NCBI RefSeq assembly: GCF_054482525.1 | Contig: NZ_CM137006.1 | Reading direction: 5' to 3' (one strand) | Length of the DNA stretch: 64,000 bases | Part shown: positions 1 through 64,000 of the stretch, in pieces | Layout of the letters: the number at the start of each line of letters is the position of its first letter | Numbering within the stretch: the first letter of the stretch is position 1 | Notes under the pieces: model-generated | Database searches by the model: none | Seen by the model: the letters and a program-made list of their open reading frames with translations, nothing else | Told to the model about the DNA's origin: nothing | Made by a program: the position numbers and the translations under genes

Positions 1-662
1 CTTCCTCGTCAAACAGCTCCACGCGAAGTGCAATGTCATCCGATTCTGCCGGGAAGATATCAATCACCTCACCACGAACGCGGAAAGTACCACGCTGGAA
101 TGCCTGATCATTACGAGCGTATTGCAGCTCCGCCAGTCGGCGCAGGATCGCGCGCTGATCGATAATCATGCCGACCGTGAGATGGAGCATCATCTTGAGA
201 TATAAATCAGGATCGCCCAGACCATAAATCGCGGAAACAGACGCCACCACAATCACATCACGCCGCTCCAGCATCGCTTTGGTAGCGGACAAACGCATCT
301 GTTCAATATGTTCGTTAACCGAGGCATCTTTCTCAATGAAGGTGTCGGAACTCGGTACATAGGCTTCCGGCTGATAGTAGTCGTAGTAGGAGACGAAATA
401 TTCCACCGCGTTTTCCGGGAAGAATTCTTTCATTTCGCCATACAACTGGGCCGCCAGCGTTTTGTTGGGCGCAAGTATCATGGTAGGGCGCTGAAGATCA
501 GCAATGACATTGGCAATGGTGAAGGTTTTCCCGGAGCCAGTCACGCCAAGTAACGTCTGGTGCGCCAGGCCATCTTCCAGCCCCTCTTCGAGACGTCGAA
601 TCGCCTCTGGCTGATCGCCAGAAGGTTTAAAAGCGGAATTCAGTTTGAACGGTTTACTCATG
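1..662 (-). CDS. uvrB: UvrB excinuclease ABC subunit B, N-terminal ~220 aa only (3-prime part of gene lies beyond window start)
   Basis: Minus-strand frame from ATG at 660-662 reads [32 protein letters not shown]...[10 protein letters not shown] (Walker A); matches remembered E. coli UvrB. Confidence 0.93.
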
Positions 663-737
663 AGTCGCTACCTGAAGGAGTTGGGCGGGCAGGTATGTAA
701 TTTTACTCGTCGTACTTAATTATGCCAACAAATTATA

Positions 738-753
738 CTGGATAAAAAAACAG
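738..753. promoter_or_regulatory. LexA box (SOS operator) in uvrB promoter region
   Basis: ctggataaaaaaacag on plus strand = CTGT-N8-ACAG on the uvrB sense strand, ~80 bp upstream of uvrB start. Confidence 0.75.
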
Positions 754-1239
754 TTCCTCACCATAATATTTCTGTTACAGCGTAAACTCCGCTGTCAATC
801 ATGAGCAAAATTTACTCTGTGGCGAGATAAAACTCCGGCCTTACCGGGTTATCCCCAAAGCAACGGCTTTTTTAACATTTGTCAAGATGAGTGATGACAG
901 TTTTATGGCAAGAGATGCCTCTTCAATGACTGCCATTGCAATTATCTAACCAGTTAAAAAATAAAAGATATTTCTTTGAGCCGTCTTTAACGCCAATTCG
1001 CGTGCAAGCCGCGTATTCTCTCGCTTGCCTCGTGTTTTCTAACTCTAATACACATGGTTATCCACAGGAATAGTGGATAACTGTCTGCAGCCCCTATCCC
1101 CCGCCGCCTGGGCAATTCCCACATTCACCGCATGATGCGGAAGTAAAATTTTTTTCGTGATTATTTTAGAATTTAATTGGTTAAATTGCAGTCAACCGAA
1201 GACGCGATCTCGCTCGCAATTTAACCAAATACAGGATGG

Positions 1240-1917
1240 CTACAACAAGGCAAGGTTTATGTACTTTCCGGTTGCCGCATTTTCTGGATTTTCTGCAAGC
1301 CAGGGAATTTCGCCCAGCAGCGGCGCGGGAATCATGCGGGTGAGCGTGGTCATATATTCAGCGTGACGTTTTCCAGGAGGCGTGACATCATTCGCCACCC
1401 AACCCGCCAGAGTCAGTCCGGCGTGTTGTATTGCCTGTGCCGTCAACATCGCGTGATTAATACAGCCGAGTTTCACACCAACTACCAGTATCACCGGCAG
1501 TTGTTCCTGTGTTACCCAATCCGCAAAAGTCAAAGTGTCAGAAAGCGGCGTAAACCAGCCGCCAGCACCTTCCACTAACACCCAGTCAGCCTGTTGTTCA
1601 AGCGCGCGTAATCCGGCGCTCATTACCAATGATTCTATCGGCCTGCCCTCTTGTGCGCTGATGATGTGCGGCGAAGTGGGTTCTTCGAAGGTGTAAGGAT
1701 TTACCGTTGCGTAATCCAGCTGCAGGCTGCCGTTGTGCTGTAACGCCAGCGCGTCACTATTACGTAATCCGTCAGGGGTCTTTTCGCTGCCAGAGGCGAC
1801 CGGTTTATAACCTGCCGTCCGATAACCTGCTGCCTTCGCGGCTTGTAAAAGTGCACAACTGGCGACAGTTTTCCCCACTTCGGTATCCGTTCCGGTGACA
1901 AAATAACGTTTACTCAC
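1240..1917 (-). CDS. bioD: Dethiobiotin synthetase
   Basis: Supplied ORF 1240..1923; product [28 protein letters not shown] matches BioD; GTG start at 1915-1917 gives the expected 225 aa. Confidence 0.93.
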
Positions 1918-2665
1918 GAGCAATTACTCCCAAAAAAAGATGATACGTCAGAGGATATCGCCCCTGTTGTTGCGGCCAGGCCAGTTGCAATCGCTGCAAC
2001 TGCGAACGCGTTAATATTCGTGGGTAGCGCCCTTCATGAAGATGCGTGGCACCGATGCCTTTCAGCGATCGCATGGCACTGAGCGCATCAGCAAACCACA
2101 GCGTGACGGGCTGAATATGATGTTGATAATGCACGCCGTTCAGCGACTGTTCGATTTTATCTGGCGGTAAAAAGCGATTAGCATGCGGGCGCTCGTCCAC
2201 CACCTGCCACGCCTGATGTAATTCAGGGAGCGATCCCTGCACCAGCGTGGTAAACGCGACCACGCCTCCGGGGCGCACCACCCGATACAGCTCGCGAAGT
2301 GCCGTGGATAAATTACCGCACCACTGCACCGCGAGATTGCTCCATGCAAGATCGAAGGTTGCAGTCGCTAACGGCAGGGATTCGATATCTCCCGCCAGAT
2401 AATGGTCTGCGGCATCCTTCTGGCGTGCCTGAACAAGCATTGGCGGCGAGAGATCTAACGCCGTCACCTGCGCGTGACGTTCCCGCCAGTGGCGGCTCAT
2501 CCAGCCAGGTCCACAACCCGCGTCCAGTACGTGGGTGTATTTACGCTGTGGAAGCATTGCCAGTAAGACGTCAGCACTCTGGCGCTGTAGATCCGCATGT
2601 TGCTCATAGTGCGCGGCTGCCCGACCAAATGCCGCTGCAATGGCTTGTTTATTAACCGTTGCCAT
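1910..2665 (-). CDS. bioC: Malonyl-ACP O-methyltransferase
   Basis: ORF 1910..2704; internal start [28 protein letters not shown] gives 251 aa, SAM-methyltransferase motif LDAGCGPG; overlaps bioD start as in bio operon. Confidence 0.92.
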
Positions 2666-3806
2666 GCAGCACCTCCAGCAGACGGTCGATATCCTGCATT
2701 TCATGCACGGCGGTTAGCGTTAAGCGCAGTCGCGCAGTACCAGCAGGTACGGTTGGCGGGCGAATCGCCGTGACCCAGCAGCCTTGCTGGCGCAGTTTTT
2801 TTGCCAGTTGTAACGCACGGCTGTTATCACCGACAATCAATGGCTGGATGGCGCTGCATGAATCAGCAAGCGTAAACGGCAAATCCTGTACTCCGGCACG
2901 AAAACGCGTAATGAGTGCCGCCAGTTTTTCGCGCCGTGCATCACCCTCATCACTGCGAATGACCGCCAGCGACGCACGTAATGCCTGCGCCTGAGCGGGC
3001 GGCATACTGGTGCTGTAAATAAGATGGCGGGCAAATTGCAGTAGATAATCCGCCACCGCATCGGAGCAAAGCACCGCTGCCCCGCTGACGCCAAATCCTT
3101 TGCCAAAAGTCACCACCAGCAATTCTGGTTTTACCTTTTGCAGCCAGCAACTGCCGCGCCCCTGCTCCCCGATAACGCCCGTGCCGTGGGCATCATCGAC
3201 CATCAACCAGCCATTGTGCTGTTGCGTTACCTGCTGGATTTCCGCCAGTGGCGCACTATCGCCGTCCATGCTGAACACGCCTTCTGTCACCACCAGTTGC
3301 TGCCCCGGACAGGGGGAAGCAAGCAGTCGCGCCAGATGAGCGACATCGTTATGGGTAAAACGGCGAAGCTGCGCCGGGCTTAAACTGGCAGCTTCCAGCA
3401 ATGAGGCGTGACTCAGCCGATCGGCAACAATACGGTCCTCTTTCGCCGTCATCGCGGTAATAACTGCCTGGTTAGCGGCAAAACCAGAGATAAACAGCAG
3501 CGCCCGTGAATAGCCCAGCCACTCGGCCAGTTCTTCTTCCAGCGCCTGATGCGCCACGCTATAACCGCTGACGTGACCGGAACCGCCGCTACCGACGCCA
3601 AATTGCTCCGCACCCTGCTTCCATGCACGAATGATGTCCGGATGATGGCTTAAGCCGAGGTAATCATTGCTGGAAAAGTTCACATACTGGCGATCATCCG
3701 CCACCAGCCAGCGTCCGGCCCCTTGCGCCACCGGATAACGGCGACGCAGGGCATCGGCAGCACGCCGCGCATCGAGCGCCGCGTTGATTTTCTCCTGCCA
3801 GCTCAT
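2652..3806 (-). CDS. bioF: 8-amino-7-oxononanoate synthase
   Basis: 384 aa [29 protein letters not shown]..., PLP aminotransferase class; operon position between bioB and bioC. Confidence 0.94.
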
Positions 3807-4843
3807 AGTGCTGCCGCGTTGTAATATTCGTCAGTGTCCGGGGTCATCAGTGCCTGCTCCAGGCGCTGCTGTTGTTCGTTATCCCCTGCCAGCACGGCAG
3901 TTTGCTGCGGATTTAGCCCCAGTTTGCGGAACAGTTGCAGGTCTTTATCTTCTTCCGGATTCGGCGTGGTTAGCAGTTTGCAACCGTAGAAAATCGAGTT
4001 AGCCCCGGCCATAAAGCACATCGCCTGAGTCTGTTCATTCATCTGCTCGCGTCCGGCAGAAAGGCGCACGTAAGAGGTCGGCATCATGATCCGCGCTACG
4101 GCAATGGTGCGAATAAAATCAAAGGCATCGACATCATCGTTATCCGCCAGTGGAGTGCCTTTCACCTTCACCAGCATGTTGATTGGCACGCTTTCCGGCG
4201 GCGTCGGCAGGTTTGCCAGTTGCAGCAATAATCCAGCGCGATCTTTTACCGTTTCGCCTAAACCCACAATGCCACCTGAGCAGACTTTGATCCCGGCATC
4301 GCGCACTTTTTCCAGCGTATCGAGGCGTTCCTGATAGGTCCGTGTGGTGATGATATTGCCGTAAAACTCCGGCGAGGTGTCGAGGTTGTGGTTGTAGTAA
4401 TCCAGCCCGGCATTCGCAAGGCGCTGCGCCTGAGATTCACTCAACGTGCCGAGCGTCATACACGCCTCCAGGCCCATCGCTTTTACCCCCTGCACCATCT
4501 GCTCCAGATAGGGCATGTCGCGTTCGTGGGGATTCTTCCACGCCGCGCCCATACAGAAACGTGTCGATCCCGCCGCTTTCGCTTTGCGCGCCGACTCCAG
4601 CACCTGTTCAACTTCCATCAACCGCTCGGCTTCCAGCCCGGTTTTATAGCGCGAGCTTTGCGGGCAATATTTGCAATCTTCCGGACAAGCTCCGGTTTTA
4701 ATCGACAGCAAAGTGCTGACCTGGACCTGACGAGGATCGAAATGCTGACGATGCACCTGCTGCGCTTCAAACAGCAGATCCAGCAACGGTTTTTCAAATA
4801 ATTCTGTGACTTGCGACAATGTCCAGCGTGGGCGGTGAGCCAT
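3803..4843 (-). CDS. bioB: Biotin synthase (radical SAM)
   Basis: 346 aa [38 protein letters not shown] with [11 protein letters not shown] radical-SAM cysteine motif. Confidence 0.95.
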
Positions 4844-4879
4844 GGGGCTTCTCCAAAACGTGTTTTTTGTTGTTAATTC

Positions 4880-4926
4880 GGTGTAGACTCGTAAACCTAA
4901 ATCTTTTCAATTTGGTTTACAAGTCG
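4880..4926. promoter_or_regulatory. bio operator (BirA binding site) with divergent bioA / bioBFCD promoters
   Basis: Imperfect ~40 bp palindrome ...gactcgtaaacctaaatcttttcaatttggtttacaagtcg... between divergent bioB (start 4843) and bioA (start 4930). Confidence 0.8.
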
Positions 4927-4929
4927 ATT

Positions 4930-6219
4930 ATGACAACGGACGATCTTGCCTTTGACCAACGCCATATCTGGCACCCGTACACATCCATGACCTCCCCGCT
5001 ACCGGTTTATCCGGTGGCGAGCGCCGAAGGTTGCGAGCTAATTTTGTCTGACGGCAGACGCCTGGTTGACGGTATGTCGTCCTGGTGGGCGGCGATCCAC
5101 GGTTACAATCACCCGCAGCTTAATGCGGCGATGAAGTCGCAAATTGATGCCATGTCGCATGTGATGTTTGGCGGTATCACTCATGCGCCAGCCATTGAGC
5201 TGTGCCGCAAACTGGTGGCGATGACGCCGCAACCGCTGGAATGCGTTTTTCTCGCGGACTCCGGTTCCGTAGCGGTGGAAGTGGCGATGAAAATGGCGTT
5301 GCAGTACTGGCAAGCCAAAGGCGAAGCGCGCCAGCGTTTTCTGACCTTCCGCAATGGTTATCATGGCGATACCTTTGGCGCGATGTCGGTGTGCGATCCG
5401 GACAACTCAATGCACAGCCTGTGGAAAGGCTATCTGCCAGAAAACTTGTTTGCTCCCGCTCCACAAAGCCGCATGGATGGCGAATGGGATGAGCGCGATA
5501 TGGTGGGCTTTGCCCGCCTGATGGCGGCGCATCGTCATGAAATCGCCGCAGTGATCATTGAACCGATTGTCCAGGGCGCAGGCGGGATGCGCATCTACCA
5601 TCCGGAATGGTTAAAACGAATCCGCAAAATGTGCGATCGTGAAGGTATCTTGCTGATTGCCGACGAGATCGCCACCGGATTTGGTCGTACTGGCAAACTG
5701 TTTGCCTGTGAACATGCAGAAATTGCACCGGACATTTTGTGCCTCGGTAAAGCCTTAACTGGCGGCACGATGACCCTTTCCGCCACGCTCACCACGCGCG
5801 AGGTTGCGGAAACCATCAGTAACGGTGAAGCTGGCTGCTTTATGCATGGGCCTACTTTTATGGGCAATCCACTGGCCTGCGCGGCAGCAAACGCCAGCCT
5901 GGCGATTCTCGAATCTGGCGACTGGCAGCATCAGGTAGCGGCTATTGAAGTACATCTGCGCGATCAACTTGCCTCCGCCCGTGACGCCGAAATGGTTGCC
6001 GATGTGCGCGTACTGGGGGCAATTGGCGTAGTCGAAACCACTCGTCCGGTGAATATGGCAGCACTGCAAAAATTCTTTGTCGAACAGGGTGTCTGGATCC
6101 GGCCTTTTGGCAAACTGATTTACCTGATGCCGCCCTATATTATTAGCCCGCAACAGTTGCTGCGCCTGACCGCAGCGGTTAACCGTGCGGTGCAGGATGA
6201 AACATTTTTTTGCCAATAA
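4930..6219 (+). CDS. bioA: Adenosylmethionine-8-amino-7-oxononanoate aminotransferase
   Basis: ORF 4819..6219; true start [20 protein letters not shown] at 4930 gives 429 aa; class III aminotransferase. Confidence 0.94.
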
Positions 6220-6277
6220 CGGGAAGTCAGCGTGAGGGTTTCTGGCTACACTTTCTGCAAACAAGAAAGGAGGGGTC

Positions 6278-6754
6278 ATGAAACTCATCAGTAACGATCT
6301 GCGCGATGGCGATAAGTTGCCACATCGTCATGTCTTTAACGGCATGGGTTACGATGGCGATAATATTTCACCGCATCTGGCGTGGGATGATGTTCCTGCG
6401 GGAACGAAAAGTTTTGTTGTCACCTGCTACGACCCGGATGCGCCAACCGGTTCCGGCTGGTGGCACTGGGTAGTTGTTAACTTACCCGCTGATACCCGCG
6501 TATTACCGCAAGGGTTTGGCTCTGGTCTGGTAGCAATGCCAGACGGCGTTTTGCAGACGCGTACCGACTTTGGTAAAGCCGGATACGGTGGCGCAGCGCC
6601 GCCGAAAGGCGAAACCCATCGCTACATCTTTACCGTTCACGCGCTGGATATAGAACGTATTGATGTCGATGAAGGTGCCAGCGGCGCGATGGTCGGGTTT
6701 AACGTCCATTTCCACTCTCTGGCAAGCGCCTCGATTACTGCGATGTTTAGTTAA
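6278..6754 (+). CDS. ybhB: PEBP-family (YbhB/YbcL) protein
   Basis: 158 aa ORF MKLISNDLRDGDKLPHRHVFNGMGYDGDNISPHLAWDDVPAGTKSF; SD-like aggagg 9 bp upstream. Confidence 0.9.
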   Translation: MKLISNDLRDGDKLPHRHVFNGMGYDGDNISPHLAWDDVPAGTKSFVVTCYDPDAPTGSGWWHWVVVNLPADTRVLPQGFGSGLVAMPDGVLQTRTDFGKAGYGGAAPPKGETHRYIFTVHALDIERIDVDEGASGAMVGFNVHFHSLASASITAMFS

Positions 6755-6762
6755 TCACTCTG

Positions 6763-6795
6763 CCAGATGGCGCAATGCCATCTGGTATCACTTAA
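6763..6795 (+). terminator. Putative intrinsic terminator after ybhB
   Basis: Hairpin gccagatggcgcaatgccatctggt followed by T/A-rich tract. Confidence 0.4.
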
Positions 6796-6905
6796 AGGTA
6801 TTAAAAACAACTTTTTGTCTTTTTACCTTCCCGTTTCGCTCAAGTTAGTATAAAAAAGCAGGCTTCAACGGATTCATTTTTCTATTTCATAGCCCGGAGC
6901 AACCT

Positions 6906-8189
6906 GTGAACACATTTTCAGTTTCCCGTCTGGCGCTGGCATTGGCTTTTGGCGTGACGCTGACCGCCTGTAGCTCAACACCGCCCGATCAACGTCCTTC
7001 TGATCAAACCGCGCCTGGTACCTCTTCTCGCCCGATTCTGTCGGCAAAAGAAGCGCAGAATTTCGATGCTCAACACTATTTTGCGTCCCTGACGCCAGGT
7101 GCTGCAGCGTGGAATCCTTCCCCGATTACCCTGCCTGCGCAACCTGACTTTGTTGTCGGCCCGGCGGGTACTCAAGGTGTAACGCATACCACGATTCAGG
7201 CGGCGGTAGATGCGGCAATTATCAAGCGTACCAACAAGCGCCAGTATATTGCCGTGATGCCTGGTGAGTATCAGGGAACGGTATATGTCCCTGCCGCTCC
7301 GGGTGGAATTACTCTGTACGGTACAGGTGAAAAACCGATTGATGTGAAGATTGGGCTTTCCCTTGATGGGGGCATGAGCCCTGCCGACTGGCGTCATGAC
7401 GTCAACCCGCGCGGCAAATATATGCCAGGTAAACCAGCGTGGTATATGTACGATAGCTGCCAGAGCAAACGCAGCGACAGTATCGGCGTTCTCTGCTCTG
7501 CGGTCTTCTGGTCACAAAACAATGGCCTGCAACTGCAAAATCTGACCATCGAAAACACGCTGGGCGATAGCGTAGATGCGGGTAACCATCCGGCGGTGGC
7601 ACTGCGTACTGATGGCGACAAAGTGCAGATCAATAACGTCAACATTCTCGGTCGTCAGAATACCTTCTTTGTCACCAACAGTGGTGTGCAAAACCGTCTG
7701 GAAACCAACCGTCAGCCGCGTACTCTGGTGACCAACAGTTACATTGAAGGGGATGTGGATATCGTTTCTGGTCGCGGCGCAGTGGTGTTCGATAATACCG
7801 AATTCCGCGTGGTGAACTCTCGTACTCAGCAAGAAGCGTATGTGTTTGCACCGGCAACACTGTCTAACATCTATTACGGTTTCCTCGCCGTAAACAGCCG
7901 TTTCAATGCTTCCGGTGATGGCGTGGCGCAACTGGGCCGCTCGCTGGATGTTGATGCTAATACCAACGGTCAGGTGGTGATCCGTGATAGCGCCATCAAC
8001 GAAGGTTTTAATACGGCTAAACCGTGGGCCGATGCGGTGATTTCCAATCGTCCGTTTGCGGGTAATACCGGCAACGTTGATGATAACGACGAAGTACAGC
8101 GTAATCTGAATGACACTAACTACAACCGCATGTGGGAATACAATAACCGCGGCGTGGGTAGCAAAGTGGTTGCAGAGGCGAAGAAGTAA
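6906..8189 (+). CDS. ybhC: Outer-membrane lipoprotein YbhC (pectinesterase-fold, acyl-CoA thioesterase-like)
   Basis: 427 aa ORF, GTG start, lipoprotein signal MNTFSVSRLALALAFGVTLTAC with lipobox LTAC. Confidence 0.88.
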   Translation: MNTFSVSRLALALAFGVTLTACSSTPPDQRPSDQTAPGTSSRPILSAKEAQNFDAQHYFASLTPGAAAWNPSPITLPAQPDFVVGPAGTQGVTHTTIQAAVDAAIIKRTNKRQYIAVMPGEYQGTVYVPAAPGGITLYGTGEKPIDVKIGLSLDGGMSPADWRHDVNPRGKYMPGKPAWYMYDSCQSKRSDSIGVLCSAVFWSQNNGLQLQNLTIENTLGDSVDAGNHPAVALRTDGDKVQINNVNILGRQNTFFVTNSGVQNRLETNRQPRTLVTNSYIEGDVDIVSGRGAVVFDNTEFRVVNSRTQQEAYVFAPATLSNIYYGFLAVNSRFNASGDGVAQLGRSLDVDANTNGQVVIRDSAINEGFNTAKPWADAVISNRPFAGNTGNVDDNDEVQRNLNDTNYNRMWEYNNRGVGSKVVAEAKK

Positions 8190-8203
8190 AAGCTATTAAC
8201 TTT

Positions 8204-8312
<109 letters not shown>

Positions 8313-8329
8313 CATTCACATGGCGCTTT

Positions 8330-10591
8330 TTACATCTGACGGTTTTTATTGAAGTTAATCAAACTACCCGCCTTGATAATCTCGCGCTCTTCAGCAGTCA
8401 GACTTTCCATATAGAGCGTAATTTCCGTTACCGGCGCATCTTCATGGATCACATAACCTTTAAACGTCGTACCCGGATTATCCAGCGCCGCTTTAATGCC
8501 AGGGATGTAAATGTAATCCCCCACTTCAAACGTTGGTGCTTCCGCCATTTGCAGCGGTAACATCCCCCAGTTGATGACGTTAGAACGGTAGCGTTTAGTC
8601 GCGTATTCCTCGGCAATATTCGCCAGACCGCCAATCACACGCTGGCAGCTCGCCGCCTGCTCACGCGCAGAACCATCGCCTGGTTTCACCGCATAGACCA
8701 TGCTGCCAATTTCAGTTTGCAGCGGATCAATATGCTCCTGACCAGCAATCTGCTTAATGCGCGCAAACACCTCTGTCAGCTCGCTGACATTCCCCGCCAG
8801 ACGCTGATTTTCCAGTTCAGCAGTCGCTTTACTTCTGCCAACATAACCTGGATCGCGGCGTGACAGGGTAAACTCCGCCAGACCAATCGGATTTGAACGA
8901 TAAGAAGAGGTTTCACCGGAAGGAATCAGTTCGTCGGTGGTGGTGACTTCGTCGAGGATCTTCGAGCACACTTTGAGGACGATATTGTCAGTCAGCGCAC
9001 CCAATTCCGGCCAGTCTTTAATGTTCGGTCCGTAAATCAGCGGTTGCTGGGTCGCCCCTTTCACAAAGCCCTGATAAACACGGTTTTTATACGGCGTTAC
9101 ATCGAAGGCGTACTCCGGCACGTTGTCCCAGCAATCGAGTTCGCTGGCAGAGGTTAAATAGCCACCGTTTGCCGCAGTCGCAGCGATAGAACGAGCGTCC
9201 ATCAACGCCACCGCTGACATCTGCCCATTGGCTGGCTTAGAGCCTTCGCGGTTCGGGAAGTTACGCGTGGTGTGGCGAATACTCAAACCGTTGTTGATTG
9301 GCGTATCGCCCGCGCCAAAGCATGGGCCGCAGAACGCGGTTCTGATGATTGCGCCTGCGCCAATCAAATCTGCTACCACACCTTTTTTGGCTAAATCCAT
9401 AAACACCGGCTGTGATGACGGATAAACCGCCAGCGAGAAGGTGTCATTGCCACAGGATTGACCGCGCAGTGCATTCGCCGCCGCGATGACGTTTTCGTAG
9501 TTACCGCCAGAACAGCCCGCGATAATCCCCTGCTGCACTTTCAGGCGACCATTTTCAACTTTATCCAGCAGCGAGAGTTTGGCTTTACCGTGCGCCACGC
9601 GTTCGGACTCAATTTCAATCTCACGCAGAATGTCGGTCAGGTTCTGGTTTAGCGTGTCGATTTCATACACGTTGCTCGGGTGGAACGGCAGCGCAATCAT
9701 TGGTTTGATGGCGCTTAAATCAACGCTGATGCAGCCATCGTAGTACGCCATCGGTTGAGGGTTAAGCTGGCAGTAATCCTGACCGCGACCGTGCAGCGCC
9801 AGCCAGTTATGGACTTCTTCATCGGTTTGCCAGACAGAACTTAAACAGGTCGTTTCAGTGGTCATAACATCAACGCTGTTACGGAAATCGGTAGAGAGCG
9901 CAGCAACACCGGGACCTACGAATTCCATCACTTTGTTTTTGACGTAGCCGTTTTTGAACACGGCACCGATGATAGCCAGCGCCACATCCTGTGGCCCCAC
10001 ATACGGCGCAGGTTTTCCGGTCAGATGCACCGCAACCACGCCCGGATAGTCGATATCCCAGGTGTCATTAAGCAGCTGTTTTACCAACTCACCGCCACCC
10101 TCACCGACTGCCATTGTCCCTAATGCACCGTAACGGGTGTGGCTGTCTGACCCGAGGATCATTTTGCCGCCGCCTGCCATCATCTCACGCATATATTGAT
10201 GGATGACCGCAATATGCGGAGGCACAAAAATACCGCCATAACGCTGCGCTGCCGATAAACCAAAAACATGGTCATCACCGTTAATGGTGCCGCCGACGGC
10301 GCAGAGTGAGTTATGGCAGTTGGTCAGCACATACGGCAGCGGGAAACGTTCCATACCGGACGCTTTAGCGGTCTGTACAATACCAACAAAGGTAATATCG
10401 TGAGAGGCTAATGAATCAAACTTAATTTTAAGTTTATCCATATTTCCGGACGTATTATGAGAAGAGAGAATAGACCAGGCAATAGTGCCTTTTTTTGCTT
10501 CTTCTTTTTTAATTTCGCCGGTGAAATGTTCTTCGGCAATTATTTCGTTATTACTGGCGAGAAACACGCCTTTTTCAGATAACTTGATCAT
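8330..10591 (-). CDS. ybhJ: Aconitase-family putative hydratase
   Basis: ORF 8330..10615 (761 aa); start [17 protein letters not shown] at 10591 gives 753 aa; aconitase-like Cys/Gly-rich motifs. Confidence 0.88.
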
Positions 10592-10654
10592 CAAATGCTC
10601 CAGATATCTGCGCACCGGAAAGTGCGCAGAAAGATAATAAATGGATATACTCTA

Positions 10655-10770
10655 AATAATTCGAGTTGAAGGAAGGCGACAAGCGAGTGAATCCCCAGGA
10701 GCTTACATAAGTAAGTGACTGGGGTGAGCGAACGCAGACGCAGCACATGCAACTTGAAGTATGACGAGTA
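10655..10770. repeat. ERIC (enterobacterial repetitive intergenic consensus / IRU) element
   Basis: Contains gtgaatccccaggagcttacataagtaagtgactggggtgagcg, the conserved ERIC core (the ERIC1R/ERIC2 primer sites). Confidence 0.8.
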
Positions 10771-10773
10771 TAT

Positions 10774-12207
10774 TTACAGCATGTTCCAGCCGATCAGCAT
10801 ATTCCACCACCACACGCCGAGGGTGATATGCACCAGGAAGGTTAATATCGTCAGTACCGCACCGACCAACCACCAGGATTTAATATCGTTGTAACCCACG
10901 CCAAAGATGACCGGACCTGCCGCGCCGCCATAGTGAGTAACCATGCCGCCATAGGAGTTAGAGAACAACAGTGCCAGCGCGGTTAACATTAACGGTGCGC
11001 CGGAGACGTTCGCCAGCATGGCAAATACCGGTAACATGGCAACGATATAGGCACTACCGGAAGCGAAGAAATAACGCACGATAATGCTGAGGAAAATAAT
11101 AACGAAGAAAGCAACGTTACCGTGACCATCAAATGCCAGGTTATTTTTAAAGACTTCAGCTAACCATTCGAAGAATTTAACTTTCGATAATAAGGAGCTT
11201 AAGCCGATAATACCGCCGTACCAGATTAAGGTATTCCAGCCGCCTTTATTTTTAACCACGTCTTCCCAGGTAACGATACCCAGCAGCAGCATAGTCGCCA
11301 TAACAACGATTGCCACGGTGGATTCATCAACCCCCAGTGACTTACTGAAAATCCAGCCCAGCAGCGCCAGCACGAAGACACCGAGCAGCATTTTTTCGCG
11401 GATTTTCATCGGTCCCAGTTCGGCAAGGCCCGCTTTGGCGATGGTTTTGTTATCCACCTTCTTAATTTCTGGCGGATACATGGTGTAAATCACCAGCGGG
11501 GTGACCAGCAGCATAATGATACCCGGCAATCCGGCGGCCAGCGCCCATCCACCCCAGCTAATTTGCAGGTGCAGAATGTCGTTGATCATTTTCAGCGCCA
11601 GAATGTTCCCCGCCATTGCGGTAAAGAACATATAGCTGGTGGTTTTGGTGACCATGTAAATGGACATCATCAGGTAATGTCCGACACGACGCGGGCTTTT
11701 TTCAGGTTCTGACCCCAAAGCCACCGCCACGCTGTTGATGATCGGTAACACAATGCCGCCCGCACGCGCGGTGTTAGACGGTGTTGCCGGAGCCAGTACC
11801 AGATCGAGGAATACCGTAACGTAACCCAGACCCAGCGTGGTGTTACCGATTTTACCAATCAGCAGATAGGCTATACGTTTACCTAAGCCGGTGGTCACAA
11901 ATGCGGCGCTTAAGGTGAACGCCGAGAACACCAGCCAGGTGGTACCTGAAGAGTAACCGCTTAATACGGCGGTGGTCTTAAACGCACCGTCGGATAAGTT
12001 ACCGACCACCACCATTGAGGCAGCAACGGCAATTAACAGTACGACAGGTTCCGGGAAAGGCTTGATAACCAGCCCCACAATGGCCGCCAGGTAAATACCA
12101 AAAAGCACCCACGCCAGTTCGCTTAATCCTGCCGGAGCTGGCATAAAGCCAATAATACATGGGATCGCTAATATCAGAATTAGCTTCCATAACGATTTTT
12201 TATTCAT
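10774..12207 (-). CDS. ybhI: Anion transporter, DASS/ArsB-like permease superfamily
   Basis: 477 aa highly hydrophobic ORF MNKKSLWKLILILAIPCIIGF... Confidence 0.88.
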   Translation of the reverse strand: MNKKSLWKLILILAIPCIIGFMPAPAGLSELAWVLFGIYLAAIVGLVIKPFPEPVVLLIAVAASMVVVGNLSDGAFKTTAVLSGYSSGTTWLVFSAFTLSAAFVTTGLGKRIAYLLIGKIGNTTLGLGYVTVFLDLVLAPATPSNTARAGGIVLPIINSVAVALGSEPEKSPRRVGHYLMMSIYMVTKTTSYMFFTAMAGNILALKMINDILHLQISWGGWALAAGLPGIIMLLVTPLVIYTMYPPEIKKVDNKTIAKAGLAELGPMKIREKMLLGVFVLALLGWIFSKSLGVDESTVAIVVMATMLLLGIVTWEDVVKNKGGWNTLIWYGGIIGLSSLLSKVKFFEWLAEVFKNNLAFDGHGNVAFFVIIFLSIIVRYFFASGSAYIVAMLPVFAMLANVSGAPLMLTALALLFSNSYGGMVTHYGGAAGPVIFGVGYNDIKSWWLVGAVLTILTFLVHITLGVWWWNMLIGWNML

Positions 12208-12282
12208 TTAAAATCCTGTTCTTTCTGTATGACTCATACAGAAGTCCTTTATTGATTGTCCTTATCCTGACAACGAATTTTT

Positions 12283-13335
12283 TCAGGGAAGAAAAACTTC
12301 ACCGGAAAATATTTTTCTGGTTGTCCGAATAACAGATGCGCGTAACGTCGTGGCATCCTGACCTTCATTACTTAAATGAACGTCGAGCGCACCACTGGGG
12401 TGTTCAATATTGATATTGCCGTATCCTACAGAAGGGACGATTTGTCGGGTGACGGTGCCTTCCAATGCACAACTACTGGAAATGGCAATAGCTCCGGTTA
12501 TCGCCAGCGCGCGATGGCAAGAATGCGGCATAAAATAACGCACATTAATTGCTCCGCCTTTCTGCGCTGGAGAAATAAGCACAGGTTTAGGGATAACCAT
12601 ATTACTGACATCGCCTAAGCCCATTGCTTTACCCGCTTGTAGACGGATAGATTCAATGCGGGCTAATAATGCTTTGTCGGCATCCAGCTCCGTCGGTAAT
12701 TCATAGCCTGTTTTTCCCAGATATTCAGCAGGAATAATGACAACTGGCATCGCCATATCGATACAGGTCACCGGGACATCGTCAAAATAATCAATCTGAT
12801 TATCAGTCGGGAAGACTTTTCCGGTTTTGGTTCCGGCGGCATTCAGGAAAGTGAGCGCAACCGGTGCGGCAGTACCCGGTACGCCGTCAATTCTGGCGCT
12901 ACCCTCGTACTCGACAACACCATTTGGCGTTTGCACATCAGCTTCGATGAACGTACCAGTATTGACGTTGCGGATACGTACGCGGGTAACTGGCGAAGTC
13001 GCTGCAATCAAACCATTTTCAATGGCGAATGCCCCAACGCCAGACAGCATATTGCCGCAGTTAGGCGTGGTATCGACACGTTGCTCATGGACGATAACTT
13101 GAGCAAACAGATAATCGACATCTGCACGCGGATCGCTGGAGCGGCTAATAATGGCGACTTTACTGGTCAGCGGATTACCGCCGCCAATACCGTCAATTTC
13201 CAGATCGTTACCGGAACCCATAATTGCCATCAATATTTTATCGCGCTGCGTTTGATCTTCGGGTAGATGTTCCGCTAACAGGAACGCGCCCCTCGAGGTT
13301 CCACCTCGCATCATCACGCAGGGTATTTTTTTCAT
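12283..13335 (-). CDS. ybhH: PrpF/AcnD-accessory family putative isomerase
   Basis: 350 aa ORF MKKIPCVMMRGGTSRGAFLL... Confidence 0.85.
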   Translation of the reverse strand: MKKIPCVMMRGGTSRGAFLLAEHLPEDQTQRDKILMAIMGSGNDLEIDGIGGGNPLTSKVAIISRSSDPRADVDYLFAQVIVHEQRVDTTPNCGNMLSGVGAFAIENGLIAATSPVTRVRIRNVNTGTFIEADVQTPNGVVEYEGSARIDGVPGTAAPVALTFLNAAGTKTGKVFPTDNQIDYFDDVPVTCIDMAMPVVIIPAEYLGKTGYELPTELDADKALLARIESIRLQAGKAMGLGDVSNMVIPKPVLISPAQKGGAINVRYFMPHSCHRALAITGAIAISSSCALEGTVTRQIVPSVGYGNINIEHPSGALDVHLSNEGQDATTLRASVIRTTRKIFSGEVFLP

Positions 13336-13518
13336 AATAATGCCCTCAATTTAAAAACATAACTTATTGCGATATGGTTACATTAAGGGCAAAGCATCTC
13401 TAATGACTTTAGCTCAACGATTAATAACATTTTTTCATTAATTTAAGTTGGCTAAATGCAGTTAAAATTTTTAACGGCCAGTCACCCAAAATCGTCGCTT
13501 CCATTTTCCGGAGTAATA

Positions 13519-14472
13519 ATGAAGCATGAATTATCAAGTATGAAGGCATTTGTCATACTGGCAGAGTCCAGTTCATTTAACAATGCCGCTAAATTACTCA
13601 ATATTACGCAACCTGCATTAACGCGAAGAATAAAAAAGATGGAAGAAGATTTACACATACAACTTTTTGAGCGTACAACTCGCAAGGTTACGTTAACAAA
13701 AGCAGGAAAAAGGTTACTCCCGGAGGCACGGGAATTAATAAAGAAATTCGATGAAACGCTTTTTAGTATTCGTGATATGAATGCTTATCATCGTGGTATG
13801 GTGACGTTAGCGTGTATTCCGACCGCAGTATTTTATTTTTTACCACTGGCAATCGGTAAATTTAATGAGCTGTATCCCAATATTAAAGTGCGGATTCTGG
13901 AACAAGGCACGAATAATTGCATGGAATCGGTGCTGTGTAACGAATCAGACTTTGGCATAAACATGAACAACGTCACAAATTCATCCATTGATTTTACCCC
14001 ACTGGTCAACGAGCCGTTCGTGCTGGCCTGTCGGCGTGACCATCCATTGGCCAAAAAGCAGCTTGTAGAATGGCAGGAGTTAGTGGGTTACAAAATGATT
14101 GGCGTACGCTCCTCCAGCGGCAACCGACTGTTGATAGAACAACAGCTGGCCGACAAGCCCTGGAAGCTGGACTGGTTTTACGAAGTGCGTCATCTTTCGA
14201 CGTCATTGGGACTGGTGGAGGCGGGACTGGGGATTTCGGCGCTTCCTGGTCTGGCAATGCCCCATGCACCCTATTCTTCGATTATTGGTATCCCGCTGGT
14301 GGAACCGGTTATACGTCGGACATTGGGGATTATTCGCCGCAAAGATGCCGTGCTTTCTCCGGCAGCTGAACGCTTTTTTGCCTTGCTGATTAATTTGTGG
14401 ACTGACGATAAAGACAATTTGTGGACCAATATCGTCGAACGCCAGAGACATGCGTTACAGGAGATAGGTTAA
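13519..14472 (+). CDS. ybhD: LysR-type transcriptional regulator
   Basis: ORF 13456..14472; start MKHELSSMKAFVILAESSSFNNAAKLLNITQPALTRRIKKMEEDL (HTH) gives 317 aa; divergent from ybhH. Confidence 0.88.
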   Translation: MKHELSSMKAFVILAESSSFNNAAKLLNITQPALTRRIKKMEEDLHIQLFERTTRKVTLTKAGKRLLPEARELIKKFDETLFSIRDMNAYHRGMVTLACIPTAVFYFLPLAIGKFNELYPNIKVRILEQGTNNCMESVLCNESDFGINMNNVTNSSIDFTPLVNEPFVLACRRDHPLAKKQLVEWQELVGYKMIGVRSSSGNRLLIEQQLADKPWKLDWFYEVRHLSTSLGLVEAGLGISALPGLAMPHAPYSSIIGIPLVEPVIRRTLGIIRRKDAVLSPAAERFFALLINLWTDDKDNLWTNIVERQRHALQEIG

Positions 14473-14512
14473 TACACCGGCGCAGGAGAGACTGCGCCGG
14501 GTAAATCAGCGG

Positions 14513-15544
<1,032 letters not shown>

Positions 15545-15662
15545 CTAAAATTAGTCGCTTTTGGCGGTGAATGCTGAATTAAAACGCAGAATTTTGTCCG
15601 ATAGTGGTATCGGTGTACCATTCGCGCAGACGAAAATTCTTAACCTTAATCTGGAATACGCC

Positions 15663-16481
15663 ATGACCACACGCGTGATTGCTCTCGACTTAGACGGCAC
15701 CTTATTGACCCCGAAAAAGACCCTGCTTCCTTCATCGATAGAAGCTCTGGCCCGTGCTCGCGAAGCAGGCTATCAATTAATCATCGTCACAGGTCGCCAT
15801 CACGTCGCTATTCATCCTTTTTATCAGGCGCTGGCGCTGGATACACCTGCTATTTGCTGTAATGGCACCTATTTGTATGATTATCATGCAAAAACAGTGC
15901 TGGAAGCGGACCCAATGCCCGTTAATAAAGCCCTGCAACTCATTGAGATGCTGAATGAACACCACATTCACGGTCTGATGTATGTGGATGATGCGATGGT
16001 CTATGAGCACCCGACCGGGCATGTCATTCGCACGTCTAACTGGGCGCAAACCCTGCCGCCGGAACAGCGTCCGACTTTCACACAAGTCGCTTCTCTGGCT
16101 GAAACGGCGCAACAAGTTAACGCCGTATGGAAGTTCGCCCTGACGCACGATGACCTGCCGCAATTGCAGCATTTTGGTAAGCATGTCGAACATGAACTGG
16201 GACTGGAGTGTGAATGGTCCTGGCACGATCAGGTTGATATTGCACGCGGCGGCAACAGCAAAGGTAAACGTTTGACGAAATGGGTTGAGGCGCAAGGCTG
16301 GTCGATGGAAAACGTCGTGGCGTTCGGCGATAACTTTAATGATATCAGTATGCTGGAAGCCGCTGGTACAGGCGTGGCGATGGGCAACGCCGATGACGCG
16401 GTAAAAGCGCGCGCCAACATTGTGATTGGTGATAACACCACCGACAGCATTGCCCAGTTCATTTATAGCCACCTGATTTAA
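15663..16481 (+). CDS. ybhA: HAD-family phosphatase (pyridoxal phosphate phosphatase)
   Basis: ORF 15561..16481; start MTTRVIALDLDGTLL (HAD motif I DxDGT) at 15663 gives 272 aa. Confidence 0.9.
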   Translation: MTTRVIALDLDGTLLTPKKTLLPSSIEALARAREAGYQLIIVTGRHHVAIHPFYQALALDTPAICCNGTYLYDYHAKTVLEADPMPVNKALQLIEMLNEHHIHGLMYVDDAMVYEHPTGHVIRTSNWAQTLPPEQRPTFTQVASLAETAQQVNAVWKFALTHDDLPQLQHFGKHVEHELGLECEWSWHDQVDIARGGNSKGKRLTKWVEAQGWSMENVVAFGDNFNDISMLEAAGTGVAMGNADDAVKARANIVIGDNTTDSIAQFIYSHLI

Positions 16482-17540
16482 TCAGGCGGTTATCGACACA
16501 CTTTTAATTTGCGCGTACAGCCACAGGCCTGGTTTGATCGCCAGTTCATCCCTGGCCCACGGGCTGATACGCGCCCACAGCGTTTTACCGCCGACTTCCA
16601 GCTCCACTTCCACCTGGCCGTTGTCGTCATAACTATTAACAACTTTTGCCCGCAATACGTTACGAATGCTGGTTTGCTGCGGCGGTTGTAAAACCAGCGA
16701 GACATCGGAAGCCTGAATGCGGATGCGTAGCGCAGCTTGCAGCGGTTCGTCCAGCTTATTGACCCACAAATGCTGATCGCCCAGCGCCAGCGCGGTCATC
16801 GCGTAATGCGGATGATGCTCAAGCACCGTCACTTTCAGAATGCTACTTTGTTGCTCTTTCGGCAGCCACGGATTCATCACGCTACTGCCCCACACTTCCT
16901 CCAGCGCGCCAAAGGCTTTCACCTGACCGTTTTCCAGTACCATCACTCTGTCTGCCAGATGGAGGATCTCATCCAGCGAATGGCTGACATACAACATCGG
17001 AATGTTGATTTCCCGTGTCAGCCGTTGCAGATAAGGCAACAGTTCGCGTTTACGCGGAATATCCAGTGACGCCAGCGGTTCATCCAGCAACAGCAATTCC
17101 GGTGCTGTCAGCAAAGCCCGACCAATCGCCACGCGCTGTTTTTCGCCTCCGGACAGGCTGCCTGGTAAACGGTCAAGCAACGGTTCAATGCCTAAAAGCG
17201 CCACCAGCTTATCGAACTGATCGACCATACTTTTCGACATGCCGTAGCGCAGATTGCCACGCACTTTGTAATGCGGGAACAGCCGCGCATCCTGAAAAAC
17301 ATAGCCAACGCGACGCTTTTCCGGCGTCAGGCAGATACCTTTTTCGGCATCATTTAGTACCCGCCCATTGAGGACAATCCGCCCTTTTTGCGGGCGCGTC
17401 AGTCCACTGATGGCGTTAATCAGCGAAGTTTTTCCGGCACCGGAGACGCCAAAGATAGCAGTGATGCCATTGGCGGGCAGCGTTTCATTAATGGTCAGGC
17501 AATGGTTGCCCAACGTCTGGGAAAAATTCAGTTCCAGCAT
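16482..17540 (-). CDS. modC: Molybdate ABC transporter ATP-binding protein
   Basis: 352 aa, Walker [13 protein letters not shown] signature [16 protein letters not shown]-terminal Mop/TOBE domain. Confidence 0.95.
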
Positions 17541-17542
17541 GA

Positions 17543-18232
17543 TTAGCGCCCCGCCCGTTCACGGCTGATTCTGGCCAGCCATTCTGAAATCAACAGGGAG
17601 ATCATCGCCAGCGCAATAGAAATAATGCACAGTCTCGCCGCGCCACTTTCCCCGCCGGGGGTCTGGATCAGGGTATACATGGCAGAAGGAATGGTTCGCG
17701 TTTCACCAGGAATGTTCGACACAAAGGTGATGGTTGCACCAAACTCACCGAGAGAACGAGCAAAAGCCAGTACCGTACCAACAATAATGCCCGGTAAGGT
17801 CAGCGGTAACGTGATAGTAAAGAAAACGCGCCAGCGCCCGGCACCCAGTGTTCTTGCGGCCTGTTCCAGTTTGACATCAACCCCTTCCAGCGCCAGACGA
17901 ATTGCCCGCACCATCAGCGGAAACGACATGACGGCGGCAGCGAGAACCGCGCCGCGCCAGCTAAAGGCGAAGGTAATGCCAAACCAGTCATACAGACGTT
18001 CACCGATAAATCCGCGCCGTCCCATCGAAACTAATAATAAGTAACCGACGACCACGGGCGGTAACACCAGCGGTAGATGCAGTACGCTATCGAGCAGAGC
18101 TTTGCCCGGAAACGTGCAACGCACCAGTAACCAGGCAAAAAAGATCCCAAACGGCAGGCTAAACAGCACAGCCAGGGAAGAAACTTTCAGGCTTAGTAAA
18201 ACCGCCTGCCATTCTGGATCGGTCAGTATCAT
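17543..18232 (-). CDS. modB: Molybdate ABC transporter permease
   Basis: 229 aa hydrophobic ORF; operon position between modC and modA. Confidence 0.94.
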
Positions 18233-19005
18233 TACTTGGTTGTAAATCCGTAACGTTTAAAGATTTCCGCAGCCTGCGGCCCCTTCAGATAATCATAAAA
18301 TGCTTTCACTGTCGCATTGTTATGCCCTTCCACAACAGCAACCGGATATTCCACTTTTTTATGTGAATCTTCCGGGAAGGTGGCAACCACTTTTACCCCT
18401 TTGCTGGCAACTGCGTCAGAACCGTAAACAATACCCAGCGGCGCTTCATTGCGTTCGACCAACGCCAGCGCGCCACGAACATCTTCCGCCGGAGCCAGTT
18501 TCGGGGAGAGCGTATCCCATGCGCCCAGTTTTTGCAGTGCTTCTTTTGCATAAATGCCAGCGGGAACATGTTCCGGATCGCCAACCGCCAGGCGACCGCC
18601 ATTCAGCAGTGAAGTCCAGTTGGTTTTGCTGTCGATGGTGAAATCTTTCTGCTCGCTGGCTTTCGGTGCTACAACGACCAGGCTATTGCCGAGCAGTGTC
18701 TGACGCGTAGCTGTATCGATCGCTTTTTTATCAACCGCATAATCCATCCATTTCTGATCGGCAGAAATAAACAGATCCGCAGGGGCACCCGCTTCAATCT
18801 GACGGGCGAGAGTAGATGACGAAGCGAAAGAAGAAACCACATCCACGCCTTTCTCTTTTTTATACTGCGTAGCAATGTCCTGCATTGCGTTAGTCAGTGA
18901 TGCGGCGGCGAACACCGTGATTTTCCCTTCATCTGCCACTGCATTGCCAGCAACAGCGAAAGAGAGTGCCGCCCCGGCAAACAAGTTCAACCATTTACGA
19001 GCCAT
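18232..19005 (-). CDS. modA: Molybdate ABC transporter periplasmic binding protein
   Basis: 257 aa with signal peptide MARKWLNLFAGAALSFAVAGNAVA. Confidence 0.94.
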   Translation of the reverse strand: MARKWLNLFAGAALSFAVAGNAVADEGKITVFAAASLTNAMQDIATQYKKEKGVDVVSSFASSSTLARQIEAGAPADLFISADQKWMDYAVDKKAIDTATRQTLLGNSLVVVAPKASEQKDFTIDSKTNWTSLLNGGRLAVGDPEHVPAGIYAKEALQKLGAWDTLSPKLAPAEDVRGALALVERNEAPLGIVYGSDAVASKGVKVVATFPEDSHKKVEYPVAVVEGHNNATVKAFYDYLKGPQAAEIFKRYGFTTK

Positions 19006-19019
19006 TGGTAACCCCTTAA

Positions 19020-19048
19020 TGTAACGTTATGTAGGCGACAATATAACG
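19020..19048. promoter_or_regulatory. ModE operator in modA promoter region
   Basis: Reverse complement reads cgttatattgtcgcctacataacgttaca, the ModE-binding sequence just upstream of modA. Confidence 0.7.
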
Positions 19049-19137
19049 ACTAACTCGGAATTTTCCCAGCAGTTATTGCTAACCTTTGTGAGGTAGTTAA
19101 GAAAAAATATCGGCAGGAAAAGCAGGAAGTTGAGAAA

Positions 19138-19850
19138 AATAAATATCCTCCGGCATAGCCGGAGGTTTTTCAAATGCGCCTATAAGGCTCTCTTACCAGC
19201 CGCGCCCTAACAGGCGCACACGATCTGACATTTGCATCCAACTTCGTTACTTACGGCCCGTAAACGGGCTGCCCGGATAGGGAATCGATAACTGCTCTCC
19301 CATTTTATCCTCTTCAAGCTGGTGCTTTATGTAATCCTGTATCTTCGCCGTGTTCTTACCCACCGTATCGACGTAGTACCCTCTGCACCAGAACTCCCTG
19401 TTCCTGTATTTGAATTTCAAATCACCAAACTGCTCGTAAAGCATCAGACTGCTTTTCCCTTTCAGATATCCCATAAAGCCGGATACGCTCATTTTGGGCG
19501 GGATCTCCACAAGCATATGGATATGATCTGCACAGCATTCAGCTTCCAGAATCCGTACACTTTTCCACTCACACAGCTTTCTCAAAATACTGCCTATTGC
19601 TCTACGCTTCTCTCTGTAGAACACCTGTCTTCGGTATTTTGGCGCAAAAACTATGTGATATTTACAGTTCCATCGGGTGTGCGCTAAGCTCTTTTCGTTC
19701 CCCATTGGGACCCCCTTTTGATTTCTTGTTTGACACTTGCAGTTGCCAGACCGCAAGGTGTTTTAACAAATCAAAAGGGGTTTTAATAACTGGCTTAAAG
19801 CTGAAAGCTTTCCGGAACCCCCAGCCTAGCTGGGGGTTTTCTGTGCACAA
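19138..19850 (-). mobile_element. IS200-family insertion sequence (IS200/IS605 group), copy 1, 713 bp
   Basis: 713 bp repeated identically at 55973..56685 with unrelated flanks on both sides; carries a single Y1/HUH transposase gene; subterminal hairpins cctccggcatagccggagg (19147-19165) and ccccagcctagctgggg (19818-19834). Confidence 0.9.
19247..19705 (-). CDS. tnpA: IS200-type Y1 (HUH) transposase TnpA
   Basis: MGNEKSLAHTRWNCKYHIVFAPKYRRQVFY...ADHIHMLVEIPPKMSVS...; 152 aa from internal Met of supplied ORF 19247..19756; HUH motif HIHML. Confidence 0.9.
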   Translation of the reverse strand: MGNEKSLAHTRWNCKYHIVFAPKYRRQVFYREKRRAIGSILRKLCEWKSVRILEAECCADHIHMLVEIPPKMSVSGFMGYLKGKSSLMLYEQFGDLKFKYRNREFWCRGYYVDTVGKNTAKIQDYIKHQLEEDKMGEQLSIPYPGSPFTGRK

Positions 19851-19856
19851 GAAAAT

Positions 19857-19872
19857 GCCCGACTAAGCGGGC
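19857..19872 (-). terminator. acrZ intrinsic terminator hairpin
   Basis: gcccgactaagcgggc; on the minus strand followed by attttcttg. Confidence 0.45.
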
Positions 19873-19882
19873 ATTCAGGGAA

Positions 19883-20050
<168 letters not shown>

Positions 20051-20160
20051 TCATGAGACTATTCTAACCGCTAAGCACAGAAAAGCACTCCCCTTTTGTG
20101 CGGTCAGCTTTGCGTGGCGTTCGTTTTCCGTCACAATAAGACTTTTGCCAGGACATTGTT

Positions 20161-20949
20161 ATGCAGGCCGAAATCCTTCTCACCCTTAAGCTCCAACAAA
20201 AATTATTCGCCGACCCGCGCCGCATTTCGCTACTAAAACACATTGCGCTTTCCGGTTCCATTAGCCAGGGAGCGAAAGATGCCGGTATCAGCTATAAAAG
20301 CGCCTGGGATGCCATTAACGAGATGAATCAGTTAAGTGAGCATATTCTGGTCGAGCGCGCAACAGGCGGTAAAGGTGGCGGCGGCGCAGTACTGACCCGC
20401 TATGGTCAGCGACTGATTCAGCTCTATGACTTACTGGCGCAAATCCAGCAAAAAGCCTTTGATGTGTTAAGTGACGATGACGCCCTGCCGCTGAACAGCC
20501 TGCTGGCCGCGATCTCACGTTTTTCACTGCAAACCAGCGCCCGTAACCAGTGGTTCGGTACCATCACCGCCCGCGATCATGATGACGTTCAACAGCATGT
20601 TGATGTCTTACTGGCTGATGGAAAAACACGCCTGAAAGTCGCAATTACCGCACAAAGCGGCGCGCGTCTGGGGCTGGATGAAGGCAAAGAAGTGTTGATA
20701 TTGCTAAAAGCGCCGTGGGTAGGCATTACTCAGGACGAAGCTGTCGCACAAAACGCCGACAACCAATTACCGGGTATTATTAGTCATATTGAGCGCGGCG
20801 CAGAGCAGTGCGAAGTATTAATGGCGCTACCCGACGGGCAAACACTGTGCGCCACAGTGCCGGTAAATGAAGCGACTTCTCTTCAGCAAGGACAGAATGT
20901 CACGGCCTACTTTAATGCCGACAGCGTGATTATCGCCACGCTGTGCTAA
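20161..20949 (+). CDS. modE: Molybdate-responsive transcriptional regulator ModE
   Basis: 262 aa MQAEILLTLKLQQKLFADPRRISLLKHIALSGSISQGAKDAGISYKSAW (HTH) plus C-terminal Mop domains. Confidence 0.95.
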   Translation: MQAEILLTLKLQQKLFADPRRISLLKHIALSGSISQGAKDAGISYKSAWDAINEMNQLSEHILVERATGGKGGGGAVLTRYGQRLIQLYDLLAQIQQKAFDVLSDDDALPLNSLLAAISRFSLQTSARNQWFGTITARDHDDVQQHVDVLLADGKTRLKVAITAQSGARLGLDEGKEVLILLKAPWVGITQDEAVAQNADNQLPGIISHIERGAEQCEVLMALPDGQTLCATVPVNEATSLQQGQNVTAYFNADSVIIATLC

Positions 20950-21016
20950 GCGTGTTGACAATTTGTTATGAAACACGTATCCCTGTCAGTAATCGCTGCA
21001 CAAAATGGGATATAAA

Positions 21017-22489
21017 ATGTCATCGTTGCAAATTTTGCAAGGCACGTTTCGTCTTGGCGACACAAAAACGCTGCAATTGCCTCAGCTAACGTTAAACGCG
21101 GGTGATAGTTGGGCGTTTGTCGGTTCGAATGGAAGCGGGAAATCGGCCCTAGCCCGTGCGCTGGCGGGGGAACTTCCGCTTTTGAAAGGTGAACGGCAAA
21201 GCCAGTTTTCCCACATCACTCGTCTCTCCTTCGAGCAATTGCAAAAGCTCGTCAGCGACGAATGGCAGCGGAATAACACCGATATGCTTAGTCCTGGCGA
21301 AGATGACACCGGGCGTACCACGGCTGAAATCATTCAGGATGAAGTAAAGGATGCACCGCGTTGCATGCAACTGGCGCAGCAGTTCGGTATTACCGCCCTC
21401 CTCGACCGACGCTTTAAATACCTTTCCACTGGCGAGACACGAAAAACCCTGCTGTGTCAGGCGCTGATGTCGGAGCCTGACTTGTTGATTCTTGATGAGC
21501 CGTTCGATGGCCTGGATGTTGCCTCACGTCAGCAGCTGGCTGAGCTACTCGCCTCGTTACATCAGTCCGGTATTACTCTGGTACTGGTGCTCAATCGCTT
21601 CGATGAGATCCCAGAATTTGTCCAGTTTGCTGGCGTGCTGGCGGATTGTACGTTAGCGGAAACGGGCGCTAAAGAGGAACTGCTCCAGCAAGCACTCGTC
21701 GCGCAACTGGCACATAGCGAACAGCTTGAAGGTGTGCAACTGCCGGAGCCGGATGAACCTTCAGCACGTCACGCCTTACCCGCCAACGAACCGCGCATTG
21801 TGCTGAACAACGGCGTGGTTTCTTATAACGATCGCCCCATTCTTAATAACCTTAGCTGGCAGGTGAATCCAGGCGAACACTGGCAAATTGTCGGGCCAAA
21901 TGGCGCGGGAAAATCGACGTTATTAAGCCTGATTACTGGCGATCATCCGCAAGGTTACAGCAACGATTTAACGCTTTTCGGACGACGTCGCGGCAGCGGC
22001 GAAACCATCTGGGATATCAAAAAGCATATCGGTTACGTCAGCAGTAGTTTGCATCTGGATTACCGGGTCAGCACTACCGTGCGTAATGTGATCCTGTCTG
22101 GTTATTTTGATTCGATTGGCATTTATCAGGCCGTTTCGGATCGCCAGCAAAAGCTGGTGCAGCAGTGGCTGGATATTCTCGGCATTGATAAACGCACGGC
22201 TGACGCTCCTTTCCATAGTCTTTCCTGGGGACAGCAGCGTCTGGCGCTGATTGTCCGCGCACTGGTGAAACATCCGACGTTGCTTATTCTCGATGAACCA
22301 CTACAGGGGCTTGATCCACTCAATCGCCAGCTTATCCGCCGTTTTGTTGATGTGCTGATTAGCGAAGGTGAAACGCAATTGTTGTTTGTTTCGCACCACG
22401 CTGAAGATGCGCCTGCCTGTATTACCCATCGTCTTGAGTTCGTGCCGGACGGTGACTTTTATCGCTATGCGCTGACAAAAATAAACTGA
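21017..22489 (+). CDS. modF: ABC-type ATPase ModF (two ATP-binding cassettes)
   Basis: ORF 21005..22489; start MSSLQILQGTF at 21017; two Walker A motifs GSNGSGKS and GPNGAGKS. Confidence 0.93.
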   Translation: MSSLQILQGTFRLGDTKTLQLPQLTLNAGDSWAFVGSNGSGKSALARALAGELPLLKGERQSQFSHITRLSFEQLQKLVSDEWQRNNTDMLSPGEDDTGRTTAEIIQDEVKDAPRCMQLAQQFGITALLDRRFKYLSTGETRKTLLCQALMSEPDLLILDEPFDGLDVASRQQLAELLASLHQSGITLVLVLNRFDEIPEFVQFAGVLADCTLAETGAKEELLQQALVAQLAHSEQLEGVQLPEPDEPSARHALPANEPRIVLNNGVVSYNDRPILNNLSWQVNPGEHWQIVGPNGAGKSTLLSLITGDHPQGYSNDLTLFGRRRGSGETIWDIKKHIGYVSSSLHLDYRVSTTVRNVILSGYFDSIGIYQAVSDRQQKLVQQWLDILGIDKRTADAPFHSLSWGQQRLALIVRALVKHPTLLILDEPLQGLDPLNRQLIRRFVDVLISEGETQLLFVSHHAEDAPACITHRLEFVPDGDFYRYALTKIN

Positions 22490-22504
22490 GTCGGTAATGC
22501 TGAC

Positions 22505-22560
22505 TGTACCGGAGGCGGCCTAAACGCCCTCTCCGGCCTACAGTTCGACGCATGCAGGCA
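22505..22560. repeat. REP-like palindromic element after modF
   Basis: ccggaggcggcctaaacgccctctccggcctacag, REP-type palindrome ending ggcctac. Confidence 0.5.
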
Positions 22561-22649
22561 TGAAACCGCGACTTTTTTCAGATAAAAAGCGCAATCATTC
22601 ATAAACCCTCTGTTTTATAATCACTTAATCGCGCATAAAAAACGGCTAA

Positions 22650-22749
22650 ATTCTTGTGTAAACGATTCCACTAATTTATTCCATGTCACACTTTTCGCAT
22701 CTTTGTTATGCTATGGTTATTTCATACCATAAGCCTAATGGAGCGAATT
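22650..22749 (+). promoter_or_regulatory. gal operon promoter region (P1/P2) with GalR operator OE and CRP site
   Basis: OE gtgtaaacgattccac at 22656-22671; CRP region taatttattccatgtcacacttttcg; overlapping -10 hexamers tatgcta / tatggtt; matches the classical gal control region. Confidence 0.85.
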
Positions 22750-23766
22750 ATGAGAGTTCTGGTTACCGGTGGTAGCGGTTACATTGGAAGTCATACCTGT
22801 GTGCAATTACTGCAAAACGGTCATGATGTCATCATTCTTGATAACCTCTGTAACAGTAAGCGCAGCGTACTGCCTGTTATCGAGCGTTTAGGCGGCAAAC
22901 ATCCAACGTTTGTTGAAGGCGATATCCGTAACGAAGCGTTGATGACCGAGATCCTGCACGATCACGCTATCGACACTGTGATCCACTTCGCCGGGCTGAA
23001 AGCCGTTGGCGAATCGGTACAAAAACCGCTGGAATATTACGACAACAATGTTAACGGCACCCTGCGCCTGATTAGCGCCATGCGCGCCGCGAACGTCAAA
23101 AACTTTATTTTTAGCTCCTCCGCCACCGTCTATGGCGATCAGCCCAAAATTCCATACGTTGAAAGCTTCCCGACCGGCACACCGCAAAGCCCTTACGGCA
23201 AAAGCAAGCTAATGGTGGAACAGATCCTCACCGATCTGCAAAAAGCCCAGCCGGACTGGAGCATTGCCCTGCTGCGCTACTTCAACCCGGTTGGCGCGCA
23301 TCCGTCGGGCGATATGGGCGAAGATCCGCAAGGCATTCCGAATAACCTGATGCCATACATCGCCCAGGTTGCTGTAGGCCGTCGCGACTCGCTGGCGATT
23401 TTTGGTAACGATTATCCGACCGAAGACGGTACTGGCGTGCGCGATTACATCCACGTAATGGATCTGGCGGACGGTCACGTCGTGGCGATGGAAAAACTGG
23501 CGAACAAGCCAGGCGTACACATCTACAACCTCGGCGCTGGCGTAGGCAGCAGCGTGCTGGACGTGGTTAATGCCTTCAGCAAAGCCTGCGGCAAACCGGT
23601 TAACTATCATTTTGCACCGCGTCGCGAGGGCGACCTTCCGGCCTACTGGGCGGACGCCAGCAAAGCCGACCGTGAACTGAACTGGCGCGTGACGCGCACA
23701 CTCGATGAAATGGCGCAGGACACCTGGCACTGGCAGTCACGCCATCCACAGGGATATCCCGATTAA
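22750..23766 (+). CDS. galE: UDP-glucose 4-epimerase
   Basis: ORF 22708..23766; start MRVLVTGGSGYIGSHT (NAD-binding GxxGxxG) at 22750 gives 338 aa. Confidence 0.96.
   Translation: MRVLVTGGSGYIGSHTCVQLLQNGHDVIILDNLCNSKRSVLPVIERLGGKHPTFVEGDIRNEALMTEILHDHAIDTVIHFAGLKAVGESVQKPLEYYDNNVNGTLRLISAMRAANVKNFIFSSSATVYGDQPKIPYVESFPTGTPQSPYGKSKLMVEQILTDLQKAQPDWSIALLRYFNPVGAHPSGDMGEDPQGIPNNLMPYIAQVAVGRRDSLAIFGNDYPTEDGTGVRDYIHVMDLADGHVVAMEKLANKPGVHIYNLGAGVGSSVLDVVNAFSKACGKPVNYHFAPRREGDLPAYWADASKADRELNWRVTRTLDEMAQDTWHWQSRHPQGYPD
22769..22784 (+). promoter_or_regulatory. GalR internal operator OI inside galE
   Basis: gtggtagcggttacat within the first codons of galE. Confidence 0.75.
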
Positions 23767-23775
23767 GGAACGACC

Positions 23776-24822
23776 ATGACGCAATTTAATCCCGTTGATC
23801 ATCCACATCGCCGCTACAACCCGCTCACCGGGCAATGGATTCTGGTTTCACCGCACCGTGCTAAGCGCCCCTGGCAGGGGGCGCAGGAAACGCCAGCCAA
23901 ACAGGTGTTACCTGCGCACGATCCAGATTGCTTCCTCTGCTCAGGTAATGTGCGGGTGACAGGCGATAAAAACCCCAATTACACCGGGACTTACGTTTTC
24001 ACTAATGACTTTGCGGCCTTGATGTCTGACACGCCAGATGCGCCAGAAAGCAAAGATCCGCTGATGCGTTGCCAGAGCGCGCGCGGTACCAGCCGGGTGA
24101 TCTGCTTTTCACCGGATCACAGTAAAACGTTGCCAGAACTGAGCGTTGCGGCATTGACGGAAATCGTCAAAACCTGGCAGGAGCAAACCGCAGAACTGGG
24201 GAAAACGTACCCATGGGTGCAGGTTTTTGAAAACAAAGGCGCGGCGATGGGCTGCTCTAACCCGCATCCGCACGGTCAGATTTGGGCAAATAGCTTCCTG
24301 CCTAACGAAGCCGAGCGTGAAGACCGCCTGCAAAAAGAATATTTTGCCGGGCAGAAATCGCCAATGCTGGTGGATTATGTTCAGCGCGAGCTGGCAGACG
24401 GTAGCCGTACCGTTGTCGAAACCGAACACTGGTTAGCCGTTGTGCCTTACTGGGCTGCCTGGCCGTTCGAAACGCTGCTGCTGCCCAAAGCCCACGTTTT
24501 GCGGATCACCGATTTGACCGACGCCCAGCGCAGCGATTTGGCGCTGGCGTTGAAAAAGCTGACCAGTCGTTATGACAACCTCTTCCAGTGCTCCTTCCCC
24601 TACTCTATGGGCTGGCACGGCGCACCATTTAATGGCGAAGAGAATCAACACTGGCAGCTGCACGCGCACTTTTATCCGCCTCTGTTGCGCTCCGCCACCG
24701 TACGTAAATTTATGGTTGGTTATGAAATGCTGGCAGAGACCCAGCGAGACCTGACCGCAGAACAGGCAGCAGAGCGTTTGCGCGCAGTCAGCGATATCCA
24801 TTTTCGCGAATCCGGAGTGTAA
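23776..24822 (+). CDS. galT: Galactose-1-phosphate uridylyltransferase
   Basis: 348 aa [38 protein letters not shown] motif. Confidence 0.96.
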
Positions 24823-24825
24823 GAA

Positions 24826-25974
24826 ATGAGTCTGAAAGAAAAAACACAATCTCTGTTTGCCAACGCATTTGGCTACCCTGCCACTCACACCATTCAGGCG
24901 CCTGGCCGCGTGAATTTGATTGGTGAACACACCGACTACAACGACGGTTTCGTTCTGCCCTGCGCGATTGATTATCAAACCGTGATCAGTTGTGCACCAC
25001 GCGATGACCGTAAAGTTCGCGTGATGGCAGCCGATTATGAAAATCAGCTCGACGAGTTTTCCCTCGATGCGCCCATTGTCGCACATGAAAGCTATCAATG
25101 GGCTAACTACGTTCGTGGCGTGGTGAAACATCTGCAACTGCGTAACAATAGCTTCGGCGGCGTGGACATGGTGATCAGCGGCAATGTGCCGCAGGGTGCC
25201 GGGTTAAGTTCTTCCGCTTCACTGGAAGTCGCGGTCGGAACCGTATTGCAGCAGCTTTATCATTTGCCGCTGGACGGCGCACAAATCGCGCTTAACGGTC
25301 AGGAAGCAGAAAACCAGTTTGTTGGCTGTAACTGCGGGATCATGGATCAGCTAATTTCCGCACTCGGCAAGAAAGATCATGCCTTGCTGATTGACTGCCG
25401 CTCACTGGGGACTAAAGCAGTTTCCATGCCGAAAGGTGTGGCTGTCGTCATCATTAACAGTAACTTCAAACGTACCCTGGTTGGCAGCGAATACAACACC
25501 CGTCGTGAACAGTGCGAAACTGGTGCGCGTTTCTTCCAGCAGCCAGCGCTGCGCGATGTCACCATTGAAGAGTTCAACGCTGTTGCGCATGAACTGGACC
25601 CGATCGTGGCAAAACGCGTGCGTCATATACTGACTGAAAACGCCCGCACCGTTGAAGCTGCCAGTGCGCTGGAGCAAGGCGACCTGAAACGTATGGGCGA
25701 GTTGATGGCGGAGTCTCATGCCTCTATGCGCGATGATTTCGAAATCACCGTGCCGCAAATTGACACTCTGGTAGAAATCGTCAAAGCTGTGATTGGCGAC
25801 AAAGGTGGCGTACGCATGACCGGCGGCGGATTTGGCGGCTGTATCGTCGCGCTGATCCCGGAAGAGCTGGTGCCTGCCGTACAGCAAGCTGTCGCTGAAC
25901 AATATGAAGCAAAAACAGGTATTAAAGAGACTTTTTACGTTTGTAAACCATCACAAGGAGCAGGACAGTGCTGA
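24826..25974 (+). CDS. galK: Galactokinase
   Basis: 382 aa [45 protein letters not shown] (GHMP kinase). Confidence 0.96.
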
Positions 25975-27008
25975 ACGAAACTCCCGCACTGGCACCCGAT
26001 GGTCAGCCGTACCGACTGTTAACTTTGCGTAACAACGCAGGGATGGTAGTCACGCTGATGGACTGGGGTGCGACTTTACTTTCCGCCCGTATTCCGCTTT
26101 CCGATGGCAGCGTCCGCGAGGCGCTGCTCGGCTGTGCCAGCCCGGAATGCTATCAGGATCAGGCCGCATTTCTGGGGGCCTCTATTGGTCGTTATGCCAA
26201 CCGTATCGCCAATAGCCGTTATACCTTTGACGGTGAAACCGTGACGCTTTCGCCAAGTCAGGGCGTTAACCAGCTGCACGGCGGCCCGGAAGGGTTCGAC
26301 AAACGTCGCTGGCAGATTGTGAACCAGAACGATCGTCAGGTGCTGTTTGCCCTGAGTTCAGATGATGGCGATCAGGGCTTCCCGGGTAATCTCGGCGCGA
26401 CGGTGCAATATCGTCTGACCGACGATAACCGTATCTCCATTACTTATCGCGCCACAGTTGATAAACCTTGCCCGGTGAATATGACTAATCACGTCTATTT
26501 CAATCTTGACGGCGAGCAGTCTGACGTGCGCAATCACAAGTTGCAGATTCTGGCGGACGAATATCTGCCGGTTGATGAAGGCGGCATTCCGCACGACGGC
26601 CTGAAATCTGTCGCCGGAACGTCTTTTGATTTCCGCAGCGCCAAAATCATCGCCAGTGAGTTTCTTGCCGACGACGATCAGCGCAAAGTGAAAGGTTACG
26701 ATCACGCGTTCTTGTTACAGGCCAAAGGCGATGGCAAGAAAGTGGCGGCGCATGTCTGGTCAGCAGATGAAAAATTGCAGCTGAAGGTCTACACCACCGC
26801 TCCGGCTCTGCAATTCTACTCCGGCAACTTCCTCGGCGGCACACCGTCGCGGGGAACCGAACCTTACGCCGACTGGCAAGGGCTGGCTCTGGAAAGCGAA
26901 TTTCTGCCGGACAGCCCGAACCACCCTGAATGGCCGCAACCAGACTGCTTCCTGCGTCCTGGCGAAGAGTATTCCAGCCTGACGGAATATCAGTTTATTG
27001 CTCAGTAA
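25968..27008 (+). CDS. galM: Aldose 1-epimerase (galactose mutarotase)
   Basis: 346 aa ORF overlapping galK end; [39 protein letters not shown]. Confidence 0.95.
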
Positions 27009-27012
27009 TGTT

Positions 27013-27035
27013 AAGCCCTCGTCATGAGGGCTTTA
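27013..27035 (+). terminator. Putative terminator after galM
   Basis: Hairpin aagccctcgtcatgagggctt followed by weak T tract. Confidence 0.4.
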
Positions 27036-27210
27036 TCCTCATATTGTTCAAATCACCAGCAAACACCGACATATTTGCAACTCAATATTCACAACAACCT
27101 TACACTGCGACACTATTTTCGCTATGGTTATGCGTAAGCATTGCTGTTGCTTCGTCACGGCAATATAATGAGAATTATTATCATTAAAAGATGATTTGAG
27201 GAGTAAGTAT

Positions 27211-27963
27211 ATGGCTGTAACTAAGCTGGTTCTGGTTCGTCATGGCGAAAGTCAGTGGAACAAAGAAAACCGTTTCACCGGTTGGTACGACGTGGATCTG
27301 TCTGAGAAAGGCGTAAGCGAAGCAAAAGCAGCAGGTAAGCTGCTGAAAGAGGAAGGTTACAGCTTTGACTTTGCTTACACCTCTGTGCTGAAACGCGCTA
27401 TTCATACCCTGTGGAATGTGCTGGACGAACTGGATCAGGCATGGCTGCCCGTTGAGAAATCCTGGAAACTGAACGAACGTCACTACGGTGCGTTGCAGGG
27501 TCTGAACAAAGCAGAAACTGCTGAAAAGTATGGCGACGAGCAGGTAAAACAGTGGCGTCGTGGTTTTGCAGTGACTCCGCCGGAACTGACTAAAGATGAT
27601 GAGCGTTATCCGGGTCACGATCCACGTTACGCGAAGCTGAGCGAGAAAGAACTGCCACTGACGGAAAGCCTGGCGCTGACCATTGACCGCGTGATCCCTT
27701 ACTGGAATGAAACCATTCTGCCGCGTATGAAGAGCGGTGAGCGCGTAATCATCGCCGCACACGGTAACTCGTTACGTGCGCTGGTGAAATATCTCGATAA
27801 CATGAGCGAAGAAGAGATTCTTGAGCTGAATATCCCGACTGGTGTGCCACTGGTGTATGAGTTCGACGAGAATTTCAAACCGTTGAAACGCTATTATCTG
27901 GGTAATGCTGACGAGATCGCGGCGAAAGCAGCAGCCGTTGCGAACCAGGGTAAAGCGAAGTAA
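27211..27963 (+). CDS. gpmA: 2,3-bisphosphoglycerate-dependent phosphoglycerate mutase
   Basis: ORF 27196..27963; start [25 protein letters not shown] at 27211 (250 aa), catalytic RHGES motif. Confidence 0.96.
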
Positions 27964-27987
27964 ACGTCATTCGTTTAAAAATGAGAA

Positions 27988-28016
27988 AGCCGACTGCAAG
28001 TGAGTCGGCTTTTTTG
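27988..28016 (+). terminator. Rho-independent terminator after gpmA
   Basis: agccgactgcaagtgagtcggct hairpin followed by tttttgtttg. Confidence 0.8.
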
Positions 28017-28043
28017 TTTGTCGTTGCTAACAATGGAGCACAT

Positions 28044-28120
28044 TGCCTGATGCGACGCTGCGCGTCTTGTCAGGGCTACGGTGATTCATCGGATACGCCA
28101 CTCTGACGGCGCATCCGACA
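28044..28120. repeat. REP/BIME element between convergent gpmA and aroG
   Basis: gcctgatgcgacgctgcgcgtcttgtcagggctac and cggatacgccactctgacggcgcatccgac REP-like units. Confidence 0.7.
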
Positions 28121-28128
28121 ATTAAACC

Positions 28129-29181
28129 TTACCCGCGACGCGCTTTTACTGCATTCGCCAGTTGACGTAACAGAGCATCGGTATCTTCCCAGCCGATGCA
28201 GGCATCAGTGATGCTCTTACCGTAGGCCAGCGGCTCCCCGCTCTCGAGGCTCTGATTGCCTTCCACCAGATGGCTTTCCACCATCACGCCAATAATGGCC
28301 TTTTCGCCACCGGCAATCTGCTGGCAAACGTCAGCACAAACATCCATCTGCTTTTTGAATTGTTTTGACGAGTTAGCATGGCTGAAATCGATCATCACCT
28401 GTGCTGGCAGGCCTGCTTTATTCAGCCCTTCTTTCACTTCAGCAACGTGCTTCGCGCTGTAGTTAGGCTCTTTACCGCCGCGCAGAATGATATGGCAATC
28501 GCCGTTACCGCTGGTATTCACAATCGCCGAATGCCCCCATTTCGTTACGGACAGGAAGCAGTGCGGCGCACCGGCGGCATTAATGGCATCGATAGCCACT
28601 TTAATCGTACCGTCGGTGCCATTTTTGAAGCCGACCGGACAAGAAAGCCCTGATGCCAGTTCGCGGTGCACCTGCGATTCGGTGGTACGTGCGCCAATTG
28701 CGCCCCAGCTCATCAGGTCAGCGAGATATTGTGGGGTGATCATATCCAGGAATTCACCCGCCGCTGGCAGACCGCTGTCGTTAATATCGAGCAGCAATTT
28801 GCGGGCAATACGCAGACCATCGTTGATCTGGAAGCTGTTATCCATATGCGGATCGTTAATCAGCCCTTTCCAGCCCACCGTGGTACGCGGCTTTTCAAAA
28901 TAGACGCGCATCACAATTTCCAGCTCATCTTGCAGCTCTTCACGCAGCGTCAGCAAGCGAGTGGCATACTCTTTAGCCGCGACAGGATCATGAATTGAGC
29001 ACGGACCAATCACCACCAACAGGCGATCATCATTACCTTTCAGGATCTTATGGATCGCTTTTCGGGCATGGGCGACCGTATTCGCGGCATTTTCAGTAGC
29101 GGGGAATTTTTCCAGCAATGCGACAGGAGGAAGTAACTCTTTGATTTCTTTGATGCGTAAATCGTCGTTCTGATAATTCAT
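28129..29181 (-). CDS. aroG: Phe-sensitive DAHP synthase
   Basis: 350 aa MNYQNDDLRIKEIKELLPPVALLEKFPATENAANTVAHARKAIHKILKG. Confidence 0.96.
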   Translation of the reverse strand: MNYQNDDLRIKEIKELLPPVALLEKFPATENAANTVAHARKAIHKILKGNDDRLLVVIGPCSIHDPVAAKEYATRLLTLREELQDELEIVMRVYFEKPRTTVGWKGLINDPHMDNSFQINDGLRIARKLLLDINDSGLPAAGEFLDMITPQYLADLMSWGAIGARTTESQVHRELASGLSCPVGFKNGTDGTIKVAIDAINAAGAPHCFLSVTKWGHSAIVNTSGNGDCHIILRGGKEPNYSAKHVAEVKEGLNKAGLPAQVMIDFSHANSSKQFKKQMDVCADVCQQIAGGEKAIIGVMVESHLVEGNQSLESGEPLAYGKSITDACIGWEDTDALLRQLANAVKARRG

Positions 29182-29251
29182 GTCTGTTCCAGTGTTGCCA
29201 TACTTATCTTAGTGAATGCAATACTTCCAATCTATATCTTCCGTCAGAATG

Positions 29252-29269
29252 TGTAAACGGGGTTTTACA
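29252..29269. promoter_or_regulatory. TyrR box upstream of aroG
   Basis: tgtaaacggggttttaca = TGTAAA-N6-TTTACA, ~70 bp upstream of aroG start. Confidence 0.7.
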
Positions 29270-29496
29270 CTATGAACGGATTAATCCTGGAATTAGCAAG
29301 AAAAACGCCAGATTGTCGCGAAAAACGAGATCTCTCCTACAATTTCTAACTGTAACTCCTTTGTTTGTTAATTATTTCAAGATTCTCTGCTGGGTATCTT
29401 TGCCTGGCTGAAATCTTAAACCATTGCCTTATATTCACCTGCAAATGCACTGTTGGAAGAGGTTATCCGACATAACGACCATAACAGGAGCATCCT

Positions 29497-29877
29497 ATGA
29501 AAATGACAAAACTGGCCACACTATTTTTGACTGCCACTCTAAGCCTTGCCAGCGGTGCCGCACTGGCTGCCGATAGCGGAGCGCAAAGCAATAACGGCCA
29601 GGCAAACGCCGCAGCTGATGCGGGCCAGGTAGCCCCTGATGCCCGTGAAAATGTCGCGCCAAATAACGTCGACAATAACGGGGTAAATACCGGTTCTGGC
29701 GGCACAATGCTGCATCCGGATGGTTCTTCAATGAACAATGACGGCATGACCAAAGATGAAGAGCACAAGAACACCATGTGCAAAGATGGTCGCTGCCCGG
29801 ATATCAATAAAAAAGTCCAAACCGGTGATGGCATCAACAATGATGTCGATACCAAAACCGACGGTACCACGCAGTAA
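29497..29877 (+). CDS. ybgS: Secreted small protein YbgS
   Basis: 126 aa with signal peptide [24 protein letters not shown], low-complexity N/G/D-rich mature part. Confidence 0.85.
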
Positions 29878-29898
29878 CCCTGCGAAATAGCCAATAAT

Positions 29899-29929
29899 GG
29901 GAGAGCGGAGTCTCTCCCTTTTAATTTTT
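29899..29929 (+). terminator. Rho-independent terminator after ybgS
   Basis: gggagagcggagtctctccc hairpin followed by ttttaattttt. Confidence 0.75.
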
Positions 29930-29990
29930 CCCTTCTAAAAGCAGTATGATGTCATAAAGTTAAGTGAGAATAATTAAGGGATGACTCGTC

Positions 29991-30932
29991 ATGGCGCACT
30001 CACACTCACACACTTCCTCACACCTGCCAGAAGATAATAATGCTCGTCGCTTGTTGTATGCTTTCGGCGTGACTGCCGGGTTTATGCTCGTAGAAGTCAT
30101 TGGTGGTTTTCTTTCCGGTTCTCTGGCATTGCTGGCCGATGCGGGTCATATGTTGACCGATACTGCCGCCCTGCTTTTCGCCCTACTCGCAGTGCAATTT
30201 TCCCGTCGTCCTCCCACCATTCGCCACACTTTCGGTTGGCTAAGATTGACCACGCTCGCGGCGTTTGTGAATGCCATCACCCTGGTGGTGATTACTATTT
30301 TGATTGTCTGGGAGGCGATAGAACGCTTCCGCACTCCGCGTCCGGTCGAGGGCGGCATGATGATGGCAATTGCCGTGGCTGGGCTGCTGGCAAATATACT
30401 TTCTTTCTGGTTACTTCATCACGGCAGCGAAGAGAAAAACCTCAACGTGCGAGCAGCGGCACTGCATGTGCTCGGGGACCTGCTGGGTTCGGTTGGGGCT
30501 ATTATTGCCGCGTTGATTATTATCTGGACCGGCTGGACACCTGCTGACCCCATTCTCTCAATACTGGTGTCGCTTCTGGTTCTGCGTAGCGCGTGGCGAC
30601 TGTTGAAAGATAGCGTGAATGAATTACTTGAAGGTGCACCGGTATCGCTGGATATCGCCGAACTGAAGCGTCGTATGTGCCGGGAAATCCCGGAAGTCCG
30701 CAATGTGCACCATGTACATGTATGGATGGTAGGCGAGAAGCCGGTGATGACGCTGCATGTGCAGGTGATCCCGCCACACGATCACGATGCCTTGTTAGAT
30801 CAGATCCAACACTACCTGATGGATCACTATCAGATTGAGCACGCCACTATTCAGATGGAATATCAACCTTGTCATGGGCCAGACTGCCACCTGAATGAAG
30901 GGGTGTCTGGCCATTCACATCATCACCATTAA
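29991..30932 (+). CDS. zitB: Zn(II) efflux transporter, cation diffusion facilitator family
   Basis: 313 aa [39 protein letters not shown], His-rich termini (C-terminal HSHHHH). Confidence 0.93.
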
Positions 30933-31648
30933 TGGGACAGCGCGCGTGAACCTCTTTCGCGTGCGCTGTTGATCCACATCCGGCTGCCGTTGAGGGCAAT
31001 AAAGGTCAGGATGATGTACTCCAGAGACATGGCGTAAACGCCCTGAAGTGCAAAAATAACGACGCTAATCACGTTAATAATCACCCACAACAGCCAGTTT
31101 TCCACATACTTACGCGTCATCAGAATCATTGCCACGATAGATAACACCATCATGCAGGAATCCCAGAACGGGAAAGCGTCCGGTTGCAGTTCAGGCATCA
31201 CAACCTGTAATCCTAATGCTTGCATGATCATGACTGCCACGCGGGTCAAAAATGCAAACACCGGATTGATAAATACCGTCATCAGACCAATCGAAACAAC
31301 GCAAACCGCCAACCAGCTTAGCGCCTTCGGCAATGGCAACCAGCGAATTTTCAACTCCGCCTCGTTCTGACTGGTTTGTCGCGACCACGCATACCAACCG
31401 TAAATATTCGCGGCAAAGAAAAACACCTGTAATAGCAGGCTGGCATACAGCTGAATCTGAAAGAAAATAATGCCAAACAAGGTGACGTTGATCAGGCCAA
31501 AGAAGTAGTTGCTGATCTTCTCCAGACTGGCAAGGCCAATACACAGCAACCCGGCGATCGTGCCTACCGCTTCGATCCATGAGAGATCATAACCGCCTGC
31601 TCCTATTGGTATATGTACCAGGATATTCTGCACACTAAAAAAATCCAT
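30929..31648 (-). CDS. pnuC: Nicotinamide riboside transporter
   Basis: 239 aa hydrophobic [40 protein letters not shown], immediately downstream of nadA. Confidence 0.93.
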
Positions 31649-31685
31649 CTTTCCCCCAAAGCGTAACGTTACGCCTTATTATTCG

Positions 31686-32729
31686 TTATCCACGTAGTGT
31701 AGCCGCAAAATCCAGCATACGATTGAGCGGCACCAGCGCCCTCTCTCGCAGCCTTTCATCAACATGAACCTCGTGATTGCTTCCTTCCTGTTCTAATGCC
31801 TCTGCGATGGCCTGAAGGCCATTCATGGCCATCCACGGACAATGCGCGCAGCTGCGGCAGGTTGCACCCTCACCTGCGGTTGGTGCTTCCAGTAACTCTT
31901 TATCTGGCACCGCCTGCTGCATTTTGTAGAAAATACCCCGATCGGTTGCCACAATAAGCCTCTGATGTGGCAATGTTTTCGCAGCAGCGATCAGTTGACT
32001 GGTGGAACCGACCGCATCCGCCATATCGACAATAGCTTGTGGTGATTCTGGATGCACCAGTATGGCAGCATCCGGGTATTCTTCTTGCAAGCGGGTTAAC
32101 GCCTGAGTCTTAAATTCATCATGCACAATGCAGGCACCCTGCCAGCATAAAATGTCTGCGCCCGTCTGTTTTTGCACGTAACGCCCCAGATGTTTGTCGG
32201 GAGCCCAGATGATTTTTTCACCCAAACTATCCAGATGATCAATAAGTTCGACGGCAATGCTTGAAGTTACCACCCAATCTGCCCGCGCTTTTACCGCAGC
32301 AGAAGTGTTGGCGTAGACGACGACAGTATGATCGGGATGGGCATCGCAAAATGCGTTAAATTCTTCAACTGGGCAGCCGAGATCCAGTGAACATTCAGCC
32401 TGAAGTGTCGGCATCAGAATTGTTTTTTCCGGACTGAGAATTTTGGCGGTTTCTCCCATAAATCTCACCCCAGCGACTAACAACGTAGAAGCGGGATGCT
32501 TTGCACCGAAGCGCGCCATTTCCAGAGAATCAGAAATACAGCCACCGGTTTCTTCTGCCAGTTGTTGAATTTCGGGATCGGTATAGTAATGGGCAACCAT
32601 CACCGCATTACGTTCTTTTAGCAGACGTTTTATCTTCTCGCGGTAATACGCTTTTTCATCAATGCTTAACGGCGTCGGCTTCGGGGGGAAAGGATAAATC
32701 GCCGTGTCTGGATCAAACATCACGCTCAT
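31686..32729 (-). CDS. nadA: Quinolinate synthase A
   Basis: 347 aa [51 protein letters not shown]. Confidence 0.95.
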
Positions 32730-32784
32730 CTTACCATCTCGTTTTACAGGCTTAACGTTAAAACCGACATGAGCGTAATATTCG

Positions 32785-32818
32785 CTGTTATCGGTGTAAT
32801 TTGTTTTATATGCTAAAC
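32785..32818. promoter_or_regulatory. Candidate NadR operator (NAD box) in nadA promoter
   Basis: Inverted repeat tgtt...tgttttatatgctaaaca upstream of nadA; spacing not checked against the consensus. Confidence 0.3.
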
Positions 32819-32945
32819 AAGATAGTCGAATGGTGGGGAAAAGTCACTCGAATTACGCCTAATTCCACCGACGTAGAGTTGCTTGCAAAGTAAGCTCTGA
32901 AGATGTCATCAGGTTACAAAGTGAAATTGAGGATGCCTGAATAGC

Positions 32946-32971
32946 AAAAAAGCGCCTTTAGGGCGCTTTTT
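32946..32971 (-). terminator. Intrinsic terminator, distal duplicate copy at end of tRNA operon
   Basis: aaaaaagcgcctttagggcgctttttt; palindromic hairpin with flanking A/T tracts. Confidence 0.7.
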
Positions 32972-32976
32972 TACAT

Positions 32977-33094
32977 TGGTGGGTCGTGCAGGATGACTCG
33001 CTTCGCTCGCCCTTCGGGCCGTCGCCGCGAGCGGCTCCGTTGTTTCGCTGCGCTCAACTCGAACCTGCTGCAGGTTCGAATCTTTGAGTATCGC
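32977..33094 (-). repeat. Truncated tRNA-Lys 3-prime fragment (17 nt) fused to structured spacer element, copy A
   Basis: tggtgggtcgtgcagga (identical to tRNA-Lys 3-prime end) then tgactcgcttcgctcgcccttcgggccg...; also contains T-arm-like gcaggttcgaatc. Confidence 0.7.
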
Positions 33095-33101
33095 AGATAG
33101 C

Positions 33102-33127
33102 AAAAAAGCGCCTTTAGGGCGCTTTTT
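33102..33127 (-). terminator. Intrinsic terminator immediately 3-prime of lysQ
   Basis: Same sequence as 32946-32971, directly following the last tRNA of the operon. Confidence 0.75.
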
Positions 33128-33132
33128 TACAT

Positions 33133-33208
33133 TGGTGGGTCGTGCAGGATTCGAACCTGCGACCAATTGATTAAAAGTCAACTGCTCTACCAACTGAGCT
33201 AACGACCC
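33133..33208 (-). tRNA. lysQ: tRNA-Lys (UUU)
   Basis: 76 nt; reverse complement gggtcgttagctcagttggtagagcagttgacttttaatcaattggtcgcaggttcgaatcctgcacgacccacca with genomic CCA. Confidence 0.95.
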
Positions 33209-33241
33209 CTTGCGGGATTATGCTGCTTTAATCATTCAGGA

Positions 33242-33317
33242 TGGTGGGTCGTGCAGGATTCGAACCTGCGACCAATTGATTAAAAGTCAACTGCTCTACC
33301 AACTGAGCTAACGACCC
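33242..33317 (-). tRNA. lysZ: tRNA-Lys (UUU)
   Basis: Identical 76-nt tRNA-Lys sequence. Confidence 0.95.
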
Positions 33318-33365
33318 ATACGGGTGTTACCTGAAAGATTTCTACTCGGAACCAATCTTTAAAAT

Positions 33366-33463
33366 TGGTGGGTCGTGCAGGATGACTCGCTTCGCTCGCC
33401 CTACGGGCCGTTGCTAGCGCAACGTTATCCTTCACGCTTAACATCTGAGTTTGATGTTAAAAT
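33366..33463 (-). repeat. Truncated tRNA-Lys 3-prime fragment fused to spacer element, copy B
   Basis: tggtgggtcgtgcaggatgactcgcttcgctcgccctacgggccgttgctagcgcaacgttatccttcacg... Confidence 0.7.
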
Positions 33464-33539
33464 TGGTGGGTCGTGCAGGATTCGAACCTGCGACCAATTG
33501 ATTAAAAGTCAACTGCTCTACCAACTGAGCTAACGACCC
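33464..33539 (-). tRNA. lysY: tRNA-Lys (UUU)
   Basis: Identical 76-nt tRNA-Lys sequence. Confidence 0.95.
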
Positions 33540-33542
33540 GAG

Positions 33543-33618
33543 TGGTGGGTGATGACGGGATCGAACCGCCGACCCCCTCCTTGTAAGGGAGGTGCTCTCC
33601 CAGCTGAGCTAATCACCC
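33543..33618 (-). tRNA. valZ: tRNA-Val (UAC)
   Basis: 76 nt; reverse complement gggtgattagctcagctgggagagcacctcccttacaaggagggggtcggcggttcgatcccgtcatcacccacca. Confidence 0.95.
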
Positions 33619-33669
33619 GATACTGCGCTGGATACTACAAACTACTTCCACCGAACCCACCGTAATTAG

Positions 33670-33745
33670 TGGTGGGTCGTGCAGGATTCGAACCTGCGAC
33701 CAATTGATTAAAAGTCAACTGCTCTACCAACTGAGCTAACGACCC
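33670..33745 (-). tRNA. lysW: tRNA-Lys (UUU)
   Basis: Identical 76-nt tRNA-Lys sequence; separated from the next tRNA-Val by 2 nt. Confidence 0.95.
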
Positions 33746-33747
33746 GG

Positions 33748-33823
33748 TGGTGGGTGATGACGGGATCGAACCGCCGACCCCCTCCTTGTAAGGGAGGTGC
33801 TCTCCCAGCTGAGCTAATCACCC
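33748..33823 (-). tRNA. valT: tRNA-Val (UAC)
   Basis: Identical 76-nt tRNA-Val sequence. Confidence 0.95.
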
Positions 33824-33858
33824 GATACTACGCTGGATACTACAACTAACTAGGTTAG

Positions 33859-33957
33859 TGGTGGGTCGTGCAGGATGACTCGACTTCGTCTCGCCCTTCG
33901 GGCCGTTGCTGACGCAACGTTATCCTTCACGTTTTACTACCGCGTCCACCTTAGCGA
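33859..33957 (-). repeat. Truncated tRNA-Lys 3-prime fragment fused to spacer element, copy C
   Basis: tggtgggtcgtgcaggatgactcgacttcgtctcgcccttcgggccgttgctgacgcaacgttatccttcacg... Confidence 0.7.
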
Positions 33958-33958
33958 T

Positions 33959-34034
33959 TGGTGGGTCGTGCAGGATTCGAACCTGCGACCAATTGATTAA
34001 AAGTCAACTGCTCTACCAACTGAGCTAACGACCC
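33959..34034 (-). tRNA. lysT: tRNA-Lys (UUU)
   Basis: Identical 76-nt tRNA-Lys sequence; first gene of the operon. Confidence 0.95.
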
Positions 34035-34077
34035 ACTTTTTCGTTGCTTTCGGTTTGTTTGATATCCCGTGGCAACG

Positions 34078-34130
34078 GCGGCATATATTACTGATTTCAG
34101 ACTTGAGCGCAACAAAAATTTCGATGTAGA
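34078..34130 (-). promoter_or_regulatory. Putative lysT tRNA operon promoter (stable-RNA type)
   Basis: On minus strand: A/T-rich UP-like cgaaatttttg, -35 ttgcgc, 16-nt spacer, -10 taatat, GC-rich discriminator gccgccg; ~45 nt upstream of lysT. Confidence 0.5.
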
Positions 34131-34198
34131 TCACTCAACTGCTTATGATTCGCACGACACGACCAGAAATAATGCGACTTCTGGTCGTGTGTTATGCA

Positions 34199-34990
34199 TT
34201 ACATCGCGTTAAGACGTTTTTGTGCCTGTTTAGCGCCATCAGTACCAGGGTATTTACTGATAACCTGCTGGTATACGGCTTTCGCTTTTGCGGTGTCACC
34301 TTTGTCCTGCATGATGACACCGACTTTAAACATCGCATCTGCAGCCTTTGGCGACTTCGGATAGTTTTTTACTACCGAAGCAAAATAGTACGCCGCATCA
34401 TCTTTTTTACCCTTGTTGTAGTTTAACTGACCCAGCCAATAATTGGCGTTTGGCAGGTAAGTTGAATCAGGGTAATTTTTGATGAAATTCTGAAATGCCA
34501 CCATTGCGTCATCCTGGCGGGATTTATCCTGCACCAGCGCAATTGCTGCATTGTAATCCGTGTTTGCATCGCCGCTTTTCACCGGCGCGCCAGCATTCGC
34601 AGTACCAGCATCAGCTGTCGGCGTCGTTGATGCCGCCGCACCGCTTTGATCACCGCTGGTTGATTGCGCCGCTGCACCACCGCTGCTGAGGCTGTCGATC
34701 TGCAACAGGATCTGCTTTTGCCGCTCCACGACCTGATTCAGTTGATACTGATTTTCCTGAATCTGACCGCGCAGGGAATCAATATCGGATTGATTATCAG
34801 AGAGTTGTTGCTGGAGTTGGGTTAAAAGCTGGCTGTGAGCATTTGAAATACGCTCAAGTTGAGTGACGCGGTCTTCGACCGAGCCTGAGCCGACACTACT
34901 GATTGGTGCCTGAGCAAAAGCGGCCCAGGGGGCCGCTATACCAACCAGTAACGACAGACTCAATAGTTGATGTCTGAAGTTACTGCTCAT
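34199..34990 (-). CDS. cpoB: Cell division coordinator CpoB (YbgF), TPR protein of the Tol-Pal system
   Basis: 263 aa, signal peptide MSSNFRHQLLSLSLLVGIAAPWAAFA, coiled-coil then TPR repeats. Confidence 0.93.
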   Translation of the reverse strand: MSSNFRHQLLSLSLLVGIAAPWAAFAQAPISSVGSGSVEDRVTQLERISNAHSQLLTQLQQQLSDNQSDIDSLRGQIQENQYQLNQVVERQKQILLQIDSLSSGGAAAQSTSGDQSGAAASTTPTADAGTANAGAPVKSGDANTDYNAAIALVQDKSRQDDAMVAFQNFIKNYPDSTYLPNANYWLGQLNYNKGKKDDAAYYFASVVKNYPKSPKAADAMFKVGVIMQDKGDTAKAKAVYQQVISKYPGTDGAKQAQKRLNAM

Positions 34991-34999
34991 GCAATTCTC

Positions 35000-35545
<546 letters not shown>

Positions 35546-35555
35546 TTAATTATTA

Positions 35556-36848
35556 TCACAGATACGGCGACCAGGCAGGGAATTTGACCTGTCCATCAGT
35601 TGCCGGAAGACGCGCTTTGAAACGCCCATCTGTAGAAACCAAATTCAGCACGGATCCCATCCCCTGAGAAGAGCTGTAGATTACCATAGTGCCGTTAGGT
35701 GCCAGACTTGGCGTTTCATCCAGGAACGTGGACGACAGAACTTGTACGCCTCCCGTTGCCAGATCTTGTTTGGCAATGTGCTGCTGCCCACCATTGGAGC
35801 TGACCATTACCATAAATTTACCGTCGCTGCTGACATCCGCATCCTGGTTCTGCGAACCTTCCCAGGTAATACGTTGTGGCGCACCGCCGTTGATATTCAC
35901 TTTATAAACCTGTGGACGACCGGCCTGGTCAGAAGTAAATGCCAGGTTCTGGCTGTCCGGGAACCAGGTCGGTTCGGTATTGTTACTGCGACCATCCGTC
36001 ACCTGGCGGATCTGACCAGAAGCCAAATCCATTACGTACAGGTTCAGACTACCGGTTTTCGACAAGGCGAATGCCAGTTTGCTGCCGTCTGGCGAGAATG
36101 CAGGTGCACCGTTGTGACGCGGGAATGAAGCCACCTGACGTACAGCGCCATTTGCCAGCGTTTGGATGACCAGCGCGGAACGACCGCTTTCGAAGGTCAC
36201 ATAAGCCAGTTTAGAACCGTCTGGTGACCACGCCGGAGACATCAGCGGCTGCGGTGAACGGTGAACGACAAACTGGTTGTAACCGTCATAGTCAGATACG
36301 CGCAGTTCATACGGGAACTGACCGCCGTTGGTCTGAACAACGTAGGCAATACGGGTACGGAACGCACCTTTAATGCCGGTCAGTTTTTCAAACACTTCAT
36401 CACTGGCGGTATGACCAGCATAACGCAGCCACTGCTTGTTCACTTTGTACGAGTTCTGAGCAAGTACAGTACCCGGTGCGCCGCCAGTGTCAACAAGTTG
36501 ATAAGCAACATTGTAAGAACCATCCGGATTCGGAGTGACCTGACCGACAACTACAGCGTCAATGCCCAGTGCGGACCATGCAGCTGGTTGTACTTCCTGC
36601 GCACTACCCGGCTGCTGTGGCAGACGAGCGCGATCTAACGGATTAAATTTACCGCTGTTACGCAAGTCAGCAGCAACGATGCCGCCAATATCTTCAGGTG
36701 CCGCACCAGGACCCGCCCACTGGAAAGGAACAACTCCAATAGGACGACCGGAATCTACACCGCTGTCGATCACAATGCGGACTTCAGCATGCAGAACTGA
36801 TGCCCACAGTATGAGAAAACCAAATGCTACTCGTAATGCCTGCTTCAT
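35556..36848 (-). CDS. tolB: Tol-Pal system periplasmic beta-propeller protein TolB
   Basis: 430 aa [30 protein letters not shown]. Confidence 0.95.
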
Positions 36849-36980
36849 CATATCTCCCTTATCTGGACCGATGGCCCACGATAATTTAGCAGAATGTTAA
36901 CAAACTAAAATACACAAAACTACCAGAACCCCGTGGCAACCGGTGCCTGATGTTGACCGTCGGAACAGTCAACATCGCGA

Positions 36981-38246
36981 TTACGGTTTGAAGTCCAATG
37001 GCGCGTTTTTGAACACTTCATATACTGCCTGGCTTGGTGGTTTCGGGATCTTCGCAAGTTTAGCTGCTGCCAACGCAGCCTGACAAAGTGCGGGATCGCC
37101 ACCTTCAGGTTTGATATCCAGTAACATACCATCGGGTGCCAGTTTTATGCGCAGCGTACAGGTTTTGCCTGCATAGGACGATGCGTCATAGAACTTACTT
37201 TCGATAGCAGATTTAATCTGCCCGGCATAGTTATTGATATCGGCCCCTGATGCGCCATTGTTTTTAGTATTACCACTCCCGGCTGGCGAAGCATTGTTCC
37301 CTTTCGCCCCTCCCCCCGTTTTCGGTGCATTCTTACCAGAGCTTAGCTCACCGAAAATATCATCTGCCTCTGCGGCAGCTTTTGCTGCAGCGGCTTTTTC
37401 AGCTGCTGCTTTTGCCGCTGCCGCTTTTTTGTCTGCGGCGGCTTTTTCTGCCGCTGCTTTCTTATCAGCTGCTGCCTTTTCAGCAGCCGCTTTTTCTGCT
37501 GCTTTTTTGTCGGCTGCAGCTTTCTCTGCTGCCGCTTTCTTATCAGCTGCAGCCTTTTCAGCAGCCGCTTTCTTCTCAGCTTCTGCTTTGGCTTTTTCAG
37601 CAGCTTCAGTTGCCGCTTTCTTTCTTGCTTCAGCTGCAGCTGCTTCTGCCGCTTCCGCTTTCTTCTTCAGTGCCGCCGCGGCTGCCTCGGCTTTTTTCTG
37701 CGCTTCGGCTGCGGCTTTGGCGGCTTCTGCTTCTGCTTTTTTCTTCGCGTCTGCAGCCGCTTTCTTCGCAGCTTCTTCCGCAGCTTTAGCATCCGCTTCG
37801 GCCTTCGCTTTAGCATCTGCCGCCGCTTTCGCTGCCGCTTCTTCCGCTTGCTTCTGCTTTAACTCGGCCTGTTTTGCGGCTTCTTCAGCCTGCTTTTTCT
37901 GTTCCTGAGCAGCTAACCGCTCTTTCTCAAGTTGCTTCAGGCGTTCCTGTTCAGCCGCTTGTTTCTCACGCAGTTCTTCAGCGGCCTGCTGTTCCTTCAT
38001 CTTGCGCTGCTCATCAGAACGCTTCGCGCTTGATTCCTGGCTTTGCATGCGTTTGTACTGCTCAACTACCGCACCTGAATCAACCATGACAGCGTCGATG
38101 GATGAACCACCGCCGCCTCCGGCTGAAGCTTCTATATTCTCATCGAACGAACTCCAGATCAGCGCCGCAAATAAGATGACATGCAGCACTGCTGAAATAA
38201 TTATCGCCCGCTTGAGCTTGTCGTTTTGTTCGGTTGCCTTTGACAC
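36981..38246 (-). CDS. tolA: Tol-Pal system protein TolA
   Basis: 421 aa MSKATEQNDKLKRAIIISAVLHVILFAALIWS with long Ala/Lys/Glu-rich helical domain II. Confidence 0.95.
   Translation of the reverse strand: MSKATEQNDKLKRAIIISAVLHVILFAALIWSSFDENIEASAGGGGGSSIDAVMVDSGAVVEQYKRMQSQESSAKRSDEQRKMKEQQAAEELREKQAAEQERLKQLEKERLAAQEQKKQAEEAAKQAELKQKQAEEAAAKAAADAKAKAEADAKAAEEAAKKAAADAKKKAEAEAAKAAAEAQKKAEAAAAALKKKAEAAEAAAAEARKKAATEAAEKAKAEAEKKAAAEKAAADKKAAAEKAAADKKAAEKAAAEKAAADKKAAAEKAAADKKAAAAKAAAEKAAAAKAAAEADDIFGELSSGKNAPKTGGGAKGNNASPAGSGNTKNNGASGADINNYAGQIKSAIESKFYDASSYAGKTCTLRIKLAPDGMLLDIKPEGGDPALCQAALAAAKLAKIPKPPSQAVYEVFKNAPLDFKP
37370..37910. repeat. Internal low-complexity tandem repeat DNA inside tolA (domain II)
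   Basis: Repeated gctgc(n)gc(t)tttt... units encoding KKAAAEKAAADKKAAAEKAA; also produces stop-free antisense frames. Confidence 0.85.
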
Positions 38247-38310
38247 TCTCGGTTTCCAAAAACTGTTCGCCTGTTACCCGCTCTCTTTCAAGCAAGGGAA
38301 ACGCAGATGT

Positions 38311-38739
38311 TTAGATAGGCTGCGTCATTAAACCAACCGATTTCACACCCGCACTATGTAACAAGTTCAGTGCTTTAATTATTTCATCGTAAGGCACATC
38401 TTTTGCGCCACCGATCAGAAAGACCGTTTTCGGGTTGGCCTTGAAACGGCTGGACACTTCCGCCACCACCTGCTCTGGTGGTAAACGCTCCAGGCGATCT
38501 TTATCAACCACCACGGTGTACTGACCAATACCAGACACTTCAACAATCACTGGCGGATTATCGTTACTGCTCACCGCCTGTGATTCAGTAGCGTCTGGCA
38601 GATCGACCTCCACGCTCTGGGTGATGATGGGCGCTGTCGCCATAAAGATCAGCAACAGCACCAGCAGTACGTCCAGCAACGGTACAATGTTGATTTCGGA
38701 CTTGAGATCGCGACGACCTCGTCCACGCGCTCTGGCCAT
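38311..38739 (-). CDS. tolR: Tol-Pal system protein TolR
   Basis: 142 aa MARARGRGRRDLKSEINIVPLLDVLLVLLLIFMATAPI. Confidence 0.95.
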   Translation of the reverse strand: MARARGRGRRDLKSEINIVPLLDVLLVLLLIFMATAPIITQSVEVDLPDATESQAVSSNDNPPVIVEVSGIGQYTVVVDKDRLERLPPEQVVAEVSSRFKANPKTVFLIGGAKDVPYDEIIKALNLLHSAGVKSVGLMTQPI

Positions 38740-38742
38740 GGC

Positions 38743-39836
<1,094 letters not shown>

Positions 39837-39985
39837 TTTACATCCCGGTAATGCAACAAAAGTTAGAGCTTTTAAACGCTGCTACTATACGCGCGCGATT
39901 GAGGTTTGGGAATGAGGGCAAGTTAAGGGAGCGTAAAAATTTATGGGCCTGGAGCGGCCCATAATTTTTTAAAGAGAATTCTGAT

Positions 39986-40279
39986 TTAAAAGAAGAAGAA
40001 AATCAGCCCGACAATGAGAACAATATCGGCAAGCAATGGGCAAAAAATCCCTTGCCAAAGAACCTTCTGCGGACGAAAGCCCACGCCGTGAATCACACCA
40101 GCACAGACGGCCCACATCAGCAATAAACCATGCCAGATTTCCAGTTCACTGGTCTTCGCGGCGAAACGTGATGGGTCCCAAAACATACATCCTGCTAACA
40201 GAAGCGCCATCACGAAGGAAAGCGCCCGCAGGGGGCGCTTGTCCATTACCGCATACAAGGTTGCGATAATCTTACTCAT
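39986..40279 (-). CDS. ybgE: Small inner-membrane protein of cyd operon
   Basis: 97 aa hydrophobic ORF MSKIIATLYAVMDKRPLRALSFVMALLLAGCMFW. Confidence 0.88.
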   Translation of the reverse strand: MSKIIATLYAVMDKRPLRALSFVMALLLAGCMFWDPSRFAAKTSELEIWHGLLLMWAVCAGVIHGVGFRPQKVLWQGIFCPLLADIVLIVGLIFFFF

Positions 40280-40392
40280 CAGATGTCTTCTTGACCGGCT
40301 TTGCCTGATTCGACGTGCTCAAGCGCCAGCGCGGTGATTACCCCAAACGAACAGGCAAGAAGCGTTCCCAGAATCCATGCGAAATACCACAT
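40279..40392 (-). CDS. cydX: Cytochrome bd-I oxidase small subunit CydX
   Basis: Hand translation: MWYFAWILGTLLACSFGVITALALEHVESGKAGQEDI (37 aa); stop overlaps ybgE start by 1 nt; not in supplied ORF track. Confidence 0.88.
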   Translation of the reverse strand: MWYFAWILGTLLACSFGVITALALEHVESGKAGQEDI

Positions 40393-40406
40393 TTTTAGCT
40401 CCTTAC

Positions 40407-41546
40407 TTAGTACAGAGAGTGGGTGTTACGTTCAATATCTTCTTTGGTGATACGACCGAACATTTTCCAGTAACACCAGGCGGTGTAGAGCAGAATGATC
40501 GGTACCAGAACCACCGCAACCCAGGTCATGACGTTAAGCGTCAGCTGGCTGGATGTTGCATCCCACATTGTCAGACTTGCGTTCATCATGGTGCTGGACG
40601 GCATCACAAACGGGAACATTGCGATACCGGCAGTCAGGATGATGCAGGCCAGCGTCAGGGAGGAGAACACAAACGCCCACGCGGCTTTATCCATACGTGC
40701 AGTCAGGATGGTCAGCAGCGGCAGAACCACACCCAGTGCCGGAATAGCCCACAGAATTGGCGTGTTGTTGAAGTTAACCAGCCATGCGCCAGCTTCACGA
40801 ACCACTTCTTTATTCAGCGGGTTAGAGGCTGCGTAATGGTCCATTGTCGATTTCACGACATAACCATCGATACCGTACATCACCCATACGCCAGCCAGTG
40901 CGAAACAGACCAGTGTCACCAGTGCCGCCACCTGAGCCGTTGCACGGGTACGCAGGTGCAGTTCGCCCACGGTACGCATTTGCAGGTAAGTCGCGCCCTG
41001 AGTAATGATCATCCCTACGCTCACCACGCCAGCCAGCAGGCCGAACGGGTTAAGCAGCTGGAAGAAGTTACCGGTGTAGTACAGACGCAGATATTCATCA
41101 ACGTTGAACGGTACGCCCTGCAACAGGTTACCGAACGCCACACCAATCACCAGCGGCGGAACGAAGCTACCAATGAAGATGCCCCAGTCCCACATGTTAC
41201 GCCAGCGGGTTTCTTCAATCTTGGAGCGGTAGTCAAAACCGACCGGACGGAAGAACAAAGATGCCAGCACGAGGATCATCGCCACATAGAAGCCGGAGAA
41301 CGCAGCGGCATAGACCATCGGCCAGGCAGCAAAGAGTGCGCCGCCCGCGGTGATCAGCCAAACCTGGTTACCGTCCCAGTGTGGTGCAATGGAGTTAATC
41401 ATAATTCGACGCTCGGTGTCGTTACGACCGAGGAAACGGGTGAGCATGCCCACCCCCATGTCGAAACCGTCAGTGACTGCAAAACCAATCAGCAGAACGC
41501 CAACCAGCAGCCACCAGATAAAACGCAATACTTCATAATCGATCAT
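40407..41546 (-). CDS. cydB: Cytochrome bd-I ubiquinol oxidase subunit II
   Basis: 379 aa MIDYEVLRFIWWLLVGVLLIGFAVTDGFDMGVGML. Confidence 0.95.
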   Translation of the reverse strand: MIDYEVLRFIWWLLVGVLLIGFAVTDGFDMGVGMLTRFLGRNDTERRIMINSIAPHWDGNQVWLITAGGALFAAWPMVYAAAFSGFYVAMILVLASLFFRPVGFDYRSKIEETRWRNMWDWGIFIGSFVPPLVIGVAFGNLLQGVPFNVDEYLRLYYTGNFFQLLNPFGLLAGVVSVGMIITQGATYLQMRTVGELHLRTRATAQVAALVTLVCFALAGVWVMYGIDGYVVKSTMDHYAASNPLNKEVVREAGAWLVNFNNTPILWAIPALGVVLPLLTILTARMDKAAWAFVFSSLTLACIILTAGIAMFPFVMPSSTMMNASLTMWDATSSQLTLNVMTWVAVVLVPIILLYTAWCYWKMFGRITKEDIERNTHSLY

Positions 41547-41561
41547 TTGACGACTCCTGTC

Positions 41562-43130
41562 TTAGCGTGCCGGCTGAGTAGTCGTGGAAGACTGCTCAAA
41601 GTGATAGCGACCGGTTTTCAGGCTGCTTGGGCCGAGGCGTGCAAACTTGAACATTAAGAACAATTCTGCCACCAGGAACAGGGTATACAGGCCGCAAATC
41701 AGCACCATTGAGAAGATGAGATCGCCTGCGGTCAGTGACGAGTTCGCCACAGCTGTCGGCAGCACTTCACCGATAGCCCACGGTTGGCGGCCATATTCAG
41801 CCACGAACCAGCCCGCTTCTACAGCAATCCACGGCAGCGGAATACCGTACAGCGCGGCGCGCAGCAGCCATTTTTTCTCGCCAATGCGGTTGCGGATGAC
41901 ACTCCAGAAAGAGAGCGCGATGATTGCCAGCAGCAGGAAGCCACACGCCACCATGATACGGAACGCGAAGTACAGCGGCGCTACACGCGGAATGGAGTCT
42001 TTGGTTGCCTGTTGAATCTGCGCTTCAGTCGCATCAGCCACGTTTGGCGTATAGCGTTTCAGCAGCAGACCGTAACCGAGGTCTTTCTTCATGCTATTGA
42101 ACTGGTCACGAACCGCCTGGTCGGTAGAACCAGAACGCAGTTGCTCGAGCAGAGAGTACGCCTTCATCCCGTTACGAATGCGTTCTTCATGCTGCACCAT
42201 CAGTTCTTTCAGGCCGATAACTGGAGTATCCACGGAACGCGTTGCAATGATGCCCAGCGCGTAAGGGATCTGGATCGCAAATTTGTTCGTCTCCTCTTCC
42301 TGATCAGGAATGCCGAACAGAGTAAAGGCAGCAGGCGCAGGTTGCGTTTCCCACTCGGCTTCAATAGCAGCCAGTTTGGTTTTCTGCACGTCGCCCATTT
42401 CGTAACCAGATTCATCACCCAGAACAATAACAGACAGAACGGCAGCCATACCGAAGCTGGCAGCGATAGCAAAGGAGCGTTTAGCGAAGGCGAAGTCACG
42501 ACCTTTCAGCATATACCATGCGCTGATACCGAGGATGAACATCGCGCCAGTCACATAACCAGACGCTACAGTGTGAACGAATTTCACCTGAGCAACCGGG
42601 TTAAGCACCAGCTCGGAGAAGCTCACCATCTCCATACGCATAGTTTCAAAGTTGAAATCGGACGCGATTGGGTTTTGCATCCAGCCGTTCGCAACCAGAA
42701 TCCACAGTGCGGACAGGTTTGAACCGAGCGCCACCAGCCAGGTGACACACATATGCTGAACTTTACCCAGACGATCCCAACCGAAGAAGAACAGACCTAC
42801 AAAGGTGGATTCGAGGAAGAAGGCCATCAGACCTTCGATTGCCAGCGGCGCACCGAAGATATCCCCTACATAGTGGGAATAGTAAGACCAGTTAGTCCCG
42901 AACTGGAACTCCATGGTCAGACCGGTTGCCACACCCAGAGCGAAGTTGATACCAAACAACTTGCCCCAGAACTTGGTCATATCTTTATAAATCTGTTTGC
43001 CGGAAAGGACGTAGACCGTTTCCATAATGGCCAGCAGGAACGCCATACCGAGCGTCAGTGGCACAAAAAGGAAGTGGTACATCGCGGTCAAGGCAAACTG
43101 TAAGCGCGACAGTTCGACTATATCTAACAT
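41562..43130 (-). CDS. cydA: Cytochrome bd-I ubiquinol oxidase subunit I
   Basis: 522 aa from [31 protein letters not shown] (second Met of supplied ORF). Confidence 0.95.
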
Positions 43131-43935
43131 CATGACTCCTTGCTCATCGCATGAAGACTCCGAGAGTGAACCCCGTTAGAAAGGGTCACACGCATGCCCC
43201 AATACAAAATTATTTGCTCGCCTCTATCGTTGCCATTTCATCAAAAGAGGAAAAGACAATGATAAAAAAGTTACAAATATGTTAATGAATAAACCAAATT
43301 GATCCCGTAATTATATTACGCCGCAAAATCCTTACAATAAACAGGTTTTTATTGAGCAAATTTGCATTTTTCGACAGTGATCAATTTATAGCGAAATTGT
43401 CACGATCTCACCAATTTGATCTACGACAATTTATCGTGTTTTGCAGATTTTTTTCAAGAATTAAAAATTGATTTATATCAAAATCAACCAAATATGTTAA
43501 TTATGTATAAACCATAGATTATTGGTAATTTTATTGTTAATTTATTGTGAAATATTTATACAACACAATTATTACAATGAAAAGGTATAGATAAAAAACC
43601 AGTGTTTTATTTAACAGAACCGCCCTATCCACTTTTTATAATACCAATTGATTAGAGTAGCCAATTTGTTGCTATTTTACATAACATATTTTTATCAAAG
43701 TTAATTGATTGTTGCCTTTATGAGCACCGACCGTAAGCCCGTTATGTTATTGTTTCATTAGTAATAATCACTTAAATGTATCGATGAAACAGGTATGACT
43801 TAGCGGGAGTGATTGTTTCTGAGTGAACAGAGACCACTTTCGCCTGATAAATGAAAAATGAGCGATTTTTGCAAGTTAGTTTTTCTATAGCCGAGTACGC
43901 TCAGCGCCTCGCTTGATTACAATGAGGTTGCTGCT
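43131..43935. promoter_or_regulatory. cydA upstream control region (long AT-rich leader/promoter region)
   Basis: ~800 bp AT-rich non-coding DNA upstream of cydA; contains a perfect FNR-type box; cydAB is known to be FNR/ArcA/H-NS controlled. Confidence 0.8.
43468..43481. promoter_or_regulatory. FNR binding site
   Basis: ttgatttatatcaa = perfect TTGAT-N4-ATCAA. Confidence 0.75.
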
Positions 43936-44880
43936 ATGAGTCCTGATAATATCAGTTCTGCTGTCAATCGCTTCTCAGGTTGGCCATCTAATAATCCTCT
44001 AAAAACAGATAACGAATCAATGACATCACCCATGACTGTGCAGGTAATAAAGATGATTGCCGCCATCCTTGACCCACATCGAATAGTCGTTGGAATCGAT
44101 ACACTTTATACAACGCAGCGCGAAACATTTACCTCAGAGAGTCAACAGCTCATTGAATCAGCATTGCAAACACTTCATGTGATGAATTTAAATAACCTGG
44201 AAACAAATCTCGATGAGGAAGGTCACTATCTGGCTTTTGGATATAACGTTGACACTCCTGACAGAATAACCGTTTCTGCTTATAATGAAAAAAAGCCTGG
44301 CTGCTATGGCCAATGTCTTTTAATACAGGATGACGAAACAGACTTATTTAACCTGATAAAAGTTAAAATTTATGAAGCCAGGCATAATTATGTCGCTCAA
44401 TTGATGAGCGATCCGGAATTTATGTTCAAATTTAGTTATAGCGCTCAACAAAATAGATTAGAACCTCATCTTCTGGTTCCCACTTATTTCCCTCTAAAAA
44501 CAAACGAACCGGTTACGCCAGAGGATGTACTGTTACTTTATCGTTTCTTTAAAATGGATGGTGATTTTAATATATTAACATCAGATGAATACATGAGTAT
44601 CATGACACCTCTGATGAAGTGTGAGCGCAGCATCCACGACCACAACAGGTATGTGACGGGCAAAGATACCCTTCTTCTGGACTATCCTCCTTCTGGTAAC
44701 CAGATATATTTCCATATTTTTCCTGACGAATCAGCAACACTAGTCCTTTATTTTTCAAACAATGACATTGAATGTTTCGTCTTTGAAAGAGATATTCCGA
44801 GCCAGTATCGCTTTTTCAAAATGTTTACCAATCTGGCACTGGTTATTGATCAGTTAACCGATGCCAATCAAATACTTTAA
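43936..44880 (+). CDS. Hypothetical protein, 314 aa, AT-rich gene, no family recognised
   Basis: Intact ORF with SD-like gagg upstream; codon usage and GC clearly lower than flanking genes; Ser/Pro/Asn/Thr-rich N-terminus without hydrophobic signal peptide. Confidence 0.7.
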   Translation: MSPDNISSAVNRFSGWPSNNPLKTDNESMTSPMTVQVIKMIAAILDPHRIVVGIDTLYTTQRETFTSESQQLIESALQTLHVMNLNNLETNLDEEGHYLAFGYNVDTPDRITVSAYNEKKPGCYGQCLLIQDDETDLFNLIKVKIYEARHNYVAQLMSDPEFMFKFSYSAQQNRLEPHLLVPTYFPLKTNEPVTPEDVLLLYRFFKMDGDFNILTSDEYMSIMTPLMKCERSIHDHNRYVTGKDTLLLDYPPSGNQIYFHIFPDESATLVLYFSNNDIECFVFERDIPSQYRFFKMFTNLALVIDQLTDANQIL

Positions 44881-44960
44881 TTTTTATATATCCCCTGTGG
44901 CAAATATTGCTAAACAATGCCCGGGGATTAATTTTTATTACTCACGGAAAGATTTAAATA

Positions 44961-45383
44961 ATGATCCCATCTCAAATCTCTTTCAACACCCTTCCTGTCA
45001 ATGCAACATACGCTTCAGAGACAACAGTTGACACACAAAAATTCTCTGACATCCTCTACTCAGCGGGGTGTTCCCTAAAGGATCTGGCTTATCTGAGCAG
45101 ATGTCTGGCATCAATACATCCGACTATCGCCAAAAACATTTATGAAACAGAAAATCTCAGCGATCAAAAATTACTGCATATTGATTTCCGTAGTACAAAT
45201 GAAATCAAGATAAATATCTTTTTTGGTCAACAACGAGAAGGATTAATTGAAATTAATTCTGACACTGTCATTTTTCCGATATTGTCTTCATTAATTGACT
45301 CCGCCATTTCTAAATTTCAACACCAAATCCCCGTTAACGGTTCAGTAAATCCTGACCTATTGTATGAGGATTATACTGATTAA
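44961..45383 (+). CDS. Hypothetical protein, 140 aa, apparently acidic, AT-rich gene
   Basis: ORF 80 bp downstream of the 314-aa gene, same strand, same low-GC composition. Confidence 0.6.
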   Translation: MIPSQISFNTLPVNATYASETTVDTQKFSDILYSAGCSLKDLAYLSRCLASIHPTIAKNIYETENLSDQKLLHIDFRSTNEIKINIFFGQQREGLIEINSDTVIFPILSSLIDSAISKFQHQIPVNGSVNPDLLYEDYTD

Positions 45384-45930
45384 ATCCCTCCTGTCGCGAA
45401 AAATGGCCTGCGTTATTGCCAGACGTAATAAAACTTTTGATTAACGTTACTCGTACTGGTAGCACCTTCATGTACTTTTCTTTTTTACGAAAAATCAAAA
45501 GAGCTAACAAAGGTCATAATTCGCATGAATCATTAATTATTTGTTATTTTCAACATTATTTTTACATTAAGCAGAGATGAATTGCAGTGAAATTCGACTT
45601 AACTTTTATGAAATGCATTTACTCATAGCTAAAGCCACGTCACAAAAATGCAAATTAGAAGTTGATCACAATTATCTCAATACATCAAATCAAGTTAATT
45701 TTAAAAATTTAACATTCATGACATTAGTTGACATAACACACTGAATTAAAATGAGAATTTGAAAACACACTTTAAACAATCATTTCCCGAAAGACATTTT
45801 GAAAATAGATCAATTGCAACATTACGGTCAGATAAAGACACTCCTGTGATATTAAACCTGTGCCGTTATGAGCGGCCATAAATACGACGTGTGTAACTTA
45901 TTTTACTCTCTGTCTTACAAAGGATTACCC

Positions 45931-46380
45931 ATGAAGAAAGCAACACTTGTGATTGGCGTTATTGGCGCGGACTGCCATGCAGTAGGCAATAAAGTTCTGG
46001 ACCGCGTTTTTAGCAACCATGACTTCAGAGTTATTAATCTGGGCGTAATGGTCAGCCAGGACGAATATATTGATGCTGCCATTGAAACTGGTGCTGACGC
46101 GATTGTCGTCTCCTCTATCTATGGGCATGGCGATATCGATTGTCTGGGCATGCGCGAACGCTGCATCGAGCGTGGGCTGGGTAACATCCTGCTCTATGTG
46201 GGCGGTAACCTGGTGGTCGGAAAACATGACTTCGCTGACGTGGAAACCAAGTTCAAAGAGATGGGATTTGATCGCGTCTTTTCCCCAAGTCATGACTTAG
46301 AAGATGTTTGTCAGCTGATGGCCCACGATATCAACCAACGTCATGACGTTGATACTCGCATTCTTGAAGAGGCAATCTGA
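45931..46380 (+). CDS. Glutamate mutase S (sigma) component, B12-binding subunit of methylaspartate mutase
   Basis: ORF 45868..46380; start [21 protein letters not shown] at 45931 with SD aagga; DxHxxG cobalamin-binding motif (DCHAVG); ~149 aa, similar to clostridial GlmS/MutS. Confidence 0.88.
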
Positions 46381-47768
46381 TGCAAATCGTCTCTGTCGAT
46401 ATTGGATCGACGTGGACCAAAGCAGCCCTCTTCACCCGGGAGGGGGACGCGTTAACGTTGGTTAACCACGTTCTGACCCCAACCACCACCCATCATCTGG
46501 CGAAGGGGTTTTTCTCCAGCCTGGACCAGGTGTTAAACGTAGATAATGCCCTCCCCCTGTTAAACAGTGGTGAGGTTGCATTGAAGTATTCCTCCTCTGC
46601 CAAAGGTGGGCTGGCGGTTGCCGCAATGGGATTGGTGCCTTCTATCACCCTGGAAACCGCGAAAGTAACCGCTCACTCTGCGGGTGCTAAAATTGCGCAA
46701 TATTACGCCTACAAGCTGAACCGCCGTGATATCCAGGCACTGGAAGAAACGCAGCCCGATATTCTCTTGTTCACCGGCGGCACCGATGGCGGAGAAGAAA
46801 GCTACGGACTGAATAACGCCCGTGTGTTGGCAGAATCCAAACTCGACTGCGCCATTATTTATGCCGGAAACCGGGATATTCAGGACGAGGTGCAGGAGAT
46901 CCTCGGGCATAAAGACCTGACCATCGTCGACAACGTTCTGCCCGATCTTGACCATCCGAACCCTTTAGCTGCACGCCAGGCTATCTGCGACATATTCCTT
47001 AAACGCATCGTTAAAGGGAAAGGGTTGGATGTCATTGTTGATAAAACAGGCGAAGAACCAATGCCGACACCATGGACGGTCTTTGAACTGGTTAAGGCAA
47101 TCAGTAACGTCGATCACAGCTGGAAAGAGTTCATGCTGATCGACATGGGTGGCGCAACCACCGATGTCTATTCCGCCTGTGCCAACACGCTCTCGCCCGA
47201 CACCGTTTTACACGGCGTACCGGAACCCTTCGTGAAACGGACGGTGGAAGGCGATCTGGGAATGCGCGTCTCGGCAATGGTGGTTGGTGAAAGTGCGAAA
47301 GAGTTAGTCAATGTGAATTTTGCTCAGCAACCCGCACAGCTGGACGCTTTTTATCATTACCTCCGCCATCTAGTCGCTCATCCCGACTACTTACCCGCGA
47401 ATGCAGAAGAAAAATATTTCGATACCGTCCTGGCCGGACTGTGTGTGGGTTATGCCACCGAAAGACATGCGGGCACCAAAAAAGAGGTCTGCACCTGCGT
47501 CGGCAATGTCGATTTACAGATGGGACGTGACCTGACAACCGTGCGTAAAGTCGTTGGTTCCGGCGGATGGCTCTCGCGTGCCAGTCAGTTCGATATGCAT
47601 CACTGGTTGAAATACCGCGAGTTAAACGACGACGGTAAACGCATTCTCTTACCGACCGAATTTGAATATTACCGCGATTCCCGGGGGCTATTACCACTGC
47701 TGGCAAACGTCGCCAGAGTCGATCCACTGGCCGCCGCGCGCACCAGTATTCAATGCTTAACCCTATAA
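46380..47768 (+). CDS. Glutamate mutase L component (GlmL/MutL-like, ASKHA-fold putative reactivase/chaperone)
   Basis: 462 aa [18 protein letters not shown] (ASKHA phosphate-1-like motif); start overlaps S-subunit stop (ATGA); located between S and E genes as in Clostridium. Confidence 0.8.
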   Translation: MQIVSVDIGSTWTKAALFTREGDALTLVNHVLTPTTTHHLAKGFFSSLDQVLNVDNALPLLNSGEVALKYSSSAKGGLAVAAMGLVPSITLETAKVTAHSAGAKIAQYYAYKLNRRDIQALEETQPDILLFTGGTDGGEESYGLNNARVLAESKLDCAIIYAGNRDIQDEVQEILGHKDLTIVDNVLPDLDHPNPLAARQAICDIFLKRIVKGKGLDVIVDKTGEEPMPTPWTVFELVKAISNVDHSWKEFMLIDMGGATTDVYSACANTLSPDTVLHGVPEPFVKRTVEGDLGMRVSAMVVGESAKELVNVNFAQQPAQLDAFYHYLRHLVAHPDYLPANAEEKYFDTVLAGLCVGYATERHAGTKKEVCTCVGNVDLQMGRDLTTVRKVVGSGGWLSRASQFDMHHWLKYRELNDDGKRILLPTEFEYYRDSRGLLPLLANVARVDPLAAARTSIQCLTL

Positions 47769-47786
47769 CAATTAAGGCTGCAATCA

Positions 47787-49232
47787 ATGGAACTTCGAAA
47801 TAAGAAATTAACCCATGACGAATTCATGACCGAGCGGCAACAGGTACTGAAAACCTGGGAAACCGGCAAGGATGTTGAAAACTTTGAAGATGGCGTTAAA
47901 TACCAACAAACCATTCCGGAGCATAAACGCTTCTCTCTTGCCCTGCTGAAAGCAGACAAGGAAGGTAAAACTCTTAGCCAACCGCGCGCAGGCGTGGCGC
48001 TGATGGACGAACACATCGAACTACTGAAAACACTACAAGAAGAGTGCGATCTGCTGCCGAGCACCATCGATGCATATACCCGTCTGAATCGGTACGAAGA
48101 AGCGGCTGTAGGGATTAAAAAATCCATCGAAGCCGGAACCTCTAAACTGAACGGTTTACCGGTCGTTAACCATGGCGTCGCAGCTTGCCGTCGCCTCACC
48201 GAAACTCTGCAAAAACCGCTACAGATCCGCCACGGCACGCCAGATGCGCGTCTGCTGGCTGAAATCTCGATGGCCAGCGGCTTTACCAGTTATGAAGGCG
48301 GCGGCATTTCCTACAATATTCCGTATGCCAAGCGCGTAACGCTGGAAAAATCGATCCGCGACTGGCAGTACTGCGACCGTTTAATGGGGATGTATGAAGA
48401 ACACGGGATCCGCATCAACCGCGAACCGTTTGGCCCACTAACGGGTACGCTGATCCCGCCGTTTATCTCGCACTCTATCGCGATAATCGAAGGATTACTG
48501 GCGCTGGAACAGGGTGTGAAATCTATCACCGTTGGTTATGGACAGGTCGGCAGCCTTACGCAGGATGTCGCGGCGATCCAGTCTCTGCGTGAACTTGCAC
48601 ACGAATACTTTCAGAGCTATGGCTATACCGACTATGAATTAAGTACCGTATTTCACCAGTGGATGGGCGGCTTTCCGGAAGACGAATCGAAAGCGTTCGC
48701 CATTATCTCCTGGGGTGCAGCCGTCGCGGGGATGTCTGGTGCCACCAAAGTCATCACCAAAAGTCCGCACGAAGCCTGGGGCATCCCGACTGCCACTGCC
48801 AACATTCAGGGGCTGAAAGCCTCCCGCCAGATGCTCAACATGGTCAATGAGCAGAAATTCCCGCCGTGCCCTGCGGTTGAACTGGAAATTGAACTGATTA
48901 AGAGCGAGGTTCGCGCGGTACTCAATAAAGTGTTCGAATTGGGTAATGGTGATATTGCGCGCGGTACGGTGCTGGCATTTGAAGCGGGCGTACTGGATGT
49001 GCCGTTTGCACCAGCCGCGTGTAACGCGGGCAAAATTCTTCCTGTCCGTGATAACACCGGCGCGATACGCGTACTGGAAGCCGGAGCCGTTCCATTGCCA
49101 AAAGATATTCTCGACCTCCACCACGATTACGTTGCTGAACGCGCACGCTTTGAAGGACGCCAACCGACATTCCAGATGGTTGTAGATGACATCAATGCTG
49201 TATCCCACAGTAAATTAATAGGAAGACCATAA
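47787..49232 (+). CDS. Glutamate mutase E (epsilon) catalytic subunit, methylaspartate mutase
   Basis: 481 aa MELRNKKLTHDEFMTERQQVLKTWETGKDVE...; strong resemblance to remembered Clostridium cochlearium GlmE (MELKNKKWTDEEF...QPRAGVALLDEHI...HGTPDSRLLAEI...GGGISYNIPYAK). Confidence 0.9.
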   Translation: MELRNKKLTHDEFMTERQQVLKTWETGKDVENFEDGVKYQQTIPEHKRFSLALLKADKEGKTLSQPRAGVALMDEHIELLKTLQEECDLLPSTIDAYTRLNRYEEAAVGIKKSIEAGTSKLNGLPVVNHGVAACRRLTETLQKPLQIRHGTPDARLLAEISMASGFTSYEGGGISYNIPYAKRVTLEKSIRDWQYCDRLMGMYEEHGIRINREPFGPLTGTLIPPFISHSIAIIEGLLALEQGVKSITVGYGQVGSLTQDVAAIQSLRELAHEYFQSYGYTDYELSTVFHQWMGGFPEDESKAFAIISWGAAVAGMSGATKVITKSPHEAWGIPTATANIQGLKASRQMLNMVNEQKFPPCPAVELEIELIKSEVRAVLNKVFELGNGDIARGTVLAFEAGVLDVPFAPAACNAGKILPVRDNTGAIRVLEAGAVPLPKDILDLHHDYVAERARFEGRQPTFQMVVDDINAVSHSKLIGRP

Positions 49233-50473
49233 TGAAAATAAAACAGGCCCTGTTCACCGCTGGCTATTCCTCATTCTATTTCGATGACCAGCAGGCGATA
49301 AAAAACGGAGCGGGTCACGACGGCTTTTTTTATACCGGGGAGCCAGTAACACAGGGGTTTAACGCCGTACGTCAGGCCGGGGAGTGCGTATCGGTACAGT
49401 TGATTCTGGAAAACGGCGCGGTCGCCGTAGGTGACTGTGCTGCCGTACAGTATTCCGGGGCAGGTGGTCGCGATCCACTGTTCCTCGCGGAGCACTTTAT
49501 TCCGTTCCTCAACGACCATATCAAGCCATTACTGGTAGGCCGCGATGTGGATGCTTTCCTGCCGAATGCCCGTTTCTTCGACAAATTGCGTATTGACGGC
49601 AACTTGCTGCATACCGCCGTGCGCTACGGATTATCACAGGCGCTGCTTGATGCTACCGCGCTGGCAACCGGCCGTCTGAAAACTGAAGTGGTCTGTGATG
49701 AATGGCAGTTGCCACGCGTGGCGGAATCCATTCCATTATTTGGTCAGAGCGGCGACGATCGATATATCGCCGTCGATAAGATGATCCTTAAGGGCATCGA
49801 CGTGCTGCCCCATGCGCTGATTAATAACGTCGAAGAGAAACTGGGCTTTAAAGGTGAAAAACTGCGCGAATATGTCCGCTGGCTGTCGGATCGTATTCTG
49901 AGCAAGCGCACCAGCGCACGCTACCACCCTACCCTGCACATCGATGTATACGGCACTATCGGTCTGATCTTCGATATGGATCCGCTTCGCTGTGCGCAAT
50001 ACATCGCCAGCCTGGAAAAAGAAGCGCAAGGCCTGCCGCTCTACATTGAAGGGCCGGTCGATGCCGGTAACAAGCCCGATCAAATTCGCCTGCTGACCGC
50101 GATTACCAAAGAGCTGACGCGCCTCGGTTCCGGCGTGAAAATTGTGGCCGATGAATGGTGTAACACCTACCAGGATATTGTTGATTTCACCGATGCCGCC
50201 AGTTGCCACATGGTGCAAATCAAAACCCCGGATCTGGGCAGTATTCACAACATCGTCGATGCAGTTCTTTATTGCAACAGCCACAGCATGGAAGCGTACC
50301 AGGGCGGCACCTGCAATGAAACTGATGTCAGTGCCCGCACCTGTGTCCACGTCGCCCTTGCCGCTCGCCCCATACGTATGCTGGTAAAGCCAGGGATGGG
50401 CTTTGACGAAGGCCTCGATATCGTCTTCAACGAAATGAATCGTACTATCGCGCTGTTGCAGGCTAAGGATTAA
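49232..50473 (+). CDS. 3-methylaspartate ammonia-lyase (beta-methylaspartase)
   Basis: 413 aa MKIKQALFTAGYSSFYFDDQQAIKNGAGHDGFFYTGEP...CAAVQYSGAGGRDPLF...; enolase-superfamily MAL, close to remembered clostridial MAL; start overlaps glmE stop. Confidence 0.92.
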   Translation: MKIKQALFTAGYSSFYFDDQQAIKNGAGHDGFFYTGEPVTQGFNAVRQAGECVSVQLILENGAVAVGDCAAVQYSGAGGRDPLFLAEHFIPFLNDHIKPLLVGRDVDAFLPNARFFDKLRIDGNLLHTAVRYGLSQALLDATALATGRLKTEVVCDEWQLPRVAESIPLFGQSGDDRYIAVDKMILKGIDVLPHALINNVEEKLGFKGEKLREYVRWLSDRILSKRTSARYHPTLHIDVYGTIGLIFDMDPLRCAQYIASLEKEAQGLPLYIEGPVDAGNKPDQIRLLTAITKELTRLGSGVKIVADEWCNTYQDIVDFTDAASCHMVQIKTPDLGSIHNIVDAVLYCNSHSMEAYQGGTCNETDVSARTCVHVALAARPIRMLVKPGMGFDEGLDIVFNEMNRTIALLQAKD

Positions 50474-50476
50474 CAA

Positions 50477-51847
50477 ATGGCTCGTTCTTTTAAAGTCTTA
50501 TCGCCAACGGCAATCCTCGGGTATGGATTCCCGGAGGAGAGCTTCCGCAAAGCGATGGCAGAATCGCCCGATCTGATCGCCGTTGATGCTGGCTCTTCCG
50601 ATCCGGGTCCCCACTACCTCGGGGCGGGCAAACCGTTTACCGATCGCGCAGGGGTCAAGCGCGATCTACGCTATATGATCACCGCAGGCGTGCAAAATAA
50701 TATACCGGTGGTGATCGGAACGGCCGGCGGTTCTGGTGCCGCTCCACACCTGGAGTGGTGCCGAGAAATAATTCATGAGATTGCCCGGGAAGAGCACCTC
50801 TCGTTCTCGATGGCGCTGATCCCGGCAGACGTTGACAAAGCCATCGTCCACCAGGCGCTGGATAACGGCAAAATCACGGCGCTGGATTTTGTCCCGCCGT
50901 TAACCCACGACGCGATTGACGAAAGTACGTATATCGTCGCGCAAATGGGCATCGAACCCTTCCAGCAGGCGCTGAAAGAAGGCGCGCAAGTGGTGCTGGG
51001 CGGGCGCGCTTACGACCCGGCCTGCTTTGCTGCGCTACCGATCATGCAAGGCTTTGATGAAGGTCTGGCGCTGCATTGTGGGAAAATCCTTGAATGCGCG
51101 GCAATCGCCGCAACGCCCGGCTCAGGCTCTGACTGTGCGATGGGCATCATTGATGACAACGGCTTTACGCTGAAGACATTTAATCCGAAGCGTAAATTTA
51201 CCGAAACGTCAGCGGCTGCACACACACTGTATGAGAAATCCGATCCCTACTTCCTGCCAGGACCTGGCGGCGTGTTGAACCTGAAAGGCTGCACATTTAA
51301 AGCGGTCAATGACGGCGAAGTGTACGTCAGCGGTTCTAAGCATGAAGAAACGCCGTATGCCCTGAAACTGGAAGGTGCGCGACGGGTGGGCTTCCGCTGT
51401 CTGACCATCGCAGGAACGCGCGACCCGATCATGATCGCCGGGATCGATAAAATCATCGATGAAGTCAAAACCAGCGTTTCGCGTAACCTGTCGCTCGACG
51501 ATGACAGCATACGCATCAATTTCCACCTGTACGGCAAAAACGGGGTGATGGGCGACCATGAACCGATGCAAACTGCCGGGCATGAGCTGGGGATTGTCCT
51601 TGATGTAGTTGCACCGACCCAGGAAATTGCCAACAGCGTTTGCTCGCTGGTGCGCTCTACTATGCTGCACTACGGCTATGAAAACCGCATCGCTACCGCA
51701 GGCAACCTGGCGTTCCCATTCTCCCCTTCAGATATCCAGGGCGGGCCGGTATACGAATTTTCCATATATCACCTGATTGAAGCCAACGACGCTCTGCGTT
51801 TTGATTTCCATATTGAACAGGTGACGCCAGAAGGAGTTCAGGCATGA
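50477..51847 (+). CDS. Conserved protein of unknown function (possibly DUF1446 / AtuA-like family; assignment from memory, unverified)
   Basis: 456 aa ORF starting 4 nt after MAL stop; no recognisable catalytic motif. Confidence 0.75.
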   Translation: MARSFKVLSPTAILGYGFPEESFRKAMAESPDLIAVDAGSSDPGPHYLGAGKPFTDRAGVKRDLRYMITAGVQNNIPVVIGTAGGSGAAPHLEWCREIIHEIAREEHLSFSMALIPADVDKAIVHQALDNGKITALDFVPPLTHDAIDESTYIVAQMGIEPFQQALKEGAQVVLGGRAYDPACFAALPIMQGFDEGLALHCGKILECAAIAATPGSGSDCAMGIIDDNGFTLKTFNPKRKFTETSAAAHTLYEKSDPYFLPGPGGVLNLKGCTFKAVNDGEVYVSGSKHEETPYALKLEGARRVGFRCLTIAGTRDPIMIAGIDKIIDEVKTSVSRNLSLDDDSIRINFHLYGKNGVMGDHEPMQTAGHELGIVLDVVAPTQEIANSVCSLVRSTMLHYGYENRIATAGNLAFPFSPSDIQGGPVYEFSIYHLIEANDALRFDFHIEQVTPEGVQA

Positions 51848-52161
51848 AACAGTCAATTGTCTCACTGGCGCAAGTCATTCGTTCGAAAAATGCCGGACCT
51901 TACGAACTGGTTTTAGATATTTTATTTAAAACCAAAGAAAACTATGAGCGAGTTAAATCATCAGGGCAATTAACCCCAGAACTGATCGCGCGCTTATATC
52001 ATGTTGAACCTGACTTTATTCATCGTATTGTCTGGTTTGATCCTTCTAACGCAGTAAAAATCGTCATGCCACGAGATATTATCTCCGGGAATGTAGGTGA
52101 CAATGATGTCTATGGTGCACAGCAACATGCACCTTTATTAAATATGAGTTTCGATTTGTAA
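51844..52161 (+). CDS. Small conserved protein of unknown function (possibly DUF4387), partner of preceding gene
   Basis: 105 aa ORF whose ATG overlaps the stop of the preceding gene (ATGA), implying translational coupling. Confidence 0.7.
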   Translation: MKQSIVSLAQVIRSKNAGPYELVLDILFKTKENYERVKSSGQLTPELIARLYHVEPDFIHRIVWFDPSNAVKIVMPRDIISGNVGDNDVYGAQQHAPLLNMSFDL

Positions 52162-52321
52162 AAATCCGAACACTTTTAGCCAACTGACATCCCGTCACTT
52201 ATTGCAGTTCAACACTTCAGCTATTTGTAAGGTTGTAATAGCAGGTAGATGCCTGAATCTTTATTCGGGCATCTACTTCTCCTGATTCTGATTTATCGCC
52301 GTGCACCTGATGGAGGAAAAA

Positions 52322-53602
52322 ATGAAGAAAATAAGTTTAACCACGATGATTCTTTTGGCGCTGGTACTTGGAATGATTATCGGCGTAGTGCTCAATAACA
52401 CTGCTTCACCGGAAACAGCAAAACTCTATGCGCAAGAAATATCGATATTCACGACGATTTTCTTACGACTGATAAAAATGATTATCGCTCCGTTAGTGGT
52501 CTCTACCCTGGTGGTAGGTATAGCTAAAATGGGCGATGCCAAAGCCCTTGGTCGTATTTTTTCTAAAACACTCTTTTTATTTATTTGCGCCTCATTGCTG
52601 TCAATTGCCTTAGGCTTGATAACAGTAAATTTCTTCATGCCAGGCACAGGAATTAATTTTGTTGCACACGGTGCCGAAACCACCGGAGTGGTCGCGTCAG
52701 AACCCTTTACGCTAAAAGTATTTATTTCGCATGCTTTCCCCACCAGCATTGTCGATGCCATGGCGCACAATGAAATTTTGCAAATCGTGGTGTTCTCAAT
52801 TTTCCTCGGCTGTAGCCTGACGGCGATTGGTGAGAAAGGCAGCGCCATCGTTCACGCCTTAGATTCGCTGGCACATGCCATGTTAAAGCTCACTGGCTAC
52901 GTCATGCTCTTCGCTCCCCTGACCGTATTCGCTGCTATTTCAGCATTGATTGCTGAACGAGGACTGGCAGTTATGGTGAGCGCCGGGATCTTTATGGGTG
53001 AATTTTATTTCACCATGTTGTTACTTTGGGTGCTGCTTATCGGTCTGGCCATCGTTTATGTCGGCCCCTGCATCAGACGCCTGACCCGCGCCCTTTCGGA
53101 ACCCGCCCTGCTGGCATTTACCACATCCAGTTCTGAAGCGGCTTTTCCGGGAACGCTTGAAAAACTGGAGCAATTTGGCGTTTCCCCCAAAATTGCCAGC
53201 TTTGTCTTACCCATTGGCTACTCATTTAATCTCGTTGGATCAATGGCCTACTGCTCCTTCGCCACAGTTTTCATCGCCCAGGCCTGCAATATCCATTTAT
53301 CCATCGGTGAGCAAATCACCATGCTGTTGATCCTGATGTTGACCTCGAAAGGAATGGCTGGCGTACCACGCGCCTCAATGGTGGTTATCGCCGCCACGCT
53401 CAACCAGTTCAATATTCCGGAAGCGGGGCTGATCTTGCTGATGGGCGTTGATCCGTTCCTTGATATGGGGCGTTCAGCGACAAACGTCATGAGCAACGCA
53501 ATGGGCGCTGCGATGGTGAGTCGGTGGGAAGGCGAACATTTCGGCGAGGGCTGTCGGGGTAAAGCATTAAAACCCAATGAATCGAACGTTGCTCTGCCCT
53601 GA
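52322..53602 (+). CDS. Dicarboxylate/amino acid:cation symporter (GltP/DctA family)
   Basis: ORF 52301..53602; start MKKISLTTMILLALVLGMIIGVV at 52322 after SD ggagg; multi-pass hydrophobic protein resembling glutamate/aspartate or C4-dicarboxylate symporters. Confidence 0.85.
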   Translation: MKKISLTTMILLALVLGMIIGVVLNNTASPETAKLYAQEISIFTTIFLRLIKMIIAPLVVSTLVVGIAKMGDAKALGRIFSKTLFLFICASLLSIALGLITVNFFMPGTGINFVAHGAETTGVVASEPFTLKVFISHAFPTSIVDAMAHNEILQIVVFSIFLGCSLTAIGEKGSAIVHALDSLAHAMLKLTGYVMLFAPLTVFAAISALIAERGLAVMVSAGIFMGEFYFTMLLLWVLLIGLAIVYVGPCIRRLTRALSEPALLAFTTSSSEAAFPGTLEKLEQFGVSPKIASFVLPIGYSFNLVGSMAYCSFATVFIAQACNIHLSIGEQITMLLILMLTSKGMAGVPRASMVVIAATLNQFNIPEAGLILLMGVDPFLDMGRSATNVMSNAMGAAMVSRWEGEHFGEGCRGKALKPNESNVALP

Positions 53603-53709
53603 GGGGGATCTTAAGCAATCAGAAGCCAATGACTACGCATTTTTATAAGCCGGATCATGAAGTTAGACGGCAATTAAGTAACACTAACGTTTAAGGTGAA
53701 AAGTGAAAT

Positions 53710-55362
53710 ATGTCCAAACCATTTATCTGGCAAGAACCGTTTCTACAAAATAAAGACGGTACAGAATATACATTAATTAGCGATCAACATATTACAGTAA
53801 CGGAATTAGACGGCGAAGAAGTGATAAAAATCGCTCCTGAAGCATTAACGCTGCTTGCCCGGCAGGCATTTTATGAAGCCTCTTTTTTCTTACGTTCCGC
53901 TCATTTGCAACAGGTCGCCAGCATTTTTAACGATCCGCAGGCCAGCAGTAATGATAAATACGTTGCGTTGCAGTTATTACGTAATGCTGAAGTCTCAGCA
54001 AAAGGGGTATTACCCAACTGTCAGGATACCGGCACCGCAACTATTGTTGCCAGTAAAGGGCAACAGATATGGACCGGAGGTAACGACGCTGAAGCCTTAA
54101 GCAAAGGCATTTACACCACTTTCCAGGAAAATAATCTGCGCTTTTCACAAAATGCGCCGCTGGATATGTACACCGAAGTCAATACGCAAACCAATCTCCC
54201 GGCGCAGATTGATATCAGCGCTGTCGCTGGTGATGAGTACCATTTTCTCTGTGTTAATAAAGGGGGCGGCTCTGCCAATAAAGCCGCGCTTTATCAGGAA
54301 ACCAAATCCTTATTGCAACCAGAAAAACTGACCGCATTTTTAATCGAAAAAATGAAATCGCTGGGCACCGCTGCCTGCCCGCCTTACCACATCGCCTTTG
54401 TCGTCGGAGGGCTTTCAGCCGATCAAACCTTAAAAGTTGCCAAGCTGGCCTCTACGAAATATTACGACAATTTGCCCACCAGCGGAAACGAGCAGGGACA
54501 AGCATTCCGTGATATTGAGCTGGAAAAAGTGTTGCTCGAGGCCAGTCAGCAATTTGGTATTGGTGCGCAATTTGGGGGTAAATATTTCGCTCATGATATT
54601 CGCGTCATTCGTCTGCCGCGTCACGGTGGCTCTTGCCCGATAGCTATGGCGCTCTCCTGTTCTGCGGATCGCAATATCAAAGCAAAAATTAACAAGCACG
54701 GTATCTGGCTGGAAAAACTCGAACACAATCCTGGGCAATATATTCCAGCCTCACTACGGGAAGAAAATCACGCGCAACATGTACAACTGGATCTAAACCG
54801 TCCGTTGCGTGAAGTGATGCAGGATCTCGCCAGATTACCGGTAGGTACCCGCGTGTCGTTAAGTGGTCCCATCGTAGTGGCGCGCGATATCGCCCACGCC
54901 AAAATAAAAGTGCGGCTGGATAGCGGCGAACCGATGCCGGATTACCTGAAGCATCATATTGTCTATTACGCTGGCCCGGCGAAAACACCGGAGAACATGG
55001 CCTGCGGTTCACTGGGTCCAACCACGGGCGGTCGAATGGACGGTTATGTCGATACCTTCCAGGCTGCTGGCGGCAGTCTGGTAATGTTATCGAAAGGTAA
55101 CCGCAGCCAGCAGGTCACCGATGCCTGTCACAAACATGGCGGCTTCAATCTGGGAAGTATTGGCGGTGCAGCTGCGTTACTGGCGCAAGAATATGTCAAA
55201 AGTCTGCGTTGCCTGGAATACCCGGAGCTGGGTATGGAAGCGGTGTGGATGATGGAAGTGGAAAATTTACCCGCATTCATCCTGGTAGATGATAAAGGCA
55301 ATAATTTCTTTAGTCAGTTTGAGCAGCAACACCGCTGTGCCAGTTGCCCTGCGGGACATTAA
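53710..55362 (+). CDS. fumD: Class I (Fe-S) fumarate hydratase-like enzyme; likely mesaconase/fumarase FumD type
   Basis: 550 aa, collinear similarity to E. coli FumA/FumB ([74 protein letters not shown]); clustered with glutamate mutase and MAL. Confidence 0.85.
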
Positions 55363-55371
55363 GGAAAATGA

Positions 55372-55974
55372 ATGGAAGCGCGAATTTCAACTGAACGGCA
55401 TGTGCAGCACCAGCAAAAATTGAAGGAACAGGTCGATACGCGCGTCGCGGCGGCGATAGAGAAAAAAGGGATCTTGATTGTTTTCACCGGCAACGGCAAA
55501 GGGAAATCCACTGCCGCGTTTGGTACTGTGACGCGCGCGGTGGGTCATGGCAAAACGGTGGGGGTTGCGCAGTACATCAAGGGGCAATGGGACAACGGCG
55601 AATACAACCTTCTCCAGCCGCTGGGGGTTGAGTTTCATATTATGGGAACCGGTTTTACCTGGGAGACACAGAACCGGCAAGCGGATATCGACGCGGCGAA
55701 AGAGGTCTGGTCGGAAAGCAAACGGATGCTGGCTGACAAGCGTTACGACTTAGTGGTGCTTGATGAGCTGACCTATATGCTGGCTTACCATTATCTGGAC
55801 ACCGAAGAAGTGATCGCTTCTCTGCAAAACCGCCCGGCACAACAAAGTGTCATTGTCACCGGACGCGGTTGCCACAGTCAGATATTAAAAATGGCGGATA
55901 CGGTCAGCGAAATCCGCCCCGTCAAACATGCTTTTGATAACGGCATTCAGGCGCAGCCGGGTATCGACTGGTAA
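55372..55974 (+). CDS. Cob(I)alamin adenosyltransferase (CobA/BtuR family), cluster-associated
   Basis: 200 aa; P-loop VFTGNGKGKSTAAFG and ...WETQNRQADIDAA...DLVVLDELTYM...TGRGCH...VSEIRPVKHAF matching remembered E. coli BtuR. Confidence 0.88.
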   Translation: MEARISTERHVQHQQKLKEQVDTRVAAAIEKKGILIVFTGNGKGKSTAAFGTVTRAVGHGKTVGVAQYIKGQWDNGEYNLLQPLGVEFHIMGTGFTWETQNRQADIDAAKEVWSESKRMLADKRYDLVVLDELTYMLAYHYLDTEEVIASLQNRPAQQSVIVTGRGCHSQILKMADTVSEIRPVKHAFDNGIQAQPGIDW

Positions 55975-56685
55975 TAAATATCCTCCGGCATAGCCGGAGG
56001 TTTTTCAAATGCGCCTATAAGGCTCTCTTACCAGCCGCGCCCTAACAGGCGCACACGATCTGACATTTGCATCCAACTTCGTTACTTACGGCCCGTAAAC
56101 GGGCTGCCCGGATAGGGAATCGATAACTGCTCTCCCATTTTATCCTCTTCAAGCTGGTGCTTTATGTAATCCTGTATCTTCGCCGTGTTCTTACCCACCG
56201 TATCGACGTAGTACCCTCTGCACCAGAACTCCCTGTTCCTGTATTTGAATTTCAAATCACCAAACTGCTCGTAAAGCATCAGACTGCTTTTCCCTTTCAG
56301 ATATCCCATAAAGCCGGATACGCTCATTTTGGGCGGGATCTCCACAAGCATATGGATATGATCTGCACAGCATTCAGCTTCCAGAATCCGTACACTTTTC
56401 CACTCACACAGCTTTCTCAAAATACTGCCTATTGCTCTACGCTTCTCTCTGTAGAACACCTGTCTTCGGTATTTTGGCGCAAAAACTATGTGATATTTAC
56501 AGTTCCATCGGGTGTGCGCTAAGCTCTTTTCGTTCCCCATTGGGACCCCCTTTTGATTTCTTGTTTGACACTTGCAGTTGCCAGACCGCAAGGTGTTTTA
56601 ACAAATCAAAAGGGGTTTTAATAACTGGCTTAAAGCTGAAAGCTTTCCGGAACCCCCAGCCTAGCTGGGGGTTTTCTGTGCACAA
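55973..56685 (-). mobile_element. IS200-family insertion sequence, copy 2, 713 bp
   Basis: Identical by eye to 19138..19850 including transposase gene and both subterminal hairpins; begins within/at the TAA stop of the adenosyltransferase gene. Confidence 0.9.
56082..56540 (-). CDS. tnpA: IS200-type Y1 (HUH) transposase TnpA
   Basis: Protein identical to that of copy 1 (supplied ORFs 19247..19756 and 56082..56591 are identical). Confidence 0.9.
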   Translation of the reverse strand: MGNEKSLAHTRWNCKYHIVFAPKYRRQVFYREKRRAIGSILRKLCEWKSVRILEAECCADHIHMLVEIPPKMSVSGFMGYLKGKSSLMLYEQFGDLKFKYRNREFWCRGYYVDTVGKNTAKIQDYIKHQLEEDKMGEQLSIPYPGSPFTGRK

Positions 56686-56718
56686 TAACTGCGCCTGGCA
56701 TCCCGCCAGGCGCAGGTT

Positions 56719-57624
56719 TTACATCTCCTGCGGTACAACCGATTTCGCCAGCAACCATTCACGAAATTGCTGCAAGTGCGGTGAGTCAGACTTCTCTTCC
56801 TGCCACGTCATAATAAAACGATTACCGGTACGAATAGGCACATCACAGGGAATCACCATATCGCCACTATCCAAATCATGTTGAATAGCGAACCGTGGTA
56901 ACAGCGCCACGCCGAGATTAGAGCGCACGGCGGCAATCAGCATTGAAAGCAAATCGAAACGTGGTCCGTTGTTGACCAGCGGACTGCTAACGCCAGATAA
57001 GGCAAACCACTCTTCCCAGCCAGTAATACGGGTACTTTGATGCAGAAGTGGTAACTCTGTAAGCAGTTCTGCCACTGACAGTTTTTGATCGGACATTGCA
57101 AGCAAACTGCCGCTGCATACCGGCAAAATCTCCTCTTCAAAGAGATATTCTACTTCCGCCCAGGGCGCGCAAAAATTTTCGCGCATAATGACAGCATCGT
57201 ACTCCCGATTAAGAAAATCGCCGTTATTAGCTAAAGAGTGAATATTAACAATAATATCGGGATGTAACTTTGTGAATTCATGTAAATTTGGGATTAACCA
57301 GTGGGTACTAAACGTAGGATTCACGGCAAGTTCAATAACCTTAACTGTAGGTTGCCAGGTCATAATGGTATTGGTATCGCGTTCCAGCTTATTTAATGTT
57401 TCTTTTACTATCCCCAGGTAATACTTCCCTGCATCATTAAGAAAAATACGTTTTTTAGAGTGTGAAAATAACGGAGTATGTAAAAATTCCTCCAGCGCAC
57501 TCACTTGTCTGAATACTGCACTTTGGGTTAACGCTAACTCCTCTGCCGCTCTGGTATAACTTTCATGACGTGCGACGACCTCAAAAGTCACCAGCAGTTC
57601 CGTTTTAGGTATTTTTCCTCGCAT
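56719..57624 (-). CDS. LysR-type transcriptional regulator
   Basis: 301 aa; N-terminal HTH ...FEVVARHESYTRAAEELALTQSAVFRQVSALEEFL, C-terminal periplasmic-binding-protein-like effector domain. Confidence 0.85.
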   Translation of the reverse strand: MRGKIPKTELLVTFEVVARHESYTRAAEELALTQSAVFRQVSALEEFLHTPLFSHSKKRIFLNDAGKYYLGIVKETLNKLERDTNTIMTWQPTVKVIELAVNPTFSTHWLIPNLHEFTKLHPDIIVNIHSLANNGDFLNREYDAVIMRENFCAPWAEVEYLFEEEILPVCSGSLLAMSDQKLSVAELLTELPLLHQSTRITGWEEWFALSGVSSPLVNNGPRFDLLSMLIAAVRSNLGVALLPRFAIQHDLDSGDMVIPCDVPIRTGNRFIMTWQEEKSDSPHLQQFREWLLAKSVVPQEM

Positions 57625-58190
57625 AATGCCGTCCCTTAAAAATAGTTTAAACCATCAAAAATACATTACTTATTACGAAGTAATGGTAACCAAAGCAGCA
57701 ATAAATAATTTATAAGAATCATGATTGACATTTATAACCCAGTAAGCCTGGCGTGACAAATATCTTAATCAGATAATAATAATCCGAAAAGCACAGCGCC
57801 TTTCGAATTATCCGGAATCACATTAAGTGAAAATTATTAAATTGATATCATTTATCATATCTGTGGATATTATGATAAACAATCAACAAAGATTTTATTT
57901 TTGATTTATAGCATATCCCTCTAAGAATTTTTGCGATGCTGCAATATCCGGGGTAAAGACCCGATCCTGGCTGACAAATGGCACGACTTGACGATAAGCG
58001 GTGAACATCGCTTTTGTTGATTTACTTAACGCTACGGTCAAACGCTGGGAAGCCAGTGCATCAGGTAACGATTCGAAATTCGCCGTCGTTCTTATTCGTG
58101 GCTTGCGGTCGGTTGCGGCAATCCACAGTGGCTGTGGTCATGCAGTCAAGCCAGCGGTCAGATTTCGACCGTGGTTAACATTTAAGGCAT

Positions 58191-58214
58191 AAAAAAGGCC
58201 ATCATACGATGGCC
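58191..58214 (-). terminator. Rho-independent terminator of sucABCD
   Basis: On minus strand ggccatcgtatgatggcc hairpin followed by tttttt. Confidence 0.8.
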
Positions 58215-58289
58215 AACCATGTCGAAACCGACAGCCCTTCGCCATTCCTGTAGAGGGAAGCGGCGAGGGCTATTTCTTATTACAGATAT
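58191..58289 (-). ncRNA. sdhX: Putative 3-prime-UTR-derived sRNA SdhX (RybD) of the sdh-suc operon
   Basis: ~100 nt between sucD stop and the terminator hairpin; in E. coli this 3-prime UTR gives rise to SdhX; boundaries approximate. Confidence 0.5.
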
Positions 58290-59159
58290 TTATTTCAGAA
58301 CAGTTTTCAGTGCTTCACCGATATCCGCCAGGCTGCGAACGGTTTTCACGCCTGCGGCTTCCAGAGCAGCGAATTTCTCATCCGCAGTCCCTTTCCCACC
58401 GGCAATGATGGCACCCGCGTGGCCCATACGTTTGCCTTTCGGCGCAGTCACACCAGCGATGTAACCCACAACAGGCTTGGTAACGTGCTCTTTGATGTAC
58501 GCAGCCGCTTCTTCTTCAGCGCTACCGCCGATCTCACCGATCATCACGATCGCTTCGGTCTGCGGATCTTTTTCGAACATTTCGAGGATGTCGATAAAGT
58601 TAGAGCCAGGGATCGGGTCGCCGCCGATACCAACACAGGTCGACTGACCGAAACCGTAATCCGTGGTCTGTTTAACCGCTTCATAGGTCAGTGTACCGGA
58701 ACGGGAAACGATACCCACTTTACCCGGTTTGTGAATGTGACCAGGCTGGATACCGATTTTGCATTCACCCGGAGTGATAACGCCTGGGCAGTTCGGGCCG
58801 ATCATGCGAACGCCCGCTTCATCCAGTTTCACCTTCACGGTCAGCATATCCAGCGTCGGGATGCCTTCAGTGATGGTGATAATCAGTTTGATGCCTGCAT
58901 CAATAGCTTCCAGAATGGAGTCTTTGCAGAACGGTGCTGGTACGTAGATAACAGAAGCGGTAGCGCCAGTAGCAGCAACAGCTTCACGCACGGTGTTGAA
59001 CACCGGCAGGCCGAGGTGGGTGGTGCCGCCTTTACCTGGGGTTACGCCGCCAACCATTTTAGTGCCGTATGCAATGGCCTGTTCTGAGTGGAAAGTCCCC
59101 TGGCTACCGGTAAAGCCCTGGCAGATAACCTTGGTGTTTTTATCAATTAAAATGGACAT
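58290..59159 (-). CDS. sucD: Succinyl-CoA synthetase alpha subunit
   Basis: 289 aa [45 protein letters not shown]. Confidence 0.96.
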
Positions 59160-60325
59160 TATTTCCCCTCCACTGCGGCAACAACCTGCTGAGCTGCATC
59201 CGTCAGACCTTTTGCTGCAATAATATTCAGGCCGCTGTCAGCCAGTTTCTTCGCGCCGAGTTCGGCGTTGTTACCTTCCAGACGTACCACGACCGGTACG
59301 TTAACACCCACTTCCGCTACCGCGCCGATGATACCGTCAGCGATCAGGTCGCAACGAACGATACCGCCGAAGATGTTAACCAGAACGGCTTTCACTTTGT
59401 CGTCAGAGAGGATGATTTTGAACGCTTCGGTTACACGTTCTTTGGTTGCGCCGCCGCCAACGTCAAGGAAGTTAGCTGGTTCGCCGCCGTGCAGTTTAAC
59501 GATGTCCATCGTACCCATCGCCAGACCTGCGCCGTTAACCATACAACCGATGTTACCGTCCAGCGCAACGTAGTTCAGTTCCCACTGTGCAGCCTGTGCT
59601 TCACGTGGATCTTCCTGCGACTGGTCACGCATTTCGCGCAGATCAGGCTGGCGGAACAGTGCGTTGCCATCAGCGCCCAGTTTGCCGTCGAGGCAAATCA
59701 GATCGCCCTGTTTGGTGATGACCAGTGGGTTGATTTCGATCAGCGCCAGGTCGCGCTCCAGGAAAATGGTCGCCAGGCCCATGAAGATTTTGGTGAACTG
59801 CTGAACCAGTTTACCTTCCAGACCCAGTTTGAACGCCAGCTCGCGTCCCTGATACGGCATCGGGCCAGTCAGCGGATCAAGCGCAACTTTATGGATCAGG
59901 TGCGGAGTTTCTTCCGCCACTTTTTCGATTTCCACGCCGCCTTCGGTGGAGGCCATAAAGACCACACGACGGGAACTACGGTCAACAACGGCACCGAGAT
60001 ACAGCTCTTTAGCGATATCGGTCGCTGCTTCAACCAGAATCTGGTTAACCGGTTGGCCATTGGCATCTGTTTGATACGTTACCAGACGCTTGCCCAGCCA
60101 GTTTTCTGCAAAAGCACGGATGTCTTCTTTGCTGTTTACCACTTTCACACCGCCCGCTTTACCGCGGCCACCAGCGTGAACCTGACATTTCACTACCCAC
60201 GGACCGGCACCGATTTTTGAAGCGGCTTCTTCTGCTTCGCGCGGAGTAGTACAGGCATAACCCACCGGTGCTGGTAAGCCATAGCGGGCAAAAAGTTGTT
60301 TTGCCTGATATTCATGTAAGTTCAT
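59159..60325 (-). CDS. sucC: Succinyl-CoA synthetase beta subunit
   Basis: 388 aa [60 protein letters not shown]. Confidence 0.96.
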
Positions 60326-60418
60326 GTGTTCTGTCCATCCTTCAGTAATCGTTATCTTTTAAACCGTAGACCGACACCCTATCCACGTCGGTCTACAGTG
60401 CAGGTGAAGCTTAAACTA

Positions 60419-61636
60419 CTACACGTCCAGCAGCAGACGAGTCGGATCTTCCAGCAACTCTTTGATCGTTACCAGGAAGCCCACGGATTCGCGACCATCG
60501 ATCAGACGGTGATCGTAGGACAGCGCCAGGTACATCATCGGCAGGATCTCAACCTGACCATTCACCGCCATCGGACGATCTTTGATAGCGTGCATACCCA
60601 GAATTGCGCTCTGCGGCGGGTTGATGATCGGCGTAGACATCAGGGAACCGAACACACCACCATTGGTGATGGTGAAGTTACCACCGGTCAGATCTTCAAC
60701 CGTCAGCTTGCCGTCACGGCCTTTAACTGCCAGCTCTTTGATTTTCTTCTCGATGTCTGCCATGCCTAGGGTATCGACATCACGCAGTACCGGCGTCACC
60801 AAGCCGCGCGGCGTAGAAACCGCCATGCTGACGTCGAAATAGTTGTGGTAAACCACATCATCGCCGTCGATAGAAGCATTCACTTCAGGGTAACGTTTCA
60901 GGGCTTCAACCACCGCTTTCACGTAGAAGGACATAAAGCCCAGACGGATGCCGTGGCGTTTTTCAAACGCTTCACCGTACTGCTTACGCAGATCCATAAT
61001 CGGCTTCATATTGACTTCGTTGAACGTGGTCAGCATGGCGGTGGAGTTTTTCGCTTCCAGCAGACGCTCTGCCACACGCTTACGCAGGCGAGTCATCGGG
61101 ACACGTTTTTCGCTACGTGCAGCCAGAGCCGGTTGCGCCGCCGGAGCAGCCGCTGCCGGAGCAGACTCTTTCGCCGGGGCTTTCGCCAGATGTTTTTCCA
61201 CATCTTCACGAGTCAGACGACCACCCACACCGGTGCCTTTAATGGCGCTGGCGTCGAGGTTGTGTTCAGCCAAGAGTCGGCGGATCGCCGGGCTTAACGC
61301 ATCGTTGTTTTGCTCTTCCAGAGACGCCTGCTGGCGTTGCGCCGGAGTGGACGCTTTCTCTTCAGATTTGGCGCTGGTTTCTTTACCCGCGCTGTTGCCT
61401 TCACGCAGGCGACCAAGGATCTGACGAGACGTTACCGTTGTACCTTCATCTTCCAGAACCGCATCCAGAATGCCGTCTGCTGATGCCGGTACTTCCAGTA
61501 CCACTTTGTCAGTTTCGATTTCTACCAGCACTTCATCACGTACGACTGCGTCGCCGGGTTTTTTATGCCAGGTTGCGACGGTGGCATCGGCTACGGATTC
61601 AGGCAGGTCAGGGACCAGAATATCTACGCTACTCAT
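60419..61636 (-). CDS. sucB: 2-oxoglutarate dehydrogenase E2 (dihydrolipoyl succinyltransferase)
   Basis: 405 aa [29 protein letters not shown] (lipoyl domain), Ala/Pro linker, catalytic domain. Confidence 0.96.
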
Positions 61637-61650
61637 TGTGTATCCTTTAT

Positions 61651-64000
61651 TTATTCGACGTTCAGCGCGTCATTAACCAGATCTTGTTGCTGTTTCTGGT
61701 GAACGGACATATACCCTACCGCCGGAGAGGCGGAGGCCGGGCGGCCTGCATAACGCAGAGAAGCCCCAAACGGAATCACTTCACGGAAATGATGCTGGCT
61801 GCAGTACCATGCGCCCTGGTTGAGCGGCTCTTCCTGGCACCAGACAAAATCCTTGACGTGAGCAAACTGCTGCAACACTTCCTGCATCGCTTTATGCGGG
61901 AACGGGTAGAGTTGCTCGATACGCACAATGGCGACATCGTGTTGATTGTTCTTACGACGTTGTTCCAGCAGGTCGTAATAAACCTTACCAGAACACATCA
62001 CTACACGCTTAACGCCCTTCGGATCAAGCTCGTCGATTTCACCGATGGCTGGCAGGAAGGTGCCGTTCGCCAGTTCTTCGAGGCTGGAAACCGCCAGCGG
62101 ATGACGCAGCAGGGATTTCGGCGACATCACGACCAGCGGACGACGCATCCCGCGCAGCGCCTGACGACGCAGCATGTGGTAAACCTGTGCCGGGGTAGAC
62201 GGTACGCACACCTGCATGTTTTGCTCAGCGCAAAGTTGCAGATAACGTTCCAGACGCGCGGAGGAGTGCTCCGGTCCCTGCCCTTCGTAACCGTGCGGCA
62301 GCAACATCACCAGACCACACATCCGGCCCCATTTCTGCTCGCCAGAGGAGATGAACTGGTCGATAACCACCTGAGCACCGTTAGCGAAGTCACCGAACTG
62401 TGCTTCCCAGATAGTCAGAGTGCGTGGTTCTGCGGTGGCATAACCGTATTCAAACGCCAGCACTGCTTCTTCAGACAGTACGGAGTCCCAGACACGGAAC
62501 GCGCCCTGACCGTTATGGATGTGCTGCAGCGGCGTGTAAGTGGAACCGTTAGACTGGTTGTGGATCACCGCGTGGCGGTGGAAGAAGGTACCGCGACCGG
62601 AGTCTTCACCCGACAGGCGAACCGGAATGCCTTCGTCAACCAGCGTGGCGTAAGCGAGGTTTTCCGCGCCGCCCCAGTCGAACAGTTTCTCACCAGCTGC
62701 CATCGCCTGGCGATCGCCATAAATCTTGGCAACGCGAGACTGCATTTCAACTGCTTCCGGCACCGTGCTGATGCGTTTAGCCAGTTCCTGCAGGCGCTTC
62801 ATCTCAACTTTGTTCGGGTACTCTTCGTCCCATTCGTGGTTGAGGTACGGCGACCAGGTGAAAGAGTGCATGTTCATCGGACGCCACTCTGTTACCACGC
62901 AATCGCCAGCATCCAGCGCATCGCGGTACAGGTTAACCATCTCAGTGGCATCTTCCAGCGTCGCGACTTTTTCCTGCTCCAGCTTGTCAGCGTAGATTTT
63001 GCGCGGCGTTGGATGTTTTTTGATTTTCTGATACATCAGCGGCTGGGTTGCGCTCGGCTCGTCGGCTTCGTTGTGGCCGTGACGGCGGTAGCACACCAGA
63101 TCGATGAAGACATCACGTTTAAAGGTGTTACGGAAATCGAGCGCCAGACGGGTCACAAAAGCAACGGCTTCCGGATCATCCGCGTTTACGTGGAAAATCG
63201 GTGCCTGAACCATCTTACCGATATCAGTACAGTACGGCGTAGAACGGGCATCCAGCGGATTAGAGGTGGTGAAGCCAACCTGGTTGTTGATAACGATACG
63301 TACCGTACCGCCAACTTCATAACCACGCGCTTTCGACATGTTCAGAGTTTCCTGAACCACGCCCTGCCCGGTCACTGCGGCGTCACCATGAATGGTGATT
63401 GGCAGCACTTTGTTGCTGCTCGGCTCATCAAGTCTGTCCAGACGGGCACGAACAGAACCGATAACTACCGGGCTGACAATCTCAAGGTGAGACGGGTTAA
63501 ACGCCAGCGCCAGGTGCACCAGGCCGCCATCGGTCTGGAAGTCAGACGAGAAGCCCATGTGGTATTTCACGTCGCCCGTGCCGAGGTGTTCTTTATGTTT
63601 ACCGGCAAACTCGTCGAACAAGTCTTGCGGTTTTTTACCCAGCACGTTCACCAGCACGTTCAGACGACCACGGTGCGCCATCCCGAGAACCACTTCGCGG
63701 GTGCCGCTGTTGCCAGCGTGGCGGATCATCTCTTTAAGCATCGGGATTAACGCGTCACCGCCTTCCAGCGAGAAGCGTTTTGCGCCAGGGAATTTTGCGC
63801 CGAGGTAACGTTCAAGGCCTTCAGCGGCGGTCAGTTCGCTTAAGAAGCGTTTTTTCTCTTCGCTATTGAAAGTCGCGCGACCAGACTCGATACGCTGTTG
63901 GATCCAGCGTTTTTCTTCGGTGCTGGTGATGTGCATATACTCGGCACCAATCGGGCCGCAGTAGGTTTGCTTGAGGGCTTCCAGCAGCTCGCCGAGTTTC
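61651..64000 (-). CDS. sucA: 2-oxoglutarate dehydrogenase E1 component, C-terminal ~780 aa (5-prime end beyond window)
   Basis: Minus-strand frame open to window end; ...[49 protein letters not shown]... matches SucA. Confidence 0.95.

Follow-up and report, generated by a model that had tools for sequence, protein, structure and literature searches.

A full-length ERIC/IRU element between ybhI and ybhJ of Escherichia coli and its possible effect on mRNA stability

Introduction

The co-oriented genes ybhI and ybhJ of E. coli are separated by an unusually long spacer, in which the RefSeq annotation of matching genomes contains no feature. This raises the questions of what fills the spacer, how it arrived there, and whether it matters for the genes on either side. 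A sequence-only reading had proposed a copy of the ERIC/IRU repeat, a ~127-bp non-autonomous MITE of enterobacteria. The window analysed here is the whole stretch of 64,000 nucleotides (NZ_CM137006.1), and all coordinates refer to it unless an accession or locus is given. The element is of an ordinary kind, known since 1990-91, and its importance beyond annotation is slight. Marking it does, however, explain the length of a spacer that RefSeq leaves unannotated.

Gene context of the spacer

On the minus strand the gene order is ybhH (13335-12283), ybhI (12207-10774) and ybhJ (10591-8330), all co-oriented and with short gaps, while the LysR gene ybhD is divergent from ybhHIJ. The names ybhI and ybhJ are taken from the RefSeq annotation of genomes that match at 98.5-100%. 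The window is 100% identical to E. coli PCN033 over 801 nt and ~98.5% identical to K-12, in which the same ERIC copy is present. Published surveys count 19-21 ERIC copies in K-12 (PMC2267715).

The spacer extends over 182 bp from the ybhI stop codon to the ybhJ ATG, in place of the 180 bp originally given, and the ERIC fills most of it. Beyond the ERIC, the mRNA would continue with an A/U-rich stretch of 15 nt, an 8-bp hairpin, the GGAG of ybhJ, and its ATG. The features of the spacer are as follows.

10774..10776, minus strand: ybhI stop codon TAA, which abuts the element with 0 nt between
10645..10773, plus strand: full-length ERIC/IRU including ATAT at both ends (consensus alignment, hairpin, multicopy distribution, sub-threshold V_AS5 match)
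10770..10773, no strand: ATAT, second target copy (comparison of filled and empty sites)
10750..10773, no strand: terminal inverted repeat arm by ybhI, the 5' arm in the mRNA, beginning immediately after the ybhI UAA
10709..10730, plus strand: ERIC2 primer site (AAGTAAGTGACTGGGGTGAGCG), exact match
10693..10724, no strand: central conserved stem-loop, CCCCAG ... CTGGGG (folding and alignment of copies)
10687..10708, minus strand: ERIC1R primer site (ATGTAAGCTCCTGGGGATTCAC), exact match
10645..10668, no strand: terminal inverted repeat arm by ybhJ, the 3' arm in the mRNA (CAACUCGAAUUAUUUAGAGUAUAU, 75% A+U)
10645..10648, no strand: ATAT, one target copy (empty sites read TAA-ATAT-CC)
10608..10629, minus strand: separate 8-bp hairpin CUGCGCAC-N6-GUGCGCAG, between the ERIC and the ybhJ ribosome-binding site and not part of the ERIC
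10589..10601, minus strand: ybhJ Shine-Dalgarno sequence GGAG (10601-10598) and ATG (10591-10589)

Scanning the coding strand of the spacer for promoters and terminators returned no sigma-70-like promoter and no intrinsic-terminator-like site. The idea that the ERIC supplies a promoter for ybhJ was rejected on the basis of this empty promoter scan.

Identity of the element

Positions 10645-10773 form a canonical full-length ERIC/IRU element (ATATACTCTAAATAATTCGAGTTG...CAACTTGAAGTATGACGAGTATAT), an assignment that we regard as practically certain. The ERIC1R and ERIC2 primer sites each occur once in the 64-kb window, and 100 shuffled sequences yielded no match to them even with 3 mismatches permitted. 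Against the consensus sequences of Delihas 2007 (PMC2759123, Table 1a), the element aligns gap-free over 127 nt with both the E. coli RU-1/ERIC consensus (112/127, 88.2%) and Salmonella SeRU-1 (118/127, 92.9%). In sub-type the copy thus resembles Salmonella SeRU-1 (93%) more closely than it does the majority consensus of E. coli (88%). The plus strand has the classical (Hulton / Wilson-Sharp) consensus orientation, and the ybhI-ybhJ mRNA, read from the minus strand, would bear the reverse complement, 5'-AUAUACUCGUCAUACUUCAAG....

The copy has in common with the ERIC/IRU family its length, full-length sequence, primer sites, terminal inverted repeats and long hairpin, along with a TA/ATAT target duplication, an intergenic place beside a gene end, and a multicopy distribution. 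No essential difference from the family was found; the element is a member of it, with every testable defining feature present. The sequence-only reading is thus borne out on the presence of an ERIC/IRU copy, on which primer sites, alignment, hairpin, copy number and covariation agree, and on both classical primer sites. It had named the lack of a match to the consensus as grounds for refutation, and the gap-free alignments at 88-93% identity answer this point. Its limits of 10655-10770 had the location right but fell short of the true extent of 10645-10773 with the ATAT repeats, which lies ~10 nt wider on the left.

Rfam contains no ERIC family, and a scan at a permissive threshold gave sub-threshold matches throughout (V_AS5 and Ysr283). 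The Vibrio antisense RNA V_AS5 (RF02818) matches the element end to end, including the long stem, with 40.1 bits and E = 1.5e-6. Membership of V_AS5 was rejected as this score is far under the gathering score of 96. The sub-threshold match is consistent with the ~80-97 ERIC copies reported in V. cholerae, where Vibrio elements are described as shorter with eroded terminal repeats (PMC2267715). The absence of an Rfam family does mean that no curated model backs the assignment, and it could be argued that the element is a chance palindrome or belongs to another repeat family such as REP/BIME or RIP/Box. The exact primer sites, consensus alignment, multiple copies, a paralogue between cusC and cusF, and compensatory pairing all speak against this. 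The alignments already refute such a reading, to which we assign next to no probability. REP/BIME hairpins such as that between malE and malF do resemble the element in being intercistronic structured repeats with a possible influence on how stable the mRNA segments are. They nonetheless belong to another sequence family, measure ~35 bp vs 127 bp, and have other associated proteins, and no REP-like sequence is present at the ybhI-ybhJ site.

Insertion footprint

Empty versions of the site were found in E. coli GF4-3, in 'E. coli' SCPM-O-B-8794 (locus L005) and in Escherichia sp. MOD1-EC7003 (locus L006), and these read ...CTG TAA ATAT CC.... Filled sites read TAA ATAT-ACTC...GAGT-ATAT CC..., a net gain of 125 bp with duplication of TA or ATAT; the palindromic ends of the element leave it ambiguous which of the two was duplicated. 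From the comparison, the element inserted at an ATAT directly after the ybhI stop codon (0 nt between), lengthening the spacer from 57 to 182 bp. A TA-containing target duplication is the MITE-type signature described for ERICs in reviews. The ATAT target and the 125-bp net gain thus form the footprint expected for a miniature transposable element.

Distribution at the ybhI-ybhJ site

The filled junction was found in 5328 of 5426 complete E. coli genomes, with at least 80% of the query covered in one contiguous place. The ERIC accounts for 32% of this 401-nt query. Searched by itself, the ybhI 3' end was found in 5336 E. coli genomes and the ybhJ 5' end in 5350, and the remaining genomes, BLR(DE3) for example, are without the locus altogether. 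An empty junction was sought with a query of 30+30 nt and an E-value cut-off that excludes half-matches. In megablast and blastn alike, it was found among the 5426 genomes only in GF4-3, a strain from guinea fowl.

NZ_CP053258.1, ~1428823-1428881: empty site of E. coli GF4-3 (locus L003)

Among loci retrieved with YbhI as the query, at one genome per species, E. coli E69, E. albertii NBRC 107761 and E. whittamii have the ERIC at the site. Empty sites occur in SCPM-O-B-8794, in MOD1-EC7003, in all nine Citrobacter loci fetched (9/9) and in Edwardsiella hoshinae, and no ERIC match was found at the locus in the other relatives examined in this set. The ERIC between ybhI and ybhJ is hence nearly fixed in E. 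coli, and whether the site is filled differs only from one Escherichia species or lineage to another. ERIC insertions had been put forward as variable among strains, with a comparison of this region across E. coli genomes suggested as the check. Such variation is described for ERICs in general (review PMC10969869), but the comparison contradicts it for this site, which is filled in 5328 genomes when the ybhI 3' end is found in 5336, and empty in one. Owing to this near fixation the element is no strain-typing marker in E. coli.

The ybhI-ybhJ spacer of Intestinirhabdus alba (locus L011, 5435-5631) is 197 bp long, G+C-rich and unlike ERIC in sequence. It may hold another insertion at the same intercistronic position.

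Structure of the hairpin and of its neighbour

In the mRNA sense (minus strand) the element is predicted to fold into one long imperfect hairpin, with a minimum free energy of -38.6 kcal/mol (z -5.1). The plus strand gives -48.7 kcal/mol (z -7.4), so the element folds less stably in the mRNA sense. The 3' arm contains 75% A+U in the mRNA sense vs 67% in the other orientation. In addition, one stem pair is disrupted by a G>T change private to the window's own copy.

RNAalifold analysis of 27 copies from distinct sites recovered the long hairpin, with compensatory double changes in 16 of 34 pairs. Pair 7-125, for instance, occurs as C-G (17 copies), U-A (6) or A-U (4). The centre of this alignment is uninformative, being fixed by the 23-nt core pattern used for the search.

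The smaller hairpin beyond the ERIC is a separate structure. In the window it reads CUGCGCAC-UUUCCG-GUGCGCAG and is located 6 nt ahead of the Shine-Dalgarno sequence of ybhJ. It is found in empty and filled sites alike and thus predates the ERIC insertion. Across Escherichia the stem does not change, in contrast to the loop (TTTCCG, TTCACG, TTTACG, TTAACG). The spacers of Citrobacter have a hairpin of other sequence at the same distance from GGAG, with compensatory changes in 5 of 9 pairs (RNAalifold). This small hairpin may act as a 5' stabiliser or a processing signal for ybhJ.

Other copies in E. coli and metagenomes

With the ybhI-ybhJ copy as the query, E. coli genomes contain a median of 11 ERIC places and a maximum of 20. 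Scanning of metagenome contigs with the 23-nt core gave 120 loci, representing ~29 distinct sites. The diversity statistics below use a set from which anomalous sequences were removed.

The closest paralogue lies between cusC and cusF of E. coli BLR(DE3) (locus L054, 3001-3128) and is 99% identical to the ybhI-ybhJ copy over 128 nt. Although it occupies a different locus, it also sits inside an operon in the same orientation relative to the genes, 4-5 nt past the cusC stop codon. Near-identical copies occur at at least five further metagenome sites (L067, L090, L118, L135 and L140). Together with the cusC-cusF copy, this suggests a sub-family that is either young or homogenised.

In several of the metagenome contigs (loci L055-L174), the ybhI flank is joined with the far flank of another ERIC site, or vice versa. 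Chimeric assembly across the ERIC repeat is the most likely cause, and such contigs call for caution since assemblies can fuse unrelated loci across such repeats.

History of the ERIC segment

The ERIC of E. albertii is identical to the E. coli majority sequence at the site over its full length (129/129). In the adjacent 450 nt each of ybhI and ybhJ, 79 of 300 third codon positions differ between the two species (26%; Fisher P ~2e-14 vs the ERIC), and the differences closest to the element are located 18 nt upstream and 27 nt downstream. This identity is relevant to the long-standing question of what keeps ERIC sequences so conserved, and may be due to strong constraint, introgression or re-insertion. 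It had at one point been held that locus-specific substitutions prove orthology with E. albertii; this argument was dropped in view of the 99%-identical cusC-cusF paralogue.

Within E. coli (19 sequences) the ERIC has 6 segregating sites in 129 and a pi of 0.011 vs 0.026-0.041 at third positions, ~2.5-4 times lower. This reduction amounts to mild constraint at most. In an HKA-like contrast of polymorphic sites to those fixed against E. albertii, the ERIC gives 6:0 and third positions 37:79 (Fisher P = 0.0015), for which simple constraint alone is an insufficient explanation. The contrast suggests that the cross-species ancestor of the ERIC segment is more recent than that of its flanks. A possible though rather unlikely account is that a young, near-identical ERIC sub-family spread recently between Escherichia species. 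The route would be either homologous recombination over very short tracts or insertion at the same ATAT more than once. Members of this sub-family occur at cusC-cusF too, and at other sites adjacent to stop codons. If such recent spread were true, mobility or exchange of ERICs in Escherichia would be ongoing and not ancient.

The empty allele of GF4-3 indicates how exchange can take place at this site. A tract of ~116 nt (-60 to +55) is identical to the ERIC-free locus of SCPM-O-B-8794, including shared SNPs at -40, +6 and +9, and the wider flanks are K-12-like. Short-tract allelic replacement therefore does occur between ybhI and ybhJ. Precise excision was considered as the origin of this empty site and judged less likely because of the three linked SNPs.

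The orthologous ERIC of E. whittamii (locus L020, 5435-5563) has three or four clustered differences, GCTCC to GTGAC, by which the central stem-loop becomes a perfect palindrome. Such a cluster would be expected of hairpin-templated (template-switch) mutation rather than of independent substitutions.

Possible role in mRNA stability and alternative explanations

The most likely role of the element is that of an intercistronic RNA hairpin affecting the relative stability of ybhI and ybhJ mRNA. We advance this tentatively, and consider a measurable effect to have somewhat less than an even chance; the joint proposition of ERIC identity and this mechanism is likewise held to be a little short of an even chance. 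The ERIC is probably transcribed within a ybhHIJ or ybhIJ mRNA, given the co-oriented genes, the short gaps, and a spacer free of promoter-like and terminator-like sites. Once transcribed, it would fold into one long imperfect hairpin. As the 5' arm begins at the ybhI stop codon, ribosomes terminating at the UAA would melt the base of the stem. Melting would bare the A/U-rich 3' arm (GAAUUAUUUAGAGUAUAU) to putative cleavage by RNase E. Cleavage in this arm would destabilise the upstream ybhI segment, and the downstream ybhJ segment would retain the small conserved 5' hairpin ahead of its ribosome-binding site.

This model is the one proposed for stop-adjacent ERICs in Yersinia, where De Gregorio et al. 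(2005) reportedly studied the 'B-oriented' ERICs of Yersinia enterocolitica. Like those elements, the ybhI-ybhJ ERIC abuts a stop codon between co-oriented genes and, in the mRNA, carries the A/U-rich arm at its 3' side. The resemblance is one of geometry. Reviews, including PMC10969869, describe Yersinia ERICs as co-transcribed with their neighbours and the upstream transcripts as having lower stability than the downstream transcripts. The remark in the sequence-only reading that ERICs can affect the mRNA stability of flanking genes goes back to this work in Yersinia. The sense orientation of the ybhI-ybhJ mRNA would be that of the ERICs that Delihas 2007 (PMC2759123) found attached to Erwinia gene 3' ends, TATAC(C/T)CGTCAT..., so that a 'B' orientation is assigned to this copy only indirectly. 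One paper found ybhH strongly up-regulated in a ybhD mutant, and its authors suggest that ybhI is de-repressed too; ybhJ was handled separately. This report is compatible with uncoupling across the spacer but is no evidence for the model.

Several observations count against a role. The element is dispensable, as SCPM-O-B-8794, MOD1-EC7003, Citrobacter and GF4-3 keep the gene order and the small hairpin without it. The mRNA-sense fold is the weaker one, and the window copy's private change breaks a pair in it. ERIC diversity is just ~2.5-4 times under that of third positions. Nor is there a clear bias in orientation, as stop-adjacent ERICs among the ~29 metagenome sites number ~6 in the same orientation vs 4 in the opposite one, in a small sample with crude ORF calls.

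A rival view is that the ERIC is a neutral relic, a fixed and no longer mobile insertion without meaningful effect on ybhI or ybhJ expression, whose high similarity between lineages reflects recent origin and spread by recombination rather than function. To this we give nearly an even chance. The ERIC-free lineages, the just moderately lowered diversity within species, the more recent cross-species ancestor suggested by the HKA-like contrast, the short-tract replacement in GF4-3, and the recent spread suggested by near-identical copies at cusC-cusF and other sites are all in its favour. It is harder to reconcile with the compensatory changes that keep the hairpin paired across copies, with near fixation in more than 5300 genomes, and with the functional effects that reviews report for Yersinia ERICs. 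The absence of any difference from E. albertii in 129 positions would also need a recombination tract of at most 172 nt, given how close the flanking differences lie. Partial termination after ybhI, with the hairpin and the U-rich CCAUUUAUUAUCUUU that follows it acting as an attenuator and ybhHI and ybhJ forming separate units, is improbable. A tract with 9 U in 12 nt does come after the hairpin in the mRNA, and the paper mentioned above treats ybhHI as a cluster apart from ybhJ. The terminator scan of 10592-10773 on the minus strand was empty, however, the stem base is A/U-rich and imperfect, unlike that of intrinsic terminators, and the U-rich tract is already present in empty sites and so predates the insertion. 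The scan also gave no promoter-like site from which ybhJ could be transcribed downstream.

Translation through the element, coupling ybhJ to ybhI, is the least probable of these effects on expression and in our judgement very improbable. The frame after the ybhI TAA (10591-10776, minus strand) runs on for 60 open codons, across the ERIC and the spacer, up to a TGA overlapping the ATG of ybhJ (ATTTGATG). A TTG-started ORF of 53 aa (10752-10591) lies in the same frame, and either of these could be what is translated. ERICs in the mRNA-sense orientation are known to carry open frames (PMC2759123), which fits such a reading but equally makes the openness an intrinsic property of the element. The 17 extra open codons in the spacer would arise by chance with a probability of roughly 0.4 by our estimate, no Shine-Dalgarno sequence is seen upstream of the TTG or GTG starts, and lineages with empty sites keep ybhJ without the frame. 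Given the known openness of ERICs in the mRNA-sense orientation, the frame past the ybhI stop codon is probably incidental. The mRNA-stability role could be approached through the empty allele of GF4-3 and the ERIC-free sister lineages, which are natural controls for the effect of a stop-adjacent ERIC on a downstream operon gene.

Other observations in the window

Two further matches lie outside the spacer on the plus strand. Antisense to the ybhI coding sequence (11491-11742), Rfam gives a sub-threshold match to the Yersinia sRNA Ysr283, with 41 bits vs a gathering score of 58 and E = 2.5e-9; this probably reflects conservation of the coding sequence, not an sRNA gene in the window. Inside ybhJ, on its antisense strand (10477-10500), a terminator-like hairpin is followed by a T-run (AGGCAATAGTGCCT TTTTTTGCTT), as a match to the consensus only.

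Follow-up and report, generated by a model that had tools for sequence, protein, structure and literature searches.

Three tRNA-Linked Repeats of Strain-Dependent Copy Number in the lysT Operon of an Escherichia coli Genome

Results

The window, by which we mean the whole 64,000-nucleotide stretch of DNA analyzed here (contig NZ_CM137006.1 of assembly GCF_054482525.1), contains an operon of seven tRNA genes on the minus strand, which ARAGORN places from position 34034 down to position 33133. The operon is flanked by cpoB and nadA, and no integrase or transposase adjoins it. Its genes, spacers, and terminators are given below in the direction of transcription, together with three spacer elements that we call TLR 1 to TLR 3 (for tRNA-linked repeat; TLR 3 is also referred to as copy A). 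RF00391 is the Rfam model RtT, and R1 is a model of our own.

33959..34034, minus strand: lysT, tRNA-Lys(UUU), gene 1 of the operon (ARAGORN; Rfam tRNA model, 79.2 bits)
33859..33958, minus strand: TLR 1, 100 nt, lysT-valT spacer (RF00391, 60.6 bits; R1, 99.9 bits, TLR 1 being part of the training alignment of R1; MFE z-score -2.2; orthologue in K-12); 75-nt structured domain 33933-33859, 5' arm 33931-33922, hairpin H1 33919-33904, 18-nt tRNA-Lys tail 33876-33859
33748..33823, minus strand: valT, tRNA-Val(UAC) (ARAGORN)
33670..33745, minus strand: lysW, tRNA-Lys(UUU) (ARAGORN)
33619..33669, minus strand: lysW-valZ spacer, 51 nt, an empty TLR slot (149 nt with a TLR in K-12; 98-nt indel with an 18-nt repeat at its bounds)
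33543..33618, minus strand: valZ, tRNA-Val(UAC) (ARAGORN)
33464..33539, minus strand: lysY, tRNA-Lys(UUU) (ARAGORN)
33366..33463, minus strand: TLR 2, 98 nt, lysY-lysZ spacer (RF00391, 53.7 bits; R1, 88.8 bits; MFE z-score -3.2); structured domain 33438-33366, 5' arm 33436-33427, hairpin H1 33424-33409, tail 33383-33366
33242..33317, minus strand: lysZ, tRNA-Lys(UUU) (ARAGORN)
33209..33241, minus strand: lysZ-lysQ spacer, 33 nt, an empty TLR slot (132 nt with a TLR in K-12; 99-nt indel with an 18-nt repeat at its bounds)
33133..33208, minus strand: lysQ, tRNA-Lys(UUU), final gene of the operon (ARAGORN)
33102..33128, minus strand: terminator 1, a palindromic GC hairpin between A and T runs (exact palindrome and duplicate search)
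32977..33101, minus strand: TLR 3 (copy A), long form, between the two terminators (RF00391, 51.6 bits; R1, 30.9 bits; labeled "RtT sRNA" by PGAP in strain SCU-102; copy in K-12); T-arm palindrome, divergent H1, 18-nt tail 32994-32977
32946..32972, minus strand: terminator 2, identical to terminator 1 and closing a 156-bp repeat unit (duplicate search)

An earlier note, made from the sequence of this DNA, had reported a second operon terminator after copy A, and this is borne out by a repeat search of the window: positions 32941-32994 and 33097-33150 are identical over 54 nt, with a period of 156 nt. A consensus terminator scan flagged neither operon terminator and pointed instead to hairpins of the TLRs on the plus strand, probably because it extended the stem of the operon terminators into the A and T runs so that no T tail was left. 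Our two terminator calls are based on the exact palindrome and its duplicate and on the literature, in which the terminator of the K-12 lysT and valU operons has been described (PMC4176162). A further duplication lies within the operon, where valT-lysW and valZ-lysY form a 205-bp tandem repeat.

The earlier note had also stated that the spacers at 32977, 33366, and 33859 carry the 3' end of tRNA-Lys. Indeed, eight occurrences of the 17-mer TGGTGGGTCGTGCAGGA were counted in the 64-kb window, where none is expected; five of them coincide with the 3' ends of the five tRNA-Lys genes, and the other three lie at exactly these positions. The match is as exact as claimed but one nucleotide longer: all three elements share ATCCTGCACGACCCACCA with the 3' end of tRNA-Lys, from the T loop through CCA, with 18/18 nt identical. 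Since the operon is encoded on the minus strand, the elements do not begin with this copy, as had been assumed, but end with it when read in the sense of the transcript. TLR 1 and TLR 2 start 1 nt past lysT and lysY, respectively, and TLR 3 starts 31 nt past lysQ, behind the terminator. The bodies of the elements are GC-rich and conserved, on which the repeat families and the alignment agree with the earlier description. Their resemblance to tRNA-Lys is limited to the last 18 nt, to which copy A adds half of a T arm: it contains the T-arm-like motif GGTTCGA that had been noticed before, set in a palindrome together with its own reverse complement. Neither ARAGORN nor the Rfam tRNA model called any of the elements a tRNA, and both returned just the seven true genes in the operon.

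With these features at hand, we could assign the elements to a described family. In a cmscan search, all three exceed the gathering score of 45 bits for RF00391 (60.6, 53.7, and 51.6 bits), and copy A bears the PGAP label "RtT sRNA" in SCU-102, a strain that is 100% identical over this region. E. coli K-12 MG1655 contains five homologous elements in its lysT operon, after lysT, lysW, lysY, lysZ, and lysQ, the final one again between two terminators. An alignment with these five copies and the four copies at K-12 tyrT has 35 invariant columns, and the core common to the lys and tyr elements reads AACGUUGC-loop-GCAACGGCCCGAAGGGCGAG...GAGUMAUCC. The four tyrT copies are strong RtT matches with tails that correspond to the 3' end of tRNA-Tyr. 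These observations show that the three elements are tRNA-linked repeats (TLRs), corresponding to Rfam RtT, and that they are the lysT-operon relatives of the 178-bp tyrT repeat that gives rise to RttR. According to a published account, Egan and Landy were the first to observe TLRs, in 1978, and the catalogue by Rudd from 1999 lists 22 copies distributed over ten K-12 loci, each with one to five of them (PMC8144298). The hallmark of the family is that its last 18-19 bp exactly repeat the 3' terminus of the tRNA or rRNA located upstream (PMC8144298). The comparison with K-12 that the earlier note had called for thus identifies the elements as a standard component of E. coli that belongs to a published family (TLR/RtT, PMC8144298).

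The likeness to the K-12 TLRs extends to the location directly downstream of a tRNA gene in a tRNA operon, the 18-nt tRNA-identical end, and the shared core. Three of the five K-12 lysT-operon TLRs are orthologous to the three in the window, and the two operons differ in number only, because the copies between lysW and valZ and between lysZ and lysQ are absent from the window. With the tyrT elements (RF00391/rttR), the elements described here share a score above the gathering threshold, the core, and a closing helix between a 5' arm and a tRNA-derived tail. In contrast, their tails and arms are specific for tRNA-Lys whereas those of tyrT are specific for tRNA-Tyr, and the tyrT copies reach 133-137 bits with RF00391 compared to 52-61 bits for the elements in the window. 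The two internal copies in the window are of a short form that lacks the ~45-nt pseudo-T-arm module of RtT. Copy A also resembles rrA, rrB, and rrF (in rrnA, rrnB, and rrnD) in its arrangement of stable-RNA gene, terminator, TLR with a copied 3' end, and second terminator. However, the tails of rrA, rrB, and rrF copy 5S rRNA, and these RNAs, in which GGA motifs occur several times, bind both CsrA and Hfq in vitro.

The Rfam matches of the internal copies span 167-169 nt and overlap a tRNA gene. We reject the idea that the elements themselves overlap tRNA genes, since the pseudo-T-arm half of the model is aligned to the real T arm of tRNA-Lys across a 44-nt insertion. The short copies have no pseudo-T-arm module, so cmscan borrows the T arm of the gene and produces the long matches. 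In the cmscan alignment, the 5' arm of the short copies is misplaced, with 44 nt inserted and the mismatched pairs flagged. Users of Rfam and PGAP annotations should be aware that "RtT sRNA" calls in the lysT operon overlap real tRNA-Lys genes and label some copies only.

RNA structure prediction, also suggested in the earlier note, yields a four-helix fold for the last 75 nt. In this model, a closing helix between the 5' arm CGUGAAGGAU and the tail sequence AUCCUGCACG encloses three small hairpins and leaves a free ACCCACCA 3' end, so that the predicted domain looks like a small cloverleaf. Single-sequence folds of the short copies contain this pairing of arm and tail, with MFE z-scores from -2.2 to -4.9. 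To examine covariation, we aligned 31 distinct short-form elements linked to either tRNA-Lys or tRNA-Arg, that is, with two types of tail. In this alignment, 94.6% of the cells are paired according to the four-helix model, compared to 28-50% when the partners are slid. We consider the slid controls fairer than shuffled ones, because the related sequences in the alignment cause shuffle controls to overstate significance. The closing helix contains compensatory changes (UA to GC, GC to AU), and so does the third hairpin (GC, CG, AU, UA). Once the arm is placed next to H1, the closing helix is 89% paired and includes compensatory changes. The sequence of the arm follows the type of tail, with GGGGAAGGAU in elements with a tRNA-Tyr tail, CCAGGGAGGAU in those with a tRNA-Arg tail, and AAGGGAAGAU in the Hafnia variant of the latter. 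Where the T stem of tRNA-Lys has changed, a G-C pair replaces A-U in the pairing of the arm. This covariation between arm and tail speaks for selection on the RNA fold, although individual copies are dispensable. In copy A, the 5' arm is degenerate and the first hairpin differs from that of the short form; it scores weakly with R1 (30.9 bits).

To delineate the distribution of the family beyond tRNA-Lys, the 20-nt core was scanned over about 100,000 species genomes. Among the matches listed, at least 152 contain the core, comprising 113 TLR-like elements, 9 with the 3' end of 5S rRNA, and 30 that resemble chance matches. The nine 5S-tailed elements, again among the matches listed, are the known rrn TLRs, a class that includes the sequence between rrnB T1 and T2. 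Within the same set of listed matches, 95 TLR-like elements have an upstream tRNA, and 81 of them terminate in an exact copy of at least 16 nt from its 3' end: Lys(UUU) in 35 cases, Tyr(GUA) in 27, Arg(ACG) in 13, Pro in 5, and Ser in 1. The hosts in the listed matches are mainly Enterobacterales but also Gilliamella, several marine Gammaproteobacteria, and some metagenome-assembled genomes. The tail tracks the tRNA of its own species, as illustrated by the Hafnia tRNA-Lys tail with CCCGC and by the Hafnia and Yersinia tRNA-Arg tail ATCTTCCTGGG.

Finally, we compared the layout of the operon among E. coli strains. Pairwise alignment of the window with K-12 revealed two clean indels of 98 and 99 nt, each consisting of one TLR and one copy of the 18-nt repeat. 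For a broader sample, 1.5 kb of each flank were joined and searched in 5,426 complete E. coli genomes, and an evenly spaced sample of 60 genomes was evaluated. In this sample, the distance from flank to flank ranges from 576 to 1315 nt and falls into more than 12 length classes, with the length class of the window accounting for 5/60 genomes. The architecture was resolved for 12 loci, namely, ten fetched representatives, the window, and K-12. Across these loci, slots are either filled or empty, with spacer lengths of 135/35, 149/51, 146/48, and 132/33 nt. The number n of terminal TLRs is zero, one, or two, always with n+1 terminators. The operons contain 5-7 tRNA genes and 0-5 TLRs in total, and two of them (L128 and L132) combine all seven tRNAs with zero TLRs. 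Together, the three loci without a TLR (L128, L132, and L133) represent length classes that cover 12/60 genomes, so that about one fifth of the sample appears to have no TLR in the lysT operon, the match between length and architecture having been checked in the fetched genomes only. FDAARGOS_1296 is an example of a natural strain with zero TLRs. The earlier note had considered that the arrangement might be identical in all E. coli; instead, the layout is strain-specific, with three elements here and 0 to 5 in the other strains examined.

The direct repeats of tRNA-Lys in this operon (18 and 76 nt) are shown by these comparisons to allow the clean loss and gain of units. Repeat-driven changes of this kind lead to three copies here, five in K-12, and none in some strains. 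The TLR between lysT and valT is also present in Citrobacter and Pluralibacter. Given this distribution, the simplest explanation for the empty E. coli slots is loss by recombination between direct repeats.

Discussion

The explanation that we favor, with a probability of roughly 85%, is that the three elements are known TLRs, that is, folded modules of ~100 nt, the copy number of which changes through recombination at flanking repeats. The finding is therefore a rediscovery of a described family: TLRs are an ordinary component of the lysT operon, with a copy number that depends on the strain. Its value as a discovery is small, given that descriptions of the family date back to 1978 and that it has been catalogued in K-12, included in Rfam, and annotated by PGAP.

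The earlier note had interpreted the elements as scars of repeated partial tRNA duplication. This interpretation holds for the tails, which are copies of tRNA-Lys, and repeat-bounded duplication and deletion do change the copy number, but it does not hold for the bodies. In its strict form, it would make the elements inert remnants of repeated local duplications of parts of tRNA-Lys, with neither structure nor function of their own. Copy A is indeed part of the 156-bp tandem unit, which is present zero, one, or two times in E. coli and three times in a Pantoea and a Klebsiella locus; the 205-bp tandem duplication formed by valT-lysW with valZ-lysY and the existence of strains without any TLR in the operon point in the same direction. 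However, the core is also found behind at least five other tRNA species, among them tRNA-Tyr, -Arg, -Pro, and -Ser, and behind 5S rRNA, with a tail that matches the respective RNA in every case. Such elements cannot arise from tRNA-Lys by local duplication, which does not explain the bodies. This distribution weakens the scar interpretation, as do the compensatory changes that keep the helices and the retention of the lysT-valT copy across genera (Citrobacter, Pluralibacter), and we regard it as quite improbable. A footprint of mobile or integrative DNA, either from insertion into a T loop with target duplication or as an attR-like tRNA 3' end displaced by an integrase-borne island, would account for the 18-nt direct repeat around an insert of ~80 nt, for its precise presence or absence, and for a repeat that begins in the T loop. 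The T loop is a classic crossover site of integrases in tRNA-gene integration. On the other hand, the sequence between the repeats consists only of ~80 nt of conserved, structured sequence with no island DNA, and the last nucleotide of the repeat coincides with the 3' terminus of the mature RNA, which also applies to 5S rRNA. The occupancy of the slots is conserved across genera while the empty E. coli slots look like losses, structural covariation is unexpected of att arms, and neither an integrase nor a transposase lies next to the operon. We therefore rejected an att site or target duplication as the main explanation, and we consider a footprint of this kind very unlikely. A retro-element, suggested by the 18 nt that correspond in length to retroviral primer-binding sites, was rejected as well for want of support in the data; the position of the conserved body, 5' of the tail in the tRNA sense, is at odds with a simple product of primer extension.

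A different possibility is that spacer RNAs of ~75-100 nt are released and act in trans, either by binding proteins or RNAs in the manner of RrA, RrB, and RrF or as a sponge in the manner of 3'ETS-leuZ. RrB is processed, binds Hfq and CsrA in vitro, and is located between two terminators like copy A (PMC8144298). The K-12 annotation includes a 171-nt tyrT RtT RNA that ends exactly at the pseudo-CCA end, and in RNA-seq of Klebsiella, a cluster of loci named "RtT RNA", 166-170 nt in length, gave differential signal (PMC4147364); from these lengths and the clustered locus tags we infer that they are lysT-operon copies. However, binding of Hfq and CsrA in vitro concerns only the three rrn-operon TLRs rrA, rrB, and rrF, which lie between T1 and T2, whereas a predictor of CsrA binding assigned scores of <0.01 to the 19 TLRs from tRNA operons (PMC8144298). 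A modulating role of RtT RNA in the stringent response was claimed early on but then retracted, and TLRs are said to "have no known function" (PMC8144298). Northern blots of wild-type K-12 with spacer probes detected few processing intermediates, and a stable spacer RNA was not described (PMC4176162). The number of copies also varies from 0 to 5 between strains. We do not think that TLRs serve as trans regulators, and we consider this explanation unlikely.

By their position and according to the literature, transcription of the operon includes TLR 1 and TLR 2 in the precursor, where they make up the long 3' trailers that follow lysT and lysY. Copy A sits past the first terminator, between the duplicates, and hence would be transcribed by read-through only. 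In K-12, RNase P removes the terminator and then cuts the 5' end of each tRNA in the order from 3' to 5', so that tRNA-Lys precursors retain 3' trailers that may reach about 150 nt (PMC4176162). These trailers are the TLRs. Their removal has been assigned to RNase II and PNPase and modeled as simple degradation (PMC4176162), and for the 5S-type repeat, a defined cleavage point with RNase E has been proposed (PMC8144298). With its fold and its tRNA-like 3' end, the module may affect the precursor in cis, in that it could set a defined point for cleavage or trimming and slow the entry of 3'-exonucleases. Such a cis-acting role in processing is a tentative proposal on our part, and we hold it to be possible rather than probable.

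A more far-reaching idea is that TLRs are selected, tRNA-sized, cloverleaf-like RNAs that are recognized by the maturation machinery of tRNA and 5S rRNA, or propagated via an RNA intermediate, with an undiscovered role in the processing or quality control of stable RNA. The co-evolution of the arm with a tail that matches the upstream gene, together with a copy that starts in the T loop and ends at the mature 3' end, is what would speak for a selected module of this kind; nonetheless, we assign this idea a very low probability. Any function of TLRs seems to be dispensable, since natural strains contain all seven tRNAs and zero TLRs. The variability of the lysT operon provides a natural experiment, in which seven-tRNA strains devoid of TLRs can be compared directly with TLR-bearing strains.

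Two minor observations concern the annotation of this region. Sub-threshold Rfam matches to YrlA, Plastid-ycf2, AgrB, and sraL were ignored as cross-matches to tRNA-like or terminator sequence. Copy A also contains an arginine-rich open reading frame of 28 codons (32971-33057, minus strand) that has the peptide RRPEGR in common with the "protamine-like" tpr reading frame of tyrT. We did not accept this frame as a gene and treat it as a by-product of the core, because the same reading frame runs through the conserved core.

Repeats and length variation within the operon

Because the TLR (tRNA-linked repeat) between lysW and valZ is missing in the window strain, the units valT-lysW and valZ-lysY together make up a tandem repeat of 205 bp that is almost perfect (window 33464-33845; 1.9 copies, 98% identity). 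This repeat is a further substrate for copy-number change, and the loss of a Lys-Val pair in one sampled strain (locus L133) is in line with this role. Downstream, between lysQ and nadA, comparison of the 2586 region of locus L002 with window 32700-32945 shows an indel of 29 nt that distinguishes two E. coli groups, one with a spacing of 403 nt and the other of 432 nt. This indel is the reason why only 97% of the flank query is covered in many genomes.

Coding potential and rRNA-linked cores

Copy A, the TLR between the two operon terminators 3' of lysQ, contains an open reading frame:
32971-33057, minus strand, arginine-rich ORF of 28 codons, MSAAKQRSRSRRRPEGRAKRVILHDPPM

Comparison with the "protamine-like" tpr ORF of the K-12 tyrT repeat revealed a conserved core read in the same frame, with RPEGR common to both. 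The copy A ORF probably arises incidentally from the GC-rich core.

Among the matches listed in the genome scan, nine loci (L030, L032, L033, L051, L052, L061, L072, L080 and L093) carry TLR cores whose tail is the 5S rRNA 3' end, AACTGCCAGGCAT; on the 3' side of these cores lies tRNA-Asp, tRNA-Thr(GGU) or a terminator. These cores are the already known rrA/rrB/rrF class. The rrnB T1-T2 terminator fragment in wide vector use includes one such 5S-tailed TLR.

Neighboring elements

The pal-cpoB gap, immediately upstream of the tRNA operon, holds a full-length RNA match:
34961-35099, minus strand, CpoB/ybgF intercistronic RNA thermometer (RF02782, 142 bits)

The window also contains two identical IS200-like elements in the same direction, separated by 36,835 bp:
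19138-19840, IS200-like element, copy 1, STnc490 (RF01405), 146.1 bits
55973-56675, IS200-like element, copy 2, STnc490 (RF01405), 146.1 bits

The ORF examined in copy 1 gives a hit to Pfam PF01797, the Y1 transposase family (E = 3.8e-38).

Follow-up and report, generated by a model that had tools for sequence, protein, structure and literature searches.

Does the segment between cydA and sucD in this E. coli chromosome encode a complete route of glutamate breakdown, or does it end in mesaconate and citramalate, and did it take the place of the mngRAB genes that K-12 carries there? The window, meaning the whole 64,000-nucleotide stretch of DNA analysed, was 100% identical to E. coli PCN033 (NZ_CP006632.1) over positions 43000-58500, and the RefSeq annotation was consistent with the program-made ORF list for this region. 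We put at roughly 80% the probability that the segment is an enterobacterial methylaspartate-pathway cluster encoding the entire route. From cydA to sucD the gene order was glmS-glmL-glmE-mal, an AtuA-family gene, a DUF4387 gene, a DAACS symporter gene, fumD, cobO and a LysR gene, with the following features.

45797..45816, plus strand: conserved 20-mer TTTTGAAAATAGATCAATTG, candidate operator, 115-134 nt upstream of glmS
45931..46380, plus strand: glmS, B12-binding small subunit of glutamate (methylaspartate) mutase (NF002612)
46380..47768, plus strand: glmL (mutL), glutamate mutase accessory/reactivating protein (NF040745)
47787..49232, plus strand: glmE, catalytic large subunit of glutamate mutase (TIGR01503)
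49232..50473, plus strand: mal, 3-methylaspartate ammonia-lyase (TIGR01502)
50477..51847, plus strand: cmlA, predicted large subunit of a CoA/ACP-independent citramalate lyase (AtuA family, PF07287)
51844..52161, plus strand: cmlB, predicted small subunit of citramalate lyase (DUF4387, PF14330)
52322..53602, plus strand: DAACS-family dicarboxylate/amino-acid:cation symporter, GltP/DctA-like (DctA and GltP models)
53710..55362, plus strand: fumD, class I fumarase with predicted mesaconase activity (NF011921)
55372..55974, plus strand: cobO, ATP:cob(I)alamin adenosyltransferase, maker of the AdoCbl cofactor (TIGR00708)
56719..57624, minus strand: LysR-type regulator, GcvA-like but under the cut-off, conserved with the cluster

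The island genes were present and intact as the first-pass annotation had described them, with the enzyme genes above their NCBIfam cut-offs, and its gene identities, the methylaspartate route and the site between cydA and sucD were borne out. GlmS scored 251 bits against NF002612 (cut-off 110) and matched PDB 1I9C_A (E = 2.8e-49), its residues 14-19 (DCHAVG) forming the base-off/His-on cobalamin motif DxHxxG in alignment with the motif of 1I9C_A. GlmE scored 865 bits against TIGR01503 (cut-off 390) and matched PDB 6H9E_B over its full length (E = 2e-190), while GlmL scored 511 bits against NF040745 (cut-off 475). Judged by these matches, GlmS and GlmE would form an adenosylcobalamin-dependent mutase interconverting glutamate and 3-methylaspartate. 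Methylaspartase scored 543 bits against TIGR01502 (cut-off 286) and matched the Citrobacter structure 1KKO (E = 1.3e-269), and the enolase-superfamily catalytic residues and Mg2+ ligands H194, D238, E273, D307, Q329 and K331 were all present. Activity in vivo has been shown for the methylaspartase of O157:H7 (bioRxiv 10.1101/2025.11.12.688011). The adenosyltransferase CobA/CobO scored 247 bits against TIGR00708 (cut-off 168).

FumD was assigned to the third enterobacterial class I fumarase type by NF011921 (1282 bits, cut-off 1060) and fell under the cut-offs for FumA (927 versus 1105) and FumB (NF011920, 924 versus 1094). It shared 542 of 550 residues (98.5%) with WP_000042485.1 of O157:H7 strain F7349, the strain assayed having been ATCC 700728, in which FumD was characterised as a mesaconase (Kronen & Berg 2015, PMC4682846). 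We infer from this likeness that PCN033 FumD acts as a mesaconase. The O157:H7 cluster with mesaconase FumD had been named in the first-pass annotation, which rightly took the segment as probably not new; in PCN033 the gene content, gene order and chromosomal site of the cluster are those of O157:H7 (PMC4682846), and the proteins were 98.5-100% identical to those of the O157 type apart from two orphans at 92-96%. An additional IS200C, lying between the cobO and LysR genes, sets PCN033 apart from the O157 type. The cluster is already known and none of the results are new to specialists.

The last step is the one on which the earlier accounts stopped. The 2015 paper on the O157:H7 cluster assigned no role to DUF1446 and did not settle what becomes of citramalate (PMC4682846), and the first-pass annotation listed two coupled unknown proteins, with no citramalate lyase visible and the pathway end unsettled. 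That reading is out of date, as CmlA shared about 92% identity with chain A, and CmlB about 85% with chain B, of PDB 9ERQ/9EVF (CmlB versus 9ERQ_B, E = 5.2e-57). The AtuA-family protein (456 aa) and the DUF4387 protein (105 aa) equal the CmlAB of these entries in length, and as there the genes overlap, with a 4-nt overlap between the start of cmlB and the stop of cmlA. The entries are titled 'citramalate lyase - AMPPNP - citramalate' (9ERQ) and 'citramalate lyase - ADP - pyruvate' (9EVF), pairing an ATP analogue with citramalate and ADP with pyruvate. In vivo, the Raoultella planticola cmlAB splits citramalate into pyruvate and acetate, with growth that was mesaconate- and plasmid-dependent and with labelled acetyl-CoA (2026 preprint, bioRxiv 10.64898/2026.01.16.699985). 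The name citramalate lyase is based on the labels of the PDB depositors and on this one preprint on the R. planticola enzyme; by likeness to both, E. coli CmlAB would split (S)-citramalate into pyruvate and acetate and so encode the step that had been missing.

Genomic context pointed the same way. The order glmS-glmL-glmE-mal-AtuA-DUF4387 was kept in all six loci compared (Yersinia, Pseudescherichia, another enterobacterial-like genome, a Riflebacteria MAG and two metagenome contigs) with the AtuA/DUF4387 pair directly 3' of mal, and CitDEF was found near none of the six. Homologues of CitD, CitE and CitF were likewise not found in or beside the PCN033 cluster. AtuA of the Pseudomonas acyclic terpene utilisation cluster, after which Pfam PF07287 is named, shares this family with CmlA in a different genomic context, and to our knowledge it has no established function.

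With CmlAB as the probable last step, every enzyme needed to turn glutamate into pyruvate, acetate and ammonia would be encoded here. In the proposed route the DAACS symporter would import the substrate, presumably L-glutamate, which the adenosylcobalamin-dependent GlmS/GlmE would rearrange to (2S,3S)-3-methylaspartate, GlmL serving as the accessory or repair protein for the mutase. E. coli depends on external corrinoid, which CobO would adenosylate after import. Methylaspartase would then remove ammonia to give mesaconate, FumD, an oxygen-labile class I fumarase, would hydrate mesaconate to (S)-citramalate, and CmlAB would finally yield pyruvate and acetate.

The same intermediates (glutamate, methylaspartate, mesaconate and citramalate, then pyruvate and acetate) occur in the clostridial pathway of C. 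tetanomorphum and C. tetani, to whose GlmS, GlmL, GlmE and methylaspartase the E. coli proteins are orthologous by their PDB matches. The later steps differ, as in Clostridia the mesaconase is the two-subunit MesAB and the citramalate lyase is of the CitDEF type, with CitCXG activation genes, whereas E. coli has the single-chain FumD and the unrelated CmlAB (PMC4682846), and the butyrate branch of the clostridial fermentation is missing in E. coli.

We infer that in the cell the pathway runs in the direction of anaerobic glutamate catabolism. Against this stands the finding that an O157:H7 strain showed no methylaspartase activity, and no growth on or stimulation by glutamate, in any of the conditions tried (PMC4682846). 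The symporter scored 314 bits with the DctA model and 304 bits with the GltP model, reaching neither cut-off, and being equally near to both it would also suit a cluster devoted mainly to the uptake and catabolism of C5-dicarboxylates or 3-methylaspartate (mesaconate, citramalate or methylaspartate), with the mutase running toward glutamate for assimilation. The mutase reaction is reversible with glutamate slightly favoured, and in engineered E. coli the enzyme running in that direction supports growth (bioRxiv 10.1101/2025.11.12.688011); FumD is a promiscuous mesaconase/fumarase, and the O157:H7 strain did not grow on glutamate (PMC4682846). However, gene order and content are those of glutamate fermenters, where the flux runs from glutamate (PMC4682846), and a lyase ending in pyruvate and acetate fits catabolism from both entry points, which makes assimilation an improbable main purpose and a variant of glutamate catabolism rather than its exclusive rival. 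That either mesaconate or (S)-citramalate is the end product, released from the cell in an effector or virulence-related role while the AtuA/DUF4387 pair does something else, is scarcely credible given that the cell extracts in PMC4682846 came from cells without cluster expression and that the pair lies directly 3' of mal in every locus compared, is deposited under the name citramalate lyase in complexes with citramalate and with pyruvate and, in the form of the R. planticola genes, functions in vivo.

Stop and start codons from glmS to cmlB overlap or nearly abut, which suggests that these genes form one operon. The 20-mer TTTTGAAAATAGATCAATTG upstream of glmS has the form of an interrupted dyad, TTGA-N7-TCAA, consistent with a T-N11-A box; it was the sole conserved block upstream of glmS in an alignment of four genera and occurred once per enterobacterial cluster locus. 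Three other genera had LysR orthologues (81%, 72% and 61% identical) beside the cluster, differently arranged, whereas non-enterobacterial clusters have a GntR regulator. The dyad is the probable site of action of the LysR regulator conserved with the cluster. An ATCAA half-site is present in the dyad, and an FNR site was rejected on its spacing of 5 rather than 4. A sigma-70 scan gave fewer matches than shuffled sequence, and no convincing promoter was seen upstream of glmS. An Rfam search of 43000-58500 (E <= 1) gave no cobalamin riboswitch, the STnc490 RNA of IS200 being the only match.

For CmlA, both the whole protein and its N-domain had 9ERQ/9EVF as their only PDB structural matches, and weak neighbours of the N-domain included several carboxylate-phosphorylating amino-acid-kinase folds. 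A tentative proposal, and as a whole a doubtful one, is that the two deposited complexes show a substrate and a product state, and that CmlAB is nucleotide-dependent and phosphorylates the C4-carboxylate to release acetyl phosphate, with the dyad as the LysR-controlled switch of the operon. If this were true, CmlAB would use acyl-phosphate chemistry in place of CoA or ACP, the glutamate route of the island would yield acetyl phosphate and feed AckA/Pta directly, and the LysR-controlled dyad would explain why the operon is not yet known to be expressed.

The matches of K-12 strains C600 and W3110 were confined to the flanks, in agreement with the absence from K-12 claimed earlier, and the segment specific to PCN033 relative to K-12 was 43507-58186, so that the first-pass extent of 43910-57624 was slightly too narrow. 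Among 5426 complete E. coli genomes, 1116 (21%) carried the segment, a carrier being a genome that held at least 80% of it; the route is therefore 'unusual for E. coli' in a relative sense only. Island, rtcB and mngRAB stood in tandem in 118 genomes. The two modules are thus adjoining and not alternatives, and because of these tandem genomes PCN033 and O157 are read as having lost mngRAB without any swap; the earlier statement that the island lies where K-12 carries mngRAB is an oversimplification. In Pseudescherichia vulneris the cluster was found at the same cydA-sucD site, and the locus is an old mosaic common to Pseudescherichia rather than a recent replacement of mngRAB. The marks of a classical integrative genomic island were missing, there being no tRNA target, no flanking direct repeats and no integrase among the ORFs. 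The cluster constitutes a strain-variable metabolic capacity, O157:H7 being among the roughly one fifth of E. coli that have it, and carriers such as the porcine extraintestinal pathogen PCN033 would convert gut glutamate to pyruvate, acetate and ammonia, given B12.

The edges of the segment and the cobO/LysR interval contained the following features; the first-pass annotation had listed neither the IS200C, the two low-GC orphan ORFs and the rtcB remnant nor the 118 tandem genomes.

43507..43935, no strand: left junction, AT-rich, GC 0.36 (blastn)
43936..44880, plus strand: orphan ORF, 314 aa, low GC, no family match
44961..45383, plus strand: orphan ORF, 140 aa, low GC, no family match, dN/dS 0.20
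55978..56683, minus strand: IS200C insertion between the convergent cobO and LysR genes (NF033573, 148 bits)
56082-56540, within IS200C: IS200C tnpA
56550-56673: STnc490 5' leader RNA of IS200C (RF01405, 146 bits)
56689..56715, no strand: bidirectional terminator-like hairpin common to cobO and the LysR gene
57904..58186, plus strand: degenerate rtcB-family 3' remnant, right junction (tblastn and blastn versus rtcB)

AT-rich flanks, the IS200C insertion, the rtcB remnant, the loss of the neighbouring mngRAB, the lack of expression under laboratory conditions (PMC4682846) and the reduction of the island in EPEC E2348/69 to the orphan ORFs and glmS might together be taken for a silent, decaying remnant with no present function in E. 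coli. However, all 12 ORFs of the PCN033 segment were intact, the ten metabolic and regulatory genes had dN/dS of 0.02-0.13 versus the O157 type at dS of 0.03-0.11 between the lineages, IS200C disrupted no gene and a fifth of complete genomes (21%) retained the cluster, which leaves decay very unlikely; the cluster genes are under purifying selection.

The 314-aa orphan had a dN/dS of 0.52 versus the O157 type and was present in E. coli island carriers and missing from the P. vulneris cluster. It had no match in NCBIfam, Pfam, PADLOC, PHROGs or PDB, and for both orphans family searches and plasmid tblastn gave nothing outside E. coli itself. Correspondence of this orphan to the approximately 315-aa Walker-A protein 3' of DUF4387 in non-enterobacterial clusters was ruled out, as there was no homology.

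IS200C was located between the convergent 3' ends of cobO and the LysR gene, inserted directly 5' of the terminator-like hairpin (56689..56715). The site is empty in the O157 type and occupied in only 5 of the 5426 genomes. At the left edge, blastn homology stopped at 43506 for K-12 and at 43771 for phylogroup B2 strains, and K-12 homology started again at 58187, right of the rtcB remnant.

Between cydA and sucD, the stretch carries a cluster of genes for the methylaspartate pathway, and positions 43000-58500 were 100% identical to the E. coli PCN033 chromosome (NZ_CP006632.1). The ORF list and the RefSeq annotation of this segment were concordant and gave the features below.

Features of the cydA-sucD segment (window positions)
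41562-43130, minus strand, cydA, left flank gene
43936-44880, orphan ORF, 314 aa
44961-45383, orphan ORF, 140 aa
45931-46380, glmS
46380-47768, glmL
47787-49232, glmE
49232-50473, mal
50477-51847, AtuA-family gene (cmlA)
51844-52161, DUF4387 gene (cmlB)
52322-53602, DAACS symporter
53710-55362, class I fumarase (FumD)
55372-55974, cobO
55978-56683, IS200C
56719-57624, minus strand, LysR-type regulator
58290-59159, minus strand, sucD, right flank gene

The system is already known, as the first-pass annotation had correctly stated for O157:H7: Kronen & Berg (PLoS One 2015) described the cluster in Enterobacteriaceae and named its additional fumarase FumD (PMC4682846). ORFs, RefSeq annotation and NCBIfam assignments concurred on the island noted at this junction, and the earlier interpretation was right overall except for a lyase held to be missing and a simple swap with mngRAB. 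Core genes had a GC content of approximately 52% compared to 35-38% in the flanks (43000-45900 and 57000-58000). All twelve ORFs were intact, with 92-100% identity to their counterparts in the E. coli O157 version of the cluster. Against that version, dN/dS was 0.02-0.13 for all ten metabolic and regulatory genes, and this strong purifying selection argues that the pathway is in use, although no condition tried gave expression of cluster genes or glutamate use in O157:H7 (PMC4682846).

GlmS, GlmL, GlmE, methylaspartase, fumarase and CobO exceeded the curated NCBIfam equivalog cut-offs. GlmS has the cobalamin motif DxHxxG and could be aligned with Clostridium cochlearium GlmS, while GlmE matched the clostridial catalytic subunit over its full length (E = 2e-190). 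The methylaspartase was a near-identical match (E = 1e-269) to the Citrobacter amalonaticus enzyme whose crystal structure is 1KKO, and retained H194, D238, E273, D307, Q329 and K331. The fumarase scored 1282 bits against a cut-off of 1060 on the third-type model NF011921, the sole fumarase-type model passed, and fell below the cut-offs of the FumA and FumB models; the O157-type FumD (WP_000042485.1) is that found in O157:H7 strain F7349. The symporter passed neither the DctA nor the GltP cut-off in NCBIfam and was equally close to both.

Kronen & Berg did not find citramalate lyase activity and listed the DUF1446 gene 3' of mal as unknown (PMC4682846), and no such lyase had been visible in the first reading. 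That view is superseded by matches to PDB chains, a preprint and gene order. All 456 residues of the AtuA-family protein aligned with PDB chains 9ERQ_A and 9EVF_A (E = 4.6e-292, ~92% identity), and the DUF4387 protein matched chain B (E = 5.2e-57, ~85% identity); the depositors gave these chains the names citramalate lyase subunit A (cmlA) and subunit B (cmlB). Growth of an E. coli auxotroph carrying Raoultella planticola cmlAB depended on the plasmid and on mesaconate, and its acetyl-CoA was labelled (bioRxiv 10.64898/2026.01.16.699985). The order glmS-glmL-glmE-mal-AtuA-DUF4387 was kept in Yersinia, Pseudescherichia, an enterobacterial-like genome, a Riflebacteria MAG and two metagenome contigs, and no classical lyase genes (CitDEF) were nearby at any of these six loci, which gives independent genomic-context support for the pair as citramalate lyase. 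The entries, released in October 2025 as "citramalate lyase - AMPPNP - citramalate complex" (9ERQ) and "citramalate lyase - ADP - pyruvate complex" (9EVF), each contain a nucleotide, an ATP analogue alongside the substrate and ADP alongside the product. An acyl-phosphate mechanism that uses ATP is therefore conceivable; the CmlA N-domain has weak amino-acid-kinase neighbours, which are compatible with this mechanism and not evidence for it.

Directly after the DUF4387 gene, non-enterobacterial methylaspartate clusters conserve a protein of ~315 aa whose Walker A motif reads GAEGSGKST (L008 11712-12665; L009 11698-12654; L010 11677-12618). It had no Pfam or NCBIfam assignment apart from the P-loop and no counterpart in the E. 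coli island, and could serve the mutase or the lyase as an accessory NTPase.

The island most likely works by a five-step route. Glutamate would enter by the symporter and be converted to 3-methylaspartate by GlmSE with adenosylcobalamin, CobO turning imported corrinoid into the cofactor and GlmL maintaining mutase activity. Methylaspartase would then release ammonia and mesaconate, FumD would hydrate mesaconate to (S)-citramalate and CmlAB would yield pyruvate and acetate. From glmS to cmlB, each stop codon overlaps or nearly abuts the next start codon, which suggests a single operon. Upstream of glmS, the 20-mer TTTTGAAAATAGATCAATTG (45797-45816) contains the interrupted dyad TTGA-N7-TCAA, a candidate operator. 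This block occurred once per enterobacterial locus and was the only one conserved in the glmS upstream region of four genera (E. coli, Pseudescherichia, Yersinia and that of a further locus, L013), among which the surrounding intergenic DNA had diverged. The LysR gene was retained alongside the cluster in three other genera (61-81% identity) despite rearrangements.

With presence defined as 80% or more of the 15.5-kb query, the island was found in 1116 of 5426 complete E. coli genomes (21%), close to the 26.5% given in 2015 (PMC4682846). The segment was absent from K-12 strains, which matched the flanks only, homology stopping at 43506 and restarting at 58187 with mngB-mngA-mngR between. A simple exchange of the island for mngRAB as allelic alternatives was ruled out, since 118 genomes hold both side by side in the series cydA, orphans, glm cluster, LysR, rtcB, mngB-mngA-mngR and sucD, with rtcB intact (e.g. 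L005 17003-18400). Of the rtcB-family gene, just a degenerate 3' end (~57904-58186) survives in PCN033 and O157, which have therefore lost rtcB and mngRAB through deletion. In EPEC E2348/69 (L006 4937-9321), the orphans and glmS persist, ISEc13 and a truncated mngA come next, and the remaining glm-cluster genes are deleted; B2 strains had a TPR gene in place of the island. In Pseudescherichia vulneris (L012 5455-15670), a glm-mal-cml-symporter-fumD-LysR cluster without the orphans and cobO also lies between cydA and sucD, and site and cluster therefore appear older than E. coli. No tRNA, integrase or flanking repeat was found at the island. Together with the strain comparison and the P. vulneris site, this marks the locus as an old mosaic variable region and not a recently integrated island, and its patchy distribution may be explained by loss rather than gain.

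The low-GC orphan ORFs had no match in family, structure, phage or defence libraries. They were found in E. coli carriers including the EPEC remnant, and dN/dS of 0.52 (314 aa) and 0.20 (140 aa) indicated weaker constraint than on neighbouring genes. IS200C, with tnpA on the minus strand and the STnc490 leader RNA, is flanked by AATAA at both ends and was inserted directly 5' of the terminator hairpin common to the convergent cobO and LysR genes, interrupting no gene. Just five of the 5426 genomes had IS200C at this site, one of which, elppa5, retains rtcB and mngRAB.

Follow-up and report, generated by a model that had tools for sequence, protein, structure and literature searches.

Mosaic structure and predicted ArcA sites of the divergent cydA-ORF314 intergenic region of Escherichia coli

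Genes flanking the intergenic region

The window, a 64-kb stretch of DNA, is 100% identical to the chromosome of E. coli PCN033. Genes on the minus strand are arranged in the order tolA-tolR-tolQ-ybgC-ybgE-cydX-cydB-cydA, and cydA (41562-43130, minus strand; RefSeq start 43130) encodes the 522 aa subunit I of cytochrome bd-I. A second in-frame cydA ATG is found at 43133. On the plus strand, ORF314 (43936-44880), an orphan gene of 314 codons, corresponds to WP_001366650, to ECs_0767 in Sakai and to EDL933_RS03965, and is annotated as a hypothetical protein. It is followed after 80 bp by a second orphan gene of 140 codons, ORF140 (44961-45383, plus strand; ECs_0766). The RefSeq starts of cydA (43130, minus) and ORF314 (43936, plus) delimit a divergent intergenic region of 805 bp (43131-43935), and the preliminary description of this DNA had correctly placed the cydAB control region between divergent genes. 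The G+C content of the intergenic region is 32.8%, falling to 27.7% over 43300-43750, and that of the full window is 50.7%. The AT-rich DNA extends through both orphan genes, forming a block (43131-45867) of 35% G+C as against 51% for the window.

Downstream of ORF140, a 484-bp AT-rich gap precedes a glutamate-fermentation island, the genes of which have the same orientation as ORF314 and include glmS, glmL and glmE, genes for a methylaspartate ammonia-lyase, an AtuA-family protein, a DUF4387 protein and a symporter, and fumD and cobO. An IS200, a LysR-family gene and sucD are located beyond the island. The glutamate-fermentation island of E. coli O157:H7 was described by Kronen & Berg (2015). 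Nothing notable in the way of FNR or ArcA sites was found in the gap upstream of glmS. In K-12, the same position is occupied by mngR-mngA-mngB, with mngB transcribed in the same direction as cydA.

The orphan genes ORF314 and ORF140

The ORF314/ORF140 pair is carried by EHEC O157:H7, EPEC E2348/69, EAEC 042 and the ExPEC strain PCN033. E. coli alleles of ORF314 with 96% and 93.5% nucleotide identity have exactly 314 codons with no indels. The E. albertii gene is 77% identical at the nucleotide level and 64% identical at the amino acid level, again with no indels at a dS of ∼0.5, though the copy in the E. albertii type strain is frameshifted. The dN/dS of ORF314 is 0.36-0.52, compared with 0.006 for cydA against E. 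albertii. With its frame kept and a dN/dS below 1, ORF314 behaves as a genuine protein-coding gene. A sample of 59 full-length records from the 1134 genomes that have the pair (see below) gives a hypothetical-protein annotation for both ORFs in every case. In E. albertii, ORF314 adjoins cydA in the absence of both ORF140 and the glm island, indicating that ORF314 is a module of its own. No terminator-like site was found between ORF314 and ORF140 in a scan, and ORF140 is probably co-transcribed with ORF314.

The relatives of the two predicted proteins that came up among 5.8 billion clustered proteins, queried with both ORFs, and among 1.8 billion cluster representatives, queried with ORF314, were restricted to Escherichia/Shigella or were fragments. 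Searches of Pfam, NCBIfam, PDB sequences, PADLOC and PHROGs returned nothing significant for either ORF, no paralogy between the two was detectable, and AlphaFold2 models had mean pLDDT values of 43 and 45, giving no usable fold. ECs0766, ECs0767 and Z0897-Z0899 are not mentioned in the literature covered by a text search, nor are they listed in the supplements of a transcriptome study of EHEC in bovine content.

FNR sites and the cydAB P1 promoter

The perfect FNR box TTGATTTATATCAA (43468-43481) reported in the preliminary description is present as stated, matching TTGAT-N4-ATCAA at all 10 specified bases. It is the single match in the 64 kb, where 0.06 are expected, and 6 of 100 shuffled sequences contained at least one match. 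Alignment identifies TTGATATTTATCAA as its K-12 orthologue. A second, imperfect FNR site, TTGATCTACGACAA (43416-43429), has two mismatches, is located 52 bp nearer to cydA, and has TTGTTCTCGATCAA as its K-12 counterpart. In K-12, FNR bound at the cydAB sites represses cydAB anaerobically. FNR occupancy at cydAB has been demonstrated in K-12, and a cydAB FNR site centred at -53.5 has been listed (Myers 2013).

The K-12 P1 start is 288 nt upstream of the cydA ATG (RegulonDB distance quoted in PMC10469882), which puts the two K-12 FNR sites at -53.5 and -1.5. As the 52-bp spacing between the sites is the same in the window, the P1 start is placed at ∼43421, giving the perfect box a centre at -53.5 and the second site a centre at -1.5. 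The core promoter inferred from this geometry, from the K-12 distance and from a promoter scan occupies 43421-43457 (minus strand), with TTGAAA as -35 (43457-43452) and TAAATT as -10 (43433-43428).

The centre of the perfect box is 344.5 bp from the cydA ATG in PCN033 versus 341.5 bp in K-12. Among six genomes in which cydA has different neighbours, five carry the box at a distance of 339.5-344.5 bp from the ATG, namely K-12, PCN033, E. albertii, Yokenella and an Enterobacter. The gene upstream of the control region is mngB in K-12 and the Enterobacter, ORF314 in PCN033 and E. albertii, and a small ORF beside a decarboxylase operon in Yokenella. Because the position of the box is kept whatever the neighbour, it is a cydA element that does not depend on the gene beside it. 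It corresponds to the known FNR site of cydAB P1 and probably serves cydA only; as a textbook cydAB site, it is in itself nothing new.

Mosaic structure of the intergenic region

Collinear homology with K-12 ends at 43555 (blastn), and homology with Yokenella, Enterobacter and a further genome, L014, ends 345-378 bp upstream of the ATG (blastn). Identity with E. albertii is 95% over 43131-43510, a value like that of cydA (94.6%), and 76% over 43511-43935, like that of ORF314 (77%). As conservation breaks at 43510-43555, conserved cydA DNA accounts for no more than about half of the 800 bp. The whole region had been described as an AT-rich cydA regulatory region of ∼800 bp. This holds for the AT-rich gap, which is 805 bp long, but the conserved cydA control DNA makes up only the 380-425 bp beside cydA.

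The intergenic region is a mosaic of two promoter regions lying back to back, one half core and the other accessory. The core half (43131-43555, minus strand) is the cydAB control region, which takes in promoters P1-P5, the two FNR sites and two predicted ArcA regions, and is common to K-12 and other Enterobacterales. For the distal half (43556-43935, plus strand), no homology to K-12 or to other genera was detected, and this segment is inherited with ORF314. Of 5426 complete E. coli genomes, 1138 have the distal DNA, and 1134 of these also have the ORFs. In one genome that carries the distal DNA and lacks the ORFs, the loss is an IS903-mediated deletion. Core DNA and accessory DNA thus each make up half of the region that controls a core respiratory operon.

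Transcription start and leader of ORF314

The preliminary description had proposed that the promoter of the ORF at 43936 be mapped, and published Cappable-seq data for EDL933 provide such a map. A single gTSS is given for EDL933_RS03965, at 855177 on the minus strand of that genome (PMC10469882 Table S5), and was detected in exponential LB and exponential acid cultures, i.e. in 2 of 8 conditions, and in none of the stationary-phase cultures. As a check on the coordinates, the cydA starts listed there were compared with the published distances (248, 178 and 73 nt) and agreed with them. Position 855177 is the A in TTTTTATCAAAG; the EDL933 and PCN033 sequences are the same here, and the start corresponds to 43694 in the window. 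It should be noted that the start is taken from EDL933 in 2 of 8 conditions and that AT-rich DNA is prone to spurious initiation, while there are many possible causes for the lack of the start in stationary-phase cultures.

The promoter that belongs to this start (43658-43694, plus strand) consists of a -35-like TAGCCA (43658-43663), an 18-bp spacer and a -10 TAACAT (43682-43687). The hexamers are weak, with 8 of 12 matches, and a simple sigma-70 scan of the plus strand of the gap reported no site, this promoter included. A block including it (43650-43713) hardly varies between E. coli and E. albertii, and no other part of the distal region, which averages 76% identity, is as well conserved. 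The start is 242 nt upstream of the ORF314 ATG and 273 bp from cydAB P1, and the two starts on opposite strands thus have the arrangement of a divergent promoter pair, with P1 at its predicted position. Relative to the ORF314 start, the perfect FNR box is centred at -219.5, and the geometry of an FNR-dependent promoter was not found at ORF314. No FNR-like site with up to two mismatches was found between 43488 and 43912.

Other candidate signals near the ORF314 ATG were rejected. A sigma-54 reading of TGAGCGATTTTTGCA lacks the -24 GG, and the pair TTGCAA/TATAGC and the hexamer TACAAT have the wrong spacing or no -35 hexamer.

Within the 242-nt 5′ leader of ORF314 (43694-43935, plus strand), two blocks, 43854-43877 and 43887-43911, do not differ between E. 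coli and E. albertii. Two potential leader peptides were considered and set aside. The ATG of a 21-codon ORF (43851-43916) is lost in other alleles, and a 10-codon ORF persists but its peptide is not conserved. The predicted fold of the leader did not differ significantly from those of shuffled sequences (z = -0.29), and a fold of the alignment showed almost no covariation. Rfam gave no match in 43000-46000, and none near the locus at the gathering threshold in a scan of the window. A possible hairpin in the leader pairs CCUC with the Shine-Dalgarno GAGG.

Predicted ArcA boxes

ArcA boxes were predicted with a weight matrix constructed from 115 boxes (Park 2013 Table S3), for which the training scores range from 9.6 to 21 bits with a median of 15.7. 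Seven boxes of at least 12 bits were predicted in the gap. The distal part includes five of them, compared with 0.2 expected, a number reached in 0 of 500 shuffles. ArcA boxes are themselves AT-rich and score easily in such DNA, with a background of 0.5-1 match per kb in the adjacent 35% G+C DNA.

Three regions bound by ArcA in ChIP-seq, cydA1, cydA2 and cydA3, are known at K-12 cydAB (Park 2013), where ArcA regions have also been seen by footprinting. The predicted box at 43268-43285 (plus strand, 20.5 bits) is equivalent to cydA3, and a direct-repeat cluster at 43494-43551 (plus strand), with predicted boxes of 16.2, 16.9 and 20.5 bits, the last two starting 11 bp apart, is equivalent to cydA2. 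Two further boxes are predicted in the distal DNA, one at 43681-43698 (minus strand, 17.3 bits) in the orientation of cydA, and one at 43698-43715 (plus strand, 14.0 bits). The predicted boxes in all three segments (43268-43285, 43494-43551 and 43681-43715) score like validated ArcA sites. Measured upstream from the cydA ATG, the segments are at 138-155, 364-421 and 551-585 bp in PCN033, and the K-12 sites at 135-152, 370-418 and 573-590 bp.

A second matrix that was built without the K-12 cydA boxes was used for comparison across genera. In four of five independent lineages, it predicted a box that scored 15 bits or more, had the orientation of cydA and started 567-590 bp upstream of the ATG. 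This predicted distal box occurs in K-12, where it is cydA1, and in PCN033, E. albertii, L014 and Yokenella, in DNA that cannot be aligned between lineages. The Enterobacter L017 has no box at 567-590 bp. Local shuffles put the chance of a distal box at ∼0.001 per lineage, a figure that applies to a positional window chosen post hoc; the excess of recurrences goes far beyond anything that this choice could produce. Regulatory architecture can therefore survive recombination in the sucD-cydA hot spot, as the predicted distal ArcA site keeps its position although the sequence around it has been replaced repeatedly.

In PCN033, the predicted box at 43681-43698 covers -13 to +5 of the ORF314 promoter. 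One of its half-sites is the -10 TAACAT, and the box contains the start at 43694. The neighbouring predicted box at 43698-43715 covers +5 to +22. Occlusion of the ORF314 promoter by ArcA is plausible given this overlap. As the predicted box would cover the -10 and start of ORF314, the expected outcome is opposite regulation of cydAB and ORF314 rather than co-regulation.

H-NS and expression

The cydAB region of K-12 is bound by H-NS (Park 2013), and the account of cydAB given there, which cites Govantes 2000, has ArcA acting by antagonising H-NS. The ORF314 segment has the features of foreign DNA of the H-NS-bound type, with 35% G+C compared with 51%, a patchy distribution (21% of E. coli genomes) and very low expression. 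RNA-seq data for EDL933 cover 11 conditions. In these, RPKM values are 0-12, mostly 0-2, for the four genes annotated as hypothetical from glmS (Z0895) to cydA (Z0900), a Z-numbered group that presumably includes ORF314 and ORF140. RPKM values for cydA are 2-212 in the same conditions. The supplements of an H-NS ChAP-seq study of K-12, SE11 and SE15 have no ECs0765-0768 or ORF-level entry; K-12 and SE15 do not carry ORF314.

ORF314 is a real, weakly constrained and almost silent gene. Its silencing by H-NS, put forward in the preliminary description, is plausible and accords with the AT-rich composition (35% G+C) and with RPKM values that are mostly 0-2.

Interpretation

The arrangement that best accounts for these findings, to which we assign a probability of roughly 0.55, is that of two promoter regions lying back to back, with FNR acting for cydA only and with ArcA and H-NS as common inputs that have opposite outcomes. 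The cydA-side half (43131 to ∼43510-43555) would be the classical cydAB control region, in which the FNR box would serve cydA alone. The distal half (∼43556-43935) would have arrived with, and would travel with, the Escherichia-specific ORF314/ORF140 pair, carrying a weak sigma-70 promoter that belongs to the pair, with its start at A43694 and a 242-nt leader. The same distal stretch would also supply the far-upstream ArcA site of cydAB, overlapping the -10 and start of ORF314. In air, H-NS may spread over the 2.7-kb AT-rich block, holding ORF314 close to silence. In micro-aerobic or anaerobic growth, ArcA-P would bind, relieve the H-NS repression of cydAB and occlude the ORF314 promoter. In this way, cydAB and ORF314 would share their ArcA and H-NS inputs with opposite results, and FNR would have no direct part at ORF314. 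The anatomy, the start in EDL933 (where the sequence is the same), the conservation patterns and the low expression are observed; we infer the binding of ArcA and H-NS at ORF314 and the effects of both.

A less likely explanation is that there is no specific coupling. ORF314 would then have an independent weak promoter under generic H-NS silencing, and the distal ArcA box would act for cydAB only or would not be bound. The composition of the block (35% G+C over 43131-45867, 51% in the window), near-zero expression in 11 conditions and the known presence of H-NS on the K-12 cydAB region all fit this explanation, as does the general enrichment of ArcA-like words in AT-rich DNA. However, an ArcA dimer over -13 to +5, if bound, could hardly spare the promoter. 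In addition, the block with the box, the -10 and the start is the best-conserved part of the distal DNA, and the position of the box is kept across genera, neither of which favours independence.

It is also conceivable, but improbable, that the start at 43694 is spurious and that ORF314 and ORF140 are decaying and effectively non-functional, which would make a control region for them a moot point. Such decay would be consistent with a start seen in 2 of 8 conditions, the high dN/dS of 0.36-0.52, the frameshift in the E. albertii type strain, the tolerance of an IS903-mediated deletion of the island, and the lack of both homologues outside Escherichia and a confident fold. Against this, 314 codons have been kept without indels at a dS of ∼0.5, both ORFs are annotated in 59 of the 59 sampled full-length records, and the coding sequence has diverged more than the promoter and leader blocks.

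Activation by FNR takes place from sites at ∼-41.5 or between -61.5 and -92.5, and repression from sites near the core promoter. The least credible explanation has FNR directly co-regulating ORF314 with cydAB from the perfect box as an operator common to the divergent pair, which takes up the preliminary description's suggestion of co-regulation by oxygen-responsive regulators; the box is perfect and located between both genes, and a -10-like TATAAA (43506-43511) would lead to a hypothetical plus-strand start ∼41-44 bp from its centre, but no mapped start is near TATAAA, the sole mapped ORF314 start is 219.5 bp away and thus outside the known FNR positions, there is no other FNR-like site near 43694, and the box stays in place relative to cydA in genomes that have no divergent gene. 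Direct FNR control of ORF314 is therefore unsupported and unlikely.

The preferred arrangement of back-to-back promoter regions with common ArcA and H-NS inputs allows a more far-reaching and tentative reading. The far-upstream ArcA site may be a module that keeps its position across the Enterobacterales despite replacement of the surrounding DNA, and the promoter of the orphan operon may have been placed inside it, such that one ArcA-P/H-NS switch would turn cytochrome bd on and the orphans off. This reading would hold for approximately one fifth of E. coli and for E. albertii, with the orphan operon born in Escherichia. If it is true, ORF314 and ORF140 would be aerobic-only genes with a possibly host-related function. 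It offers a hypothesis for how a widespread, unstudied orphan pair could be wired into oxygen sensing.

Comparison with known systems

The cydAB control region of K-12 is reportedly covered in studies by Cotter and colleagues from 1997, Govantes and colleagues from 2000 and Lynch and Lin from 1996. Like PCN033, K-12 has the perfect FNR box centred at -53.5 and another FNR site at -1.5 relative to P1, AT-rich DNA such as H-NS binds, and three ArcA regions (∼135-155, 365-420 and 550-590 bp upstream of the ATG), which in PCN033 are predicted. The two differ in that the K-12 neighbour, mngB, has the same direction as cydA and there is no divergent promoter, whereas in PCN033 the DNA beyond ∼425 bp is unrelated and accessory and the predicted distal ArcA box overlaps a divergent promoter.

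The island that adjoins the orphan genes matches the O157:H7 glutamate-fermentation island found in the variable sucD-cydA gap of Enterobacterales, but the pathway of that island does not include ORF314 or ORF140. Other genera carry the glutamate-fermentation island (Kronen & Berg 2015), yet no homologue of ORF314 outside Escherichia was found in the protein searches described above.

ORF314 resembles the genes at which H-NS silencing is combined with anti-repression by ArcA (cydAB and appY) in being AT-rich, in having predicted ArcA boxes and in its very low basal expression. At cydAB and appY, ArcA displaces H-NS, whereas at ORF314 a predicted ArcA box over the -10 and start would be expected to lead to occlusion and not to counter-silencing.

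The divergent region between sdhC and gltA is bound by ArcA at several sites (Park 2013 Fig. 2B). Like cydA-ORF314, it has back-to-back promoters connected with respiration or the TCA cycle and several ArcA boxes in one intergenic region. There, both partners belong to core metabolism and binding by ArcA has been shown, whereas here one partner is an orphan and binding is predicted. The cydA-ORF314 region is predicted to be a new instance of this familiar arrangement, in which a divergent promoter pair shares sites for global regulators.

Accessory DNA between cydA and sucD

Between cydA and sucD (window 43936-58289) lies a hot spot of accessory DNA. This gap holds mngRAB in E. coli K-12 and in one Enterobacter, mngRAB together with a TPR gene in SE15, and ORF314 and ORF140 followed by the glutamate-fermentation (glm) island in PCN033, O157 and E2348/69. 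E. albertii carries ORF314 with a gene for a 258-aa signal-peptide protein, Yokenella carries HxlR, MFS and decarboxylase genes, and the gap is empty in one comparison contig (L014). In E. coli 23CRST031, an IS903B deletion extending from approximately window 43854 to the LysR-family gene has removed ORF314, ORF140 and the entire glm island, leaving the cydA control region undamaged up to the distal predicted ArcA site. Two copies of IS200 are present in the window (56082-56673 and 19715-19838), and both match Rfam STnc490 at 146 bits. One of them, flanked by cobO and the LysR-family gene within the island, is missing from Sakai.

ORF314 and its leader

The ORF314 orthologue is unbroken in one E. 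albertii-like contig (L003), and in the type strain, E. albertii NBRC 107761 (L010 1294-2239), a frameshift divides it into two ORFs, one of 209 aa and one of 108 aa. Two blocks of the leader, AAAAATGAGCGATTTTTGCAAGTT and ATAGCCGAGTACGCTCAGCGCCTCG (both within window 43854-43911), do not differ between E. coli and E. albertii, and because of this identity both are better conserved than the ORF314 coding sequence. A leader hairpin is possible, in which CCUC (43907-43910) would pair with GAGG of the Shine-Dalgarno sequence (43925-43928). An upstream ORF of 10 codons (43858-43890, including the stop) is also retained.

Gene order and start sites from ORF314 to cobO

The eleven genes from ORF314 to cobO (window 43936-55974) are all in the same orientation, and the ORF314 start site (window 43694) is the sole start assigned within this 12-kb run in the EDL933 Cappable-seq table (PMC10469882, Table S5). 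Across the eight aerobic conditions of that table, the glm genes have no start sites, which agrees with the report of Kronen and Berg (2015), who found no conditions under which these genes are expressed. The glm operon promoter is presumably contained in the 484 bp (31% GC) between ORF140 and glmS (window 45384-45867); a scan of this region for FNR-like sites gave none below 2 mismatches. A small ORF, ECs0765, was formerly annotated there in Sakai and has since been dropped. For glmS itself (window 45868-46380), mechanical ORF calling begins at the ATG at 45868 and gives 170 aa, whereas the RefSeq protein is 149 aa and starts at approximately 45931.

The far-upstream ArcA box of cydAB

Window 43556-43935 was compared with L002 7613-8036, from another comparison contig, and with the regions 5′ of cydA in L014, L016 and L017 (Enterobacter). 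In 4 of 5 independent lineages a predicted far-upstream ArcA box starts 567-590 bp 5′ of the cydA ATG, in the same orientation, and the DNA flanking it has no alignable homology between lineages. As judged from these sequences, the putative regulatory position is retained while the sequence around it is exchanged.

Follow-up and report, generated by a model that had tools for sequence, protein, structure and literature searches.

Organization of the locus

The window, a stretch of 64,000 nucleotides from contig NZ_CM137006.1 (NCBI RefSeq assembly GCF_054482525.1), is 100% identical to E. coli strain PCN033. Two open reading frames, orf314 (43936 to 44880, 314 aa) and orf140 (44961 to 45383, 140 aa), are found on the plus strand and are divergent from cydA (41562 to 43133, minus strand), with exactly the coordinates and lengths given in an initial annotation. 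They correspond to ECs0767 and ECs0766, respectively, at 853711 to 855159 of O157:H7 Sakai. In the PCN033 annotation both are RefSeq coding sequences named "hypothetical protein" (WP_001366650.1 and WP_000613116.1), and the annotated boundaries match the ORF calls. One flank carries cydABX-ybgE-tol-pal. The other carries the methylaspartate (glm) island, fumarase, cobO, a LysR-family regulator and sucD. No gene for a secretion system, phage, Rhs, CDI, T6SS, CdiA, VgrG or other delivery function is annotated within 15 kb of the pair.

An 802-bp intergenic region separates cydA from orf314. The cydA control region (43134 to 43506) is about 80% identical to that of K-12, as determined by blastn and MAFFT comparison with K-12, strain E5 and E. 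albertii-like loci. A pattern search found a perfect FNR-type box inside it (43468 to 43481); in K-12 the corresponding bases read TTGATAAATATCAA. Homology to K-12 ends at 43506, which places the pair at the island edge, where it had been described. The following 429 bp (43507 to 43935) are AT-rich, specific to the pair-bearing haplotype and absent from K-12; by homology end points, the part from 43507 to 43771 is common to the pair-bearing haplotype and a haplotype encoding a TPR protein. The initial annotation had put the promoter of the pair in the cydA regulatory region. The control region shared with K-12 stops at 43506, but the adjoining 429 bp could hold a promoter and are the likely, predicted location of the orf314 promoter. 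A promoter and terminator scan of the locus, this region included, gave nothing above shuffled expectation. The motif GAGG (43924 to 43927), 8 nt 5′ of the orf314 ATG, reads as a Shine-Dalgarno sequence. The two genes are separated by an 80-nt spacer with 31% GC (44881 to 44960), and a 547-bp spacer with 32% GC (45384 to 45930) precedes glmS, whose annotated RefSeq start is at 45931. Divergence between E. coli strains is highest in the latter spacer. The terminator scan found no terminator-like site between orf314 and orf140 or between orf140 and glmS. An Rfam scan of 43100 to 46000 returned a single chance miRNA match (E 0.94).

Base composition and codon usage

Both genes had been noted as lower in GC and different in codon usage from everything around them, and per-gene calculation bears this out. 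GC content is 38.2% in orf314 (GC3 35.6%) and 36.9% in orf140 (GC3 34.0%), against 53 to 54% in cydA and cydB (GC3 62 to 66%), 49 to 53% in glmS, glmL and glmE (GC3 51 to 59%) and 50.7% in the whole window. Among window ORFs of at least 250 aa, orf314 has the lowest GC content. Rare codons (ATA, AGA, AGG, CTA, CGA and CGG) occur at 5.0 to 5.4 per 100 in the pair and at 0 to 2.3 per 100 in the neighbors. In 300-bp windows, GC is 24 to 43% from 43250 to 45950, a block of about 2.7 kb; the upstream region (43507 to 43935) is mostly at 24 to 32%, with about 40% over the final 200 bp 5′ of orf314.

Search for homologs

Neither protein matched Pfam, NCBIfam, PADLOC, PHROGs or PDB sequences and profiles, and PDB profile searches with both alignments gave nothing below E = 0.9. 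With orf314 as query, 1.84 billion representative proteins were searched exhaustively by phmmer, and the matches were solely its own copies and fragments, with at least 74% identity. Index searches returned only Escherichia and Shigella proteins. For orf140 the word index was the sole search of this breadth, and in it the homologs were confined to E. coli and Shigella, several of them frameshifted or truncated. A scan of one genome per species (100,044 species) matched only E. coli-like contigs, E. albertii and Escherichia sp. MOD1-EC7003. The phage protein search gave no match to the pair. Three matches were found in a plasmid collection, all of them E. coli copies with 98 to 99% identity, two in chromosome-sized records. 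The first impression that no homolog could be recognized thus extends to family, profile, phage, plasmid and protein searches beyond Escherichia and Shigella, and homology to a housekeeping family was not found. In the literature library searched, no relevant paper mentions ECs0766/ECs0767 or Z0898/Z0899 in its main text; they are also absent from the supplements of three ribosome-profiling papers of the Neuhaus laboratory.

Coding status and rate of evolution

The dN/dS ratio is 0.2 to 0.5 for orf314 and 0.20 to 0.40 for orf140. It is below neutrality in the three comparisons tested (Fisher test, p = 1.4e-6 and 4.6e-6 for orf314, p = 7e-4 for orf140). Between E. coli and E. albertii, orf314 has accumulated 216 substitutions, distributed 65/56/95 over the three codon positions with most in the third, and not one indel in 314 codons despite 23% nucleotide divergence. 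In neutral simulations its frame stayed open in merely 0.035% of cases. It is concluded that orf314 and orf140 are genuine protein-coding genes under purifying but weak selection, evolving far faster than their neighbors. The orf314 dN between the two species is 0.22, compared with 0.002 to 0.004 for cydA, cydB and sucD (about 100-fold), and the dS is 0.50, compared with 0.21 to 0.26 (about twice). The dN/dS of the pair is 20 to 70 times that of the neighboring core genes. Among E. coli strains, nucleotide identity is 97 to 99% in the flanks, 83 to 94% across the pair locus and 83 to 84% in the spacer between orf140 and glmS. With a narrow taxonomic range, coding status, atypical composition and accelerated evolution, the two are lineage-restricted orphan (ORFan) genes.

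Distribution and relation to the glm island

The pair is present in 1135 of 5426 complete E. coli genomes (about one in five), always with the glm island. The island was likewise found in 1135 complete E. coli genomes, so linkage is full within this set. When 40 E. coli copies were sampled evenly, 39 had two annotated coding sequences and no other feature under the match. Among the strains that carry the pair are O157:H7, O55:H7 and PCN033, an ExPEC strain from pigs; most sampled E. albertii carry orf314 only. In E. albertii orf314 adjoins cydA, the glm island is absent and orf140 has decayed to a 31-residue remnant. The E. albertii orf314 cluster has 131 members; among the 15 members listed, 12 are full-length (314 aa). 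Escherichia sp. MOD1-EC7003 carries glm, and both of its ORF regions are interrupted by ERIC elements. Other disruptions are a frameshift in the E. albertii type strain, a truncation in Shigella dysenteriae, frameshifted E. coli variants and one IS4 insertion.

The glm cluster is also found in Klebsiella, Citrobacter and other genera (PMC4682846). Across taxa, co-occurrence of the pair with glmSLE/MAL therefore breaks down: the two are linked in E. coli and uncoupled elsewhere. With orf314 present and glm missing in E. albertii, and glm present and the pair missing in other genera, the pair is an older, separate module. The doubled dS of orf314 fits its presence in the common ancestor of E. 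coli and E. albertii. The earlier suggestion of a separate horizontal acquisition thus holds for an origin apart from the glm island, to which composition, E. albertii and the other genera all point; the acquisition was old and not recent. That orf314 has outlived orf140 in E. albertii speaks against an obligate pair. The stretch from cydA to sucD is a hot spot of recombination and gene replacement, which takes in half of the cydA control region.

Expression

RNA-seq of EDL933 under 11 laboratory and environmental conditions (PMC4048457, Table S4) gives RPKM values of 0 to 12, mostly 0 to 2, for Z0896 to Z0899, and 2 to 212 for cydA. Z0896 to Z0899 comprise every hypothetical ORF that lies between glmS (Z0895) and cydA (Z0900), and these four are the candidates for the pair. 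All four candidates are near-silent, so the conclusion is independent of how the Z numbers map to the pair. This RNA-seq table (Landstorfer 2014) was the only source found that lists the putative identifiers of the pair. Such near-silence of AT-rich DNA would be compatible with silencing by H-NS.

Protein features and predicted structure

As described in the initial annotation, the N-terminus of orf314 is rich in Ser, Pro, Asn and Thr: S/T/N/P/Q make up 53% of residues 1 to 30 and 29% of the remainder. The N-terminus of orf140 is likewise polar (50% S/T/N/P/Q against 30% in the rest), a point missing from that description. Each tail of about 30 residues contains one Leu. Polar N-termini may simply follow from base composition, because AT-rich codons tend to encode such residues. 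Between the E. coli and E. albertii proteins, the orf314 tail (70% identity) is no less conserved than the sequence overall (64%), which hints at a specific role that an orphan module as such leaves unexplained. Neither protein has a hydrophobic stretch (maximum Kyte-Doolittle 19-residue means of 1.25 and 1.33), which agrees with the lack of a signal peptide described for orf314. The smaller protein is acidic, as had been noted (pI 4.65), but this is not distinctive, as orf314 is equally acidic (pI 4.68).

AlphaFold2 models had a mean pLDDT of 43.5 for orf314 (alignment of 4 sequences) and 44.1 for orf140 (9 sequences). With the poor orf314 model as query, the best Foldseek match in the PDB (E 0.058, TM 0.13) was noise. 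Since the models are poor, a description of the products as soluble alpha/beta proteins is based on weak secondary-structure calls and hydropathy. In the low-confidence orf140 model the predicted order is three helices, three strands and one long helix. Similar helix/three-strand/helix patterns, a BLASTP E value of 1 and an hhalign E value of 0.038 had raised the idea that orf140 is a paralog of either half of orf314, to which Smith-Waterman alignment against 500 shuffles lent no support (p = 0.83 and p = 0.40). The N-terminal and C-terminal halves of orf314 compared in the same way gave p = 0.068.

Discussion

We consider it probable that the locus holds a small, old, AT-rich orphan module of two genuine co-oriented genes, restricted to Escherichia and situated at the cydA-sucD replacement hot spot. 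In such a module orf314 would be the conserved core and orf140 a dispensable accessory, and the products would be cytoplasmic and soluble, of alpha/beta type, each with a polar tail at the N-terminus. The 2.7-kb AT-rich block would be bound and silenced by H-NS like other AT-rich foreign DNA, and the pair would be expressed only once this silencing is lifted. As to the role, we would guess at a niche-specific, non-essential one inside the cell and would not expect a toxin, effector or pathway enzyme.

In Genome Research in 2004, Daubin and Ochman reportedly described ORFans of E. coli that are AT-rich and lineage-restricted. The pair resembles these ORFans in being confined to one genus, AT-rich, rich in rare codons, elevated in dN/dS, devoid of homologs and located at a variable locus. 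It differs in that orf314 is long by ORFan standards (314 aa) and has been open since before the split of E. coli and E. albertii, and in that no phage link was found. H-NS-silenced xenogeneic DNA is said to have been described by Navarre and by Lucchini, both in 2006. A block of 24 to 43% GC in a genome of 51% GC, with near-zero transcription in 11 conditions, resembles such DNA. It also adjoins the cydAB promoter region, which in K-12 we take to be bound and controlled by H-NS; occupancy of the block itself by H-NS is predicted.

An alternative, which we regard as unlikely, is that the genes are decaying relics, once functional and now silent passengers, retained in E. coli chiefly through close linkage with cydA and glm, and heading to pseudogenes. 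Near-silence in the 11 EDL933 conditions (RPKM about 0 to 5), a dN/dS 20 to 70 times that of neighboring core genes, the independent disruptions (E. albertii type strain, MOD1-EC7003, Shigella dysenteriae, frameshifted E. coli variants, IS4) and the dead orf140 of E. albertii would all suit such relics. The combination of weak selection, silence and repeated pseudogenization could indeed reflect slow decay instead of conditional function. Relics would not be expected to show dN/dS values significantly under 1 in each of the three comparisons, however, or an orf314 frame kept open and free of indels since the E. coli-E. albertii split, which is rare under neutrality. The full-length copies among the listed E. 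albertii members (12 of 15) and the two annotated coding sequences in 39 of 40 sampled E. coli copies also argue for maintained genes.

The initial annotation had speculated about a secreted effector with a small chaperone. In its type III form, the LEE or ETT2 systems, which many carrier lineages are taken to have, would deliver orf314, with orf140 as its small acidic partner or chaperone, or both would be secreted substrates. We judge this very unlikely. The larger protein with a polar N-terminus beside a small acidic one of about 140 aa is reminiscent of Tir/CesT and SptP/SicP. Class I chaperones are typically of the size and charge of orf140 (140 aa, pI 4.65). Polar tails of 50 to 53% S/T/N/P/Q with one Leu and no signal peptide by hydropathy, conserved between E. 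coli and E. albertii in the case of orf314, could serve as secretion signals, and the carriers O157:H7, O55:H7 and E. albertii are taken here to have LEE. On the other hand, no effector or chaperone family (e.g., CesT) was matched in Pfam or NCBIfam, no PDB sequence or profile match and no phage relative was found, and the locus, with genes of core respiration on one side and a metabolic island on the other, is outside any prophage or secretion island and has no secretion gene within 15 kb. Some carriers presumably lack LEE, PCN033 among them. The polar N-termini are what AT-rich codons would give, and orf140, itself polar at the N-terminus, has been lost in E. albertii beside a persisting orf314. 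In its low-confidence model, the order of secondary-structure elements in orf140 differs from that of class I chaperones. The silence of relevant main texts in the library searched on ECs0766/ECs0767 and Z0898/Z0899 points the same way. A broader version is just as doubtful: orf314 might found a new Escherichia-specific family whose polar N-terminus is a conserved signal for export or interaction (e.g., a substrate of LEE or of the poorly understood ETT2, or some other factor aimed at host or competitors). H-NS would then repress it until a cue in the gut lifts the silencing, and orf140 would be an optional second substrate or partner.

A toxin/immunity or toxin-antitoxin pair, the other speculation in that annotation, is highly improbable. 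Here orf314 would be toxic and the small acidic orf140 downstream would neutralize it. Polymorphic toxin/immunity cassettes are often AT-rich, narrowly distributed and divergent between strains. The pair shares these traits, and like CdiA-CT/CdiI and Rhs-CT/RhsI it has a small second ORF on the same strand, 81 nt downstream. It matches no toxin, immunity or defense-system profile (PADLOC, Pfam, NCBIfam), orf314 reads as having no recognizable pre-toxin motif, and Rhs, CdiA, VgrG and other delivery genes are absent within 15 kb. In E. albertii the putative toxin is intact and under selection where the putative antidote is degraded, which would not be expected of such a pair. It is equally hard to credit the pair as an accessory or regulatory part of the downstream methylaspartate (glutamate fermentation) operon, for the complete linkage in E. 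coli (1135 and 1135 complete genomes), the common orientation and the lack of a terminator-like site before glmS are outweighed. E. albertii has orf314 but not glm, MOD1-EC7003 retains glm next to a disrupted pair, and other genera have clusters that lack the pair. The composition is also very different, a 547-bp AT-rich spacer intervenes, and no DNA-binding or enzyme domain was found.

ECs0766 and ECs0767 have stood as "hypothetical" in annotation for 25 years and are now shown to be selected coding genes without detectable relatives. The attractive reading as virulence effectors is unsupported and loses ground. As a probable orphan module the pair offers a clean test case for the roles of lineage-specific genes that are, putatively, silenced by H-NS. 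The replacement hot spot at which it lies reaches into the cydA control region and may bear on how strains differ in the regulation of cytochrome bd.

Locus and base composition

The two AT-rich ORFs divergent from cydA, orf314 and orf140, probably form an old, Escherichia-restricted orphan module, subject to weak purifying selection, silenced under standard conditions and with no relation to the metabolic island beside it. The module would have orf314 as its conserved core, with orf140 accessory and dispensable. Both ORFs (orf314, 43936-44880, plus strand, 314 aa, accession number WP_001366650.1; orf140, 44961-45383, plus strand, 140 aa, WP_000613116.1) have exactly the coordinates and lengths given in the initial annotation. 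RefSeq names each 'hypothetical protein', and they are ECs0767 and ECs0766, respectively, in O157:H7 Sakai. An intergenic region of 802 bp separates the pair from cydA (41562-43133, minus strand), and the methylaspartate-mutase genes glmS, glmL and glmE follow downstream on the same strand as the pair. A GAGG Shine-Dalgarno motif is found 8 nt 5' of the orf314 ATG. The window comes from the E. coli chromosome; a query spanning 43100-45900 is 100% identical to strain PCN033. For glmS, the longest ORF begins at 45868 (170 aa) and the RefSeq version at 45931 (149 aa). Small ORFs in the AT-rich spacers (ECs0765; Z0896 and possibly Z0899) were part of the first annotations of Sakai and EDL933; ECs0765 is gone from the current Sakai record. 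Mapping from the PCN033 annotation places an IS200C transposase gene within the island at about 56082-56540, between cobO and a LysR-family regulator.

The GC content is 38.2% in orf314 and 36.9% in orf140 (GC3 35.6% and 34.0%), with 5.4 and 5.0 rare codons (ATA, AGA, AGG, CTA, CGA, CGG) per 100. The corresponding values are 53-54% (GC3 62-66%, 0.2-0.3 rare codons) for cydA and cydB and 49-53% (GC3 51-59%, 0.7-2.3) for glmS, glmL and glmE. These figures quantitatively confirm the earlier observation of lower GC and deviant codon usage relative to the neighbours. Among window ORFs of at least 250 aa, orf314 has the lowest GC; the three non-coding stretches flanking and between the two ORFs have 31-33% GC.

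Search for relatives

Neither sequence gave a match in NCBIfam, Pfam, PADLOC, PHROGs or PDB, and profile searches of PDB with the family alignment of each gave none either. An index search returned five clusters for orf314 and 42 for orf140; among those with a source name, one divergent cluster belongs to E. albertii and all others to E. coli or Shigella. Exhaustive phmmer comparison of orf314 to 1.84 billion representative proteins found 14 matches, all own copies or fragments with at least 74% identity. A scan of one genome per species (100,044 species) identified four loci: E. albertii, Escherichia sp. MOD1-EC7003, and two E. coli-like contigs in metagenome-assembled genomes. The latter two (L011 and L012), from GTDB species representatives under the names Collinsella sp. 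and Citrobacter sp., are short and contain orf314 (97-99% identity); they are most likely E. coli DNA binned in error. A phage protein search found no relative, and a plasmid collection gave only three matches, E. coli copies of 98-99% identity, two of them in chromosome-sized records. The product name is 'hypothetical' in every source. Judged by these comparisons, both genes appear to be orphans.

Selection on the two genes

orf314 and orf140 are genuine genes under weak selection. By the Nei-Gojobori method dN/dS is 0.2-0.5 for orf314 (five orthologous sequences) and 0.20-0.40 for orf140 (four), and the three comparisons tested depart from neutrality (Fisher p 1.4e-6, 4.6e-6 and 7e-4). orf314 and its E. 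albertii-type orthologue (64% amino acid identity) differ at 216 nucleotides, 65/56/95 over codon positions 1/2/3, without any indel; the frame stayed open in only 0.035% of 20,000 neutral simulations with a matched substitution spectrum. It is unlikely that the pair are relics in decay. The E. albertii type strain has a frameshift in orf314 (209 + 108 aa), and among the members listed of the E. albertii cluster (131 members), 12 of 15 are full-length at 314 aa.

In the same E. coli/E. albertii comparison, dN/dS is 0.006-0.02 for cydA, cydB and sucD; for glmL it is 0.05-0.12. The orf314 dN is about 100-fold that of the core neighbours, and its dS about 2-fold (0.50 vs 0.21-0.26). Among E. coli strains the AT-rich block 43550-45800 is a divergence hot spot, with 83-94% identity vs 97-99% on either side (cydAB and glmSLE). 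The minima fall in the spacers beside the ORFs, and the ORFs are better conserved than the spacers.

Protein features

Both proteins are acidic (pI 4.68 for orf314 and 4.65 for orf140), as had been predicted for the smaller one, and neither has a hydrophobic segment. Each has an N-terminal tail of about 30 residues with 50-53% S/T/N/P/Q vs 29-30% elsewhere; in E. coli and E. albertii, 21 of 30 residues of the orf314 tail are identical. The models from AlphaFold2 were of poor quality (pLDDT 43.5 and 44.1, respectively) and Foldseek gave nothing informative. A suspected paralogy of orf140 to half of orf314 failed shuffle tests and was dropped.

The earlier suggestions, a secreted effector with its chaperone or a toxin with its immunity protein, gained no positive support; the first is quite unlikely and the second very unlikely. 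Against both stand the lack of family matches, the absence of secretion-system, phage and delivery genes within 15 kb, and the retention of orf314 alongside a dead orf140. Both proteins have the polar N-terminus, which AT-rich codons would be expected to produce.

Distribution and history of the locus

Of 5426 complete E. coli genomes, 1135 carry the pair; the glm genes are likewise found in 1135. In 39 of 40 evenly sampled copies the match covers two annotated CDS and nothing else; the other has an IS4 insertion. Between cydA and sucD, the remaining E. coli carry mngRAB as in K-12 (roughly 59% of genomes) or, like strain E5, a gene for a TPR protein (roughly 20%), both shares being estimated from identity bands. 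The E5 haplotype is homologous to the window up to 43771. The cydA-sucD interval (window 43507-58290; comparison loci L002, L007 and L009) is a hot spot of replacement, where at least four alternatives occur: mngRAB, the TPR-protein gene, the pair with the methylaspartate island, and the E. albertii arrangement. The last has the order cydA, orf314, decayed orf140 (with just 31 recognisable residues), a signal-peptide protein of 258 aa and sucD, and lacks glm genes.

In Escherichia sp. MOD1-EC7003 glm is present, and orf314 and the orf140 region are interrupted by two inverted elements of about 130 nt (L014 6345-6474 and 7084-7213), which we identify by the ERIC primer core sequence as ERIC (ERIC/IRU). 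Identity to the window is 96% left of 44284 and only 87% right of 45240, and dS is 0.79 for glmL vs 0.09 for cydA; these differences imply either recombination with a breakpoint within the AT-rich block or separate acquisition of the glm allele. E. coli O127:H6 retains only a 510-nt remnant of glmS, suggesting an earlier presence of the island in this strain and its later deletion.

The glm cluster is also found in Klebsiella, Citrobacter, Salmonella and further genera (PMC4682846); no homologue of orf314 or orf140 was found in these glm-bearing genera. The pair has an origin separate from the glm island, because orf314 occurs without glm (E. albertii), glm with a broken pair (MOD1-EC7003) and glm without the pair (other genera); that it is an accessory of the glm operon is highly improbable. 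The separate horizontal acquisition proposed initially holds as to separate origin, and the dS ratio to the flanking core genes makes the event old. This ratio is consistent with a pair that the Escherichia ancestor already had and that many lineages of E. coli later replaced.

Expression

RNA-seq data for EDL933 under 11 conditions are available (Landstorfer et al., 2014; PMC4048457, Table S4). The candidates for the pair are four hypothetical ORFs, Z0896 to Z0899, between glmS (Z0895) and cydA (Z0900). RPKM is 0 throughout for Z0896, 2 in LB and otherwise 0 for Z0897, 0-5 for Z0898, and 11 and 12 in two conditions and otherwise 0 for Z0899, compared to 2-212 for cydA. Because all four are near-silent, the pair is near-silent in EDL933 across these conditions whichever the mapping. 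From this near-silence and the 24-40% GC across 2.7 kb, a classic signature, we infer H-NS xenogeneic silencing of the AT-rich block. The pair is a hitherto uncharacterised case of a well-known kind, lineage-specific H-NS-type orphan genes.

Regulatory region next to cydA

Promoter-like and terminator-like sites showed no excess over shuffled expectation, and an Rfam scan of the region gave no match. The K-12 cydA control region is alignable only over 43134-43506, at about 80% identity. The 429 bp that follow (43507-43935) are peculiar to the pair-bearing haplotype, so the orf314 promoter need not fall within the classical cydA control region; its initial placement there is only partly apt. 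A perfect FNR-type box (43468-43481) is kept at the aligned position of the K-12 box, with a different spacer (TTGATTTATATCAA in the window, TTGATAAATATCAA in K-12). The cydA control region (43134-43506; L009 6032-6404) is strongly polymorphic (about 80% identity to K-12) despite an identical CydA protein (WP_000884361.1), and cydAB regulation could possibly be strain-specific.

Follow-up and report, generated by a model that had tools for sequence, protein, structure and literature searches.

A conserved interrupted dyad upstream of the Escherichia coli glutamate mutase operon is a candidate operator for a cluster-encoded LysR-type regulator

The DNA analyzed here, a stretch of 64,000 nucleotides (the window), is part of an Escherichia coli chromosome, and its positions 43100-46400 are 100% identical to strain PCN033. 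It carries a gene cluster flanked by cydA and sucD, in which glmS (45931-46380) is the first gene, mal encodes methylaspartate ammonia-lyase, the symporter gene encodes a dicarboxylate/amino acid symporter, and fumD encodes a class I fumarase (FumD). The stop codon of the upstream ORF of 140 aa ends at 45383, and the ATG of glmS starts at 45931, leaving a gap of 547 bp.

45384-45930, no strand assigned: intergenic region from the ORFan gene of 140 aa to glmS (547 bp, 32% GC)
45931-55974, plus strand: target genes glmS-glmL-glmE-mal-AtuA family-DUF4387-symporter-fumD-cobO, as annotated by RefSeq in identical or near-identical strains

The initial annotation had delimited this gap and described it as very AT-rich. 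Both its coordinates and its composition were confirmed, with a GC content of 0.320 as compared to 0.507 for the whole 64-kb window. Only 1.1% of all 547-nt segments within the 64 kb were equally AT-rich, and comparable stretches were confined to the region upstream of cydA and to the LysR gene described below, at its 5' end and upstream of it. The gap was found in 1135 of 5426 complete E. coli genomes, i.e., the island is carried by 21%, and none of these 1135 genomes had any annotation inside the gap.

The history of the gap was reconstructed using the gene-free cydA-glmS spacers of E. whittamii and Escherichia sp. E1V33 (1380 and 1373 bp, respectively) as references for breakpoints. Homology to these spacers extended over 43134-43776 on the cydA side and over approximately 45525-45930 on the glmS side. 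Since 43777-45525 is absent from both, this segment was assigned to an insertion in the E. coli lineage.

43777-45525, plus strand: E. coli-specific AT-rich insertion in the ancestral cydA-glmS spacer (blastn breakpoints 43776 and 45525)

The insertion carries two ORFan genes (43936-44880 and 44961-45383), whose proteins had no match in Pfam, NCBIfam, PADLOC or PHROGs. Judged by these breakpoints, the two genes are a later insertion outside the pathway, and the first ~140 bp of the gap is the 3' tail of that insertion. In Klebsiella, Citrobacter and Salmonella arizonae, the cydA-glmS spacer comprises about 1.2 kb, contains no genes and lacks both ORFans. These gene-free long spacers in relatives indicate that a long AT-rich spacer is ancestral at this locus. 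Thus, the gap is indeed long at 547 bp, as first described, but its length is not a peculiarity of the strain, given that relatives without the ORFans possess cydA-glmS spacers of 1.2-1.4 kb.

A gap of this kind could be filled by a long structured RNA leader, i.e., a riboswitch or attenuator responding to B12 or glutamate, or by a small protein gene. B12-dependent enzymes and B12 genes are often under riboswitch control, and an ORF of 55 aa was once annotated in the gap. The initial annotation had seen no box typical of a cobalamin riboswitch. In agreement, a scan of 43000-46500 with the Rfam covariance models at E ≤ 10 returned noise only, with neither the cobalamin riboswitch (RF00174) nor any other family, and no match was obtained at gathering score for 15 orthologous loci. 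The positive controls elsewhere in the window (tRNAs, RtT, STnc490 and the CpoB thermometer) were all recovered. Neither the predicted leader (z = +0.38) nor the whole region (z = -0.04) folded better than shuffled sequence, and the conserved block described below is invariant rather than covarying. No intrinsic terminator was predicted in 45384-45930, which speaks against an attenuator-like leader. Because no terminator separates the upstream gene and glmS, read-through transcripts may exist.

The small ORFs of the gap were followed across lineages. The previously annotated one is located as follows:

45577-45744, plus strand: 55-aa ORF, formerly Z0896 (EDL933), judged spurious (broken in two lineages, no Pfam match)

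An identical sequence has been deposited under the name 'hypothetical protein Z0896'. The gene is absent from the current RefSeq annotation, and the locus tags skipped at this position are explained by its having been dropped. Both strain MFDS1019527 and Escherichia sp. MOD1-EC7003 have a shifted or shortened frame, and on these grounds, together with the lack of a Pfam match, Z0896 was rejected as a real gene. When the six ORFs of 31-58 aa in the gap were compared among six Escherichia lineages, all of those outside the invariant proximal part (see below) were disrupted in at least one lineage. The sole intact small ORF (45772-45879, minus strand) lies inside that part, which makes its intact state uninformative. 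None of the small ORFs of the gap matched Pfam. The view of the gap as non-coding, held from the outset, was therefore borne out, and a structured leader or a small gene filling the region is largely refuted and appears very improbable.

Sequence conservation was concentrated at the glmS end of the gap. In divergent lineages of E. coli, the ~160 bp directly preceding the ATG were near-invariant, and the rest had diverged and contained indels. None of the 1135 genomes fell below 95% identity in the proximal 160 bp (minimum of about 98.6% among the matches listed). For the adjacent distal 231 bp, 232 of the 1135 genomes fell below 95% identity, with a minimum of 88.5%.

The comparison was extended to 53 GTDB genomes of Enterobacterales, using the sequence upstream of glmS. 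BLAST across this set yielded a single short shared island at query positions ~392-435. By anchored ungapped comparison, the 18-mer TGAAAATAGATCAATTGC was found to be identical in more than 30 species of Enterobacteriaceae belonging to the genera Escherichia, Citrobacter, Klebsiella, Salmonella, Enterobacter, Lelliottia, Pluralibacter, Buttiauxella and Pseudescherichia. The elements recognized in the proximal part are listed below.

45735-45754, plus strand: weak upstream block, AACACAnTGAWWTAAA-like, ~55 nt 5' of the dyad
45791-45817, plus strand: operator-like invariant block AAGACATTTTGAAAATAGATCAATTGC (27 bp; equal to AAGAYATTYTGAAAATAGATCAATTGC), defined by cross-genus conservation
45838-45844, plus strand: ACACTCC element ((A/C)ACTCC across genera) at constant spacing from the dyad (identity 0.67 versus 0.45 in the spacer)
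45850-45855, plus strand: TATTAA, candidate -10 hexamer, with position and sequence kept across genera
45860-45877, plus strand: short GC-rich stem-loop with the core GCCGTT-ATG-AGCGGC, predicted in the RNAfold minimum-energy and centroid structures
45920-45933, plus strand: Shine-Dalgarno sequence AAGGA, 6-nt spacer and ATG of glmS, recognized from the sequence

The invariant block includes a GATC and the interrupted dyad TTGA-N7-TCAA (TTGAAAATAGATCAA) at 45799-45813. The dyad is centered at 45806, has the form T-N11-A known from LysR-type operators and was invariant across the Enterobacteriaceae examined. The block started 108-136 nt from the glmS ATG with the single exception of C. amalonaticus L017, in which extra sequence is inserted downstream. 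For 13 genus-level representatives, mean pairwise identity amounted to 0.92 in the block, as compared to 0.45-0.47 in its flanks and 0.88 in the first 150 nt of glmS. The block and the ACACTCC element are separated by a variable pyrimidine-rich 20-mer. Further upstream, at 45735-45754, a minority of columns showed 65-80% conservation (ungapped anchored comparison of 36 distinct sequences).

More distant relatives possess related sites. Degenerate forms retaining ATCAATTG were present in Yersinia, Budvicia, Hafnia, Morganella and Yokenella, and YTG-N9-CAA was kept in Hafnia and at the glmS and fumD sites of Yersinia. In Yersinia, the motif lies 205-227 nt from the ATG, and its distance to a -10-like element is shorter by about 11 bp, i.e., approximately one helical turn, according to an alignment read by eye. 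The spacer between the regulator gene and glmS in Aromatoleum contains GATAAATTGC 124 nt before the ATG, a 9/10 match to GATCAATTGC, which lies at 123 nt in E. coli; the chance of such a match in this spacer was estimated as about 0.01.

The exact 18-mer was also searched in metagenome contigs, where it occurred at 80 loci. In 30 of these, glmS followed on the same strand 119-135 nt downstream, a 31st showed a partial, degraded glmS match, and six further loci were truncated copies of the glmS promoter. Accordingly, 36 of 36 enterobacterial-type matches were glmS promoters. The other 44 matches had unrelated flanks and mostly fell inside long ORFs of unrelated organisms; they were regarded as chance matches and rejected as signs of a wider regulon. 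Within enterobacterial DNA, the 18-mer element is thus, as far as such matches can tell, specific to the glmS promoter. Neither the 64-kb E. coli window nor the Enterobacter cluster contained a second copy of the motif, the promoter of the regulator gene itself included. Therefore, neither autoregulation of the regulator gene in E. coli nor an internal promoter site was indicated, and the single copy per cluster fits transcription of glmS to cobO driven mainly from one promoter.

The proximal part was then inspected for promoter elements. On the plus strand of 45384-45930, no sigma-70 consensus promoter was found when the -35 and -10 hexamers were required to match at 9 or more of 12 positions and to contain -11A and -7T. 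The missing consensus promoter fits an activator-dependent promoter. TTAACA as a -35 element and the downstream AAATATTAG as a -10 element were considered and rejected, since their spacing and sequence vary across genera. The candidate -10 hexamer TATTAA is weak in that it lacks the -7T, which renders both the start site and the position of the dyad relative to it uncertain. With TATTAA taken as the -10 element, transcription is predicted to start at about 45860-45863, and the dyad would be centered at about -56, with ACACTCC at about -25 to -18. In LysR-type promoters, the recognition site is centered between about -55 and -80 and the activation site lies near -35. ACACTCC is possibly the activation-site part of a regulator footprint. 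Folding of 17 lineages placed a hairpin of unrelated sequence at the position of the stem-loop in most cases; its z-scores were weak, and C. amalonaticus L010 and Enterobacter/Lelliottia had none or a negligible one. AGAGGAT/AAAGGAT at the ribosome binding site was kept in all glmS orthologues.

Because the control module sits 75-140 nt 5' of the ATG and TATTAA was taken as the -10 element, the transcribed leader would comprise only ~70 nt. The designation of the whole gap as a long leader is therefore right in that the gap contains the control region of the operon, but a single long transcribed leader is not supported, as the distal ~390 bp evolve fast and in part represent the flank of the insertion. 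Judged by conservation, the functional part of the gap is the last ~140 bp before the glmS ATG.

A putative binder of the dyad is encoded at the far end of the cluster.

56719-57624, minus strand: LysR-type regulator of 301 aa, GcvA/DsdC/AmpR subfamily, proposed to bind the dyad (NCBIfam and structure comparison)

The protein matched the NCBIfam GcvA subfamily with an E-value of 1.2e-65. Since its score of 221.6 bits is below the family cutoff of 288 bits, the regulator is not GcvA itself. Its closest solved structure was GcvA (PDB 8y6u). In E. coli, the regulator gene is convergent and 10 kb away from the promoter; it was intact in an O157:H7 genome. A GcvA-like LysR regulator accompanied the glm cluster in every lineage checked, and orthologues were named from the glm-bearing taxa E. 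coli, Shigella dysenteriae, non-enterica Salmonella subspecies, Citrobacter, Enterobacter, Klebsiella michiganensis, Trabulsiella, Yersinia and Yokenella. Its position varies. In Enterobacter, the gene is convergent after cobO, as in E. coli. The Yokenella gene diverges from an operon for a btu-like transporter, which continues into glmS, and that of Yersinia from SUMT-pduX-glmS. In Aromatoleum and Rhodoferax, glmS itself is the direct divergent neighbor of a homologue with 42-45% identity.

Further motif copies, as in a regulon, occurred in two of these genera. Yokenella contains a variant of the motif twice, namely as TCAAGTTGTCTTCAAATTTTATCAATTGC before glmS and as a 27/30-identical copy in the spacer that separates the regulator gene from the operon divergent to it. 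In Yersinia, there is another related site, TTGCAGATAGAACAATTGC, which precedes a fumD-like gene by ~170 nt. The predicted recognition helix, LTQSAVFRQ, is near-invariant among the orthologues; in Yokenella it reads LTQGALFRQ, differing in two residues, and the left half-site of Yokenella also differs from the other motif copies. A position weight matrix scan of one orthologue context (L180) found no motif site. The regulatory logic of the operon (anaerobic, glutamate or B12 sensing) had initially been left as unknown. This is now narrowed, as the invariant T-N11-A dyad and the LysR regulator of the cluster point to pathway-specific activation, and the LysR regulator of the cluster is probably the binder of the conserved dyad.

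Alternatively, the block may be the site of another chromosomal regulator, such as a CRP/FNR-type factor for anaerobic or carbon status, a nucleoid protein (e.g., IHF or Fis), or the response regulator of a two-component system. The TTGA and TCAA arms resemble half-sites of the FNR/CRP family, with ATCAA being a perfect FNR half-site, and the extreme invariance of the block suggests a highly conserved host factor. The distant, convergent position of the regulator gene in E. coli likewise favors a factor encoded elsewhere. Furthermore, production of methylaspartate ammonia-lyase in enterobacteria has reportedly been linked to oxygen-limited growth by Kato and Asano, which would suit an anaerobic factor. 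Consensus scans of the gap for FNR, CRP, ArcA, IHF, H-NS, NarL, Fur, Lrp, sigma-54 and a GcvA-type box gave weak, non-conserved matches, except for an 8/10 match to H-NS inside the block. At the block itself, the scans for IHF, sigma-54, ArcA, Lrp and Fur were empty. For FNR (TTGAT-N4-ATCAA), the best match was 8/10 at 45662-45675, which is altered in O157, so that the absence of a perfect FNR box noted at first held true. CRP matches had at least two mismatches, and these FNR and CRP matches were polymorphic and ~270 nt away from the ATG. FNR sites are usually centered at -41.5. The dyad itself was rejected as an FNR box, as TTGA and TCAA are separated by N7 instead of the N6 of FNR. A global factor should have other targets. 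The exact 18-mer was seen at no further promoter of enterobacteria among the metagenome contigs and at no other site in the window, which counts against such a factor, exact-match search being a weak test. Taken together, binding of the block by such a factor in place of the cluster's own regulator is unlikely.

A different explanation, raised in the initial annotation, dispenses with a dedicated operator and views the gap as xenogeneic AT-rich DNA coated by H-NS around an ordinary promoter. The composition of the gap (32% versus 51% GC) and its occurrence on a variably present island (21% of E. coli genomes) are those of AT-rich, horizontally acquired DNA, as expected for H-NS-silenced DNA. 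The 8/10 match of the conserved block to the H-NS high-affinity motif TCGATAAATT is in line with this view, as is the failure of laboratory induction of the operon in a published study (PMC4682846). Composition cannot, however, explain an identical 18-mer across more than nine genera with flanks drifting to 45% identity. H-NS sites are degenerate, and the second motif copies beside pathway genes in Yokenella and Yersinia would be left without an explanation. H-NS coating without a dedicated operator was thus considered quite improbable, and H-NS silencing as such can coexist with a LysR operator.

The proposed LysR operator was compared to known systems. In the promoters activated by LysR regulators of the GcvA/DsdC/AmpR subfamily (gcvTHP, dsdXA and ampC), a recognition site is combined with an activation site. 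The glmS promoter matches this layout in that its proposed site is a T-N11-A dyad, a good -35 element is missing, and a second element is found nearer to the -10 element. TTGA-N7-TCAA with the CAATTGC found here does not fit CTAAT-N9-ATTAG, the GcvA-type pattern used in the scan, and the regulator gene is 10 kb off and convergent instead of divergent in E. coli. TtdR-ttdABT of E. coli, which serves anaerobic L-tartrate fermentation, combines a dedicated LysR regulator with an oxygen-sensitive dicarboxylate pathway, a dehydratase like class I fumarase, and a transporter. TtdR belongs to another LysR subfamily and its pathway acts on another substrate. In the eut and pdu operons, B12-dependent catabolism is controlled by a substrate-sensing protein activator (EutR and PocR, respectively) with no cobalamin riboswitch on the operon. 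Like the glm cluster, these are horizontally variable islands, but EutR and PocR belong to the AraC family and the glm regulator to the LysR family. More speculatively, the GATC within a LysR-type site, invariant in the Enterobacteriaceae examined, recalls the Dam-dependent switches OxyR-agn43 and Lrp-pap; in contrast to these, there is one GATC here, and it is missing from the Yersinia variant. Finally, the core enzymes are common to the enterobacterial cluster and the clostridial clusters for glutamate fermentation (glmS-mutL-glmE-mal-mesAB-cit), but the enterobacterial cluster lacks the citramalate lyase genes. The legends of Figures 4 and 5 of Kronen et al. assign a putative GntR regulator to the clostridial clusters and a putative LysR regulator to the enterobacterial one (PMC4682846). 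Neither type of cluster is known to have a described cis element.

Overall, the gap is best read, with a probability of roughly 60%, as the promoter and operator region of the glutamate mutase/methylaspartate operon, lying behind AT-rich DNA that is non-functional or merely silencing, and not as a long structured leader. The cluster's GcvA-like LysR regulator would bind the dyad as its recognition site ~56 bp 5' of the predicted start and would contact the ACACTCC region as its activation site. Together with a pathway-related inducer, it would recruit RNA polymerase to a promoter without a usable -35 element. The resulting mRNA leader of ~70 nt would have a small hairpin at its start and AAGGA-N6-ATG at its end. 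The AT-rich DNA further upstream may contribute silencing of the H-NS type. The analysis demonstrated the conservation, the restriction of the motif to promoters of the glm pathway and the linkage of the regulator gene; the direction of regulation, the binding, the transcription start and the inducer are all inferred in this LysR model.

Some observations do not sit easily with a LysR operator. The regulator gene of E. coli lies 10 kb off in convergent orientation, as opposed to the textbook divergent arrangement, and no motif copy is present near its own promoter. The spacing is shifted in Yersinia, and the L180 context had no motif match. Moreover, the absolute invariance over 18 bp is stricter than in a typical LysR site, so that another or a second binder may occupy the block.

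A literature search using the Sakai and EDL933 locus tags and the regulation of the cluster retrieved Kronen et al. (2015) alone, and no paper on the cis element or on regulation was found. In that study, no condition was found under which the cluster is expressed (PMC4682846). This published failure fits an activator-dependent promoter that is silent by default. About one in five E. coli genomes carries the cluster, among them those of O157:H7, O145 and strain 042, and many opportunistic enterobacteria have it as well. It might be speculated that the block is the operator of an uncharacterized GcvA-like regulator that controls B12-dependent glutamate fermentation as its master switch in pathogenic and opportunistic enterobacteria, and that the invariance of the block and its GATC could reflect two overlapping readers, i.e., the regulator together with either Dam methylation or a nucleoid protein. 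This extended view is doubtful; if the view of two readers were true, the operon would be an epigenetically or host-signal-gated 'silent' pathway.

A catabolic operon activated by a LysR-type protein represents an ordinary class of mechanism, and the value of the present analysis is practical rather than conceptual. First, the annotation is corrected: Z0896 is not a gene, a riboswitch is absent, and the ORFan pair lies outside the pathway. Second, the ~140-bp module yields a testable candidate operator (TTGA-N7-TCAA in AAGAYATTYTGAAAATAGATCAATTGC) and a named candidate regulator gene. With operator and regulator at hand, the conditions under which the cluster is expressed in E. coli O157:H7 and its relatives become directly testable.

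When the window was compared at a threshold of GC ≤ 34%, the 5' end of the LysR regulator gene and its upstream region (57362-57940) were as AT-rich as the spacer 45384-45930 that precedes glmS. Besides the cydA upstream region, this was the sole stretch of the window matching the AT-richness of the spacer. The cydA upstream regulatory region (43134-43776) exhibited bands of 80-90% identity between this strain and most island-less E. coli genomes, and this divergence suggests recombination at the island boundary.

Two neighbouring ORFan genes and one former gene annotation are found between cydA and glmS:
43936-44880, ORFan gene 1, 314 aa
44961-45383, ORFan gene 2, 140 aa
45577-45744, Z0896 (EDL933), a 55-aa ORF within the spacer

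Both ORFan genes have a GC content of 37-38%, and neither matched Pfam, NCBIfam, PADLOC or PHROGs. They are held by an E. coli-specific insertion (43777-45525) within the cydA-glmS spacer. They are missing in E. whittamii, Escherichia sp. E1V33, Klebsiella, Citrobacter and Salmonella arizonae. In Escherichia sp. MOD1-EC7003, both persist as degraded fragments. Z0896 is kept in many GenBank records and was removed from RefSeq, which accounts for the gaps in RefSeq locus-tag numbering.

Further features lie within the glm cluster and between the cluster and the regulator gene:
50477-52161, AtuA-family gene and DUF4387 gene, between mal and the symporter gene
~56082-56673, IS200C element (tnpA and STnc490 RNA), inserted in the cobO-LysR gene interval of this strain

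The AtuA-family and DUF4387 genes occupied the position between mal and the symporter gene in every enterobacterial cluster seen. For the DUF1446 protein encoded downstream of mal, Kronen et al. (PMC4682846) give the function as unknown. The STnc490 RNA of the IS200C element was assigned to 56550-56673 by an Rfam match, with a second match elsewhere in the window at 19715-19838. In strains 042 and O157 86-24, the gap between cobO and the LysR gene is 33 bp only.

Variants of the candidate operator motif were also present away from the glmS promoter in Yokenella and Yersinia:
Yokenella (locus L087), positions 4973 and 9839, the two copies of its motif variant
Yersinia (loci L044/L047/L049-L051), ~195-330, second motif copy

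The extra copy in Yokenella lies in the spacer separating the LysR gene from fecCD, and that in Yersinia about 170 nt 5' of a fumD-like gene. In Aromatoleum (L079, 3504-3513), GATAAATTGC agrees with the enteric half-site at 9/10 positions and sits 124 nt upstream of glmS (123 nt for the E. coli counterpart), in a spacer common to glmS and a divergent LysR homologue.

At the loci where glmS does not adjoin cydA (L016, L018, L022, L025, L034, L041 and L044-L056), its upstream neighbours were mostly cobalamin-related genes, namely those for SUMT, a PduX-like GHMP kinase, a class I/II aminotransferase, a sirohaem synthase-like protein and BtuB/BtuF-like transport proteins; the exception was C. sedlakii (L016), with a GntR/UTRA regulator gene. 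Thus, the pathway and its cofactor supply are co-located.
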